Part shown: positions 1 through 21,923 of the stretch, piece after piece | Numbering within the stretch: position 1 is the stretch's first letter | Layout: each line of letters opens with the position of its first letter | Source: a virus | Lineage: Duplodnaviria > Heunggongvirae > Uroviricota > Caudoviricetes | Strand: one strand, 5' to 3' | Virus record (IMG/VR): IMGVR_UViG_2690316233_000017 | Coordinates: 1 to 21,923 of that record | DNA: 21,923 bases | The notes under the pieces: model-generated | Told to the model about the DNA's origin: nothing | Database searches by the model: none | The model's input: the letters and a program-made list of their open reading frames with translations, nothing else | Made by a program: the position numbers and the translations under genes

Positions 1-141
1 TTACTGCTTACACTGTAAGAACGCCGCAAACTCCGCTCCCCAGAAGCTCATCCGTATTTCACACAGCGAACCGTGCAGCATCCAGATGATGAGGATTACC
101 GTCACGCAGAACGTGATGGCCGTAAGCGATTTTTGCGACAT
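1..141 (-). CDS. hok: Hok/Gef-family type I toxin, 46 aa
   Basis: Minus-strand translation is MSQKSLTAITFCVTVILIIWMLHGSLCEIRMSFWGAEFAAFLQCKQ: an N-terminal hydrophobic helix followed by the SLCE and AAFL.CK motifs, closest to my memory of E. coli HokA. ATG at 141..139 is preceded by AAAGGAG at an 8-nt spacing; TAA stop at 3..1. The ORF track missed it because it is under 60 aa. Confidence 0.7.
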   Translation of the reverse strand: MSQKSLTAITFCVTVILIIWMLHGSLCEIRMSFWGAEFAAFLQCKQ

Positions 142-271
142 AGCGCTTGCTCCTTTGTTGGAGAGGCGCTAACCTATCACTTGCTAAGGTTAGACGGTTA
201 GGGCCTCGGTTAAACAGAAATGTTTTCCGGGGCCTTTCCACATCTGGCCTTCGGGTATTCCCTCCGACCAT
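59..271 (-). CDS. mok: Mok-like overlapping reading frame (70 aa) needed for hok translation
   Basis: A 70-aa ORF in a different frame that starts upstream of hok and fully overlaps its 5' part, which is the architecture and size of mok in hok/sok loci. Called from arrangement only; the sequence itself is not conserved. Confidence 0.4.
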   Translation of the reverse strand: MVGGNTRRPDVERPRKTFLFNRGPNRLTLASDRLAPLQQRSKRYVAKIAYGHHVLRDGNPHHLDAARFAV

Positions 272-312
272 CAGCCGAAAGGCACCCGCGCGTAATCTAT
301 CGCTTTTTTGTT
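245..312 (+). ncRNA. sok: Putative Sok-like antisense RNA region (boundaries approximate)
   Basis: Plus-strand region antisense to the mok start and leader, ending at a T-run (304..309) as expected for a short terminated antisense RNA. No clear promoter or strong terminator stem was identified, so placement rests on hok/sok architecture. Confidence 0.25.
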
Positions 313-331
313 ACTCCGGCAATTCTGCCTG

Positions 332-592
332 TTAATTCTGAGATAAAGGCAAACTCATCTGATTGTTTCCCCTGTGTGAAGCTGGCAGCTCATGCCACGG
401 GATACCTTCTGAAGAGTGAACGCCGGAGGCGTGTTTTGATGTGAATTTATGGAAAGCTTCCAGTGTTGAGAAGCATACGCCGCATTCCAGATTGTTACAC
501 TGGTAATACTTTTGCCGCACGGTGTTTGAATCATTTTCCGGACGACTGGTGCGGATACGGGCAGATGCGCCACAAAGCGGACAACGGAACAT
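332..592 (-). CDS. ogr: Ogr/Delta-family zinc-finger late transcription activator
   Basis: MFRCPLCG...YYQCNNLECGVCF carries the C-x2-C...C-x4-C zinc-finger pattern of P2 Ogr. ATG at 592 is preceded by AAGGGAGG at a 5-nt spacing. Confidence 0.85.
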   Translation of the reverse strand: MFRCPLCGASARIRTSRPENDSNTVRQKYYQCNNLECGVCFSTLEAFHKFTSKHASGVHSSEGIPWHELPASHRGNNQMSLPLSQN

Positions 593-634
593 AGCGACCT
601 CCCTTAACGTGGTGCTGTCGCTATTCTAAGTTCC

Positions 635-1744
635 TCACTCTGTTTCCGCTATCCATTCCGGGATTTTTGCCTCAAGCTCAAGCTGTGTGGTAAAGCCACT
701 GTTATCAATGGTGTGCTCGGCTTTTGCAATAATCCAGTCCTGATTATCAATCTCGCTTTTAAATCCTGTTACCGTGCCATGCATTTCGGGGTAGAGTTCT
801 GCGCGTCCACGTGCCAGTGTGATGGAGAATGATGCGGCTCCGCGTTGTAGCTGCTGCCACTTTGCCGCCGCTGCGCGTCTTGCTGCCTGCTCGTTCTGAT
901 AAGTCTTGCGTAACACAAACACATTGCCTTCCGCACCTTCCATATAATCACCTTCACGGCTGCTGCTTTTCTCCTTTTTGGGTTTTGGCGGTTTGCGGCG
1001 TTTCACGCTGACTTTTTTCTTTTTCCCGTAATTAAGATCAAGCCAGTAAGCGCGTACCCCCGTATACGCTTCGCGGTCAGCAATGCGGAACTGATGGCGA
1101 TCGCCACTGCTGCGCGTGATGGCGAACGATGGCAACGGCTGGCCCTGTGCGTTCACGCCACCGCCTGGCATAATGAATAACAGATTACCGCTTTTTACCG
1201 TGGTGATTGCGCCCAGCATTTCCGCCATGCGCGTAAGAAAGGACATGTCGCTTTCTTCGGTCTGGTCGGCGTGGTCGATTTCGATATCCATCAGCATTTC
1301 GCTGATTTGTGGTTTCAGACCGTACCGATGAGCGATGGCGGATACCACACGCTCAACGGTCACATCATGCCAGGACACCTCACGTTTAACGTTAAATTCA
1401 TCCCGAAAATCTGCGCTTCTGGCTGAAACAGTCAGCCTGTCCGGCGGTCCTTCGTGAGCGATTTCATCAACAATGTAAGTGCCTTTTTCTGTCAGCGGTT
1501 CCCCTTTCCAGCCAATGAGAACCGTCAGACGCGCGCCCCGTGGCGGTAGCTGCAACTGGCCATCGGCATCATCCAGCGTGATGGTGAGCTGGTCCGCCTC
1601 AAATCCCCGGTTGTCGGTCAGCGACAGGCTCATCAGGCGCTCTGCCACGCCGGACAGCGTTTTACCCTCCGCGAGAATATCAAAATCCGGCATTTTCACG
1701 GGGTCTGTGCCCTGACTGAGCAATTGCATGGTGGTGTCGGTCAT
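635..1744 (-). CDS. D: Tail protein D (late control gene D family)
   Basis: Long ORF with gpD-like sequence. Start set at the internal ATG 1744 (MTDTTMQLLSQG...), which is preceded by GGAGGG; the 44-codon extension in the ORF track has no RBS. Confidence 0.8.
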   Translation of the reverse strand: MTDTTMQLLSQGTDPVKMPDFDILAEGKTLSGVAERLMSLSLTDNRGFEADQLTITLDDADGQLQLPPRGARLTVLIGWKGEPLTEKGTYIVDEIAHEGPPDRLTVSARSADFRDEFNVKREVSWHDVTVERVVSAIAHRYGLKPQISEMLMDIEIDHADQTEESDMSFLTRMAEMLGAITTVKSGNLLFIMPGGGVNAQGQPLPSFAITRSSGDRHQFRIADREAYTGVRAYWLDLNYGKKKKVSVKRRKPPKPKKEKSSSREGDYMEGAEGNVFVLRKTYQNEQAARRAAAAKWQQLQRGAASFSITLARGRAELYPEMHGTVTGFKSEIDNQDWIIAKAEHTIDNSGFTTQLELEAKIPEWIAETE

Positions 1745-1801
1745 CTGTTCCCTCCCTGTGCGGCATGGTCGCATGTGCGTGCGGAGTGGGTTACTGCTTT
1801 T

Positions 1802-1822
1802 TGTTGTCGCCGTGGCGGGAGA
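1802..1822 (+). promoter_or_regulatory. Candidate Ogr-dependent late promoter element upstream of FI
   Basis: TTGTTGT-N12-AGAA lies about 90 bp upstream of the FI ATG and resembles the TGT-N12-ACA activator dyad of P2 late promoters with one mismatch. A near-identical motif precedes gene P at 19119..19139. Confidence 0.35.
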
Positions 1823-1901
1823 ATAGCGCAGGGGTGAGATTACGCGCGTGGTGGGTGATGATTGTTGCTGAATCATTTAACGGATACAAGGGGCTGAAGC
1901 T

Positions 1902-3086
1902 ATGAGTGAAACTCGTTTTCATGGTGCCCGTGTTACGGAAAGTACCGACCTGGTAACAGCGATTAATGATGTTGATTCCAGTGTTATCGGTATCGTGGCA
2001 ACGGCGGATGATGCGGATGCGGAGCTGTTCCCGCTGAACAAGCCCACACTGCTGACCCGCGTCAATGACGTGCTGGGAAAATGCGGAACAACGGGGACGC
2101 TGTATCGTGCGCTTAAGGCCATCGCAGACCAGGTGAGCACAAAGGTGATCGTCGTTCGCGTGGCTGAACACAAAGAAGAAGACGGAAAGACGCAGGATCA
2201 ACTGGTTATCGGTGGTTCTGAGGATGACGGCAGCTATACGGGGATGTATGCGCTGCTTGTTGCAGAGCAGGATGAAAGCATCGGATACCGTCCGCGTATT
2301 CTGGCCGCGCCGGAGCTGGACACGGAGGCGGTAACAAAATCCCTGTGCGTGATTGCGGGTAAACTGCGCGCGTTTGTGTATGCCTCATGTCACGGCTGCA
2401 ACACGATGGCTGAGGCGATTACCTACCGCCAGAAATTCAACGAGCGTGAGGTGATGCTCTTATGGCCGGACTTCATCGCCTACAACCCGAAAAGTGGCAA
2501 AAACGAAACGTTCCCCGCGCCTGCCTATGCGTGCGGCCTTCGTGCGTACATTGACCATGAGCAGGGCTGGCACAAATCGCTGTCCAACGTTCCGGTTAAA
2601 AATGTGCTGGGGATGTCCAGGCATGTGTTTTGGTCGTTGCAGGCCGAAGACAGTGATGCCAACAGCCTCAACAACAAAGAAATCACGACCATTATTCGTC
2701 GCAACGGGTTCCGCTTCTGGGGCAACCGCACACCGGAAACGAACGCCTACATCTTTGAGGTGTATACCCGAACCGCACAGGTGCTGGCTGATTCAATTGC
2801 GGAAGCGCAGTTTGAAACCATCGACAGTCCACTGACGCCTGCGAACGTGAAAGATGTTATCAGTGCCATCAGGGCAAAACTGGATTCACTGGTTACTGCC
2901 GGGAAACTGATTGGCGCGGAGTGCTGGTATGACATCGTGGATAACAGCACCACGAATTTACGTCAGGGGCGCGTGCGTATTCGCTACAAATATACGCCTG
3001 TTCCCCCGTTGGAAGACATGGAGCTTTACCAGTCGTTTACTGATGAATTCTTTGGTCCCGCATTTGCGGTGCTGGGAGGTGCCTGA
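1902..3086 (+). CDS. FI: Contractile tail sheath protein
   Basis: 394-aa ORF with the characteristic ...DADAE.FPLNKP... region of P2 FI. RBS AAGGGG sits 8 nt upstream of the ATG. Confidence 0.9.
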   Translation: MSETRFHGARVTESTDLVTAINDVDSSVIGIVATADDADAELFPLNKPTLLTRVNDVLGKCGTTGTLYRALKAIADQVSTKVIVVRVAEHKEEDGKTQDQLVIGGSEDDGSYTGMYALLVAEQDESIGYRPRILAAPELDTEAVTKSLCVIAGKLRAFVYASCHGCNTMAEAITYRQKFNEREVMLLWPDFIAYNPKSGKNETFPAPAYACGLRAYIDHEQGWHKSLSNVPVKNVLGMSRHVFWSLQAEDSDANSLNNKEITTIIRRNGFRFWGNRTPETNAYIFEVYTRTAQVLADSIAEAQFETIDSPLTPANVKDVISAIRAKLDSLVTAGKLIGAECWYDIVDNSTTNLRQGRVRIRYKYTPVPPLEDMELYQSFTDEFFGPAFAVLGGA

Positions 3087-3598
3087 TGGCTGTACCAAAA
3101 CATCTTCGCTTTTTTACGCTGTTTGTGGATGGTGAAAACGAAGTGGGTAAGGTGACGTCCGTCACTCTGCCTAAGCTGACGCGCAAAACCGACAGCTACC
3201 GGGGTGGTGGCATGATGGGTGCGGTAAGTATTGATCTCGGTCTGGACGACTCCGCGCTTGATGCGAGCTTTGTCATGGGGGGCGCAGTTCGTGAGCTGTT
3301 CCTTAAGTATGGCGGCACGATTGACGGCACGCTGCTGCGTTTTGCGGGTGAATACTACACCGATGCAGAAAGCGACCTGTATGAAGTCGAAATGCGCGGA
3401 CGTGTGACGGAAATTGATATGGGGGAAGCCAAACAGGGCGAAGCCACATCACACACTTACGCCATTAAAAACACCTACTACAAGCTGAGTGTTAACGATC
3501 GCCCGTTGTGGGAGATTGACCTGCTGAACTTCATTTACCGGAAGGACGGCAAGGACATTGTGCCCGATCGCATCCGTTCCGCGCTCGGGCTTGGCTGA
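3086..3598 (+). CDS. FII: Tail tube protein
   Basis: 170-aa ORF directly after the sheath gene; its ATG overlaps the FI stop (TGATG). Size and position match P2 FII. Confidence 0.9.
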   Translation: MAVPKHLRFFTLFVDGENEVGKVTSVTLPKLTRKTDSYRGGGMMGAVSIDLGLDDSALDASFVMGGAVRELFLKYGGTIDGTLLRFAGEYYTDAESDLYEVEMRGRVTEIDMGEAKQGEATSHTYAIKNTYYKLSVNDRPLWEIDLLNFIYRKDGKDIVPDRIRSALGLG

Positions 3599-3652
3599 TA
3601 AGTAATATGCAGGCGGCGCAGTGCGTCGCCTCTGACTGAAAGGAGTTTCCTG

Positions 3653-4018
3653 ATGAAAGAGACGAAAAACATCGATACCGAAAACACGGTCGTTGCTGAC
3701 ACTGTGAAAGAAACCAGTGAGCGTGGCGTAAAACTTACCCAACCAATTGAGCGAGGCGGCGAAAAAATCACGTATGTGGAGATCACCGGGGCTATTGAGC
3801 AGGCTGGATCTCTGCGAGATTTATCGCTGTCTGATGTGCTGAATCTGAAAGCGGAATCCATGTTTACGCTGCTGTCACGCGTGACATCACCGCGACTGGA
3901 TGAAGTGACGATCAAAAAAATGGCATCCCGTGATTTTATTCAGTTATGTGTGGTTGCCGTAAATTTTTTGAGCGGTGCGGACTCTGGCGGGAAGAACGAA
4001 CAGGCGACGGAAGCCTGA
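3653..4018 (+). CDS. E: Tail assembly chaperone E (zero-frame product)
   Basis: 121-aa ORF between the tube and tape-measure genes, with AAAGGAG RBS. Contains a T TTT TTG slippery heptamer near its 3' end. Confidence 0.8.
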   Translation: MKETKNIDTENTVVADTVKETSERGVKLTQPIERGGEKITYVEITGAIEQAGSLRDLSLSDVLNLKAESMFTLLSRVTSPRLDEVTIKKMASRDFIQLCVVAVNFLSGADSGGKNEQATEA

Positions 4019-4182
4019 TCACGGTTGTGTGCTTTGAGCACATAGAAGACTTTGTGGCGGATATTGCCGCCATTTTTAACTGGTCGCCCGCCGAAATCTT
4101 CATGATGACGCCCGGCGAAGTGGTTAGCTGGCGTGAGCGGGCGGCACTTCGCAGCGGGAATGCAGACAATGAAGACTCTTGA
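3653..4182 (+). CDS. E': Tail assembly chaperone E+E' (predicted -1 frameshift product)
   Basis: The -1 frame is open from 3946 to 4182 and overlaps the end of E. A shift at T_TTT_TTG (3964..3970) would join the two frames, analogous to P2 E/E' and lambda G/GT. Confidence 0.55.
3964..3970 (+). other. Programmed -1 ribosomal frameshift slippery heptamer T_TTT_TTG
   Basis: The heptamer is in phase with the E reading frame (codons aat-ttt-ttg) and lies inside the E/E' overlap window. Confidence 0.55.
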
Positions 4183-6976
4183 TATCCGGGTCGCTTTCAG
4201 CGCCGTTGACAGGCTGACCCGGCCTGCCGAAAACGCCCGCCGCCTGATGGGGCAGTTTGGTGACTCCATCCAGCGAACGCAGGGGGCGATCAAAAATCTC
4301 GAGCGTCAGGCGCGATCATTTGAGCGCGCCCGCGACGCTGTCAGTAAAGCGGATGCGGGTATCGTGAAAGCACGACGCCAGCTTAACGCCCTTAATCAGT
4401 TACAACGCACGGGTACAGTGCTCAGCGAAAAACAACAAAAGCTGATGCAGCAGTTAAGCACCCGGCTTGAACGCCTGAATGAATCGCGCACACGGGAAAT
4501 TCAGAAAATGCGGGAGCTTGGCGGAGAGCTGAAACGCCACGGCATTTCCCTGACAGGCAGCGATAACACCATCCAGCAGGCCATCAGACGCACCGAACAG
4601 TACAACAACCAGCTTGAACGCGAACGGCAGGCGCTTGCGCGTGTAACGCGGGCGCGTGAGCGGTATTCGCGCGCGCAGGAAACCGCGGGAAAACTGAAAA
4701 CAGGTGGTGCGCTGGCAATTGGTGCGGCAGCGGCGGGCGGCTATGCTGCCGGGCGTTTTTTGCAGCCTGCGATCGGGTTCGGCAAAGAGATGTCCCGCGT
4801 TCAGGCACTGACGCGAATCGACAAAAACAGCCCGCAGTTTAAGGCGCTGCGTGAGCAGGCGTTAAAACTTGGCTCTGAAACACAGTTTACTGCGAGTGAT
4901 GCCGCCAGTGGGCAGAGCTTTCTGGCAATGGCTGGTTTTACTCCGCAGGCCATTCAGGCCGCATTGCCCGGTGTTCTTAATATGGCGCTGGCAGGTGGCG
5001 TCGAACTCGGCGAGACGGCGGATATAGGCTCCAATATCCTCACACAGTTCAACCTGACAGCCGATCAAATGGACCGGGTGGGCGATACGCTGACAGCAGC
5101 ATTTACCCGGACCAATACTGATTTACGCGCGCTGGGCGAAACCATGAAGTATACCGGTCCGGTTGCCGCAAAACTTGGTATCAGTCTTGAAGAAGCGGCG
5201 GCCATGGCCGGGATGCTTGCCAATAATGGTCTTCGCGGAAGCGATGCTGGCACGGCCATGCGCGCAAGTCTGTCCCGCCTTGCATCACCGCCAAAAGCTG
5301 CGGCTGATGCACTGAAAGAGCTGGGGGTGTCAGTTGCTGACGCCAGAGGCAAAATGCGCCCGATGGAGGATGTGCTGCTTGATCTCTATAAGGCGACACA
5401 AAAATACGGACAGGTGGACCAGGTCTCCTTTTTCAAGGACATCGCCGGAGAAGAGGCGTTCGTTGGTTTGCAGACGCTTGTTGCGGCGGCTGGTTCAGGA
5501 GAGCTGCAAAAACTGACCAGAGAATTGCAGGGGGCAAGGGGAGAGGCCGATCGCGTTGCAAAAGTAATGGCCGATAATCTTGATGGGGACCTGAAAAATC
5601 TCGACAGCGCATGGGAAGGTCTTCGTATTCGCATCAGTGATCTGGTTGACGGTCCGCTGCGTTCTGTCACGCAGTGGCTCACGCGGGTGCTTGAAAAAAT
5701 CACCTCGCTGGCGCAGGCCCATCCGGTACTGACACGCCAGCTACTGATAGCAGGCGGTGCGTTGCTGGCAATGACTGCAACGATTGGCTCGTTGTCGCTG
5801 GTTATTGGGGTGCTTTACGGAAAGCTGGCCACCCTGCGTCTTGGTTTTGACATTCTTACCCGGTCAATGAATGTCGTCAGGGTGTTGCCTGCGCTGTGGG
5901 GAATGCTGACGGGTTCCGTTTCTTTGCTGGGAGGCGCTATCGGGGCGCTGTTCAGTCCGGTTGGTCTTATCGTGGCTGCGCTTGCCGGAGCTGCCGTTCT
6001 TATCTGGAAATACTGGGATCCCATCAGGGCATTTTTTGCCGGGGTGTTCAGCGGGATTATGGAAAGGCTGAACCCGTTGCGTGAAACCTTTGAACGGTTT
6101 GGCCCTGTTTTTGACGCAATCGGAAGCGGGATCAGCCAGGTGTTTAACTGGTTTAAATCGCTGCTGTCACCGATGGAGTCCAGCAAGGAAACGCTGGATA
6201 AATGTACCAGTGCTGGCGAGATATTCGGTAACGTTCTTGGTGGCGCGTTACAGCTTGTTCTGACGCCTGCAAAAATGTTGCTGGATACGCTGGCGTGGAT
6301 ACTTGAAAAACTCGGTGTTCTTCCGGATGAAGCGGAAAGGGCGAGAAAGAAAATCGAAGACGCACAGCGTGCGGCCATTCTTCAGGACAAGGTTGCCTTG
6401 CTTCAGGGGGACCTGGCGAAAATCAATCCGCCGAAGCCTGTGGAAAATGGCAATGGCACCGGAGGTGATAACCCCAAAGACAACAAACCGCTCACAGACA
6501 GCAATACCGGTACGCTACGCAGACTCAGCAAAATTGCTGATAACACAGGTAAGCTGGTTGATGTGACGAAAAAACGCATTGGCCCCGGCGATATTGTCTT
6601 TAAGAACCTGCCCCGCGCACTTGCTGTTCGTGGGGAGTGGCAGGAGCGGAAGATTGCGCAGGTCAGTAAGCCTGCCCCCGCAATTAATATCACACCCGTG
6701 GTTCCGGCTCCGCTGCCTCCGGCGCTGGTCCCTGTTGTTGCGGCCAGCTCCCGCCCGGTGGCGGAGGCCATACGATCGCCAGTGGCATCAGTTCCTGCAA
6801 CTTCCCGTAACCGTGAGCCTGTTGCCTCCGGATTTGGCGGTGAAATTCATGTTCATCTGCATAACGTTGTTACACAGAATCCCCGCGAACTGGCGAAACT
6901 GGTCGGTGAAATGGTCAGGGCAGAAATGGAACGGCGCGCCCGTGCCGGGCGTGGCAGTTTTTACGATAAAGATTGA
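4160..6976 (+). CDS. T: Tail tape measure protein
   Basis: About 939-aa ORF with a coiled-coil-like N-terminus, a central hydrophobic/Gly-Ala-rich segment and a Pro-rich C-terminus, placed after E/E' as in P2. Start is ambiguous between ATG 4160 and ATG 4169; the ORF track's 4133 begins on a non-ATG codon. Confidence 0.85.
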   Translation: MQTMKTLDIRVAFSAVDRLTRPAENARRLMGQFGDSIQRTQGAIKNLERQARSFERARDAVSKADAGIVKARRQLNALNQLQRTGTVLSEKQQKLMQQLSTRLERLNESRTREIQKMRELGGELKRHGISLTGSDNTIQQAIRRTEQYNNQLERERQALARVTRARERYSRAQETAGKLKTGGALAIGAAAAGGYAAGRFLQPAIGFGKEMSRVQALTRIDKNSPQFKALREQALKLGSETQFTASDAASGQSFLAMAGFTPQAIQAALPGVLNMALAGGVELGETADIGSNILTQFNLTADQMDRVGDTLTAAFTRTNTDLRALGETMKYTGPVAAKLGISLEEAAAMAGMLANNGLRGSDAGTAMRASLSRLASPPKAAADALKELGVSVADARGKMRPMEDVLLDLYKATQKYGQVDQVSFFKDIAGEEAFVGLQTLVAAAGSGELQKLTRELQGARGEADRVAKVMADNLDGDLKNLDSAWEGLRIRISDLVDGPLRSVTQWLTRVLEKITSLAQAHPVLTRQLLIAGGALLAMTATIGSLSLVIGVLYGKLATLRLGFDILTRSMNVVRVLPALWGMLTGSVSLLGGAIGALFSPVGLIVAALAGAAVLIWKYWDPIRAFFAGVFSGIMERLNPLRETFERFGPVFDAIGSGISQVFNWFKSLLSPMESSKETLDKCTSAGEIFGNVLGGALQLVLTPAKMLLDTLAWILEKLGVLPDEAERARKKIEDAQRAAILQDKVALLQGDLAKINPPKPVENGNGTGGDNPKDNKPLTDSNTGTLRRLSKIADNTGKLVDVTKKRIGPGDIVFKNLPRALAVRGEWQERKIAQVSKPAPAINITPVVPAPLPPALVPVVAASSRPVAEAIRSPVASVPATSRNREPVASGFGGEIHVHLHNVVTQNPRELAKLVGEMVRAEMERRARAGRGSFYDKD

Positions 6977-6988
6977 GGAGTCATGGCC

Positions 6989-7477
6989 ATGATGATGATC
7001 TACGGCATGTTTGTTTTTGAGCTGCGCACGCTGCCGCATCAGCAGTTACAGCAAAACAAAAGCTGGCGGCATGTGAAAAATGAGCGCGTTAACCGTTCAG
7101 CAAGCTGGCAGTATATCGGTGCAGGTGATGATCGCATCGTTCTTTCTGGTGTGCTTTATCCTGAAATTACAGGTGGCGAAGTGTCGCTGTCGCTGCTGAC
7201 CACGCAGGCGTATACAGGACGACCCTGGCCTTTGATTGATGGCGTCGGGCAGATTTACGGCATGTATGTCCTGACCGGAACGAATACGACCCGTTCCGAG
7301 TTTGATCGCTACGGTAAGGCGAAAAAGATAGAATTTTCACTGACCCTTGAACGCTGTGATGAGGATTTGCGGGAGCGCCTGCAATCCTCATCGTTCAGCG
7401 ATATGCTGTCCGGCTTCAAAGATAAAGTGACATCATCCCTTAACAGCGCGGCCAGTTCAGTTAAAGGGCTGTTCTGA
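6989..7477 (+). CDS. U: Tail protein U
   Basis: gpU-like ORF immediately after T. GAGGAG at 6975..6980 is spaced 8 nt from ATG 6989; the ATG at 6983 is only 2 nt from it. Confidence 0.8.
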   Translation: MMMIYGMFVFELRTLPHQQLQQNKSWRHVKNERVNRSASWQYIGAGDDRIVLSGVLYPEITGGEVSLSLLTTQAYTGRPWPLIDGVGQIYGMYVLTGTNTTRSEFDRYGKAKKIEFSLTLERCDEDLRERLQSSSFSDMLSGFKDKVTSSLNSAASSVKGLF

Positions 7478-7484
7478 TTTAATG

Positions 7485-7524
7485 CTGGCCACTCATACCC
7501 TCATACCTGGTAATGAGTGGCCAG
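7485..7524. terminator. Perfect 12-bp inverted repeat hairpin just after the U stop; possible bidirectional terminator
   Basis: CTGGCCACTCAT (7485..7496) and ATGAGTGGCCAG (7513..7524) flank a 16-nt loop, followed by TCTT. The U-tract is weak, so terminator function is not certain. Confidence 0.35.
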
Positions 7525-7647
7525 TCTTAACACTCACCATTTGATTGCACCAGTGTTAACGATTTGTTACCGGATATCAGACGCGCTGGATAGCCAGTAG
7601 AAACATACCATTAAAATTATTACAATAATTGGTCACATGATTATCTT

Positions 7648-8211
7648 ATGCTAAATAATAGAGATATGAATATTAATGAACTTAAAGACTGTATTCACTA
7701 TGAAGTAATCGGTAGCGAGCGTCCTTTCTCCTGGCGAAAGGCAATTGTTCGCGCAATAAAACATAGAAGAGTTCGTTATTTATTTTGGTGGCGCATAGCC
7801 AAATACCTTTTTGATAAAGGCGGATACTGTCGGAAGATTGCGGGGAAAATAGAACGTTTCATTCTTGATAAATATAATGTAACAGTCCCTTTAACTGTAA
7901 ATATAGGGAAAGGCTTTGATATTTCTTATCTCAATAGTGTTGTTATCGGTCACAAAGTAACCATCGGTGAAAATTGTTCAATAAAACCAGGGGTAACTAT
8001 TGGGCTACGTGGTGATTTTAATGATATGGATATTGTTATAGGACATAATGTGACCATTGGTTGTAATGCCACCATTCTTGGTGGCAAAGTGCGTATAGGA
8101 AACAATGTCACAATAGGTGCTCATGCATTGGTATTGCATGATATTCCTGATGATTCAACATTCATCACTAAATTTCAGTCTGAAGTTATCTGCTCGTCCT
8201 CCCGCACATAA
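7648..8211 (+). CDS. Hexapeptide-repeat (left-handed beta-helix) acetyltransferase, WcaB/CysE-like; cargo gene
   Basis: Repeated [LIV]-G-x-x-x-x hexapeptides ([22 protein letters not shown]...[34 protein letters not shown]) after a helical N-terminal region, as in serine/sugar O-acetyltransferases. Strongly AT-rich by eye compared with the flanking phage genes. Start could also be ATG 7666. Confidence 0.7.
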
Positions 8212-8792
8212 CCCTGATTCATCAGCTCTGGCCATACGATATCCGGAGCTGTACTGGTGTCAATTCGACTCACTAATACTCTGTATTTTCTCCAGGAATC
8301 CAGTTGTGAATTTTCCTCGTTTGTTGCTATTTCAAGATTAACGGCATCCTGCAGAATTGCGATGTTATCTGTTGCCTCCTGGATCAACCTTGCCTTTTTC
8401 TCTTCCGCTTCCCGTATCCGAAACAGTTTTTCTGCTTCCTCATCCTTCACCCAGGATACGCCGTCCCACTTCTGATACTCCCCTGCTGGCGACAACCAGG
8501 TGACATTCTCTGGTAGCGGTCCGGGTTCAGAAATAAACAACGCGTCCCCCGAGGCCACGTCATAGACCGTTTTACCACGATGGTCTTCAACAATATTCCA
8601 CGATTCATTTTCACTGTTAAAAACTGCCACAAAGCCAGCAGGAATTTCCGGTGGGGCGATATCTGTAGAATTAGCTGGCAGCCCTGTATGAGGTGGAATA
8701 TATGCGTCACCTTCACCAATAAACTCATTAGTTCCGGCCAGCAGGTTATAAATTTTTACAGTACGTGATTGTTCACTCATTCTGAATGCCAT
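8175..8792 (-). CDS. G: Tail fiber assembly protein (Tfa chaperone)
   Basis: C-terminal ...[19 protein letters not shown] matches the conserved Tfa motif. ATG at 8792 overlaps the H stop (TAATG) with GAGG RBS. The last ~12 codons overlap the acetyltransferase gene 3' end. Confidence 0.8.
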
Positions 8793-10792
8793 TATGCAAG
8801 CCTCACAATATAATTAAATGCGATGTTTTTAACGGTGTTTTCCGCGTTACCAGCAGCGTTAACGGTGATGGTATGTCCATGTGAACCAATCGCAACAGAG
8901 TGCGTATGAGCGCCAATACCAACTGTATGTGCATGCGCCCCTGCACTTGCAGCAGTGCCTGATACTGAGTGGGTGTGTGCACCAGAAGAAGGCACTGTTC
9001 CATTCCCCACGACCGTGCCACTTGATGCACCATCAAGCCAGTCGAAATTCATACCTCCACTGTTTGGTCTCCTTAATGGAACGGTATGAGTATGTGCGCC
9101 AGCACTATTTGCAGTACCAGATACATTGTGGGTATGTGCACCTGTGTTATTCGTTGATTTAGTACCGTAATCAAACGACGATGTGGTTTTCGTACCCAAA
9201 TCCGTACTGGATGCGCTGGCACTGTGGGTGTGCGATTTAATGCCATCCTGTTCCTGAGACAATACGGCTCGACCACTTGCGGGCTTGCCCTTGATTGTCC
9301 AGCCACGCATATCGGGGAGTACACCAGAGGGATAAGCTGCTGCAAGCAGGGGATAGGTTGTTTTATCAAAAGTCTGCCCCTGCATAACGGCATAGCCTGT
9401 AGGCACTGAATCAGAAGGCCACGGAATCGCCGCACCTACAGGAAATGAATCCTGCGGCGTCCATGCTGTCCAGTCACCCGTTGAGTACTGGCTGCGGGTA
9501 TAGCTTCTGGATGTGTTATACACATAGTAAATCTGTGTTATCCCGGCACTTTTAAGCACAACCAGTGTACCGGCAAGATTCTCTGGGTATTTCAGCGCTG
9601 CACTTGTATTGGCATTCGCAGGCTGATGGTACAGCCCCGGCGTTTTGTAATTATCCAGATTCTGGTTTGCACCAATCTCAATACTCTGATCGTTAAAAAT
9701 ATCCTGTGATGTAACATTGACATCATTGGTCAGTGGTTTGCCATTAACCTTACGTCCAGAGGGCACACGCCCGTTTGCATTGTCATTAGCAGCTTTCACC
9801 GCTTTCGGAGTCGCGGCAAGCGTTTCAGACGTGCTGTTGGTTGCACTAGTAAGCTGGACTATCCCTTTTTGTGCTGTTGTTGCATCCTGTGCGGTGTATT
9901 TGCCATTAGCAAGGTCATATGCTGCCTTTACCGCCTTTGGCGTTGCCGCCAGCGTTTCAGAATCGCTGTTGGTGGCACTACTTAGCTGGACAAGACCTTT
10001 TCGCTCTGTGGTAGCGTCCTGTGCGGTATATTTCCCGTTAGCAAGGTCATATGCTGCCTTTACCGCCTTTGGCGTTGCCGCCAGCGTTTCAGAATCGCTA
10101 TTGGTGGCGCTACTGAGCTGAACAAGGCCTTTTCGCGTCGTGCTGGCATCCTGCGCAGTATATTTCCCGTTAGCAAGGTCATACGCGTCCTTTACTGCTT
10201 TCGGCGTTGCAGCTTGTGTTTCAGACACGCTGTTAGTGGCGCTACTGAGTTGAACAAAGCCTTTTGCGGTCAGCGAGGCGTCCGGGTGACGTCGTGACTG
10301 TTCATGCTCTTTCAGTTTGTCATCCACGTAATCCACTGTGGCCATCACCATGGTGTTATCCACGGTAAGTGCCACGGTGGCAGTGCTGGATACGGTCAGA
10401 ATGGTGCGAAATGTCTGTGCACGACCGGACCCTTCGGCAACGGCTGGCTTGTAACTTTCGGCAGTATTGCCTACCGCGATTAAATCGCCGTGCTCATCAA
10501 ACACACCAATTTCCCGGATCCAGAATCCGCCCGTTTCTGGAGGAATAGCCAGCTCCGCAATAATGCGGTTCTGATGTGTTGCGTCCAGGAAGACGCGATT
10601 AACGGTATGTCGCCACACCTCACGCACAAGACGGGTCTGCTTACTGTCTGGCGTGGGTAAAGTACCGCCGCCGTCACCCACGGCCATATGTGTCAGGCGG
10701 ACGGGTTTACCATCTGGTGCGGCTGCCTGCGCTAATTTTTTGGCACCCGTATCGGTGATAATGGTTTTAAATTTTCGTGTTGTGGTACTCAT
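8792..10792 (-). CDS. H: Tail fiber protein
   Basis: 666-aa ORF with an N-terminal region like P2 H, four tandem 44-aa repeats, and a His-rich C-terminal domain with repeated G-A-H-T-H-x-V motifs. Confidence 0.9.
9765..10290. repeat. Four tandem ~132-bp repeats inside the tail fiber gene
   Basis: The same core sequence recurs at 9909, 10041 and 10173 (period 132 bp), with a more diverged copy upstream. It encodes ...[42 protein letters not shown]... four times. Confidence 0.8.
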
Positions 10793-10794
10793 GC

Positions 10795-11325
10795 TTAATC
10801 GTCCGGATAGATGGTAATGACTTCACCGTCGTAAGTTGCTGCCGCTGCGAAAATATCTCCCGGGATCTCCTGAATGATATTCAGCCCTGTCATGTGGCGG
10901 CTGACCGGGCGGGCATCAGCAATCAACCGCTCCATTTCCAGATACATTTCCTCCGTCACGCCACTGTCCAGCGTGCCGACTTCAACGGTAAATGTTCCCG
11001 GTTCTCCGCCGAACTCCCACCACTCAGACACACGAATGAGGTATCCCAGCGGCTCAATGGCCCGGCGCAGTACGCTGATGGTCCCTTTGTGTCGGTGTAT
11101 CAGCCATGCATCACGAATAACCTGTCGCTTTGTCTCTTCCGGCCAGTTGCGATCCCAGCGGTCAACGGAAAATGCCCAGGCGAGATAAGGCAGCAGATGC
11201 ACCGGGCATGTGTCCGGCGACCACAGCGTGTTGAGGTCTACCGGAATGTCTGTAATGCGCGTTCCGACGGCTTCGGCACAACGCATGAAATTGCTGGCTG
11301 ATGGTGGTAACAGCGAATTACTCAT
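10795..11325 (-). CDS. I: Baseplate/tail protein I
   Basis: gpI-like ORF between H and J. Start set at ATG 11325 with GAAGGTGG RBS; the track's start at 11358 is GTG with no RBS. Confidence 0.8.
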
Positions 11326-12214
11326 TGCGCCCACCTTCGCTGATGGTGAACGACTCACAGCGCGCCGCCTGTATGTCGCTGATGGCCATATTCTGTGTGG
11401 GTTCGATTATCTCCACGCGTTGCACACCGTGCACATGCAGTGCGGCAGCAATGGCGGACAACGCCACGTCCTGACCGATAAGCCCCTGCTCAGCCAGCCA
11501 CTTCCTGAACGACGATTCCGCCGCAGCCAGAATAGGTTCGGATTCCGGGCCGGGGTAAAAGTACAGTTTTGCATTCAGCCGCCATGTCACGATTCTGGCA
11601 CTCTGTACGGTCAGGCGGTCGGCCACCGGACGGGTATCCTCTGCATTCAGAACGGCGCGAACGGTATTAAGCAACGCCTCCGTTGCTGTGCCGTCGCCTT
11701 CAGTGGACAGGATGGAAACCGTCACATTTGCCGGAGACGGGCTGATGGCCCGCGCATCACGCACCAGACCGCTGGCGCTGCGGGCAAAATACTCGTATGC
11801 ACCTGACGGGCCAGCAACACTCAGGCCGTCGTACGCCCGCTGCGCCCGCAGTCTCAGTGAGGTGTCACTCTCCATCACCGCGTCGGTGGTATCCGTTGCC
11901 GGAGTGATGGTCAGGCGCTTTGTGTTCATATTGCCCGCGAGGTTGTCCAGGTCTGTCCCGGTGCTGTGGCTTAACATGCAGGCCCGTGCCCCCTCATTGA
12001 CCCGCTGGCGTAACAGCATTTCACGAAACGCTGTTATCTGGGCGATAACGTTCAGGGGTTCCGATTCCAGCTCCAGCGCGGCGGAGACGGCTTCACGCTG
12101 TTCGGCGGGATAAGCCGCAATCATCATGGCCTTTGTGTCAGCCAGAATTGCCTCAAAATCAGGCTCCGCGATAATGGCGGGGTCCGGTAACTGGGAAAGG
12201 TCAACAGCAGGCAT
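11318..12214 (-). CDS. J: Baseplate assembly protein J
   Basis: 298-aa ORF matching P2 J in size (about 302 aa) and position; overlaps the I start by 8 nt. Confidence 0.85.
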   Translation of the reverse strand: MPAVDLSQLPDPAIIAEPDFEAILADTKAMMIAAYPAEQREAVSAALELESEPLNVIAQITAFREMLLRQRVNEGARACMLSHSTGTDLDNLAGNMNTKRLTITPATDTTDAVMESDTSLRLRAQRAYDGLSVAGPSGAYEYFARSASGLVRDARAISPSPANVTVSILSTEGDGTATEALLNTVRAVLNAEDTRPVADRLTVQSARIVTWRLNAKLYFYPGPESEPILAAAESSFRKWLAEQGLIGQDVALSAIAAALHVHGVQRVEIIEPTQNMAISDIQAARCESFTISEGGRNE

Positions 12215-12217
12215 GAT

Positions 12218-12568
12218 TTACTCTCTCAGCGTGATGGTTAATTCAACATTCTGCATGGTCTGCATGACAGTGCCCGACAGCGTCACCCCGGCGCGGCCTC
12301 CTGCCTTCCAGACAACGTCGATGGCATCCAGGGCAATGCGGGGTTCCCATCGTGTCAGTGCAATCACGGCAGCACTCATGCATTGCAGACGCGTGGTGTT
12401 ATTCATGGGTTCGTCAATCAAATCAGGCACAAGGCTGCCATATTCCCGTCGCATAACCCGGCTTGCCAGCGGGGTGGTCAGGATATCCCTGACTGACTGT
12501 TTCAGGTGCTCCATATCGTTCAGGTTTCCCGTCCCGTCCGGATTCATTCCTGTGTAGCGGGTTGTCAC
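12218..12568 (-). CDS. W: Baseplate protein W (gp25-like)
   Basis: 116-aa ORF between V and J, the size and position of P2 W. Confidence 0.85.
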   Translation of the reverse strand: MTTRYTGMNPDGTGNLNDMEHLKQSVRDILTTPLASRVMRREYGSLVPDLIDEPMNNTTRLQCMSAAVIALTRWEPRIALDAIDVVWKAGGRAGVTLSGTVMQTMQNVELTITLRE

Positions 12569-13146
12569 TGCGGGCCTCCTGTCGAATCGCTGCCGCCTTT
12601 CACGCCACCGTGTTTATGCGTATGCACGGTAATGCCGTTTGAGGTGAAGTTGCCGCCGCTGTGCGTGATATTGCCGCTCATCTTTCCTCCTTTTATGACG
12701 TCAAGCGTCGCCGTTCTCAGAAGGTTTGTGCATTCCACGACGGGCGTATCCAGTTTCACGCTGACGGATGCCTGTAAAGTGGCCGTTTTCATGCCGCTGG
12801 CGCTCAGTGCGCCTGCGTCCACGTCGTAGCGGAACACCGCGCCGTCCGGCGCGCTGATCACGATTTCGTTCAGGCTTTTGCCGGGGGCCGGACTGGCATC
12901 ACTCCACAGGCTGCCAATTATCATGGCGGTTTCCGGGTTGCCGCCAATGCAGGCAATTACCACCTGTTCGCCTGGTGATGGCGGCAGCCACACATTGAAG
13001 GCTCCCGCGCGCGTGGTGTTCCAGCGCAGCCAGCCTGTTTCCAGTTCGCCGCTGCGAACGCGCACGCACCAGGATTCCTCATCAACTTCAGAGATGATCC
13101 CGGTACGGATGATGTTGCTCAGCAGTCGCATGAGTTCTGCGCTCAC
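12565..13146 (-). CDS. V: Baseplate spike/assembly protein V
   Basis: 193-aa ORF at the P2 V position; overlaps the S stop and the W start. Confidence 0.85.
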   Translation of the reverse strand: MSAELMRLLSNIIRTGIISEVDEESWCVRVRSGELETGWLRWNTTRAGAFNVWLPPSPGEQVVIACIGGNPETAMIIGSLWSDASPAPGKSLNEIVISAPDGAVFRYDVDAGALSASGMKTATLQASVSVKLDTPVVECTNLLRTATLDVIKGGKMSGNITHSGGNFTSNGITVHTHKHGGVKGGSDSTGGPQ

Positions 13147-13787
13147 CGTACAGCCTCCGCAATCCGGCCCAGCACCGTGTTATAAATCAGGCGCTCATCT
13201 GCCTGGCTGATACCCAACAGCTCACGTACCGGGTAATCGGTGAAAATGCCCGGCGCAACCTGATCGCGCTCACCGAACTGATGAACGCGGGCAATACGTG
13301 CGGCCACGCCGCTGTAACCCACCGTCACACCGGAAGCATCTGCACGGGCTTTCAGGTAGCGGGCGGTGCGCAGTTTTACGAACATGGGGACGCGCTTTGT
13401 GCTGTCCTGGTTGATGCGCCGGGTGCGTATTTCCAGAAAACGGTCGATGTCATCCCGGTAAAACGTGCGGATATTGTTTTTATCCTCATCCCACCCGGTA
13501 ATGGTTCGCCCGTATTTCCCCGTGTCGTGATGCCAGTTTTTCAGCGTGCGTGCTTCGTTATTCCAGATAAAGCGAATGCGTTCCTGTATCCGGGTTACGC
13601 GGCGTCTGCGTGGTGTCCACGCGGTCCCGTCCGGCGCTTTCTGTGACCGGATACGCGCCTGCTGGGCGCGGCGTAAATCCTGTGCCAGCTTTCTGGCGAT
13701 GTTATTGATGGCCTGCTGATTCAGGCTGTCGCGGATGGCATCAAAGGTTTCATCCACGCGGGTGAATGCCTTATCCATCGCTTTCAC
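13143..13787 (-). CDS. S: Virion morphogenesis / tail completion protein (S position)
   Basis: ORF between R and V, assigned by position. At 214 aa it is longer than the ~150 aa I recall for P2 S, so identity is less certain. Confidence 0.6.
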   Translation of the reverse strand: MKAMDKAFTRVDETFDAIRDSLNQQAINNIARKLAQDLRRAQQARIRSQKAPDGTAWTPRRRRVTRIQERIRFIWNNEARTLKNWHHDTGKYGRTITGWDEDKNNIRTFYRDDIDRFLEIRTRRINQDSTKRVPMFVKLRTARYLKARADASGVTVGYSGVAARIARVHQFGERDQVAPGIFTDYPVRELLGISQADERLIYNTVLGRIAEAVR

Positions 13788-14238
13788 CCCACGTCACATC
13801 CTGGAATACATGCGACCAGTCGCCTTCGGAAGATGGCAGGCGGGGTTTTGGCTCAGGCAGGTGTTCTGCCTGCGGTGTGCCCTGACTGCTGCGCGTGATG
13901 CGAACGCGTTCCCGCAGGGGGAGCGTAAACAGGAGATCGGCGCTGTCATCGTCATTGATAACGGCGGAGAATTTGATGTCCTGATTACGCTCCGGATTGA
14001 GCAACAACTGTGGCTGATTTTCGGATAACCACGCCAGTAGCGGCAGCGTGAGGTCGTCCAGCTCCCCGGCGTAATCCATGACAAACATCACCATCTGATA
14101 GCGGTAAACAAACGAGGGCGTTTCTCCGGTCGTTTCAATGTTGCCGCTTTCCACGAAAATGGTGAATTTTTCCGGGTTGGCCTGACACCATCGGCATGAA
14201 CGGGTCATGGCTTCACGCAGGGAATCAGTTTTCAGCAT
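13771..14238 (-). CDS. R: Tail completion protein R
   Basis: 155-aa ORF starting MLKTDSLREA..., matching P2 R in length and N-terminus. Confidence 0.8.
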   Translation of the reverse strand: MLKTDSLREAMTRSCRWCQANPEKFTIFVESGNIETTGETPSFVYRYQMVMFVMDYAGELDDLTLPLLAWLSENQPQLLLNPERNQDIKFSAVINDDDSADLLFTLPLRERVRITRSSQGTPQAEHLPEPKPRLPSSEGDWSHVFQDVTWGESDG

Positions 14239-14545
14239 GGTTGTTATCCTCGTTGTTCAGTCGTTGCAGCCTGCGCTGTTCCAGTAATTCAATGGCCCGT
14301 TTATCCGCGTTACAGGTTTCCAGTGCATCCAGAAGGCGGTCGCCCCATATACCGAGATTTCCCCATGTGGGAGTATCAGGGAAGGGGGGAGGCGTTACCG
14401 GTATGGTCAGCGTCTGCGGTATAAGCCGGACTGACGGCGCTGGCAGTGGCGCGTTCTGCGTGCCTGCGCAACCTGTCAGTAAAACGAGCGTCAGGCAAAG
14501 CGTGGGCGCATTCATCTTTTGCAATATCGTTGCGTAGCTGTTCAC
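14225..14545 (-). CDS. Outer-membrane spanin lipoprotein (Rz1/LysC-like)
   Basis: Lipobox LLTGC after a hydrophobic signal segment, then a Pro-rich mature region. GTG start at 14545 is preceded by GGAGAGG. The gene begins inside the i-spanin gene in another frame and extends past it. Confidence 0.6.
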   Translation of the reverse strand: MNSYATILQKMNAPTLCLTLVLLTGCAGTQNAPLPAPSVRLIPQTLTIPVTPPPFPDTPTWGNLGIWGDRLLDALETCNADKRAIELLEQRRLQRLNNEDNNHAEN

Positions 14546-14783
14546 GTCTGGCCTCTCCGTCCTGATTTCGCTGTTGATTTTCCACGCGGAGTTGCGCCAG
14601 CACCTGCTGCATATCCTGCACCCCGGTGCTGATGATATTCAGGGTGTCGACGGTACTTTTCAGGGCGCTGGCCTGCGCTTCGTTTCTGGCGTTCTCCCGG
14701 CCCAGCGACCACGACAGGCGCATGGATGTTCCCCATGCGGCAATCAGAAGGAAAGCGACACCCAGCGTGGGCCAGAGCTTCAT
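14376..14783 (-). CDS. Inner-membrane spanin (Rz/LysB-like)
   Basis: N-terminal transmembrane segment (LWPTLGVAFLLIAAWG) followed by a charged, coiled-coil-like periplasmic domain. ATG 14783 overlaps the endolysin stop (ATGA). Confidence 0.65.
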   Translation of the reverse strand: MKLWPTLGVAFLLIAAWGTSMRLSWSLGRENARNEAQASALKSTVDTLNIISTGVQDMQQVLAQLRVENQQRNQDGEARREQLRNDIAKDECAHALPDARFTDRLRRHAERATASAVSPAYTADADHTGNASPLP

Positions 14784-15172
14784 GCCGGATAGGCTCCGTG
14801 TGGTAACTGAAAATGCGGTCCGTCTTTCAGGGTCTTCCAGTCGCCGCCCCATTCCACCGGAATATTCAGTTCCCGGCTGGCCTGTCTGAATGCTGCTGCG
14901 ATTTTTTCGTACAGCGGCCATTCCCATGACACCTGGCTGCCGATATAAGCCACAACATCCACGGCATGTCCCGTAAGGTGGCGGCTGTTCATGGTCTGGC
15001 TCTTACCCGTGGCCACCAGTTGCTTCTGGCGGTAACGGCTGCGCAACCCTTCGGTGATACCAAAATCCACTTCCGAAATTTCCAGTGCCCGTCGGGTCAC
15101 TTTCACCAGATCAGGATTTACGCCCTGCAAATTCTTTTCGCTCCGGCTGCTGAATTTAAATGTGTTGCTCAT
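14780..15172 (-). CDS. Endolysin, peptidase M15 (VanY-like) family
   Basis: Contains the S-x-H-x-x-G-x-A-x-D zinc-peptidase signature (SRHLTGHAVDV) and a C-terminal His (QLPH). ATG overlaps the holin stop (ATGA). Confidence 0.8.
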   Translation of the reverse strand: MSNTFKFSSRSEKNLQGVNPDLVKVTRRALEISEVDFGITEGLRSRYRQKQLVATGKSQTMNSRHLTGHAVDVVAYIGSQVSWEWPLYEKIAAAFRQASRELNIPVEWGGDWKTLKDGPHFQLPHGAYPA

Positions 15173-15492
15173 TCGTCCTTCTCCTTCACCCTGCGATTAA
15201 AGGCCGCAATAACCTTGTCGCGTGCTTTCTCTGCGCCCATAAAACCGATTGATGCGCCGATAAACGTCACGGCATCTTCAGGAAACCCGAAGAAGCGCAA
15301 CGACCCGGCCACGGCCATGGCAAGAACGCCGCACGCCAGCGATCCCGTTACGGTCTGAACCAGTGTTCGTCCGTCATAAAGACTCATCAGCGCGGAAATG
15401 CTGACCGCCGCGCCTACTGCATACACCGTTGGCAGGTGGTCAAAGAGCCACGCAATAACCTGCTCTGTGATCCCTGTTTGAATGGTGCTCAC
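15169..15492 (-). CDS. Putative holin, three transmembrane segments
   Basis: 107 aa with three hydrophobic segments and a charged C-terminal tail (EKARDKVIAAFNRRVKEKDE). GTG start at 15492 is preceded by GGGGGAG and follows the X stop directly. Confidence 0.6.
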   Translation of the reverse strand: MSTIQTGITEQVIAWLFDHLPTVYAVGAAVSISALMSLYDGRTLVQTVTGSLACGVLAMAVAGSLRFFGFPEDAVTFIGASIGFMGAEKARDKVIAAFNRRVKEKDE

Positions 15493-15494
15493 TG

Positions 15495-15695
15495 CTACTC
15501 CCCCCACAACTGAATCATTTCTCGTTTCTTCTTCTCCGGCTCCGGCATCTCCACTTCCTGCCCGGCGTCCAGAAATACCTGCTGACAGAGTCCGGGGTTG
15601 GCATCCAGCACCTTTTCGGTGACGCCCTGCGTCGTGCCGTAGTACCGGAAACAGAGCGAATCCACGGTGTCGCCTTCCAGTGCCTTCACTTTCAT
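15495..15695 (-). CDS. X: Tail protein X (LysM-like)
   Basis: 66 aa, MKVKALEGDTVDSLCFRYYGTTQGVTEKVLDANPGL..., resembling P2 X. Start set at internal ATG 15695. Confidence 0.8.
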   Translation of the reverse strand: MKVKALEGDTVDSLCFRYYGTTQGVTEKVLDANPGLCQQVFLDAGQEVEMPEPEKKKREMIQLWGE

Positions 15696-16189
15696 CAGCA
15701 CAACTCCGCAAAGATTCGCGGGCGGCACAGAATGTCAGAGATGGCCCAGCTCACATCGCGCCACAAATCCGATGTCTGTATATCCAGTGCGTCCGCCCGG
15801 CGGTCGCCCTTGTCCGTTGTGTCCGCATCGCGGTAACGCTCCAGAATCAGGGCGCGTGTGGCGGTGTAAACCGCATTGCGCCAGTGCCAGAGATTGACGC
15901 TTTCTCCGTTAATTACGGGTGCCGGAACATCGGCCAGCGTCTGATGGCCAGCCGCCTGCTGTTCCTGCTGCCACGCTTCCAGCTCGCGGGTAACGTGTGC
16001 CACAGCTCCGGTGGCAGTATGCAGCAGGCGGGAGGTGGTCACGCGGCCCGGCAGTCGTACCGCCAGACGCAGCTCGCGCAGCACAATATCCGGCCAGAAT
16101 GCACCCGCTGAAATACGGGTATCACCATCATCGGTATCGGTGATGTCGTCCTCTGCGGGTCCGGGGTTGGTTCTGGCAACCATACTCAT
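15695..16189 (-). CDS. L: Head completion/stabilisation protein L
   Basis: ORF at the P2 L position (about 165 aa against 169 in P2). Start set at ATG 16189 with AGGAG RBS at 8 nt; the track's 16198 start is a GTG inside that RBS. Confidence 0.75.
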   Translation of the reverse strand: MSMVARTNPGPAEDDITDTDDGDTRISAGAFWPDIVLRELRLAVRLPGRVTTSRLLHTATGAVAHVTRELEAWQQEQQAAGHQTLADVPAPVINGESVNLWHWRNAVYTATRALILERYRDADTTDKGDRRADALDIQTSDLWRDVSWAISDILCRPRIFAELC

Positions 16190-16203
16190 GGGGTTCACTC
16201 CTG

Positions 16204-16274
16204 AAAAAAATCGGGCGGTGGGTGCGCGGTGTAAACGGTCACGGAGTCAAACCGGAACACCGCGCACGCCGCCC
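16204..16274 (-). terminator. Imperfect GC-rich hairpin followed by a U7 tract between M and L
   Basis: On the minus-strand transcript, two 7-bp stems (GGGCGG.../CGCGGTG with their complements) separated by an internal bulge are followed by ATTTTTTT, immediately upstream of the L RBS. Confidence 0.35.
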
Positions 16275-16291
16275 GCTGACGGGGTCAGTCG

Positions 16292-17092
16292 TTAACCGCG
16301 TTTCGCCTTCTGCGTCGCGGTGGTTTTTCGTGTCGCAGGCTTCCGCGTTGTCTTTTTACTTTTGCTGCTTTCGTCCTGCGCCTGCTGTGCGCTGGCGTCT
16401 TCTGGTGCGGCTGCGGAATCGGCTTTTTTCAGGGCGCGGGAAAGGGTTGCAATCTCGCGTTTCACACCTGCGTTCGGGTTCAGGTGCATTGCTTCGCGCA
16501 GCAGCTTCAGTGACAGGGCCATGCTGTCCGCATCACTCAGGCCACGGCGGGCAAAGGCGCACGCCTTGCATAATTTGGCGCGCACTTCGTCCGGCATGTC
16601 CTGGTCTGTGACAATCTCCCGGAGGGTATTCAGTGGTTCGATAAAGGCGGACAAATCCGCGTCGGCATCCGTCCCGGCCCGCGTCAGTACCGGGTTGCAG
16701 ATTTCTTCGGTCAGCACTGTGGCAGCAGTACGGCCAAAGTTATCCGGCATGATGAGGTTATGACGGACCACATACGCCCCGATACGCAGCGCCAGCGGAA
16801 GATCGCCGCAGTCAATCGCCCACACCATCAGCGTGGCAATCACTTCGTCCTGCTGCCCGCCGTCAGCCTCCAGCGTTCCCTCAATCCAGCCGGAAAAGTC
16901 CGGCAACAACTCTTTTTTGATGGCGGCTTTCGCGCTTCTGGCCTGTACGCCCTTAAGCCGGGCCTGTGCCAGACGCAGACGATACAGCACCTCTTCATGC
17001 GCGGTACGCGCGGCGTGGTCCGCGCCTTCATTCGCCCGGCCTGCGCGCTGTGCCATCACGTTCTGCCAGTGTTGCTGTGCAGGAGTAATCAT
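16292..17092 (-). CDS. M: Terminase small (endonuclease) subunit M
   Basis: 266-aa ORF at the P2 M position with a basic C-terminal tail. GGAGAG RBS 5 nt upstream of ATG 17092. Confidence 0.85.
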   Translation of the reverse strand: MITPAQQHWQNVMAQRAGRANEGADHAARTAHEEVLYRLRLAQARLKGVQARSAKAAIKKELLPDFSGWIEGTLEADGGQQDEVIATLMVWAIDCGDLPLALRIGAYVVRHNLIMPDNFGRTAATVLTEEICNPVLTRAGTDADADLSAFIEPLNTLREIVTDQDMPDEVRAKLCKACAFARRGLSDADSMALSLKLLREAMHLNPNAGVKREIATLSRALKKADSAAAPEDASAQQAQDESSKSKKTTRKPATRKTTATQKAKRG

Positions 17093-17109
17093 TTTTTCTC
17101 TCCGTTACA

Positions 17110-17128
17110 GGCGGGCATGATGCCCGCC
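17110..17128 (-). other. Short GC-rich palindrome between N stop and M start
   Basis: GGCGGGCAT-G-ATGCCCGCC is a perfect palindrome with no following U-tract, so it looks like an mRNA stability or processing hairpin rather than a terminator. Confidence 0.3.
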
Positions 17129-17137
17129 ATGAGTTGA

Positions 17138-18190
17138 TTAGCTGTCGGCGAACTTCAGGCCAGTGACCATCGCGCACTTGCCATAGTCTTCAACGACATA
17201 AGCGTCATTGATGGACTGGTAGGTGGCGATGCGGTTGTATTCCGGTTCGTCTTTCATCAGACGACGCATTGAACCTTTCTGCCAGTAAATCGACAGGTTG
17301 TTGAACGAGGTGATCAGCATCGTTGAATCCGGGAAGAACGGCGCAAGGAACACGCCCAGCCCGCCAATGGTGCGCGATGACAGGATGAGCTGCCCGGCGA
17401 GTAATTCCGCATTGGGATTCTGGCCGCTGATGCTGTTCAGCACGGGCAGACGCAGCGAGTTAAACAGGTTGCGCCCCATAATCACCACGAGGTCGTCAGC
17501 TTCCTTGTGCCATTCATCCAGCAGGGATGAGCGCGCGTCCTGTACCAGTGCATCAGCGTTCGCATACTTACCCGCGTGCGCCACGGTGTTGTCCATGTTA
17601 CGGGAGGTCAGCGTCACGTCATTCATAACGCGTTCGCTGGCGTCGGTTCTGATGTGCTCCAGCCACCCCACGTTAACGTCCTGAAGCAGCTTGTTGGTGC
17701 TGAAGTTGGACTCATCCGCGTGAGACGTGCCGTTGAAACCGATCATGATGCGGTCAAGCGCCACCTGTCGGGCAATCTGTGCGCTGATGCGGGACTGAAA
17801 ATCAGGGTGTGCCGCCCAGGCATCAAGCTGCGGATACGAAATAAACGTGTCGTAGTTCACCTGTTCGCACTGGTATTTGCGGTTTTTCAGATCAACCACG
17901 TTATTCGGGTTACGGCGTTTTGTTCCGTCATAACTGGTATTCGTGCGCGCAATCGGTCCTGTGGTATCCAGGAGGATTTTTTCGCCTTTCTGGTCGGTCA
18001 CGCCGATCACGTTAATTCTTTTTGTAAATTCGGTGCTTTCCTTTGAGGCGTTTTCAAAACGCTGCTGCACCGAGGGTTCTACGGTAAATCTCGATACCAG
18101 TGCAGAAACCGGGATATTGTTAAGCGACGCCTGCTGCGCCATATAGCAACCCAGCTTGTTGCGGGTAATATCTGACATCACCAGATTCAT
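17138..18190 (-). CDS. N: Major capsid protein N
   Basis: 350-aa ORF with recognisable similarity to P2 gpN (...KFTVEPSV..., ...NLSIY...DYVVEDY...). AAGGAG RBS 9 nt upstream of ATG 18190. Confidence 0.9.
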   Translation of the reverse strand: MNLVMSDITRNKLGCYMAQQASLNNIPVSALVSRFTVEPSVQQRFENASKESTEFTKRINVIGVTDQKGEKILLDTTGPIARTNTSYDGTKRRNPNNVVDLKNRKYQCEQVNYDTFISYPQLDAWAAHPDFQSRISAQIARQVALDRIMIGFNGTSHADESNFSTNKLLQDVNVGWLEHIRTDASERVMNDVTLTSRNMDNTVAHAGKYANADALVQDARSSLLDEWHKEADDLVVIMGRNLFNSLRLPVLNSISGQNPNAELLAGQLILSSRTIGGLGVFLAPFFPDSTMLITSFNNLSIYWQKGSMRRLMKDEPEYNRIATYQSINDAYVVEDYGKCAMVTGLKFADS

Positions 18191-18212
18191 AAAAATTTGC
18201 TCCTTTGTCTTA

Positions 18213-19049
18213 TCAGAAGTCAGCCAGCTGGTCGGAGGCTGTGCCCGTTGCAGTGAACCGGTTCTGCGGATCGCCGTCCTGCGTGCGCAGTTTTTCCTTC
18301 AGTGCTGTCAGCTCTGTGGTCAGTGACGTAATTTTCTGGCGGTCCTGCTGATGGCGGGTTTCCAGCACATTAAAACGGTCGATAATGTCGGCCTGTGACG
18401 TTGCGACGCCTTCCACCGCTTCCTGAATACGGGAAAAACTGGCGTCATCCGCTTTGCGGCCACGGCCAATAATCCCCATTACGCGGTTAAACCACTGGGT
18501 GCCTTCTTCCTGGCGTTGTTCTGCCATTTCGATGATTTCAGACTCGATGGCTTCGGAGATAAGCGGCGCTTCACCCTGGACACTGTTGAACGTCATTACC
18601 GCCTGACGTTGCTGTGCCGTGAATTTCAGGCGCTCAGTGCCCAGGCTTGCCGGGGTGTCGGTCATCGCCAGCCCGACCAGATAGGCGCGCCCGTTAACGG
18701 AGAACTGCGGGTGCAGTTCGATACTGGAATAGATTTTCTTGCCGTCCGCGACAAGCTGCTTCATGCGCTCGGTCGGTTCGATTTCTGCATACAGCGCAGT
18801 ACGTCCGGCCAGCGGACCTTCCGTAATGTCTTTCGTACTCAGTGCGGTGACATCGCCCATTGCGGAAAATTCGCTTGACGGGCATGGCGAGAGATAGTGC
18901 TCAACGTTCACGCGGGCAGCGTAAACATCCGGGTTGAAGTTCTCGGCGGCTTCACGCAGATGCACCGGACTGATTTCACGGCCATCAACAGTTGATCCGG
19001 AGACAGCCACGCGAAACTTTTTGCGGGATGTCTTTTTTTCATTAGCCAT
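18213..19049 (-). CDS. O: Capsid scaffolding protein O
   Basis: gpO-like ORF upstream of N. Start set at ATG 19049 (MANEKK...) with GAGGGG RBS. Confidence 0.85.
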   Translation of the reverse strand: MANEKKTSRKKFRVAVSGSTVDGREISPVHLREAAENFNPDVYAARVNVEHYLSPCPSSEFSAMGDVTALSTKDITEGPLAGRTALYAEIEPTERMKQLVADGKKIYSSIELHPQFSVNGRAYLVGLAMTDTPASLGTERLKFTAQQRQAVMTFNSVQGEAPLISEAIESEIIEMAEQRQEEGTQWFNRVMGIIGRGRKADDASFSRIQEAVEGVATSQADIIDRFNVLETRHQQDRQKITSLTTELTALKEKLRTQDGDPQNRFTATGTASDQLADF

Positions 19050-19118
19050 AGTTTTTGCCCCTCTGACTGGTTCTTCAGTCATGATGGCAAAGCGTAACAG
19101 GCTGATACAAAGGGCTTT

Positions 19119-19139
19119 TGTTGTAAGAAAACGGCCAGA
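19119..19139. promoter_or_regulatory. Candidate Ogr-dependent late promoter element in the divergent O/P intergenic region
   Basis: TTTTGTTGT-N12-AGAACA lies about 75 bp upstream of the P ATG and closely resembles the motif upstream of FI (1802..1822). Confidence 0.35.
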
Positions 19140-19203
19140 ACAGGGGGTTAAGGAGAACAGTTTCGCGCGCGGGTAATCTTCCTGTAATTACTCAGGGGGA
19201 GCA

Positions 19204-20955
19204 ATGATTCAGGACGCTTTTGTGCGCCAGCGTGCGCGGCAACTTTACTGGCAGGGTTATCCACCCGCAGAAATATCACGTCTGATGGGAATAAACCCGA
19301 ACACGATTTATGCGTGGAAAAAACGCGACCAGTGGGATGAAACGCCACCCGTGCAGCGTGTCACGCAGTCCATCGATGCGCGCCTCATCCAGCTTACTGA
19401 AAAACAGAATAAAACAGGCGGTGACTTCAAGGAAATAGACCTGCTGACCCGGCAGCTTAAAAAACTGCATGATGGCCAGCCGGATGCGACGGCCACAGGA
19501 AAGAAAGGCCGGGCGAAAAAACTCAAAAATCATTTCACGCCGGAACAGATTGCCGCACTGCGGGAAAAAATCATCAGCAGGCTGGAGTGGCATCAGCGGG
19601 GCTGGTTTGACTCCCTGACCCTTTGCAGGGAAGCCGGGATACGTAACAGGATGATCCTGAAATCCCGACAGATTGGGGCGACCTGGTATTTTGCACAGGA
19701 AGCACTGCTGATGGCGCTGCGTGACGATGTGGCGCAACCTTACCAGCGTAACCAGATTTTTTTATCTGCGTCGCGTCGTCAGGCGTTCCAGTTTAAAAGC
19801 ATTATTCAGAAGGCCGCGGCTGAAGTTGATGTGGAGCTGAAAGGGGGCGATAAAATCATCCTCTCCAACGGCGCAGAGCTGCATTTTCTCGGTACTTCTG
19901 CTGCGACGGCACAGTCCTACACAGGCAATTTTTATTTTGATGAATTTTTCTGGGTCAGTCGCTTTGCTGAACTGCGCAAGGTGGCTGGCGCTATGGCAAC
20001 CCTCAGCGGACTGCGGCGCACCTACTTCTCCACGCCATCCACCGAAACGCACGAGGCATACGCCTACTGGAACGGCGACCGCTGGAACGAGAAAAAGGCC
20101 ACGCATAAACGCCAGCGTTTTTCTGTGGACTGGAAAACGCTGCATAACGGGCTTATCTGCCCTGACCGGACGTGGCGGCAAATTGTCACGCTGGAAGATG
20201 TGGTCAATCACGGCTGGAAACACACCGATATCGACGAAATTCGTGATGAAAACACCGAAGACGAGTTCCGCAATCTCTATATGTGTGAGTTTGTCCGCGA
20301 AGGGGAATCGGCATTTAACCTGAATATCCTGATTGGCTGCGGTGTTGATGGGGACGACGACTGGAAAGACTGGAAACCTTTTGCTCCCCGCCCGATGGGG
20401 AATCGTCCGGTATGGATTGGGTATGACGCAAACGGCAGCAGTGGCAACGGCGACAGCGGCGCTGTGTCCGTGGTGGTTCCTCCGGCTGTTCCTGGTGGCC
20501 GTTTTCGAACGGTGGAGACGCGACGCGTTCAGGGGCTGGAGTTTGAAGAACAGGCCAGAGTCATTGAAGAGTTCACGTATCGCTACAACGTGGAACACAT
20601 CGGCATTGATGTGACGGGCGGGAACGGGGAGGCTGTTTATCAGATAGTGAAACGGTTTTTCCCTGCTGCTATTCCGTACACCTTCACGCTGTCATCAAAA
20701 CGGTCGCTGGTACTGAAAATGCTGCAAATAATGCGTGCCGGGCGGTGGGAATACGATCGCGCCGAACGCGAGCTGGTCGCGGCCTTTAACGCCGTGCGTA
20801 AGGTGAAAACACCGGGCGGCTTTATCACTTACGAAACGGACCGAGCGAGGGGGATCAGCCACGGCGACCTTGCGTGGGCAACCATGCTTGCTGTCATTAA
20901 CGAACCGATTGGCGGCGAAGGAGAAAACGAGCGTTTCACGGTTATGGAGTTCTGA
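19204..20955 (+). CDS. P: Terminase large (ATPase) subunit P
   Basis: 583-aa ORF divergent from O, as in P2 (P about 590 aa). Terminase-like sequence throughout. Confidence 0.9.
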   Translation: MIQDAFVRQRARQLYWQGYPPAEISRLMGINPNTIYAWKKRDQWDETPPVQRVTQSIDARLIQLTEKQNKTGGDFKEIDLLTRQLKKLHDGQPDATATGKKGRAKKLKNHFTPEQIAALREKIISRLEWHQRGWFDSLTLCREAGIRNRMILKSRQIGATWYFAQEALLMALRDDVAQPYQRNQIFLSASRRQAFQFKSIIQKAAAEVDVELKGGDKIILSNGAELHFLGTSAATAQSYTGNFYFDEFFWVSRFAELRKVAGAMATLSGLRRTYFSTPSTETHEAYAYWNGDRWNEKKATHKRQRFSVDWKTLHNGLICPDRTWRQIVTLEDVVNHGWKHTDIDEIRDENTEDEFRNLYMCEFVREGESAFNLNILIGCGVDGDDDWKDWKPFAPRPMGNRPVWIGYDANGSSGNGDSGAVSVVVPPAVPGGRFRTVETRRVQGLEFEEQARVIEEFTYRYNVEHIGIDVTGGNGEAVYQIVKRFFPAAIPYTFTLSSKRSLVLKMLQIMRAGRWEYDRAERELVAAFNAVRKVKTPGGFITYETDRARGISHGDLAWATMLAVINEPIGGEGENERFTVMEF

Positions 20956-21823
20956 TGAGCAGAAAAAATAAAAAAGTGCGCATGAGTTCACGCATTGATC
21001 TCGCTGATGCGCTCAGGAAAGAATCGTCGCTCAGTGCATTCACTTTTGATGGTCCTTATCGCCTGACCGGGCATGATTTGCTGGACAATATGTACTGTGC
21101 TGATAACGGGCGGTGGTATGAAACCCCGGTGGACTGGTACGGTCTGGCAAGAGCTGCCCGGCAAACGTCCTGGCATCAGTCTGCGCTTTACTTTAAGCGC
21201 AATGTATTGCTCGGTTGCTACATCCCGCACCCGCTGCTTTCCCGGCAGGATTTCTCGGCGCTGGCGCTGGACTGGTTTGTGTTCGGTAACGCATTCCTTG
21301 AGCTTCGGAGCAATATGCTCGGCGAACCACTTAAATTACGGCACGCACTGGCGAAATACATGCGACGCGGAAGCGATCTTGAATCATGGTGGTATGTGCA
21401 GGATGGCAAGGACGCGTTTCAGTTTCGCCCTGGCAAAGTGTGCCACCTGATGAATCCGGACATTAACCAGGAAATTTACGGCATGCCGGAATATCTTGGC
21501 GCATTACTCTCGGCCAGCCTGTCTCATTCGGCGGACATGTTCAGAAAACTGTATTACGACAATGGATCCCACGCCGGGTGCATCATCTACATCGGTGCAG
21601 CGCAGGTAAACCGCGAAAGCATGGACTCCCTGAAAGAAACGTTACAGGGTGCGCGTGGTGGTGGCGCGTTTAAAAACGTGCTCATCCATGCGCCCAACGG
21701 GGGCAAAGAGGGGGTGCAAATTTTGCCGTTCCAGCAGATCACCGCAAAGGATGAGTTCATGAATGTTAAGGCGGCATCCCGTGATGATGTGCTGGCTGCG
21801 CACCGCGTTCCGCCGCAACTGAT
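20955..21823 (+). CDS. Q: Portal protein Q, 3'-truncated by an insertion at 21824
   Basis: Open frame starting at an ATG that overlaps the P stop (TGATG), with portal-like sequence. Absent from the ORF track because there is no in-frame stop before the window ends. From 21824 the reading frame runs into Tn5-end-like sequence, about 290 codons in, against roughly 344 aa that I recall for P2 Q. Confidence 0.75.
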
Positions 21824-21923
21824 CTGTCTCTTATACACAAATCCCCACCCGGGGATTTGTGATGTCTGTCAGTCTGCTTTAGGGGGACTCTTTCCATCCG
21901 GTAGTTTCCTTCCTCCCCGGCAG
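21824..21923. mobile_element. Terminal inverted repeat of an IS50/Tn5-like (IS4-family) element; element continues beyond the window
   Basis: CTGTCTCTTATACACAAAT at 21824..21842 matches 17 of 19 positions of both the Tn5 outside end (CTGACTCTTATACACAAGT) and the mosaic end (CTGTCTCTTATACACATCT). It is followed by an 8-bp-stem hairpin (AAATCCCC-ACCC-GGGGATTT) and sequence unrelated to the portal gene. Confidence 0.45.

What the first reader, a model, noticed from the sequence alone, without database searches (positions are those of the whole stretch)
1..331. hok/mok (HokA-like) type I toxin locus directly beyond ogr at the prophage edge
A 46-aa Hok-family toxin with a strong RBS and a 70-aa Mok-like overlapping frame lie about 190 bp downstream of ogr on the same strand. 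The hok mRNA leader and promoter must then overlap the 3' end of ogr. In P2 the region past ogr is the attachment site, so this is either a toxin-antitoxin (TA) module carried at the prophage end (addiction or abortive-infection role) or the first host gene after the right attachment site. The window ends at the hok stop, so the 3' fold-back element is not visible.
Basis: partly seen in the sequence, partly recalled or inferred. Interest (0 to 1): 0.55.

Follow-up and report, generated by a model that had tools for sequence, protein, structure and literature searches.

The report
Known hok toxin cargo beside ogr
The window opens with an intact Hok-type toxin/antisense-RNA module that a P2-family prophage carries between its ogr gene and its attachment site; it is real and is phage cargo, but it is already annotated, catalogued and common in E. 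coli.

Summary
The 46-aa Hok ORF (1..141, minus strand), its AAGGAG ribosome-binding site and ogr 190 nt upstream are all present. Hok passes Pfam HOK_GEF. The DNA is a P88-like (Xuanwuvirus, P2-family) E. coli prophage.

In the closest genomes the prophage is bounded by a 124-bp direct repeat at leuZ, and hok lies 941 bp inside it. K-12 has the empty site. Sequenced phages (P88, P884B11 and others) carry the same ogr-hok stretch. So hok is phage cargo, not a host gene.

DNA left of the window supplies the missing 3' fold-back element and a terminator. The 5'-3' pairing is supported by compensatory changes across 24 distinct copies.

- The 70-aa "Mok-like" frame is specific to a few alleles (an ATG in 3 of 26 copies; closed in P88 itself).
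- The hok promoter fits in the 44-nt gap after ogr rather than overlapping it.
- Sok is predicted at about 182-240, not 240-312.

The exact peptide is in RefSeq and in a 2026 Hok survey, where a one-residue variant was reported toxic. The module occurs in 1545 of 5426 complete E. coli genomes. The finding is correct but ordinary. The only mildly new point is that this Hok subfamily appears to lack mok.

The parts
1..141 (-). hok coding sequence: a 46-aa Hok/Gef-family membrane toxin (RefSeq WP_000078920.1; cluster 72 of the 2026 Hok survey)
   Evidence: ORF list; Pfam PF01848 at 30.1 bits against a cut-off of 22; PHROG 251 at 82.8 bits; annotated in RefSeq genomes; the ORF is intact at 46 aa in 25 of 26 distinct copies and 45 aa in L025
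150..155 (-). hok Shine-Dalgarno AAGGAG, 8 nt before the AUG, predicted to be buried in a conserved hairpin
   Evidence: Sequence; helix 7 of the mapped structure is 95.4% paired across copies, with one-sided changes only; P(unpaired) is about 0 in the folds
142..287 (-). hok mRNA 5' leader (146 nt) starting at the conserved GGGUGCC
   Evidence: Rfam RF01794 match 131..287, model position 1 at 287, E = 6.8e-9 but below the gathering score; GGGTGCC is present in all 25 aligned copies, and one further 5'-truncated copy (L011) lacks it
273..287 (-). tac element: the first 15 nt of the mRNA, which pair with the fbi element about 49-65 nt beyond the left window edge (L001 5935-5951)
   Evidence: The MFE fold of the 400-nt mRNA closes 5' on 3' (-182.1 kcal/mol, z = -8.3); 93.8% of cells pair against 40-50% when slid, 4 pairs show changes on both sides, 0 of 500 shuffles reach this
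229..239 (-). ucb-like box GGAAAGGCCCC, which pairs with GAGGCC in the full-length fold and with the tac element once the 3' end is removed
   Evidence: Folds of full-length and truncated RNA; prediction only
294..322 (-). candidate hok promoter: -35 TTGCCG (322-317), 17-nt spacer, -10 TAGATT (299-294), 6 nt before the +1 at 287; it lies wholly downstream of the ogr stop codon (334-332)
   Evidence: Sequence; a -10 box is kept at the same distance from GGGTGCC in the other copies (TAGAAT, TAAATT); it matches only 8 of 12 consensus positions and was not called by the promoter scan
147..175 (+). candidate Sok promoter: -35 TTGCTC (147-152), 17-nt spacer, -10 TAACCT (170-175), overlapping the hok SD region on the other strand
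   Evidence: Aligns with TTGCGC-N17-TATCCT, the Sok promoter of an R1-type locus as recalled from the R1 literature (the fetched record does not annotate it); the -10 complement AGGTTA is invariant or nearly so in 25 copies; not called by the consensus scan
182..240 (+). predicted Sok antisense RNA (about 55-62 nt): a 5' tail, a GC-rich stem-loop, then GGGGCCUUUCC
   Evidence: Same layout as R1 Sok in the alignment; window 181-250 folds at -33.3 kcal/mol, z = -5.7; no expression data, and the ends are inferred
59..271 (-). 70-aa ORF in the mok register; judged an allele-specific open frame, not a gene
   Evidence: An ATG in 3 of 26 copies, no start codon in 18 of 26, closed in P88 and P884B11; all-frame test; R1's mok AUG aligns to CTAACC here
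332..592 (-). ogr: late-gene activator with a zinc finger, 86 aa (72 aa in P2)
   Evidence: PF04606 at 52.4 bits; RefSeq annotation; P2 ogr is 219 nt
635..1876 (-). gene D (tail/baseplate hub); the true start is probably the internal MTDTTMQ at about 1744
   Evidence: PF05954 at 62.8 bits; P88-type phages annotate 1101-1110 nt

Best explanation
Positions 1-331 hold most of an intact hok/sok-type type I toxin-antitoxin module. It is cargo of a P88-like (Xuanwuvirus, P2-family) prophage, sitting between ogr and the phage attachment site.

Shown:
- The Hok ORF is a family member.
- The module is about 400 nt, from a conserved 5' end at 287 to a terminator about 86-113 nt beyond the left window edge.
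- The first 15 nt pair with a 3' fold-back element, and a second long-range helix ties the predicted Sok-target loop to the 3' UTR. Both are supported by compensatory substitutions.
- In the closest genomes hok lies 941 bp inside the 124-bp att repeat at leuZ, and the module is present in packaged phage genomes.

Inferred from the R1 paradigm:
- The full-length mRNA is locked and inert.
- 3' trimming releases the 5' element, which re-pairs internally.
- A short antisense Sok RNA (about 182-240, plus strand) then pairs with the leader and blocks expression or triggers RNase III cleavage.
- When Sok is no longer made, Hok is translated and damages the inner membrane.

Unlike R1, this subfamily has no conserved mok, so Hok translation is probably not coupled to a leader peptide.

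The biological role is inferred only. The most likely role is retention of the prophage by killing cells that lose it. A possible second role is help with lysis during lytic growth, because no terminator separates ogr from hok.
For: - Family and anatomy.
- Phage identity: 97-98% identity to P88, P884B11, PhiR44_2 and Shae_phiSM across D-ogr-hok (annotations).
- att mapping: the left flank matches K-12 up to L001 5059 and the right flank from L004 28591, with a 124-bp repeat carrying 1 mismatch. The K-12 site is empty. The integrase is at the yecA end. The two best whole-window relatives show the same flank.
- Portability: the same ogr-hok pair sits at the prophage edge next to serS and ihfA in other strains, and D-ogr-hok also occurs in Salmonella.
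- RNA: MFE -182.1 kcal/mol, z = -8.3, with 5'-3' closure. The tac/fbi helix is 93.8% paired against 40-50% when slid, with 4 compensatory pairs. Helix 6 has 10 of 14 compensatory pairs and the 3' hairpin 5 of 9. A terminator is called at L001 5914-5887.
- Sok: promoter and body are homologous to an R1-type locus, and the region folds stably.
- Toxicity: the exact peptide is catalogued. Constructs 72_1621 (V15A) and 72_1589 were tested and are not among the 3 non-toxic ones of 45.
- No minus-strand terminator lies between ogr and hok, whereas P2 has one right after ogr.
Against: - No transcript data exist for this locus, so the Sok ends and both promoters are inferred. Neither promoter reaches the consensus scan threshold.
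- The Rfam hit is below its gathering score.
- Without mok, the step that links Sok to Hok translation is unknown. Folding with 3' truncation and a simulated Sok duplex left the hok SD almost fully paired in most copies, so that test was inconclusive.
- No genome in the collection matches the whole window at 100% (best 99.3%), so the left flank is taken from close relatives.
- The Hok survey preprint cites earlier work in which chromosomal hok loci failed to mediate post-segregational killing, so activity in situ is not guaranteed.
Confidence: 0.85

Rival explanations
1. hok is the first host gene beyond the right attachment site, not part of the prophage.
For: In P2 itself, attP follows ogr within about 100 bp, so a gene 190 nt past ogr could be expected to be host DNA. 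hok genes are common on E. coli chromosomes.
Against: The 124-bp att repeat places hok 941 bp inside the element, and K-12 has an empty leuZ-yecA site without hok. Sequenced phage genomes contain it. The same ogr-hok pair is found at serS and ihfA sites.
Confidence: 0.02
2. It is a canonical R1-type hok/mok/sok locus in which the 70-aa frame is Mok and Hok translation is coupled to it.
For: The frame is open for 70 codons with an ATG, and it is in the same register relative to hok as R1 mok. In R1, Mok translation up to the hok SD is required (PMC9841398).
Against: An ATG is present in only 3 of 26 copies and 18 of 26 have no start codon. The frame is closed in P88 and P884B11, whose Hok is identical or 98% identical. 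No conserved upstream ORF exists in any frame. R1's mok AUG aligns to CTAACC here. The ATG at 271 has no SD and sits in the tac stem.
Confidence: 0.07
3. The module is an inactive relic that hitch-hikes with the phage and has no present function.
For: K-12 chromosomal hok loci are reported as inactive for post-segregational killing (cited in the preprint). A decayed second hok promoter/leader lies next to att, showing that such modules do decay here. The promoters are weak matches to consensus.
Against: The ORF is intact in 25 of 26 copies (45 aa in one) across E. coli, Salmonella and Klebsiella. RNA helices are maintained by compensatory changes. Cluster representatives are toxic. The module keeps its position in phages with different integration sites.
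Confidence: 0.1
4. Its main role is to help lysis and progeny release during lytic growth, as shown for hokW-sokW of Sp5, rather than prophage retention.
For: hokW-sokW speeds growth arrest after induction and doubles released Sp5 phage (PMC8621323). Here no terminator separates ogr from hok, so transcripts from ogr upstream should run through the module.
Against: hokW is a different locus (a 51-aa, HokC/D-like peptide). Nothing is known about Sok loss in this phage. Read-through transcripts would still contain the locking elements.
Confidence: 0.3

Closest known systems
hok/sok (parB) of plasmid R1
   Same: Small Hok toxin; a leader of about 150 nt; 5' tac / 3' fbi closure of a roughly 400-nt mRNA; an internal box that can take over the tac element after 3' trimming; the antisense promoter at the homologous place (TTGCGC-N17-TATCCT against TTGCTC-N17-TAACCT); a Sok-like stem-loop.
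   Different: No conserved mok: R1's mok AUG aligns to CTAACC. Hok is 46 aa rather than 52 aa. DNA similarity is too low for blastn. The locus is carried by a phage rather than a plasmid.
The same module in phage P88 / Xuanwuvirus P884B11 and in RefSeq E. coli genomes (WP_000078920.1; 'MokW-like host killing', 'Hok/Gef family protein')
   Same: 97-100% identical DNA and the same D-ogr-hok order. Hok is identical in P88.
   Different: The DNA beyond the hok terminator differs with the integration module. Here an 821-bp stretch specific to leuZ-integrating prophages follows.
Cluster 72 of the Hok survey (bioRxiv 10.1101/2025.08.07.668861)
   Same: The exact peptide is listed (entry 1628). A V15A variant (72_1621) and the Sp5 type (72_1589) were cloned for toxicity assays. 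The survey also reports hok enrichment in prophages and tandem islets.
   Different: The survey did not analyse mok, Sok or mRNA structure, and does not mention the ogr-att position in P2-like phages.
hokW-sokW of Stx2 prophage Sp5 (PMC8621323)
   Same: A prophage-borne hok/sok module with shown toxin and antitoxin activity and a role after induction.
   Different: A different locus and peptide (51 aa, MKQQKAM...). The true Sp5 homologue of the window's hok lies unannotated beside lom (82.6% DNA identity, 76% protein identity).
E. coli K-12 hokA
   Same: The nearest NCBIfam model, sharing the SLCE...FAAFL.CK motif and two cysteines.
   Different: 35.8 bits against an equivalog cut-off of 89, so it is not an orthologue.
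Phage P2 ogr-attP interval
   Same: ogr is the last late-region gene before attP and int.
   Different: P2 has a terminator and then attP within about 100 bp of ogr. Here the hok module, with its own terminator, plus about 0.8 kb of further cargo lies between them.

Membership tests
Hok/Gef toxin family (Pfam PF01848) | Profile score above the curated cut-off over the full domain | tested here: met
   30.1 bits against 22, profile positions 5-42 of 42; PHROG 251 at 82.8 bits
Hok/Gef toxin family (Pfam PF01848) | The peptide is toxic when expressed | not testable with these tools
   Published for the one-residue variant 72_1621 and for 72_1589: both were cloned for the assay and neither is among the 3 non-toxic constructs of 45
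hok/sok type I TA locus (R1 paradigm) | Long structured 5' leader homologous to hok leaders | tested here: inconclusive
   RF01794 spans the full model with E = 6.8e-9, but 45.9 bits is below the gathering score of 59. The model covers the hok-sense leader, so the hit shows locus homology, not a Sok transcript
hok/sok type I TA locus (R1 paradigm) | 5' tac element pairs with 3' fbi element in the full-length mRNA | tested here: met
   15-bp closure in the MFE fold; 93.8% paired, 4 compensatory pairs, slid controls 40-50%
hok/sok type I TA locus (R1 paradigm) | cis-encoded antisense Sok RNA with its own promoter, complementary to the leader | tested here: inconclusive
   The promoter and stem-loop align with those recalled for an R1-type locus, and the -10 box is conserved. 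There is no consensus promoter call and no expression data
hok/sok type I TA locus (R1 paradigm) | Overlapping mok reading frame whose translation is coupled to hok | tested here: not met
   Present in this allele but not conserved: an ATG in 3 of 26 copies, no start codon in 18 of 26; all-frame test; no start codon at the R1 mok position
hok/sok type I TA locus (R1 paradigm) | 3' processing to a translatable truncated mRNA | not testable with these tools
   Folding predicts that the tac element re-pairs with an internal box after truncation, but that is a prediction only
HokA (NCBIfam NF007290, equivalog) | Score above the equivalog cut-off | tested here: not met
   35.8 bits against 89
hokW-sokW of Sp5 | Same locus and peptide as the characterised HokW (51 aa, MKQQKAM...) | tested here: not met
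   The primer-encoded HokW termini differ. The Sp5 homologue of this hok is a separate 46-aa gene beside lom
P88-like P2-family prophage (Peduoviridae, Xuanwuvirus) | Near-identical late region and gene order, and integration with an att duplication | tested here: met
   97-98% identity to the P88-type phages over D-ogr-hok; a P2-family gene set across the prophage; a 124-bp att repeat at leuZ

The most novel reading that the evidence does not exclude
Cluster-72 Hok modules form a naturally mok-less branch of hok/sok. The R1-type RNA switch is kept and still exposes the invariant GAGGC (R1's mok SD), but no start codon follows it. That motif could act as a ribosome standby site that Sok blocks, or Sok could act only through duplex cleavage. 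In P88-like phages the module has replaced the ogr terminator, so transcription coming from ogr upstream would run into hok and could tie Hok release to lytic growth.
Probability: 0.3. Interest if true: 0.45.

Novelty: already known. Interest (0 to 1): 0.2.

Why it matters
For genome annotation the result is routine. The gene is already named in RefSeq and in the P88 phage record, hok enrichment in prophages is published, and toxicity of this cluster has been reported.

Two points have some value. First, the ogr-to-att interval of P2-family prophages is a stable home for hok modules (single, tandem or decayed), whatever the integration site. Second, this abundant subfamily keeps every RNA hallmark of hok but has no conserved mok. 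That makes it a natural test case for how Sok can control Hok without a leader peptide.

Tried and rejected
- Consensus promoter scan of the locus: no promoter was called. Promoter assignments therefore rest on homology and conservation only.
- Structural test of a mok-free control mechanism, in which 3' truncation exposes the hok SD and Sok pairing re-buries it: the SD stayed about 0-0.3 unpaired in all states. The direction was consistent but the effect weak, so the result is inconclusive.
- hokW-sokW as the closest characterised relative: rejected. The primer table shows a different 51-aa peptide, and the Sp5 match is a second, unannotated hok beside lom.
- Rfam on the DNA between att and hok: no second sok/hok hit. 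The decayed leader was found only by blastn with short words.
- Search for the 821-bp att-hok spacer in phage records: no match.
- Two papers that mention hok together with P2-like phages held nothing relevant.
- Search for a 100% whole-window source genome: none was found; the best was 99.3%.

Full report
**Observation.** The minus strand of 1..141 encodes the 46-aa peptide MSQKSLTAITFCVTVILIIWMLHGSLCEIRMSFWGAEFAAFLQCKQ, and the ORF ends exactly at the window edge. It passes Pfam HOK_GEF (30.1 bits against a cut-off of 22) and PHROG 251 (82.8 bits). AAGGAG lies 8 nt before the AUG. ogr (332..592, PF04606) and gene D (635..1876, PF05954) are upstream on the same strand, and the ogr-hok gap is 190 nt. 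Rfam's sok model matches 131..287 on the minus strand with E = 6.8e-9, though it falls below its gathering score. That model in fact covers the hok-sense leader from +1 to the hok AUG. The 70-aa ORF at 59..271 is also there.

**What the DNA is.** The first 1900 bases are 100% identical to several E. coli chromosomes. They are 97-98% identical to the sequenced phages P88, Xuanwuvirus P884B11, PhiR44_2 and Citrobacter phage Shae_phiSM, where the gene is annotated 'MokW-like host killing' or hok/gef family. No genome matches the whole 21.9-kb window at 100%; the best are O121:H19 and O103 strains at 99.2-99.3%. The left flank was therefore read from three close relatives, which all agree.

**Phage cargo or host gene.**
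- In NZ_CM143726.1 the prophage lies between the glyW-cysT-leuZ tRNA cluster and yecA, with the integrase at the yecA end.
- K-12 MG1655 has these host genes adjacent, with no hok between them.
- The left flank matches K-12 up to L001 5059 and the right flank matches from L004 28591. A 124-bp direct repeat with one mismatch (L001 4936-5059 and L004 28591-28714) marks the att core. It consists of the 3' half of leuZ plus 3'ETS-leuZ and its terminator.
- hok (L001 6001-6141) is therefore 941 bp inside the element.
- The same ogr-hok pair sits at the prophage edge next to serS and next to ihfA in other strains. D-ogr-hok also occurs in Salmonella prophages.
- D-ogr-hok is contiguous in 859 of 5426 complete E. 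coli genomes. The hok module alone is in 1545 genomes, and also in 198 phage records and 35 plasmids.

- Left of the window, the hok 3' UTR holds a GC-rich hairpin, the element GGCCGAUAAGGCACCC (L001 5936-5951) and a terminator (L001 5914-5887).
- The 400-nt RNA from 287 to the terminator folds at -182.1 kcal/mol (z = -8.3). Its first 15 nt pair with that 3' element.
- On an alignment of 25 copies from E. coli, phages, a plasmid, Salmonella and Klebsiella, this helix is 93.8% paired, against 40-50% when the partner is slid. Four pairs changed on both sides (for example U-A/C-G/G-C in E. coli against C-G/G-C/A-U in Salmonella), and 0 of 500 shuffles reach the observed value.
- A second long-range helix joins the predicted Sok-target loop to the 3' UTR and has 10 of 14 compensatory pairs. 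The 3' hairpin has 5 of 9.
- Homology to P88 stops exactly at the end of the terminator. The conserved unit is therefore promoter to terminator, about 430 bp.

**mok.** The 70-aa frame is in the same register as R1 mok, but it is not conserved.
- Among 26 distinct copies, only 3 have an ATG in that frame and 18 have no ATG, GTG or TTG.
- In P88, with an identical Hok, the frame is closed 43 nt before hok. In P884B11 it is closed at 16 nt.
- Testing all frames, 4 of 25 copies have an ATG upstream ORF that reaches the hok SD, and 12 of 25 have none with any start codon.
- In an alignment with a genuine R1-type locus, R1's mok AUG falls on CTAACC.
- In R1, Mok translation up to the hok SD is required for Hok synthesis (PMC9841398). 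This subfamily therefore differs from the paradigm in that respect.

**Promoters and Sok.**
- The conserved mRNA 5' end GGGUGCC is at 287. TAGATT (299-294) and TTGCCG (322-317), with a 17-nt spacer, precede it. Both lie downstream of the ogr stop codon (334-332), so the promoter need not overlap ogr.
- It matches only 8 of 12 consensus positions and was not called by the scan. A -10 box is kept in the other copies.
- On the plus strand, TTGCTC (147-152), a 17-nt spacer and TAACCT (170-175) align with TTGCGC-N17-TATCCT, which I recall from the R1 literature as the Sok promoter; the fetched R1-type record does not annotate it. The following 60 nt have the same tail, stem-loop and GGGGC layout as R1 Sok.
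- The complement of this -10 box is invariant or nearly so, and 181-250 folds at -33.3 kcal/mol (z = -5.7).
- Sok is therefore predicted at about 182-240, not at 240-312. All of this is inference; no transcript data were available.

**Mechanism.**
- Shown: family membership, the RNA architecture with covariation, and the position inside the prophage.
- Inferred from R1: the full-length mRNA is inert, 3' trimming frees the 5' element, Sok pairs with the leader, and loss of Sok allows Hok synthesis.
- In folds of 3'-truncated RNA the 5' element re-pairs with GGAAAGGCCCC (+49..+59), which frees the invariant GAGGC. This is the R1-type switch, but no start codon follows.
- My test of a simple SD-exposure model was inconclusive, because the hok SD stays almost fully paired in every state.

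**Role.** The role is not shown. Prophage retention is the default reading for such a module. A lysis-helper role is possible, because hokW-sokW of Sp5 aids release after induction (PMC8621323), and because no terminator separates ogr from hok here whereas P2 has one directly after ogr.

**Comparison with what is known.**
- HokA is the nearest NCBIfam model but is far below its cut-off (35.8 against 89 bits).
- The published hokW is a different 51-aa gene. Sp5 carries a second, unannotated copy of the present type beside lom.
- The 2026 Hok survey (bioRxiv 10.1101/2025.08.07.668861) lists the exact peptide in its cluster 72. It cloned a V15A variant and the Sp5 type for toxicity assays and names only three other constructs as non-toxic.
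- The survey also reports hok enrichment in prophages and tandem islets. It did not analyse mok or the position in P2-like phages.

**Verdict.** The finding is real and its main reading (a TA module carried at the prophage end) is right. Three details are wrong: mok, promoter overlap with ogr, and the Sok coordinates. The thing itself is already known and common. The apparent absence of mok in this subfamily is the only point that might repay further work.

Noticed in passing
L001 5195-5297 (about 700-800 bp left of window position 1, next to the att core): A decayed second hok promoter plus the first ~90 nt of leader, 71% identical to the intact one (E = 2e-9) and in the same orientation, with no hok ORF behind it. 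It suggests a former tandem hok, or recombination between hok modules at the phage end.
   Followed up: partly
L012-L015 (Salmonella; hok at 2005, 2503, 3001) and L024 (E. coli; hok at 1628-1768, 2102-2242, 2826-2966): Two or three hok modules in tandem, about 0.5 kb apart in Salmonella (0.5-0.7 kb in E. coli L024). In Salmonella they lie directly after D-ogr in P2-like prophages; in E. coli L024 they lie after serS. This matches the 'islets' reported in the Hok survey.
   Followed up: partly
L001 4936-5059 and L004 28591-28714: The att core is unusually long (124 bp). It duplicates the 3' half of leuZ together with the whole 3'ETS-leuZ small RNA and its terminator, with one mismatch, so after integration the 3' half of leuZ and its 3'ETS may be partly phage-derived, depending on the crossover point.
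   Followed up: partly
L001 5530-5811: A 93-aa gene for a signal-peptide-bearing, cysteine-rich protein (phrog_27544, 199 bits; no Pfam or NCBIfam match) lies between att and hok on the opposite strand. It is found only with leuZ-integrated P2-like prophages (646 genomes) and in no deposited phage genome.
   Followed up: partly
window 7648-8211 (+): A 187-aa hexapeptide-repeat acetyltransferase (PF00132, 47.5 bits) sits between gene U and the tail-fibre assembly gene, on the opposite strand to the fibre genes. From memory of the P2 map, this is where P2 carries its Z/fun moron. A 23-nt imperfect inverted repeat has arms at 7619-7641 (just upstream of the ORF) and 8045-8067 (inside its 3' part).
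   Followed up: no
window 635-7477: Genes D and ogr (minus strand) diverge from the genes at 1902-7477 (plus strand; sheath, tube, tape measure and neighbours, by position FI-FII-E-T-U). In P2, D and ogr are on the same strand, and the terminator after ogr is annotated as ending the F operon as well. P88 shows the same divergence, so it is a trait of this genus. It makes D-ogr(-hok) a separate leftward unit.
   Followed up: no
window 332-592 (-): Ogr is 86 aa here against 72 aa in P2, so it has a C-terminal extension beyond the zinc-finger domain (the Pfam match covers residues 3-49).
   Followed up: no
L006 2566-2706 (E. coli O157:H7 Sakai, NC_002695.2, inside prophage Sp5 beside lom): An intact 46-aa hok of the present type is not annotated in the Sakai reference record. 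Sp5 therefore carries two different hok modules, of which only hokW has been studied.
   Followed up: partly
L004 14343-19280 (just beyond the right end of the window, in NZ_CM143726.1): Beyond the portal gene the prophage carries an S8 peptidase plus AAA ATPase pair and a ParM-type segregation pair. From memory of the P2 map, this corresponds to P2's variable tin/old region, so these may be defence and maintenance cargo.
   Followed up: no
window 635-1876 (-), L001 6635-7488: RefSeq annotation splits gene D into an 801-nt 'VgrG/Pvc8 family' CDS plus a partial pseudogene in several genomes, although the ORF is uninterrupted in the window. This looks like an annotation artefact.
   Followed up: no

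Follow-up and report, generated by a model that had tools for sequence, protein, structure and literature searches.

The window we analysed, a stretch of 21,923 nucleotides, is the late-gene region of a P88-like prophage of E. coli (Peduoviridae, probably Xuanwuvirus). From left to right it carries ogr and D on the minus strand, FI, FII, E/E', T and U on the plus strand, a cargo gene, and G, H, I, J, W and V on the minus strand (Table 1). The contractile-tail set is complete, comprising the FI sheath, FII tube, E/E' chaperone, T tape measure, U and D, with PHROG and Pfam matches throughout. Nucleotide identity to P88 is 95.4% over 80% of positions 1-12000, in a window that holds 21.9 kb of the prophage; the genus demarcation in ICTV practice is about 70% nucleotide similarity over the full length. 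The window is far more distant from P2. Its proteins are mostly about 42-55% identical to those of P2, with extremes in E (32%), T (33%) and I (61%), and the tail-set genes FI, FII, E, T, U and D fall between 32 and 49% in tblastn comparisons (FI 46%, D 49%). The Ogr homologue is 36.5% identical to P2 Ogr, and its gene lies directly downstream of D, at a distance of 42 bp, as in P2. An Rfam scan gave no match anywhere in the window, and PADLOC matched neither the cargo gene nor an ORF of 70 aa at 59-271.

Table 1. Features of the late-gene region and its predicted regulatory sites, with positions in the window (strand given as a dot for dyads).
Feature	Position	Strand	Basis
ogr homologue, late-gene activator, 86 aa	332..592	-	PF04606 Ogr_Delta, E = 5e-14
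D, tail/baseplate hub protein, 369 aa	635..1744	-	phrog_52, PF05954
Predicted D promoter, extended -10, TG-c-GACCAT on the minus strand	1765..1773	-	Hexamer 1765-1770, TG 1772-1773
Ogr-type activator dyad, TGTTGT-N12-AGAATA	1802..1825	.	Form of the annotated P2 sites, GTTGT-N12-CCA
Predicted FI (F operon) promoter, -10 hexamer GATGAT	1857..1862	+	32 nt from dyad edge
FI, tail sheath, 394 aa	1902..3086	+	phrog_23; PF04984, PF17482, PF22671
FII, tail tube, 170 aa	3086..3598	+	PF04985, E = 7.5e-47
E, tail assembly chaperone	3653..4018	+	phrog_103
E+E', predicted -1 frameshift at T TTT TTG (3964-3970), ending at 4182	3653..4182	+	PF06528 Phage_P2_GpE in the -1 frame
T, tape measure	4133/4169..6976	+	phrog_28, PF10145
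U, tail protein, final gene in the inverted block	6983..7477	+	PF06995, E = 1.5e-38
Stem-loop immediately 3' of U, stem of 13 bp, candidate terminus of the F transcription unit	7484..7525	+	Fold energy, shuffles
Second hairpin after U	7527..7559	+	
Cargo gene, left-handed beta-helix O-acetyltransferase-like, 187 aa	7648..8211	+	PF00132 Hexapep
G, tail fibre assembly	8175..8792	-	phrog_105, PF02413
H, tail fibre	8792..10792	-	phrog_295
Second activator dyad, TGTTGT-N12-AGAACA, in the divergent O/P spacer	19119..19142	.	Counterpart of the single annotated P2 pO/pP site

The ends of three genes deserve comment. The longest D reading frame reaches 1876, but homology and the alignment of relatives set the start at 1744, which matches the P88 annotation and the aligned start codons of 21 relatives. 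In E, the heptamer and the content of the -1 frame predict a programmed frameshift, and a -1 frameshift is annotated at the equivalent point of P2 E. T probably begins with the ATG at 4169, where it overlaps E' at its end just as in P2, and the P88 annotation corresponds to this start.

In the P2 record the order V-W-J-I-H-G-(fun/Z)-FI-FII-E-T-U-D-ogr runs along one strand. The FI-U block of the window has therefore been flipped between the same two neighbours, the slot holding the cargo gene next to G on one side and D on the other. D itself lies outside the inverted block and shares its strand with G to V; G and H are the right-hand neighbours of the block, followed on the minus strand by I, J, W and V. 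The canonical order, in which FI-U and D are co-directional with V-G, is absent from the window, where FI-U is on the opposite strand. A reading made earlier from the sequence alone (the sequence-only reading) had described FI to U as inverted in place relative to P2, and the gene identities, the strands and the order in the P2 record bear this out, with "in place" strictly shown for the present neighbours only. That reading had also described D, together with ogr, as parted from the F operon and facing FI across a 157-bp spacer (1745-1901), with which the coordinates agree. The canonical order characterises P2 and many of its relatives without being a criterion of the Peduoviridae; several classified genera lack it.

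The spacer between the divergent D and FI genes contains a single Ogr-type dyad, recognised, like the other activator site of the window, by comparison with the annotated P2 sites. In relatives the dyad has the form TGTTGT-N12-ACAACC and its centre precedes the FI start by 74-88 bp, in most cases by 80-88 bp; the activator site of P2 pF is 82.5 bp upstream of FI. In the window, the right half-site (AGAATA) is a weak match to the consensus ACAACC. In all four mapped P2 late promoters the -10 hexamer starts 32 nt from the dyad and transcription starts about 7 nt past the hexamer. Among 43 distinct spacers from relatives, 41 have an A2/T6 hexamer at this offset on the FI side (consensus GAATAT/GATTAT), and 41 have one on the D side, again at exactly 32 nt from the edge of the dyad. 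The TG of an extended -10 is also kept on the D side in 32 of the 43, and a conserved CGCGCGCG block adjoins this element. A MAFFT alignment of 21 spacers shows conservation of the dyad and of the element on either side of it. Based on these positions, transcription of FI is predicted to start near 1869 and that of D near 1758, should the D-side element function as a promoter; each start would lie about 55 bp from the dyad centre, which would leave D with a leader of no more than about 14 nt. Together, these features suggest that one Ogr-type dyad drives divergent FI and D promoters, by analogy with the P/O pair of P2.

The window contains only two modules that combine a dyad with hexamers, one in the D/FI spacer and one in the O/P spacer, and the scan for such modules found no separate one for V. 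At the O/P dyad, the P-side hexamer TAATCT starts at 32 nt and the O-side hexamer CATCAT at 33 nt. An exact search for TGT-N12-ACA gave four matches in the window, a number not above chance, with none in the D/FI or O/P spacers. The activator sites of P2 are themselves imperfect relative to TGT-N12-ACA.

The other end of the block is marked by the two hairpins after U. The fold energy for 7470-7560 is -33.1 kcal/mol (z = -5.05 versus shuffles). The strong hairpin that the sequence-only reading had placed after U is thus real, with a strong stem; however, it is followed by the tail UCUUAAC instead of a U-run, and the terminator scan of the window did not call it. Because it has no U-tract, it is not a textbook intrinsic terminator. 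In most relatives a strong, non-homologous stem-loop is found within about 70 nt after U, and several of these have T-runs, among them P88 and the relatives L035 and L017. The idea that FI-U is an independent transcription unit holds up in that the block looks self-contained, with an activator site of its own and a stem-loop after U.

The slot between U and G is variable. In the window it is filled by the acetyltransferase-like cargo gene, whose best NCBIfam matches, EpsC, CysE and WcaB, are all under the cut-off, whose GC content is about 40% versus about 54% in the flanks, and whose 3' end overlaps that of G by 37 nt. Sigma-70-like sites are present at 7598-7659. In P88 and phiSM the slot holds a DNA invertase and alternative fibre genes.

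The flipped order is ordinary for a large group of P2-like phages, P88 and its relatives, and is not an anomaly. It is annotated in the isolated phages P88, phiSM, SEN5 and KSP20, and tblastn detects it in a Reipivirus and in a Reginaelenavirus, both phages of Klebsiella. Activity as phages has been reported for P88 and phiSM (PMC5285337, PMC6456863). Of 5426 complete E. coli genomes, 1356 (about 25%) have a contiguous D/FI junction; 929 genomes are collinear with the window over 80% or more of its length, and the junction from U through the cargo gene to G is contiguous in 111 complete genomes. In a survey of 80 species-representative genome loci, which are the best 80 sheath matches and not an unbiased sample of P2-like phages, the order is inverted in all 40 loci whose FI is at least 55% identical to that of the window and canonical in all 40 loci with a P2-type FI. 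The inverted loci come from about 20 genera of Enterobacterales. The sequence-only reading had implied that the arrangement is unusual, while allowing that its presence in many P2-like phages would make it ordinary for the lineage; with six phages, 40 of 40 loci and about a quarter of E. coli genomes sharing the order, the implied unusualness falls away. In the literature searched on Xuanwuvirus, P2-like and Peduoviridae gene order we found no text that remarks on the inversion.

In neighbour-joining phylogenies, the two arrangement classes are separated with bootstrap values of 100 for FI, 99 for FII, 99 for U and 100 for D, and the outgroups Citexvirus, Baylorvirus and VHML have the canonical order. 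The clean split of the surveyed loci, the bootstrap values and the canonical outgroups together point to one ancient inversion that has since been fixed. For the baseplate genes J, V, W and I, the trees cut across the division into inverted and canonical phages; the unit formed by D and FI-U therefore has a history partly separate from that of the rest of the tail.

Could the flipped block be an artefact, a switch or an import? An assembler that set FI-U in the wrong orientation would produce the departure from the P2 order, and nothing else speaks for such an error. Against it, several complete E. coli chromosomes match the entire window collinearly, in one piece and with 99.2% identity, both junctions are contiguous in the complete genomes counted above, and isolated phages sequenced independently show the flipped order. 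We reject misassembly on the contiguity of the junctions and the window, and give it practically no chance; the sequence-only reading, which had also argued against an assembly error, was right in this respect, as the order in P88 and phiSM, the contiguous junctions and the collinear chromosomes attest. The DNA invertase that immediately adjoins U in P88-like relatives could hint at an active Gin/Cin/Hin-type switch that flips FI-U and happened to be seen in one orientation. However, the invertase of the relatives serves alternative exons of the tail fibre, and an invertase holds the same G-side slot in canonical-order phages too. In the window, a tblastn query with the P88 invertase finds nothing, and no inverted repeats pair the junctions at 1745-1901 and 7478-7647. 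Relative to D, the block has a single orientation in each of the 47 inverted-class sequences compared (six phage records, 40 genome loci and the window itself) and in the 1356 E. coli genomes. Given this uniform orientation and a window with neither an invertase nor flanking inverted repeats, we reject the switch as well, as highly improbable. One repeat pair, I9 (1803-1824 with 8475-8496, 73%), was taken as a chance match, its second arm lying inside G. The flipped order is a fixed gene order, neither a switch nor an assembly artefact.

An alternative explanation is that a foreign module of sheath, tube and tape-measure genes, with or without D and ogr, was recombined into the late region in the opposite orientation. 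The discordance between the trees of J, V, W and I, which break the split between inverted and canonical phages, and those of FI, FII, U and D, which follow it, indicates that the tail region is mosaic. However, FI-U has diverged from P2 (32-46% identity) no more than the head genes (37-44%) or D (49%), and D, although outside the block, co-segregates with it at 100% bootstrap. The block also sits between exactly its P2 neighbours, with a P2-type dyad at the P2 distance from FI, and one ancestral inversion of FI-U relative to D would be needed in any case. We regard acquisition of a module as improbable. A different question is whether the dyad serves FI alone, with D relying on an extended -10 promoter that needs no Ogr, or on some other route of expression. 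Extended -10 promoters can work without an activator, and the D-side element, having the TG, could fire without Ogr; the TG-n-hexamer kept in 32 of the 43 spacers and the conserved block beside it would fit this explanation. However, the exact 32-nt offset on the D side in 41 of 43 spacers, which mirrors the FI side and the four P2 late promoters, is not expected if the dyad is irrelevant to D. We consider Ogr-independent expression of D unlikely, while giving it appreciable weight.

The explanation that we favour, and hold to be very probable, is that the window is a P88-like late region that inherited a single ancestral inversion of FI-U, and that its one Ogr dyad in the D/FI spacer serves FI and D. 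On this view, a single event in the ancestor shared by a large clade of P2-like Enterobacterales phages inverted the segment from the F promoter to the end of U, which carries the activator site together with FI, FII, E/E', T and U. The segment was flipped between the slot for tail-fibre or cargo genes and D, and the order has been passed on unchanged. As a consequence of the inversion, the F operon would end after U, at a stem-loop or terminator; D and then ogr would form a separate leftward unit; and the activator dyad of the F promoter now lies between two divergent genes. There, the dyad may serve mirror-image late promoters, rightward for FI and leftward for D, whose activity, Ogr dependence and start sites we infer from the comparisons above.

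A further reading, which we offer tentatively and rate at a little short of even, is that the late regulon was rebuilt after the inversion into two mirror-symmetric bidirectional regions, P/O and D/FI, with a D-side promoter that arose de novo and with ogr-D plus FI-U forming an exchangeable module. Each region would consist of one Ogr dyad with -10 hexamers 32 nt away on both sides, and the D promoter would be an extended -10 at the mirror position of the FI promoter. If the regulon was rebuilt in this way, one bound activator could fire in both directions, the amount or timing of D would be independent of sheath and tube, and ogr-D plus FI-U would be exchangeable separately from the baseplate genes.

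The main value of these observations is corrective: the gene order of P2 cannot serve as a template for all P2-like phages. Prophages of the large clade with the flipped order are very common in E. coli, Salmonella, Klebsiella, Serratia, Pectobacterium, Providencia, Xenorhabdus and others, and annotation pipelines and synteny checks should not mark the order as an error. With bootstrap values of 99-100% for four genes, the arrangement is a clean single-origin marker that divides this clade from the P2-type phages. The conserved mirror-image promoter geometry is mildly interesting as a testable case in which an activator-dependent promoter may have become bidirectional after a rearrangement.

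Among the phages compared, the Xuanwuvirus members P88, phiSM (a Citrobacter phage), 520873, 500465-2 and PhiR44_2 are closest to the window, with 93-97% nucleotide identity over 72-80% of positions 1-12000. They have the same arrangement of ogr and D on the minus strand, FI-U on the plus strand and fibre and baseplate genes on the minus strand, and P88-like relatives share the D-FI spacer, the dyad and the hexamers. They differ in the slot between U and G, where P88 and phiSM have the invertase and alternative fibre and assembly genes and the window has the low-GC acetyltransferase-like gene; G and the C-terminus of H also differ from those of P88 and phiSM. After U, the hairpin of the window has no U-run, whereas that of P88 is T-rich and terminator-like. 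SEN5 (Senquatrovirus, Salmonella), Kp4848-1 (Reipivirus) and Kp4878-3 (Reginaelenavirus), both from Klebsiella, and Serratia phage KSP20 share the flipped order and the promoter architecture of the spacer, with FI 55-70% identical to that of the window, but differ from it in fibre genes, cargo and hosts. P2 has the same gene set (V W J I H G, FI FII E/E' T U, D and ogr) and shares with the window the T TTT TTG in E, the form of the dyad, the 32-nt offset and the distance between dyad and FI. A divergent promoter pair around one dyad is already present in P2 at P/O; however, D closes the F operon in P2, where it overlaps the end of U, whereas in the window it stands alone with its own predicted promoter.

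In the annotated P2 record the genes run V-W-J-I-H-G-(fun/Z)-FI-FII-E-T-U-D-ogr on a single strand. The layout of the window was derived from an ORF listing together with PHROG and Pfam scans (see the table); past H the minus strand continues with I, J, W and V and next with lysis and head genes, whereas P, the terminase gene, is plus-strand. Given the one-strand order in P2, the strands in the window reveal that everything from the F promoter through U is flipped, and that its flanking neighbours are the same two. The layout and the annotated P2 record thus confirm the sequence-only reading, which had the block from FI to U inverted in place relative to P2.

Layout of the tail gene region in the window, from ogr to the tail fibre gene
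Feature	Position	Strand	Domain or family
ogr	332-592	-	PF04606
D	635-1744	-	PF05954
FI (sheath)	1902-3086	+	sheath domains
FII (tube)	3086-3598	+	PF04985
E	3653-4018	+	phrog_103
E'	-1 shift at T TTT TTG (3964-3970), end 4182	+	PF06528 in -1 frame
T (tape measure)	4133/4169-6976	+	tape measure
U	6983-7477	+	PF06995
Acyltransferase-like cargo	7648-8211	+	hexapeptide repeat
G (fibre assembly)	8175-8792	-	fibre assembly
H (tail fibre)	8792-10792	-	tail fibre

For the scaffold gene O, the longest ORF begins at 19082 (minus strand), which would put its first codon upstream of where O transcription is predicted to begin; a more likely start is the ATG at 19049 (minus strand; MANEKK..., with AGGGG before it). 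Positions 1-141 (minus strand) encode a 47-aa hok/gef-like toxin ORF, MSQKSLTAITFCVTVILIIWMLHGSLCEIRMSFWGAEFAAFLQCKQ, whose P88 counterpart is annotated as 'MokW-like host killing'; a hok/sok RNA was not among the results of an Rfam scan of the window, which gave no hit.

The flipped order is not an assembly error, since the annotations of Escherichia phage P88 and Citrobacter phage phiSM have the same strands as the window and the junctions are contiguous in complete E. coli genomes. Both are reported to be active, P88 as inducible and able to lyse new hosts (PMC5285337), and phiSM as spontaneously active (PMC6456863). Of 5426 complete E. coli genomes, 1356 have a contiguous D/FI junction (query 1300-2500), and 111 share the U/cargo/G junction and have the cargo gene with the same flanks. 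Collinearity with the window extends over 80% or more of its length in 929 complete genomes, and several O121 chromosomes, among others, align with the entire window in one piece at 99.2% identity. The window is 93-97% identical to P88 and other Xuanwuvirus; it belongs with the P2-like phages and, to the extent that 21.9 kb can show, in the P88-like genus.

The same arrangement, with ogr and D on the minus strand, FI to U on the plus strand, and the fibre and baseplate genes on the minus strand, is found in Salmonella phage SEN5 (Senquatrovirus), Serratia phage KSP20, and Klebsiella phages Kp4848-1 (Reipivirus) and Kp4878-3 (Reginaelenavirus). Sheath identity between the window and these four phages is 55-70%, compared with only ~46-47% for P2-type sheaths. 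We scanned the sheath alignment against one genome per bacterial species and classed the best 80 loci by tblastn; among these, the order is flipped in all 40 loci whose FI is at least 55% identical to that of the window and canonical in all 40 with a P2-type FI. Hosts of flipped loci include Salmonella, Citrobacter, Enterobacter, Kosakonia, Klebsiella, Raoultella, Serratia, Brenneria, Pectobacterium, Erwinia, Pantoea, Mixta, Providencia, Morganella, Xenorhabdus and others. The split between the two orders is well supported in neighbour-joining trees (bootstrap 100 for FI, 99 for FII, 99 for U and 100 for D). The more distant relatives Citexvirus, Baylorvirus and VHML have the canonical order, which reveals that the flipped state is derived and arose only once. 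The sequence-only reading had implied that the flip is unusual, allowing that many P2-like phages sharing it would make it ordinary for the lineage; they do share it, and the order is ordinary. It is visible in public annotated genomes from several classified genera; our literature searches, which did not reach the most relevant review, found no paper commenting on it.

One compared locus (L009, NZ_JBQPOM010000071.1) bears the Gram-positive genus label 'Vagococcus sp. WN89Y', and its prophage sheath is 97% identical to that of the window, an E. coli-type phage; the label likely reflects assembly contamination or mislabelling. In the flipped loci of Trabulsiella odontotermitis (L017) and Klebsiella sp. 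WOUb02 (L054) the match to D begins only at residues 208 and 73, respectively, and ~780-850 bp separate the D and FI matches, suggesting that D has decayed or acquired an insertion at its 5' end.

P88-like relatives carry a Gin/Cin-type invertase in the slot adjoining U, as part of an alternative tail-fibre cassette, and canonical-order phages have an invertase in the same G-side slot. We reject the explanation that FI-U is an invertible switch: the window contains neither an invertase nor inverted repeats that pair the two block junctions, and the orientation of the block is the same in all relatives examined. One of the two ancestral inversion breakpoints coincides with the invertase slot; the idea that an invertase brought about this inversion by acting on a pseudo-site is pure speculation. 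Among the compared relatives, the slot that separates the F block from the tail-fibre genes holds a Gin/Cin-type invertase in flipped loci L001, L002, L010, L017, L030, L031, L036, L042 and L045 and in canonical loci L049, L055, L057, L061, L064, L068, L070, L072, L073 and L080; the neighbour of the invertase is U in the flipped order and the FI promoter in the canonical order. Window proteins are mostly ~42-55% identical to those of P2 (~32-33% for E and T, 61% for I), and FI-U has not diverged more than the head genes or D; these values give no sign that a more distant source contributed FI-U. The trees of the baseplate proteins J, V, W and I across relatives L001-L087 do not follow the flipped/canonical split, and J of the window, for example, shares 55% identity with its P2 counterpart versus 45% with that of the Reipivirus. 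D and FI-U thus have a history partly separate from that of the baseplate, indicating that recombination has taken place between a module of D, sheath and tube and one of baseplate and fibre. Tail genes have been rearranged in another P2-like phage too: in Mannheimia phage vB_MhM_535AP1 (L089, Baylorvirus), T is annotated upstream of V and not between E and U.

The hairpin after U, from which the sequence-only reading argued for an independent transcription unit, is strong (7484-7525, z = -5.05), but it lacks a U-run and was not called in a terminator scan. In most relatives U is followed within ~70 nt by a strong stem-loop that differs from this one, several with clear T-runs, suggesting that termination there is likely a conserved function provided by non-homologous sequences. 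The variable slot that follows, the counterpart of the P2 fun/Z slot, holds the invertase cassette in P88 and phiSM, is empty in SEN5, and contains the O-acetyltransferase-like gene in the window. This gene has ~40% GC and its own sigma-70-like promoter sites (7598-7659), and its 3' end overlaps that of G by 37 nt (8175-8211). The best matches of its product, EpsC, CysE and WcaB, are all below cut-offs. It may be a lysogenic-conversion gene.

The annotated activator sites of P2 (pO/pP, pV and pF) follow the pattern GTTGT-N12-CCA/ACA. In the window, Ogr-type dyads are found in the D/FI spacer (TGTTGT-N12-AGAATA, 1802-1825) and the O/P spacer (TGTTGT-N12-AGAACA, 19119-19142), and the pattern has no other match there; the centre of the former is 88.5 bp from the FI start, compared with 82.5 bp at P2 pF. 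When 21 D/FI spacers of diverged relatives are aligned, the dyad consensus is TGTTGTC-N11-ACAACC. Conserved on its FI side are a hexamer GA(A/T)TAT, then GAACTCA and the ribosome-binding site, and on its D side CGCGCGCGCA-TG-A-AACCAT (minus-strand reading), just upstream of the D ribosome-binding site. Of 43 distinct spacers anchored on the dyad, 41 have on each side an A2/T6 hexamer that begins at an offset of exactly 32 nt from the dyad edge, compared with 10 or fewer at any one other position, and 32 of the 43 have an extended -10 TG on the D side. All four P2 late promoters have a hexamer at this 32-nt offset, with the mapped start ~7 nt past it. From this conserved geometry, the FI promoter in the window would have the hexamer GATGAT (1857-1862) and a start near 1869, and the D promoter would be TG-c-GACCAT (1765-1773, minus strand), with a start near 1758 and a leader of ~14 nt. 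A GC-alternating block, conserved in relatives L004-L054, lies immediately upstream of the predicted D hexamer (1774-1790; CGCGCGCG in most relatives, CGCACGCA in the window); it also occurs upstream of the hexamer on the P side of the O/P spacer (19163-19172, TCGCGCGCGGG-TAATCT).

S and V (within 12565-13787, minus strand) overlap, which leaves no room for a P2-style V promoter, and a looser scan found no third dyad-plus-hexamer module in the window. The lineage may be without a separate V promoter, with O through G forming one ~11 kb transcription unit. What interest the flipped order retains lies in its mirror-symmetric promoter design, which is conserved and makes for a modest hypothesis that can be tested. 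The P/O pair of P2 has the same mirror design, with one annotated activator site 55.5 bp from each start.

What the first reader, a model, noticed from the sequence alone, without database searches (positions are those of the whole stretch)
7478..8215. AT-rich hexapeptide-repeat acetyltransferase cargo gene in the hotspot next to G
A 187-aa WcaB/CysE-like left-handed beta-helix acetyltransferase sits in an AT-rich island, on the opposite strand to the flanking tail genes, at the position where P2 carries its variable Z/fun locus. An enzyme of this family in a prophage could O-acetylate a surface polysaccharide (O-antigen or capsule) for lysogenic conversion or receptor masking, or it could be part of an uncharacterised anti-phage function. 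The sequence does not tell these apart.
Basis: partly seen in the sequence, partly recalled or inferred. Interest (0 to 1): 0.65.

Follow-up and report, generated by a model that had tools for sequence, protein, structure and literature searches.

The report
Prophage acetyltransferase-like gene beside tail fibre
A small AT-rich gene for a serine-acetyltransferase-fold protein travels with the tail-fibre tip and fibre-chaperone genes of several unrelated E. coli phages; it probably changes the lysogen's surface sugars, but the family's catalytic histidine is a tyrosine here and its function has never been tested.

Summary

It is not CysE or WcaB. All curated cut-offs are missed and every SAT substrate and catalytic residue is changed. 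The near-universal catalytic His is Tyr94. This substitution is confined to the closest clade (53% identity or more), which is under purifying selection (dN/dS 0.02-0.19).

The gene lies convergent with the tail-fibre assembly gene G, with a 37-nt 3' overlap. A ~1.9-kb cassette (this gene, G and the last ~218 codons of fibre H) is ~95% identical in a 47-kb phage-plasmid and a P1-like phage-plasmid. More distant homologues (37-53%) hold the same convergent position in four other phage genomes.

In sister P2-like prophages the slot usually holds an invertase plus an alternative fibre segment. It is a host-range hotspot, as already published.

PADLOC finds nothing. Three of three sampled cellular relatives sit in polysaccharide loci.

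Best reading (about 0.4): a lysogen-expressed moron that modifies a surface glycan. Function is untested.

The parts
7479..7530 (+). Strong stem-loop just after the gpU stop codon. It is probably the end of the FI-U tail operon and would insulate the acetyltransferase-like gene from it. It has no T-run, so terminator function is inferred.
   Evidence: 18-nt arms, 89% complementary. RNA fold -28.1 kcal/mol, z = -7.19, with 0 of 200 shuffles as stable.
7598..7626 (+). Candidate sigma-70 promoter (TAGAAA-17-TACAAT) for the acetyltransferase-like gene. It lies inside the 70-nt upstream stretch that is conserved wherever the cassette occurs.
   Evidence: Consensus scan, 9 of 12 matches. This is weak on its own: 8 sites were found in the region against 4.6 expected. 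The stretch 7578-7647 is retained in the P1-like and 47-kb phage-plasmid copies.
7648..8211 (+). Acetyltransferase-like gene. The longest ORF is 187 aa; the likely true start is 7666 (181 aa). The protein has a SAT-type helical N-domain (residues ~9-76) and a left-handed beta-helix (~80-175). Tyr94 sits at the catalytic-His position.
   Evidence: (phrog_2154, 4e-79, full length).
8175..8211 (.). 37-nt convergent 3' overlap between the acetyltransferase-like gene and the tail-fibre assembly gene. It involves only the non-conserved C-terminal tails of both proteins.
   Evidence: ORF coordinates. The chaperone runs 15 aa beyond the conserved WPE(L/M) end seen in P2 G. In five other phages the two stop codons are 10-43 nt apart.
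8175..8792 (-). Tail-fibre assembly (chaperone) gene, the G/Tfa homologue. Its last ~70 codons are the allele-specific part that is co-inherited with the acetyltransferase-like gene.
   Evidence: Pfam Caudo_TAP 1.6e-39. The ~86%-identical lambdoid tfaR/tfaQ relatives match only from window 8395 onward. The chaperone's C-terminal allele co-varies with the acetyltransferase allele.
8792..9445 (-). Last ~218 codons of tail-fibre gene H (whole gene 8792..10792). This is the receptor-binding tip and the third member of the mobile cassette.
   Evidence: Pfam Phage_tail_fib, Phage_fiber_2 and Collar. Nucleotide identity of ~95.5% to pECO-b75 and to a P1-like phage-plasmid stops at 9444/9445.
7578..9445 (.). 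The ~1.9-kb mobile cassette as a whole: promoter region, acetyltransferase-like gene, chaperone and fibre tip. In the 47-kb phage-plasmid the shared stretch begins at 7387 and includes a relic of the gpU 3' end.
   Evidence: blastn of the window against fetched loci. In E. coli genomes, 186 records carry the acetyltransferase region and 188 records match the cassette at >=90% identity.
6983..7477 (+). gpU tail gene, the conserved left flank of the variable slot. Homology among ~1300 E. coli prophages ends at about 7482.
   Evidence: Pfam Phage_P2_GpU 1.5e-38. Most matches end at query position ~500.

Best explanation
The gene is a prophage 'moron' that belongs to the phage's receptor-binding module. 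[quoted passage not shown]

Proposed mechanism:
1. The gene is transcribed from its own promoter in the lysogen. A strong hairpin insulates it from the FI-U tail operon, and it runs convergent to the silent fibre operon.
2. The protein, presumably a trimer, acylates a sugar of a cell-envelope glycan while that glycan is still being built on the cytoplasmic side. Candidates are an O-antigen, ECA or colanic-acid repeat unit, a nucleotide sugar, or the LPS core.
3. The altered surface changes adsorption of phages, most plausibly those carrying the same kind of fibre tip. That would explain why the gene stays glued to the tip-plus-chaperone cassette when the cassette moves between P2-like, P1-like and other myovirus backbones.

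Shown here: the fold; the relationship to polysaccharide-locus enzymes; AT-rich foreign composition; purifying selection; cassette linkage; the absence of CysE features.

Inferred: expression in the lysogen; trimer formation; acetyl-CoA use; the glycan substrate; the receptor-masking outcome. Because the usual catalytic His is Tyr, the chemistry may differ from textbook O-acetylation, for example N-acylation of an amino sugar, which needs no base.
For: Fold and family:
- Hexapep match.
- AF2 pLDDT 88.3, pTM 0.81.
- Foldseek top 50 hits are all serine acetyltransferases, TMq 0.60-0.74.

Nearest cellular relatives: about 185-aa proteins flanked by glycosyltransferases, NeuB, CMP-sugar synthetases and Wzx-type flippases, in three of three sampled.

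Localisation: no membrane segment (largest 19-residue hydropathy 1.06).

Functional constraint: dN/dS is 0.02-0.19 between alleles, for example dN 0.049 and dS 0.551 against the yfhH prophage copy. All 25 rows listed and the four close copies translated are intact.

Foreign, moron-like composition: 0.32-0.38 GC in six phages, against 0.40-0.50 for the adjacent chaperone gene.

Linkage to the receptor-binding module:
- The ~1.9-kb cassette is ~95.5% identical in three phage backbones.
- Homologues of 37-91% identity are convergent with the chaperone gene, stops within -37 to +43 nt. These are in Hafnia phage yong2, Citrobacter phiNP, P1-like JL22 (inside the cin-invertible fibre segment), a prophage at yfhH and the O157:H7 DEC4E P2-like prophage.
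- Cassette copies at >=90% identity (188 records) match in number the records carrying the acetyltransferase region (186).
- A 31%-identical homologue follows the receptor-binding genes of S. thermophilus 987-group phages.

Against: - The catalytic histidine (E. coli SAT His158, N. gonorrhoeae His162; PMC8786284) aligns with Tyr94 in phmmer and three MAFFT alignments. His is present in 95 of 113 homologues and in 118 of 122 cluster representatives. Tyr is seen only in this close clade plus one other representative.
- No replacement His is conserved across the Tyr clade. H102 and H133 are lost in yong2, P0013 and P0014.
- No glycan substrate can be named, and the cassette occurs in many serotypes.
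- Similar fibre tips and chaperone N-domains (75-79% aa) go with very different acetyltransferase alleles (37% aa). This fits simple physical adjacency as well as functional coupling.
- Some family members are not next to fibre genes: ESSI2_ev015 (next to int), P0014 and P0009.
- Promoter evidence is only a 9/12 consensus match.
- No experiment on any family member was found. The JL22 paper calls its role unknown (PMC9603915).
Confidence: 0.4

Rival explanations
1. Non-catalytic or re-purposed beta-helix protein. After the His-to-Tyr change the protein no longer transfers acyl groups. It would act by binding, for example sequestering a nucleotide sugar or acyl-CoA, or docking on a host or phage protein. 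The outcome (exclusion, defence or regulation) would depend on occupancy rather than turnover.
For: - Tyr94 replaces the general base, and all other SAT active-site positions differ: T79, S93, H102, M127 and D128 in place of Asp147, Asp161, Glu170, Arg196 and His197 of the N. gonorrhoeae enzyme (PMC8786284).
- The Tyr state is clade-specific yet maintained under purifying selection down to 53% identity.
Against: - The rest of the pocket and the beta-helix signature are kept: IGKG, IGxN and the invariant Gly and Asn residues.
- His-bearing sister proteins occupy the same genomic position, which suggests one shared function.
- Some beta-helix N-acyltransferases work without a catalytic base (QdtC and WlbB appear; the mechanism is from my own knowledge).
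Confidence: 0.2
2. Anti-phage defence gene unrelated to the cell surface. It would be a single-gene system in the P2 Z/fun-type hotspot that acetylates or binds a phage or host component and blocks infection inside the cell.
For: - The slot downstream of G is a published variable hotspot that can hold defence genes (P2 fun(Z) blocks T5; bioRxiv 10.1101/2024.10.15.618418; PMC13586616).
- The gene is AT-rich, apparently independently transcribed and prophage-borne.
Against: - No PADLOC family at E<=1.
- PHROG 2154 has no assigned function.
- The hotspot papers checked do not mention an acetyltransferase.
- In four sister prophages sampled, the slot holds fibre-switching modules (three) or another acetyltransferase (one), not defence systems.
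- The family follows fibre genes in non-P2 phages.
Confidence: 0.15
3. Small-molecule (xenobiotic or metabolite) acyltransferase that gives the host a fitness benefit. It would detoxify an antibiotic, toxin or sugar analogue, as Vat, CatB and maltose/galactoside acetyltransferases do.
For: Weak beta-helix-only similarity to Vat, CatB, LacA and Maa models and structures. Prophage cargo listed as 'fitness' in C. rodentium phiNP (PMC6456863).
Against: - Scores are far below the cut-offs, 22-31 bits against 300-475.
- The architecture is SAT-like with an N-terminal helical domain, not XAT- or Maa-like.
- The catalytic His that those enzymes need is missing.
- This reading gives no explanation for the fibre linkage.
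Confidence: 0.08
4. True serine O-acetyltransferase, as annotated in RefSeq and GenBank. It would be an auxiliary metabolic gene boosting O-acetylserine and cysteine supply.
For: Database product names 'serine acetyltransferase'. The best structural neighbours are CysE enzymes.
Against: - TIGR01172 scores 70.5 bits against a 210.65 cut-off, and PRK11132 scores 44 against 397.
- None of the serine-binding or catalytic residues is kept: Asp147, Asp161, His162, Glu170, Arg196 and His197 of the N. gonorrhoeae enzyme (PMC8786284).
- The protein stops a few residues after the beta-helix, whereas the CysE chains continue for a further 30-40 residues. That this CysE tail binds CysK is from my own knowledge.
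- The nearest cellular relatives are in glycan loci.
Confidence: 0.02

Closest known systems
NeuO, the polysialic-acid O-acetyltransferase of E. coli K1 prophage CUS-3
   Different: NeuO did not appear in the sequence search of solved structures at E<=0.001. It aligns only over the beta-helix, 111 residues. From my own knowledge, NeuO belongs to the NodL/LacA/Maa branch, has a catalytic His and is phase-variable through 5' heptanucleotide repeats. No such repeats are present here. This protein has a SAT-type N-domain, Tyr at the base position and a myovirus fibre context.
Short SAT-like acetyltransferases of polysaccharide loci (NCBIfam EpsC NF041874; WcaB TIGR04016/PRK10191)
   Same: Same two-domain architecture and length (~160-190 aa). 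These give the best profile alignments: EpsC covers residues 30-173 against profile positions 16-157 of 168. The sampled relatives lie in glycan clusters. The IGKGF...IGENC...IGNNV motifs are shared.
   Different: Scores are below every curated cut-off: 80.7 against 150, 62.2 against 196, 59.8 against 194.65. The conserved His of 'IGKGFxIxH' is Tyr here. The phage family has its own N-terminal signature, EVIG..FSWRK..FLFWWRIA. It is encoded on phages, not in a glycan locus.
Serine O-acetyltransferase CysE
   Same: Closest solved structures. The helical N-domain plus beta-helix superpose over ~155 residues at 2.3-2.9 A.
   Different: The protein is shorter, aligning to only the last part of the CysE N-domain. 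None of the seven CysE active-site positions listed in PMC8786284 could be shown to be kept: six are changed and Asp96 could not be aligned. It has no C-terminal tail and misses the model cut-offs.
P2 Z/fun hotspot and the receptor-binding-protein swapping hotspot of P2-like phages
   Same: Same place relative to G. In P2, fun(Z) is also convergent just after G and is AT-rich nonessential cargo. The literature describes this locus as mixed-purpose, with fibre and chaperone swapping, invertases and inversion of adjacent genes (bioRxiv 10.1101/2024.10.15.618418).
   Different: No similarity to Fun(Z). The other flank is gpU because FI-U is inverted. The cargo also travels outside P2-like phages as part of the fibre cassette.
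Serotype-converting modules of P22-like and Sf6-like phages (GtrABC, Oac). This comparison is from my own knowledge and was not tested here.
   Same: These are lysogen-expressed genes next to the tailspike or receptor-binding gene. They alter the very glycan the phage binds.
   Different: Those are membrane proteins acting on the periplasmic side or during O-antigen assembly. This protein is soluble with a beta-helix fold.

Membership tests
Left-handed beta-helix (hexapeptide-repeat) transferase superfamily | Hexapeptide repeats detected by the Pfam Hexapep model above its gathering score | tested here: met
   PF00132: 47.5 bits against 27, E 1.1e-12, two stretches.
Left-handed beta-helix (hexapeptide-repeat) transferase superfamily | Left-handed beta-helix fold | tested here: met
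Left-handed beta-helix (hexapeptide-repeat) transferase superfamily | [quoted passage not shown] | tested here: not met
   Tyr94 aligns with His162 of the N. gonorrhoeae enzyme (His158 in E. coli). His is present in 95 of 113 and 118 of 122 relatives.
Left-handed beta-helix (hexapeptide-repeat) transferase superfamily | Trimer with acyl-CoA bound at subunit interfaces | not testable with these tools
   Only a monomer model could be made. No ligand or multimer prediction is available.
Serine O-acetyltransferase CysE | Score above the curated equivalog cut-off | tested here: not met
   TIGR01172: 70.5 against 210.65. PRK11132: 44.2 against 397.
Serine O-acetyltransferase CysE | Catalytic dyad Asp143-His158 and serine-binding Asp92, Asp157, Arg192 and His193 (E. 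coli numbering) | tested here: not met
   The aligned residues are T79, Y94, S93, M127 and D128 (with residue roles from PMC8786284). The Asp92 equivalent could not be aligned.
Colanic-acid acetyltransferase WcaB / EPS acetyltransferase EpsC | Score above the curated equivalog cut-off | tested here: not met
   WcaB: 62.2 against 196 and 59.8 against 194.65. EpsC: 80.7 against 150.
Colanic-acid acetyltransferase WcaB / EPS acetyltransferase EpsC | Encoded within a polysaccharide biosynthesis cluster | tested here: not met
   The gene lies between phage tail genes U and G. Distant relatives do lie in such clusters.
PHROG 2154 (phage protein family of unknown function) | Full-length match to the family profile | tested here: met
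   E 4e-79, 265 bits, residues 5-186 against profile positions 2-184 of 185.
Prophage lysogenic-conversion glycan acetyltransferase (NeuO-like in function) | Prophage-encoded, nonessential, foreign composition, next to the receptor-binding gene | tested here: met
Prophage lysogenic-conversion glycan acetyltransferase (NeuO-like in function) | Demonstrated acetylation of a surface glycan, with changed serotype or phage adsorption | not testable with these tools
   This needs wet-lab work. No report was found for any family member.
Known anti-phage defence families (PADLOC-DB v2) | Match to any defence-protein model | tested here: not met
   No family at E<=1.
P2 Z/fun hotspot cargo | Variable gene content between conserved tail genes immediately downstream of G | tested here: met
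   Homology among ~1300 prophages ends at the gpU stop. Contents differ between UTI89, E2348/69, C311, DEC4E and this window. P2 layout.

The most novel reading that the evidence does not exclude
The fibre tip, its chaperone and this beta-helix protein form one portable 'host-range plus self-exclusion' module. Whichever phage acquires the tip would also acquire a protein that masks that tip's receptor in its own lysogen. On this reading the Tyr-for-His clade does the job by chemistry not yet described for this fold, or by binding alone as a pseudoenzyme.
Probability: 0.15. Interest if true: 0.65.

Novelty: new variant of a known kind. Interest (0 to 1): 0.4.

Why it matters
If the protein masks the receptor recognised by the fibre tip it travels with, swapping a receptor-binding module would change two things at once. 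It would change what a phage can infect and what its lysogen can resist. That bears on host-range prediction, on phage-therapy cocktails against E. coli carrying P2-like prophages or P1-like phage-plasmids, and possibly on serotyping.

The gene is common, in 184 of 5426 complete E. coli genomes including O121:H19 STEC, and on phage-plasmids. It is routinely mislabelled 'serine acetyltransferase'.

The conserved Tyr in place of the catalytic His is a cheap, testable question about how much chemistry the beta-helix acyltransferase scaffold tolerates.

If it turns out to be an ordinary glycan O-acetyltransferase moron, the result is modest: one more lysogenic-conversion gene and a corrected annotation.

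Tried and rejected
- PADLOC scan for defence families: nothing at E<=1.
- CysE and WcaB orthology: rejected on cut-offs and active-site residues.
- Phase variation like neuO: Tandem Repeats Finder found only an 8-nt x2 repeat in the hairpin loop and none in the gene.
- Relic of an invertase crossover site: a gix-like 26-mer (sequence recalled from memory) and the core AAACCNNGGTTT gave no match in the window. This is a weak test.
- Known RNA families in 7300-8900: only a sub-threshold IS009 hit inside the chaperone gene.
- Membrane anchoring: no hydrophobic segment.
- 'Decaying pseudogene': rejected by dN/dS 0.02-0.19 and intact copies.
- The inverted repeats between the gene's 5' region and its interior (7604-7641 against 8015-8067) are not nested. 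I treated them as chance in AT-rich DNA.
- Literature: four full-text searches for an acetyltransferase next to a tail-fibre assembly gene, for P2 hotspot acetyltransferases and for five RefSeq accessions returned nothing. Papers that mention the gene only list it or call its role unknown.
- The AlphaFold-database fold library was not available.
- I could not inspect model coordinates, so the placement of Tyr94 rests on sequence alignments to solved SATs.
Full report
**1. What is in the sequence**

An ORF runs 7648..8211 on the + strand, 187 aa.
- RefSeq annotates the identical gene in E. coli O121 RM8352 from the ATG equivalent to window 7666 (181 aa). Homologues begin at that methionine. I therefore take 7666 as the likelier start.
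- GC drops to 0.34-0.36 across 7601-8200. It is 0.52-0.585 upstream and 0.46-0.485 in the G/H genes just downstream, rising above 0.53 only beyond ~10000. The gene itself is 0.37 and the neighbouring gene 0.47.
- Upstream lie the tape-measure gene T (4133..6976 +) and gpU (6983..7477 +; Pfam Phage_P2_GpU 1.5e-38).
- Downstream and convergent lie the tail-fibre assembly gene (8175..8792 -; Caudo_TAP 1.6e-39) and fibre gene H (8792..10792 -).

The two convergent genes overlap by 37 nt. The overlap covers only non-conserved tails, because the chaperone runs 15 residues past the WPE(L/M) end that closes P2 G.

A very stable hairpin (7479-7530, -28.1 kcal/mol, z -7.2) follows gpU. A modest promoter-like site lies at 7598-7626.

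**2. What the protein is**

- Pfam Hexapep is matched above threshold.
- NCBIfam aligns it best to EpsC, CysE and WcaB. Every score is far below its cut-off: 80.7 against 150, 70.5 against 210.65, 62.2 against 196.
- It is a full-length member of PHROG 2154, a family of unknown function.
- An AF2 model built on 28 sequences has pLDDT 88.3. It shows four N-terminal helices followed by a left-handed beta-helix.
- The Foldseek top 50 hits are all serine acetyltransferases, TMq 0.60-0.74.
- There is no hydrophobic segment.

**3. It is not CysE, and the catalytic histidine is missing**

Residue roles come from the N. gonorrhoeae SAT paper (PMC8786284). His162 and Asp147 form the catalytic dyad. Asp96, Asp161, Glu170, Arg196 and His197 complete the site.

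The phmmer alignment to chain 6wye places these window residues at the SAT positions:

| SAT residue (N. gonorrhoeae) | Window residue |
|---|---|
| Asp147 | T79 |
| Asp161 | S93 |
| His162 (catalytic) | Y94 |
| Glu170 | H102 |
| Arg196 | M127 |
| His197 | D128 |

Three MAFFT alignments agree on Tyr94.
- Among 113 homologues the position is His in 95, Tyr in 14 and Asn in 4. The 14 Tyr proteins are exactly the closest clade, at 53% identity or more.
- Among 122 representatives of 50%-identity clusters it is His in 118.
- Sister phage proteins at 37-49% identity keep His. These are from O157 DEC4E, JL22, phiNP and ESSI2.
- The Tyr clade is not decaying. dN/dS is 0.02-0.19 for pairs with measurable dS, for example dN 0.049 and dS 0.551.
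- No alternative His is conserved through the clade.

The protein is functional, but ordinary base-assisted O-acetyl transfer cannot be taken for granted.

**4. Relatives outside phages**

An exhaustive HMMER scan finds 7918 relatives at E<=0.001 but only 4 at E<=1e-30. The phage family is a small clade within a huge superfamily.

Three cellular relatives of 27-34% identity were looked up. All lie among glycosyltransferases, NeuB, CMP-sugar synthetases, a polysialyltransferase-like gene or a Wzx-type flippase. The ancestry points to glycan O-acetyltransferases, not to cysteine metabolism.

**5. Context: a receptor-binding cassette**

The 738-nt region occurs in 184 of 5426 complete E. coli genomes, with 59 places on plasmids. 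It also occurs on 58 plasmid records, 55 of them non-mobilizable.

blastn shows that window 7387/7578..9445 is ~95.5% identical in two other backbones:
- the 47-kb phage-plasmid pECO-b75, of the same type as phage vB_EcoM-613R2;
- a ~99-kb P1-like phage-plasmid.

The shared piece comprises the gene with its upstream 70 nt, the chaperone gene and the last ~218 codons of H.

The plasmid copy even keeps 90 nt of the gpU 3' end, so it came from a P2-like phage with this layout.

More distant family members sit in the same convergent position, with stop codons 10-43 nt apart:

| Genome | aa identity to window protein |
|---|---|
| Prophage at yfhH (L019) | 91% |
| Hafnia phage yong2 | 53% |
| Citrobacter phiNP | 39% |
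| P1-like JL22, between the two alternative chaperone genes of the cin-invertible segment | 37% |
| O157:H7 DEC4E P2-like prophage | 37% |

In E. coli genomes, 188 records match the cassette at >=90% identity and 186 records carry the acetyltransferase region. The ~3800 records with ~86%-identical lambdoid stfR/tfaR-type genes match only from window 8395 onward and lack the gene.

The chaperone's C-terminal ~65 residues co-vary with the acetyltransferase allele. Its N-domain and the fibre tip are shared more widely.

Exceptions exist: ESSI2_ev015 (next to int), P0020 (prophage edge), P0014 and P0009.

A 31%-identical, His-bearing homologue follows the receptor-binding genes in S. thermophilus 987-group phages.

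**6. The slot**

- P2 itself has H-G, then a terminator, then fun(Z) on the opposite strand, then FI-FII-E-T-U-D.
- Here D (true start near 1732) is divergent from FI, and FI..U is inverted.
- That D|FI junction is present in 1360 of 5426 genomes, so it is a lineage trait and not an artefact.
- Homology among ~1300 gpU-bearing prophages stops at the gpU stop codon.
- UTI89, E2348/69 and C311 carry an invertase plus an alternative fibre segment and a second chaperone gene in the slot. DEC4E carries the other acetyltransferase type.
- This agrees with a preprint describing the Z/fun hotspot as a mixed-purpose locus with fibre and chaperone swapping, invertases and inverted neighbours (10.1101/2024.10.15.618418).
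- The hotspot itself is therefore known. The acetyltransferase cargo is not discussed there, in Rousset et al. 2022 or in the 2026 NAR survey.

**7. Interpretation**

The best-supported reading (about 0.4) is a lysogen-expressed moron that acylates an envelope glycan precursor in the cytoplasm and thereby alters phage adsorption.
- The functional analogue is NeuO of prophage CUS-3, which acetylates the K1 capsule and protects against K1 phages (PMC9659370).
- The long-lived synteny with the receptor-binding module is the main argument.
- The Tyr-for-His change, the unknown substrate and the possibility of mere hitchhiking are the main objections.

Rivals:
- a non-catalytic or re-purposed beta-helix protein (0.2);
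- an intracellular defence gene (0.15; no PADLOC hit);
- a small-molecule acyltransferase (0.08);
- a true CysE (0.02).

**8. Novelty and score**

The gene is already in databases. It is labelled 'serine acetyltransferase', a name the sequence does not support, and papers mention it as cargo of unknown role (PMC9603915, PMC6456863).

New here:
- the cassette-level linkage across phage backbones;
- the shared slot with invertible fibre modules;
- the clade-specific loss of the catalytic His under purifying selection.

I rate it a new variant of a known kind, with interest 0.4. It is a reasonable bench target, not a surprise to a phage specialist unless the receptor-masking coupling or unusual chemistry is borne out.

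Noticed in passing
window 635-7477 (D on -, FI..U on +): The FI-FII-E-T-U tail block is inverted relative to phage P2, while D and ogr keep the P2 orientation. D (true start ~1732) and FI (1902) are therefore divergent neighbours with ~170 nt between them. This D|FI junction is present in 1360 of 5426 complete E. coli genomes, so it marks a very common P2-like lineage.
   Followed up: partly
L023 5524-8157, L025 5522-7745, L026 5531-8152 (slot equivalent to window 7478-8175): In sister prophages (UTI89, E2348/69, C311) the same slot holds a serine-recombinase invertase, an alternative fibre C-terminal segment and a second chaperone gene. This is a Mu/P1-type host-range switch.
   Followed up: partly
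L002 2401-2491 (equivalent to window 7387-7477): The 47-kb phage-plasmid pECO-b75 keeps ~90 nt of the gpU 3' end and the hairpin upstream of its copy of the gene, next to repA. This is a footprint showing the cassette was acquired from a P2-like phage with the inverted layout.
   Followed up: no
window 8251-8449 (-): Full-length but sub-threshold match to Rfam IS009 (82.6 bits against a gathering score of 117, E 9.6e-19). It lies inside the 3' half of the tail-fibre assembly gene, on the coding strand. It probably reflects homology to tfa genes of K-12 cryptic prophages rather than a separate RNA gene.
   Followed up: no
window 9770-10306: Fibre gene H contains about four tandem ~132-nt repeats (75-83% identical to each other). 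They correspond to the four Phage_fiber_2 repeats of the protein.
   Followed up: no
L001 7169-8022 and 13523-14000: In E. coli O121 RM8352 the otherwise 99.7%-identical prophage has a truncated D gene and a frameshifted gpU, so that copy is probably defective. The window's D and U are intact, and the acetyltransferase-like gene is intact in both.
   Followed up: no
window 7604-7641 and 8015-8067: Two adjacent inverted-repeat pairs (14 nt at 93% and 23 nt at 83%) link the gene's promoter/5' region with its interior. They are not nested as a hairpin would require, so they are probably chance in AT-rich DNA.
   Followed up: no
L027 5010-5537 (Streptococcus phage 9871): A 31%-identical, His-bearing homologue with the same FLFW(M/W)R N-terminal motif sits between the last tail/receptor-binding gene and the holin genes of S. 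thermophilus 987-group phages. The association with the receptor-binding module therefore extends to Gram-positive phages.
   Followed up: partly
L024 6855-7858: In O157:H7 DEC4E an IS3-family element follows the chaperone gene, and the fibre gene is missing. parM-like partition genes and a replication endonuclease lie beyond it, so that prophage is rearranged.
   Followed up: no

What the first reader, a model, noticed from the sequence alone, without database searches (positions are those of the whole stretch)
21780..21923. Portal gene interrupted by a Tn5/IS50-like terminal repeat
The portal reading frame runs from 20955 into CTGTCTCTTATACACAAAT at 21824, a 17/19 match to the Tn5 outside and mosaic ends. 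Downstream sequence is unrelated to the portal gene and does not match the Nextera adapter sequences I know, so this looks like a genuine IS4-family insertion, or an engineered mini-Tn5, rather than adapter contamination. A portal truncated about 50 residues short would make the prophage defective for particle production. The minus-strand 'MYKRQ...' ORF at 21587..21838 is a by-product of this sequence.
Basis: partly seen in the sequence, partly recalled or inferred. Interest (0 to 1): 0.5.

Follow-up and report, generated by a model that had tools for sequence, protein, structure and literature searches.

The report
ISEc13 insertion truncating a prophage portal gene
The last 100 bases of the window are the start of ISEc13, a known natural Tn5-like jumping gene of E. 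coli, which has landed in the portal gene of a P2-family prophage and cut off its last 59 codons; this is an ordinary event.

Summary
The portal ORF starts at 20955. It matches intact 348-aa portals of P88-like (Xuanwuvirus, P2-family) prophages up to base 21823 (99.8% to the closest) and not beyond. Bases 21824-21923 are 100/100 identical to nt 1-100 of ISEc13, a 1550-bp IS4-family element. Its transposase is a clear homologue of Tn5 transposase (E 6e-84). Matches to this 100-bp end occur in 1376 of 5426 complete E. coli genomes, and EPEC E2348/69 holds about 32 ISEc13 places. Three copies with unrelated flanks (the window and two reference copies) all begin at the same first base, CTG. It is not a Nextera adapter: it departs from the mosaic end at positions 17-18 and no adapter tail follows. 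It is not IS50 or a mini-Tn5 either, because the internal sequence differs. The sequence stops because the short-read contig ends inside a multi-copy repeat; GCA_001283825.1 has the same junction and ends 2 bp further on. The transposase, the right end and the 8-9-bp target duplication therefore cannot be seen here. The truncated portal lacks the last 46-48 positions of the portal_PBSX profile. Every other late gene compared with phage P88 is full length. Loss of virion production is likely but untested. The finding is known biology and of low interest.

The parts
19204..20955 (+). Large terminase gene (583 aa), full length. It lies immediately upstream of the portal gene and overlaps it in ATGA. 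Context only.
   Evidence: ORF. Same length as the P88 and CH4793 terminases. Pfam Terminase_5/6N/6C on the identical protein.
20955..21823 (+). 5' part of the portal gene (P2 gpQ / PBSX type): codons 1-289 plus 2 nt of codon 290. The intact gene has 348 codons.
   Evidence: Two mismatches in 869 nt against the intact portal gene of E. coli CH4793, and identical to Logan contig L005, which has an intact portal. TIGR01540 scores 178 bits but covers only profile positions 1-272 of 320; the intact protein covers 1-318.
21815..21823 (.). Predicted target site, (G)CAACTGAT, expected to be repeated at the unseen right junction.
   Evidence: Nine full ISEc13 copies elsewhere carry 8- or 9-bp direct repeats. 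The site lies between ccgcc and ggggg, loosely like the C-run/G-run context of 8 of those 9 sites. This is a prediction and was not observed.
21824..21923 (+). Left end of ISEc13, nt 1-100 of the 1550-bp element. The window ends here.
   Evidence: 100/100 identity to the ISEc13 copies in pMAR2 and O157:H7. Three unrelated flanks (the window and two reference copies) diverge at the same first base.
21824..21842 (+). Terminal inverted repeat and presumed transposase binding site of ISEc13, CTGTCTCTTATACACAAAT. It contains TTATACACA, as does the IS50 outside end.
   Evidence: 17/19 to the Tn5 OE and ME. It pairs with the ISEc13 right end...AGATCTGATCAAGAGACAG, in the reference copy.
21836..21861 (+). 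Perfect 11-bp hairpin with a 4-nt loop (CACAAATCCCC ACCC GGGGATTTGTG) inside the IS end. Its role was not tested.
   Evidence: Inverted repeat I7 in the reference copy. The 100-nt end folds at -36.4 kcal/mol, z = -4.3.
21587..21838 (-). Spurious 83-aa ORF ('MYKRQ...'). Its GTG start is created by the IS end and it runs antisense to the portal gene.
   Evidence: ORF list. It overlaps portal coding sequence that is 97-99.8% conserved.

Best explanation
A copy of the natural insertion sequence ISEc13 has transposed into the portal gene of a P88-like, P2-family prophage of E. coli. ISEc13 belongs to the IS4 family and is a relative of IS50/Tn5. The junction lies between window bases 21823 and 21824. 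By homology with Tn5, the ISEc13 DDE transposase would bind the 19-bp ends, excise the element and insert it at a staggered cut. That cut should leave an 8-9-bp duplication, predicted to be (G)CAACTGAT. The portal gene loses its last 59 of 348 codons. If the IS copy resembles the pMAR2 reference, the frame runs on for 99 IS-encoded codons and gives a 388-aa hybrid protein. The missing segment includes conserved positions of the portal family, so the prophage most likely cannot build DNA-filled heads. Its tail, lysis, capsid and terminase genes remain full length. The sequence ends 100 bp into the IS because a short-read assembler stopped inside a multi-copy repeat. Shown here: the identity of the IS end, the exact junction, and the truncation. 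Inferred: the transposition mechanism, the completeness of this IS copy, the presence of the portal 3' end beyond it, and the loss of function.
For: Portal identity stops exactly at 21823 in all 1073 E. coli and 16 phage records that cover at least 80% of the query. Bases 21824-21923 are 100/100 identical to ISEc13 nt 1-100. The reference element is 1550 bp with Tn5-like ends and carries a 457-aa transposase annotated as ISEc13 family. That transposase matches NF033590 at 514 bits and Tn5 transposase structures at E 6e-84. The window copy and two reference copies with unrelated flanks all start at the same base. Nine full-length copies in other genomes carry 8-9-bp target duplications, so the element does transpose. 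ISEc13 is multi-copy, with up to 32 places per genome. The public draft contig CXZV01000019.1 of GCA_001283825.1 is identical to the window over its last 6720 nt and ends only 2 nt further. Logan contig L005 is identical up to the junction and has an intact 348-aa portal, which points to a recent event. The truncated portal covers TIGR01540 positions 1-272 of 320, against 1-318 for the intact one. The window is otherwise colinear with phage P88 over 2722-7482 and 9924-21823, and with an O121 prophage over 1-21823, and the late genes compared have full-length ORFs.
Against: Only one IS end is visible. The transposase, the right inverted repeat, the target duplication and the portal 3' end are not in the window. 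The exact junctions were not found in the complete E. coli genomes, GTDB species representatives, IMG/VR or JGI metagenomes. Many ISEc13 copies in complete genomes are internally deleted or frameshifted, so this copy may be defective. The loss of portal function is inferred, not measured.
Confidence: 0.85

Rival explanations
1. The ISEc13 end marks the border of an IS-mediated rearrangement (adjacent deletion, inversion, or recombination between two ISEc13 copies). On this reading the portal 3' end and the early half of the prophage do not lie on the other side of the element, so it is not a simple insertion.
For: Only the left junction is visible. Some reference copies lack target duplications, for example pMAR2 and the O157 copy, which shows that ISEc13 copies do take part in rearrangements or decay. 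Genomes with many copies exist.
Against: Nine of nine intact 1550-bp copies sampled from other sites have clean 8-9-bp duplications, so simple insertion appears to be the usual outcome. The portal site loosely fits the element's target context. An otherwise identical prophage with an intact portal exists.
Confidence: 0.1
2. This is a sequencing or assembly artefact: Nextera (Tn5 mosaic-end) adapter read-through, or a chimeric join that happens to look like an IS end.
For: The first 16 bases, CTGTCTCTTATACACA, are shared with the mosaic end used in tagmentation libraries. The junction lies at the end of a contig.
Against: Positions 17-18 differ from the mosaic end. The next 81 bases are native ISEc13, not adapter, and neither adapter tail occurs in the window (the adapter tail sequences come from my own knowledge). 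A random chimera would not begin at exactly nt 1 of a 1550-bp element. Portal and IS share no sequence at the junction that could mis-join a de Bruijn graph. The same junction is present in a public NCBI draft assembly.
Confidence: 0.03
3. This is an engineered mini-Tn5 or EZ-Tn5 insertion, or IS50/Tn5 itself, from a transposon mutagenesis experiment.
For: 17/19 similarity to the OE and ME ends.
Against: Engineered elements carry exact ME or OE ends. The sequence inside the end matches ISEc13 at 100% and not the IS50 sequence next to the OE (AGCGTCCTGAACGG...). The same 100 bp occur in 1376 of 5426 natural complete E. coli genomes.
Confidence: 0.01

Closest known systems
ISEc13 (IS4 family), reference copies in EPEC E2348/69 chromosome and plasmid pMAR2
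   Same: Window 21824-21923 is 100/100 identical to nt 1-100 and starts at the same terminal base.
   Different: Only 100 of 1550 bp are visible here. The insertion site in a P88-like portal gene is not found in any of 5426 complete E. coli genomes.
IS50 / Tn5
   Same: The left end is 17/19 to the IS50 outside end, including TTATACACA. The ISEc13 right end is 19/19 the sequence I recall for the IS50 inside end, CTGTCTCTTGATCAGATCT; that sequence is from my own knowledge and was not found in a paper here. The transposase is homologous over residues 6-453 (E 6e-84). The transposase stop codon lies within the right end. Target duplications are 8-9 bp.
   Different: It is a separate element. The internal DNA sequence is unrelated at the left end, and the transposase is diverged (457 aa here; the aligned Tn5 transposase chains are 477-481 residues). 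Most duplications sampled are 8 bp, whereas Tn5 makes 9 bp (from my own knowledge of Tn5). The sites sampled favour hairpin-like targets.
Portal protein of phage P88 / P2 gpQ (portal_PBSX, TIGR01540)
   Same: 97.5% nucleotide identity to the P88 portal gene over 21000-21823. Same position after the large terminase gene.
   Different: Truncated after residue 289 of 348 and fused in frame to IS-derived codons.

Membership tests
ISEc13 (IS4 family, IS50-like) | Terminal sequence identical or near-identical to the reference element, starting at its first base | tested here: met
   100/100 identity to the pMAR2 and O157 copies. Flanks diverge at the same base.
ISEc13 (IS4 family, IS50-like) | Encodes a DDE transposase of the IS4/Tn5 type | not testable with these tools
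   The window ends 65 bp before the transposase start codon of the reference copy. In the reference copy the feature is met (NF033590 at 514 bits; Tn5 transposase at E 6e-84).
ISEc13 (IS4 family, IS50-like) | Second terminal inverted repeat at the other end | not testable with these tools
   Absent from the window. Present in the reference as ...AGATCTGATCAAGAGACAG. The right-junction pattern was not found in genome contigs or viral contigs.
ISEc13 (IS4 family, IS50-like) | Short direct target duplication (8-9 bp) flanking the element | not testable with these tools
   Only one junction is visible. Nine reference copies have 8-bp (7 copies) or 9-bp (2 copies) duplications.
IS50 / Tn5 or engineered mini-Tn5 | Exact 19-bp OE, IE or ME end followed by IS50 or cassette sequence | tested here: not met
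   17/19 to OE and ME. The downstream sequence differs from the IS50 sequence next to the OE.
Nextera adapter contamination | Exact mosaic end followed by the adapter tail CCGAGCCCACGAGAC or GACGCTGCCGACGA | tested here: not met
   Two mismatches to the mosaic end. No adapter tail anywhere in the window. The tail sequences are from my own knowledge.
Phage portal protein, PBSX / P2 gpQ type (TIGR01540) | Full-length match to the family profile above the curated cut-off | tested here: inconclusive
   The score of 178.4 exceeds the cut-off of 166.05, so it is a member by descent. Only profile positions 1-272 of 320 are covered, so it is a truncated member.

The most novel reading that the evidence does not exclude
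With only the portal knocked out and every compared tail, baseplate, lysis, capsid and terminase gene intact, the prophage might persist as a producer of headless contractile tails (an R-type bacteriocin-like particle). It would then be a snapshot of an IS-driven first step in the domestication of a P2-like phage. Separately, the apparent preference of ISEc13 for the loop of C-run/G-run hairpins may not have been described.
Probability: 0.06. Interest if true: 0.4.

Novelty: already known. Interest (0 to 1): 0.1.

Why it matters
It matters little beyond annotation. The junction should be labelled as an ISEc13 insertion that disrupts the portal gene. The prophage should be flagged as probably unable to form virions. 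The antisense ORF and the portal-IS hybrid frame should not be called as genes. There is also a caution for artefact screens: the first 16 bases of ISEc13 are identical to the Tn5 mosaic end used in Nextera libraries. Adapter trimmers could clip genuine ISEc13 junction reads, and screens could wrongly flag such junctions as contamination.

Tried and rejected
I looked for the same junction elsewhere. The left-junction 30-mer had no match in genome contigs, viral contigs or metagenome contigs. The right-junction pattern with a variable gap had no match in genome contigs or viral contigs. No complete E. coli genome covers more than 89% of the junction-spanning query.

I tried to reach the other contig of the source assembly through the gene next to the portal. 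The homologue search returned no exact representative. The exact protein sits on at least 1000 contigs, too many to be useful. Look-up of P0002 returned an unrelated 1740-bp contig.

Exact look-up of the 323-aa partial product and the predicted 388-aa hybrid found neither in the protein collection.

The adapter, mini-Tn5 and IS50 readings were rejected, as set out under rival explanations. I did not run a structure prediction of the portal. Only the truncated window protein could have been submitted, and without a deep alignment it would not have been informative.

Full report
**Observation**

The window ends with ...CCGCCGCAACTGAT|CTGTCTCTTATACACAAATCCCC.... The 19-mer at 21824-21842 matches the Tn5 mosaic end and the Tn5 outside end at 17 of 19 positions each. 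It is the only match with up to 3 mismatches in the window, against 0.01 expected from shuffles. Both end sequences were verified in the oligonucleotide table of PMC3347997. The portal ORF starts at ATG 20955, overlapping the stop of the 583-aa large terminase gene, and remains open to the last base.

**What lies on either side of the junction**

A query of 21000-21923 matched portal genes in 1073 E. coli records and 16 phage records over at least 80% of its length. In every listed case the match stopped at query base 824, which is window 21823. The phages are P88-like Peduoviridae of the genus Xuanwuvirus.

Base-by-base comparison with the intact portal gene of E. coli CH4793 shows 2 mismatches in 869 nt, then complete divergence. 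Intact portals are 348 aa. The window therefore keeps codons 1-289 and loses 59.

The last 100 bases were searched alone. They matched 1376 of 5426 complete E. coli genomes and 325 plasmids, many at 100% identity and with up to 31 places per genome. In pMAR2 of EPEC E2348/69 the match is the first 100 bp of a 1550-bp element. Its 457-aa gene is annotated 'IS4-like element ISEc13 family transposase'. That protein matches NCBIfam NF033590 (IS4 family transposase) at 514 bits. It also matches the Tn5 transposase structures 1MUH and 1MUS at E 6e-84 over residues 6-453.

The reference element ends with AGATCTGATCAAGAGACAG. This is the reverse complement of the IS50 inside end as I recall it; I did not find that sequence in a paper here. 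The window copy, the O157:H7 copy and the pMAR2 copy have unrelated left flanks, and all begin at the same base, CTG. No other part of ISEc13 and no portal 3' sequence lies elsewhere in the window.

**Is it a real insertion?**

Three points argue against an artefact:
- The end differs from the mosaic end at positions 17-18. It continues as native IS sequence, and neither Nextera tail occurs in the window (the tail sequences come from my own knowledge).
- A random chimera would not start at nt 1 of the element. Portal and IS share no sequence at the junction that could mis-join an assembly graph.
- The public draft contig CXZV01000019.1 of GCA_001283825.1 (88,782 bp) is identical to the window over its last 6720 nt. 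It ends just 2 nt further, 102 bp into the IS. This is the usual sign of a short-read assembler stopping in a multi-copy repeat.

A Logan contig (SRR19671060, L005) is identical up to the junction and carries the intact 348-aa portal. The interrupted allele therefore derives from a very recent intact ancestor.

ISEc13 is demonstrably mobile. Nine full-length copies at different sites carry 8-bp (7 copies) or 9-bp (2 copies) direct repeats. E2348/69 holds 30 chromosomal and 2 plasmid places. In 8 of those 9 sites the duplicated bases lie between a C-run and the complementary G-run. The portal site (ttccgcc GCAACTGAT ggggg) resembles this loosely.

**What cannot be shown**

The window and the matching public contig both stop inside the IS. 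The transposase, the right end, the target duplication and the portal 3' end are therefore unseen. Exact searches for both junctions found nothing in the complete E. coli genomes, the GTDB representatives, IMG/VR or JGI metagenomes. My attempts to reach the neighbouring contig of the source assembly failed.

Two possibilities remain open. An IS-mediated rearrangement, rather than a simple insertion, is possible (about 0.1). So is a defective, internally deleted IS copy: forms of 954 bp (L011) and 1445 bp (L001, L008), and frameshifted copies, are common.

**Consequence**

The truncated protein still scores above the TIGR01540 portal_PBSX cut-off. It covers only profile positions 1-272 of 320, whereas the intact protein covers 1-318. 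The break falls inside the conserved 'VPPQLMG' stretch, which aligns with 'VPPMLIG' of the Rhodobacter capsulatus GTA portal, PDB 6TE8. If the IS copy equals the pMAR2 copy, the frame reads on for 99 codons and gives a 388-aa hybrid.

From general knowledge of portal architecture, the C-terminal part contributes core helices and the crown. I did not test this here. I infer that the protein cannot form a working portal, and that the prophage cannot make filled heads.

The portal is the last gene on its strand in P88, so I expect no polar effect on other genes. The rest of the late region is colinear with P88 (2722-7482 and 9924-21823; 94-97% identity). It is also colinear with an O121 prophage at 99.2% over 1-21823. 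The late genes compared have ORF lengths that match or exceed those annotated for P88: sheath, tube, tape measure, gpU, baseplate, lysis, gpL, gpM, capsid, scaffold and terminase.

**Comparison with known systems, and verdict**

This is ISEc13, a described IS4-family element closely allied to IS50, inserted into a gene of a described prophage type. IS insertions that inactivate prophage genes are commonplace. The mini-Tn5 alternative is rejected and the defectiveness claim is plausible but untested.

Novelty: already known. Interest: low. One practical note follows: the first 16 bases of ISEc13 equal the Nextera mosaic end, so adapter trimming can erase genuine ISEc13 junctions.

Noticed in passing
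L010, L014-L021 (ISEc13 copies in complete E. coli genomes); compare window 21805-21833: Seven of nine full-length ISEc13 copies have 8-bp target duplications and two have 9-bp ones. In 8 of 9 sites the duplicated bases lie between a C-run and the complementary G-run, that is, in the loop of a GC-rich hairpin resembling a terminator or REP element. This suggests a structural target preference, which I did not check against ISfinder or the literature.
   Followed up: partly
L002:5518-5550 (right end of ISEc13 in pMAR2): The right end is 19/19 identical to the IS50 inside end as I recall it, including its GATC sites, and the transposase stop codon lies inside it. An inward-facing 13-bp copy (GTCTCTTGATCAG) sits 5 bp upstream and forms a perfect inverted repeat with the terminus.
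   Followed up: no
window 21836-21861: A perfect 11-bp stem with a 4-nt loop overlaps the inner part of the IS terminal repeat. The 100-nt IS end folds much better than shuffles (z = -4.3). It might shield the transposase gene from read-through expression, but this was not tested.
   Followed up: partly
window 1-1000: The first kilobase is 100% identical to STEC O121:H19 genomes. There it is annotated as a Hok/Gef family toxin gene, an ogr/Delta-like zinc-finger late activator, and the start of the gpD-like (VgrG/Pvc8 family) gene. A hok/gef module therefore sits at the prophage end.
   Followed up: partly
window 7483-9923 and 9772-10268: The tail-fibre region is not colinear with phage P88. 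P88 has a DNA invertase and alternative fibre genes there. The window has a + strand 187-aa ORF (7648-8211), annotated 'transferase' in the O121 relative. The 666-aa fibre gene contains internally repeated segments offset by roughly 130 nt, at 78-85% identity.
   Followed up: no
L022 (E. coli O121 RM8352 prophage) versus window 635-1876 and 6983-7477: The 99.2%-identical O121 prophage has an intact portal. However, its gpD-like gene is annotated as only a short 801-nt CDS, and gpU and the replication endonuclease are annotated as frameshifted. The window keeps gpD (413 aa) and gpU (164 aa) intact. Related prophages are therefore decaying at different genes.
   Followed up: no
L007 (GCA_902845195.1 contig CADGYK010000330.1, 1740 bp): An unrelated draft assembly has a short contig that ends inside the portal gene only 13 nt downstream of the ISEc13 insertion site seen here. 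This is probably a coincidental contig break, but it is unexplained.
   Followed up: no
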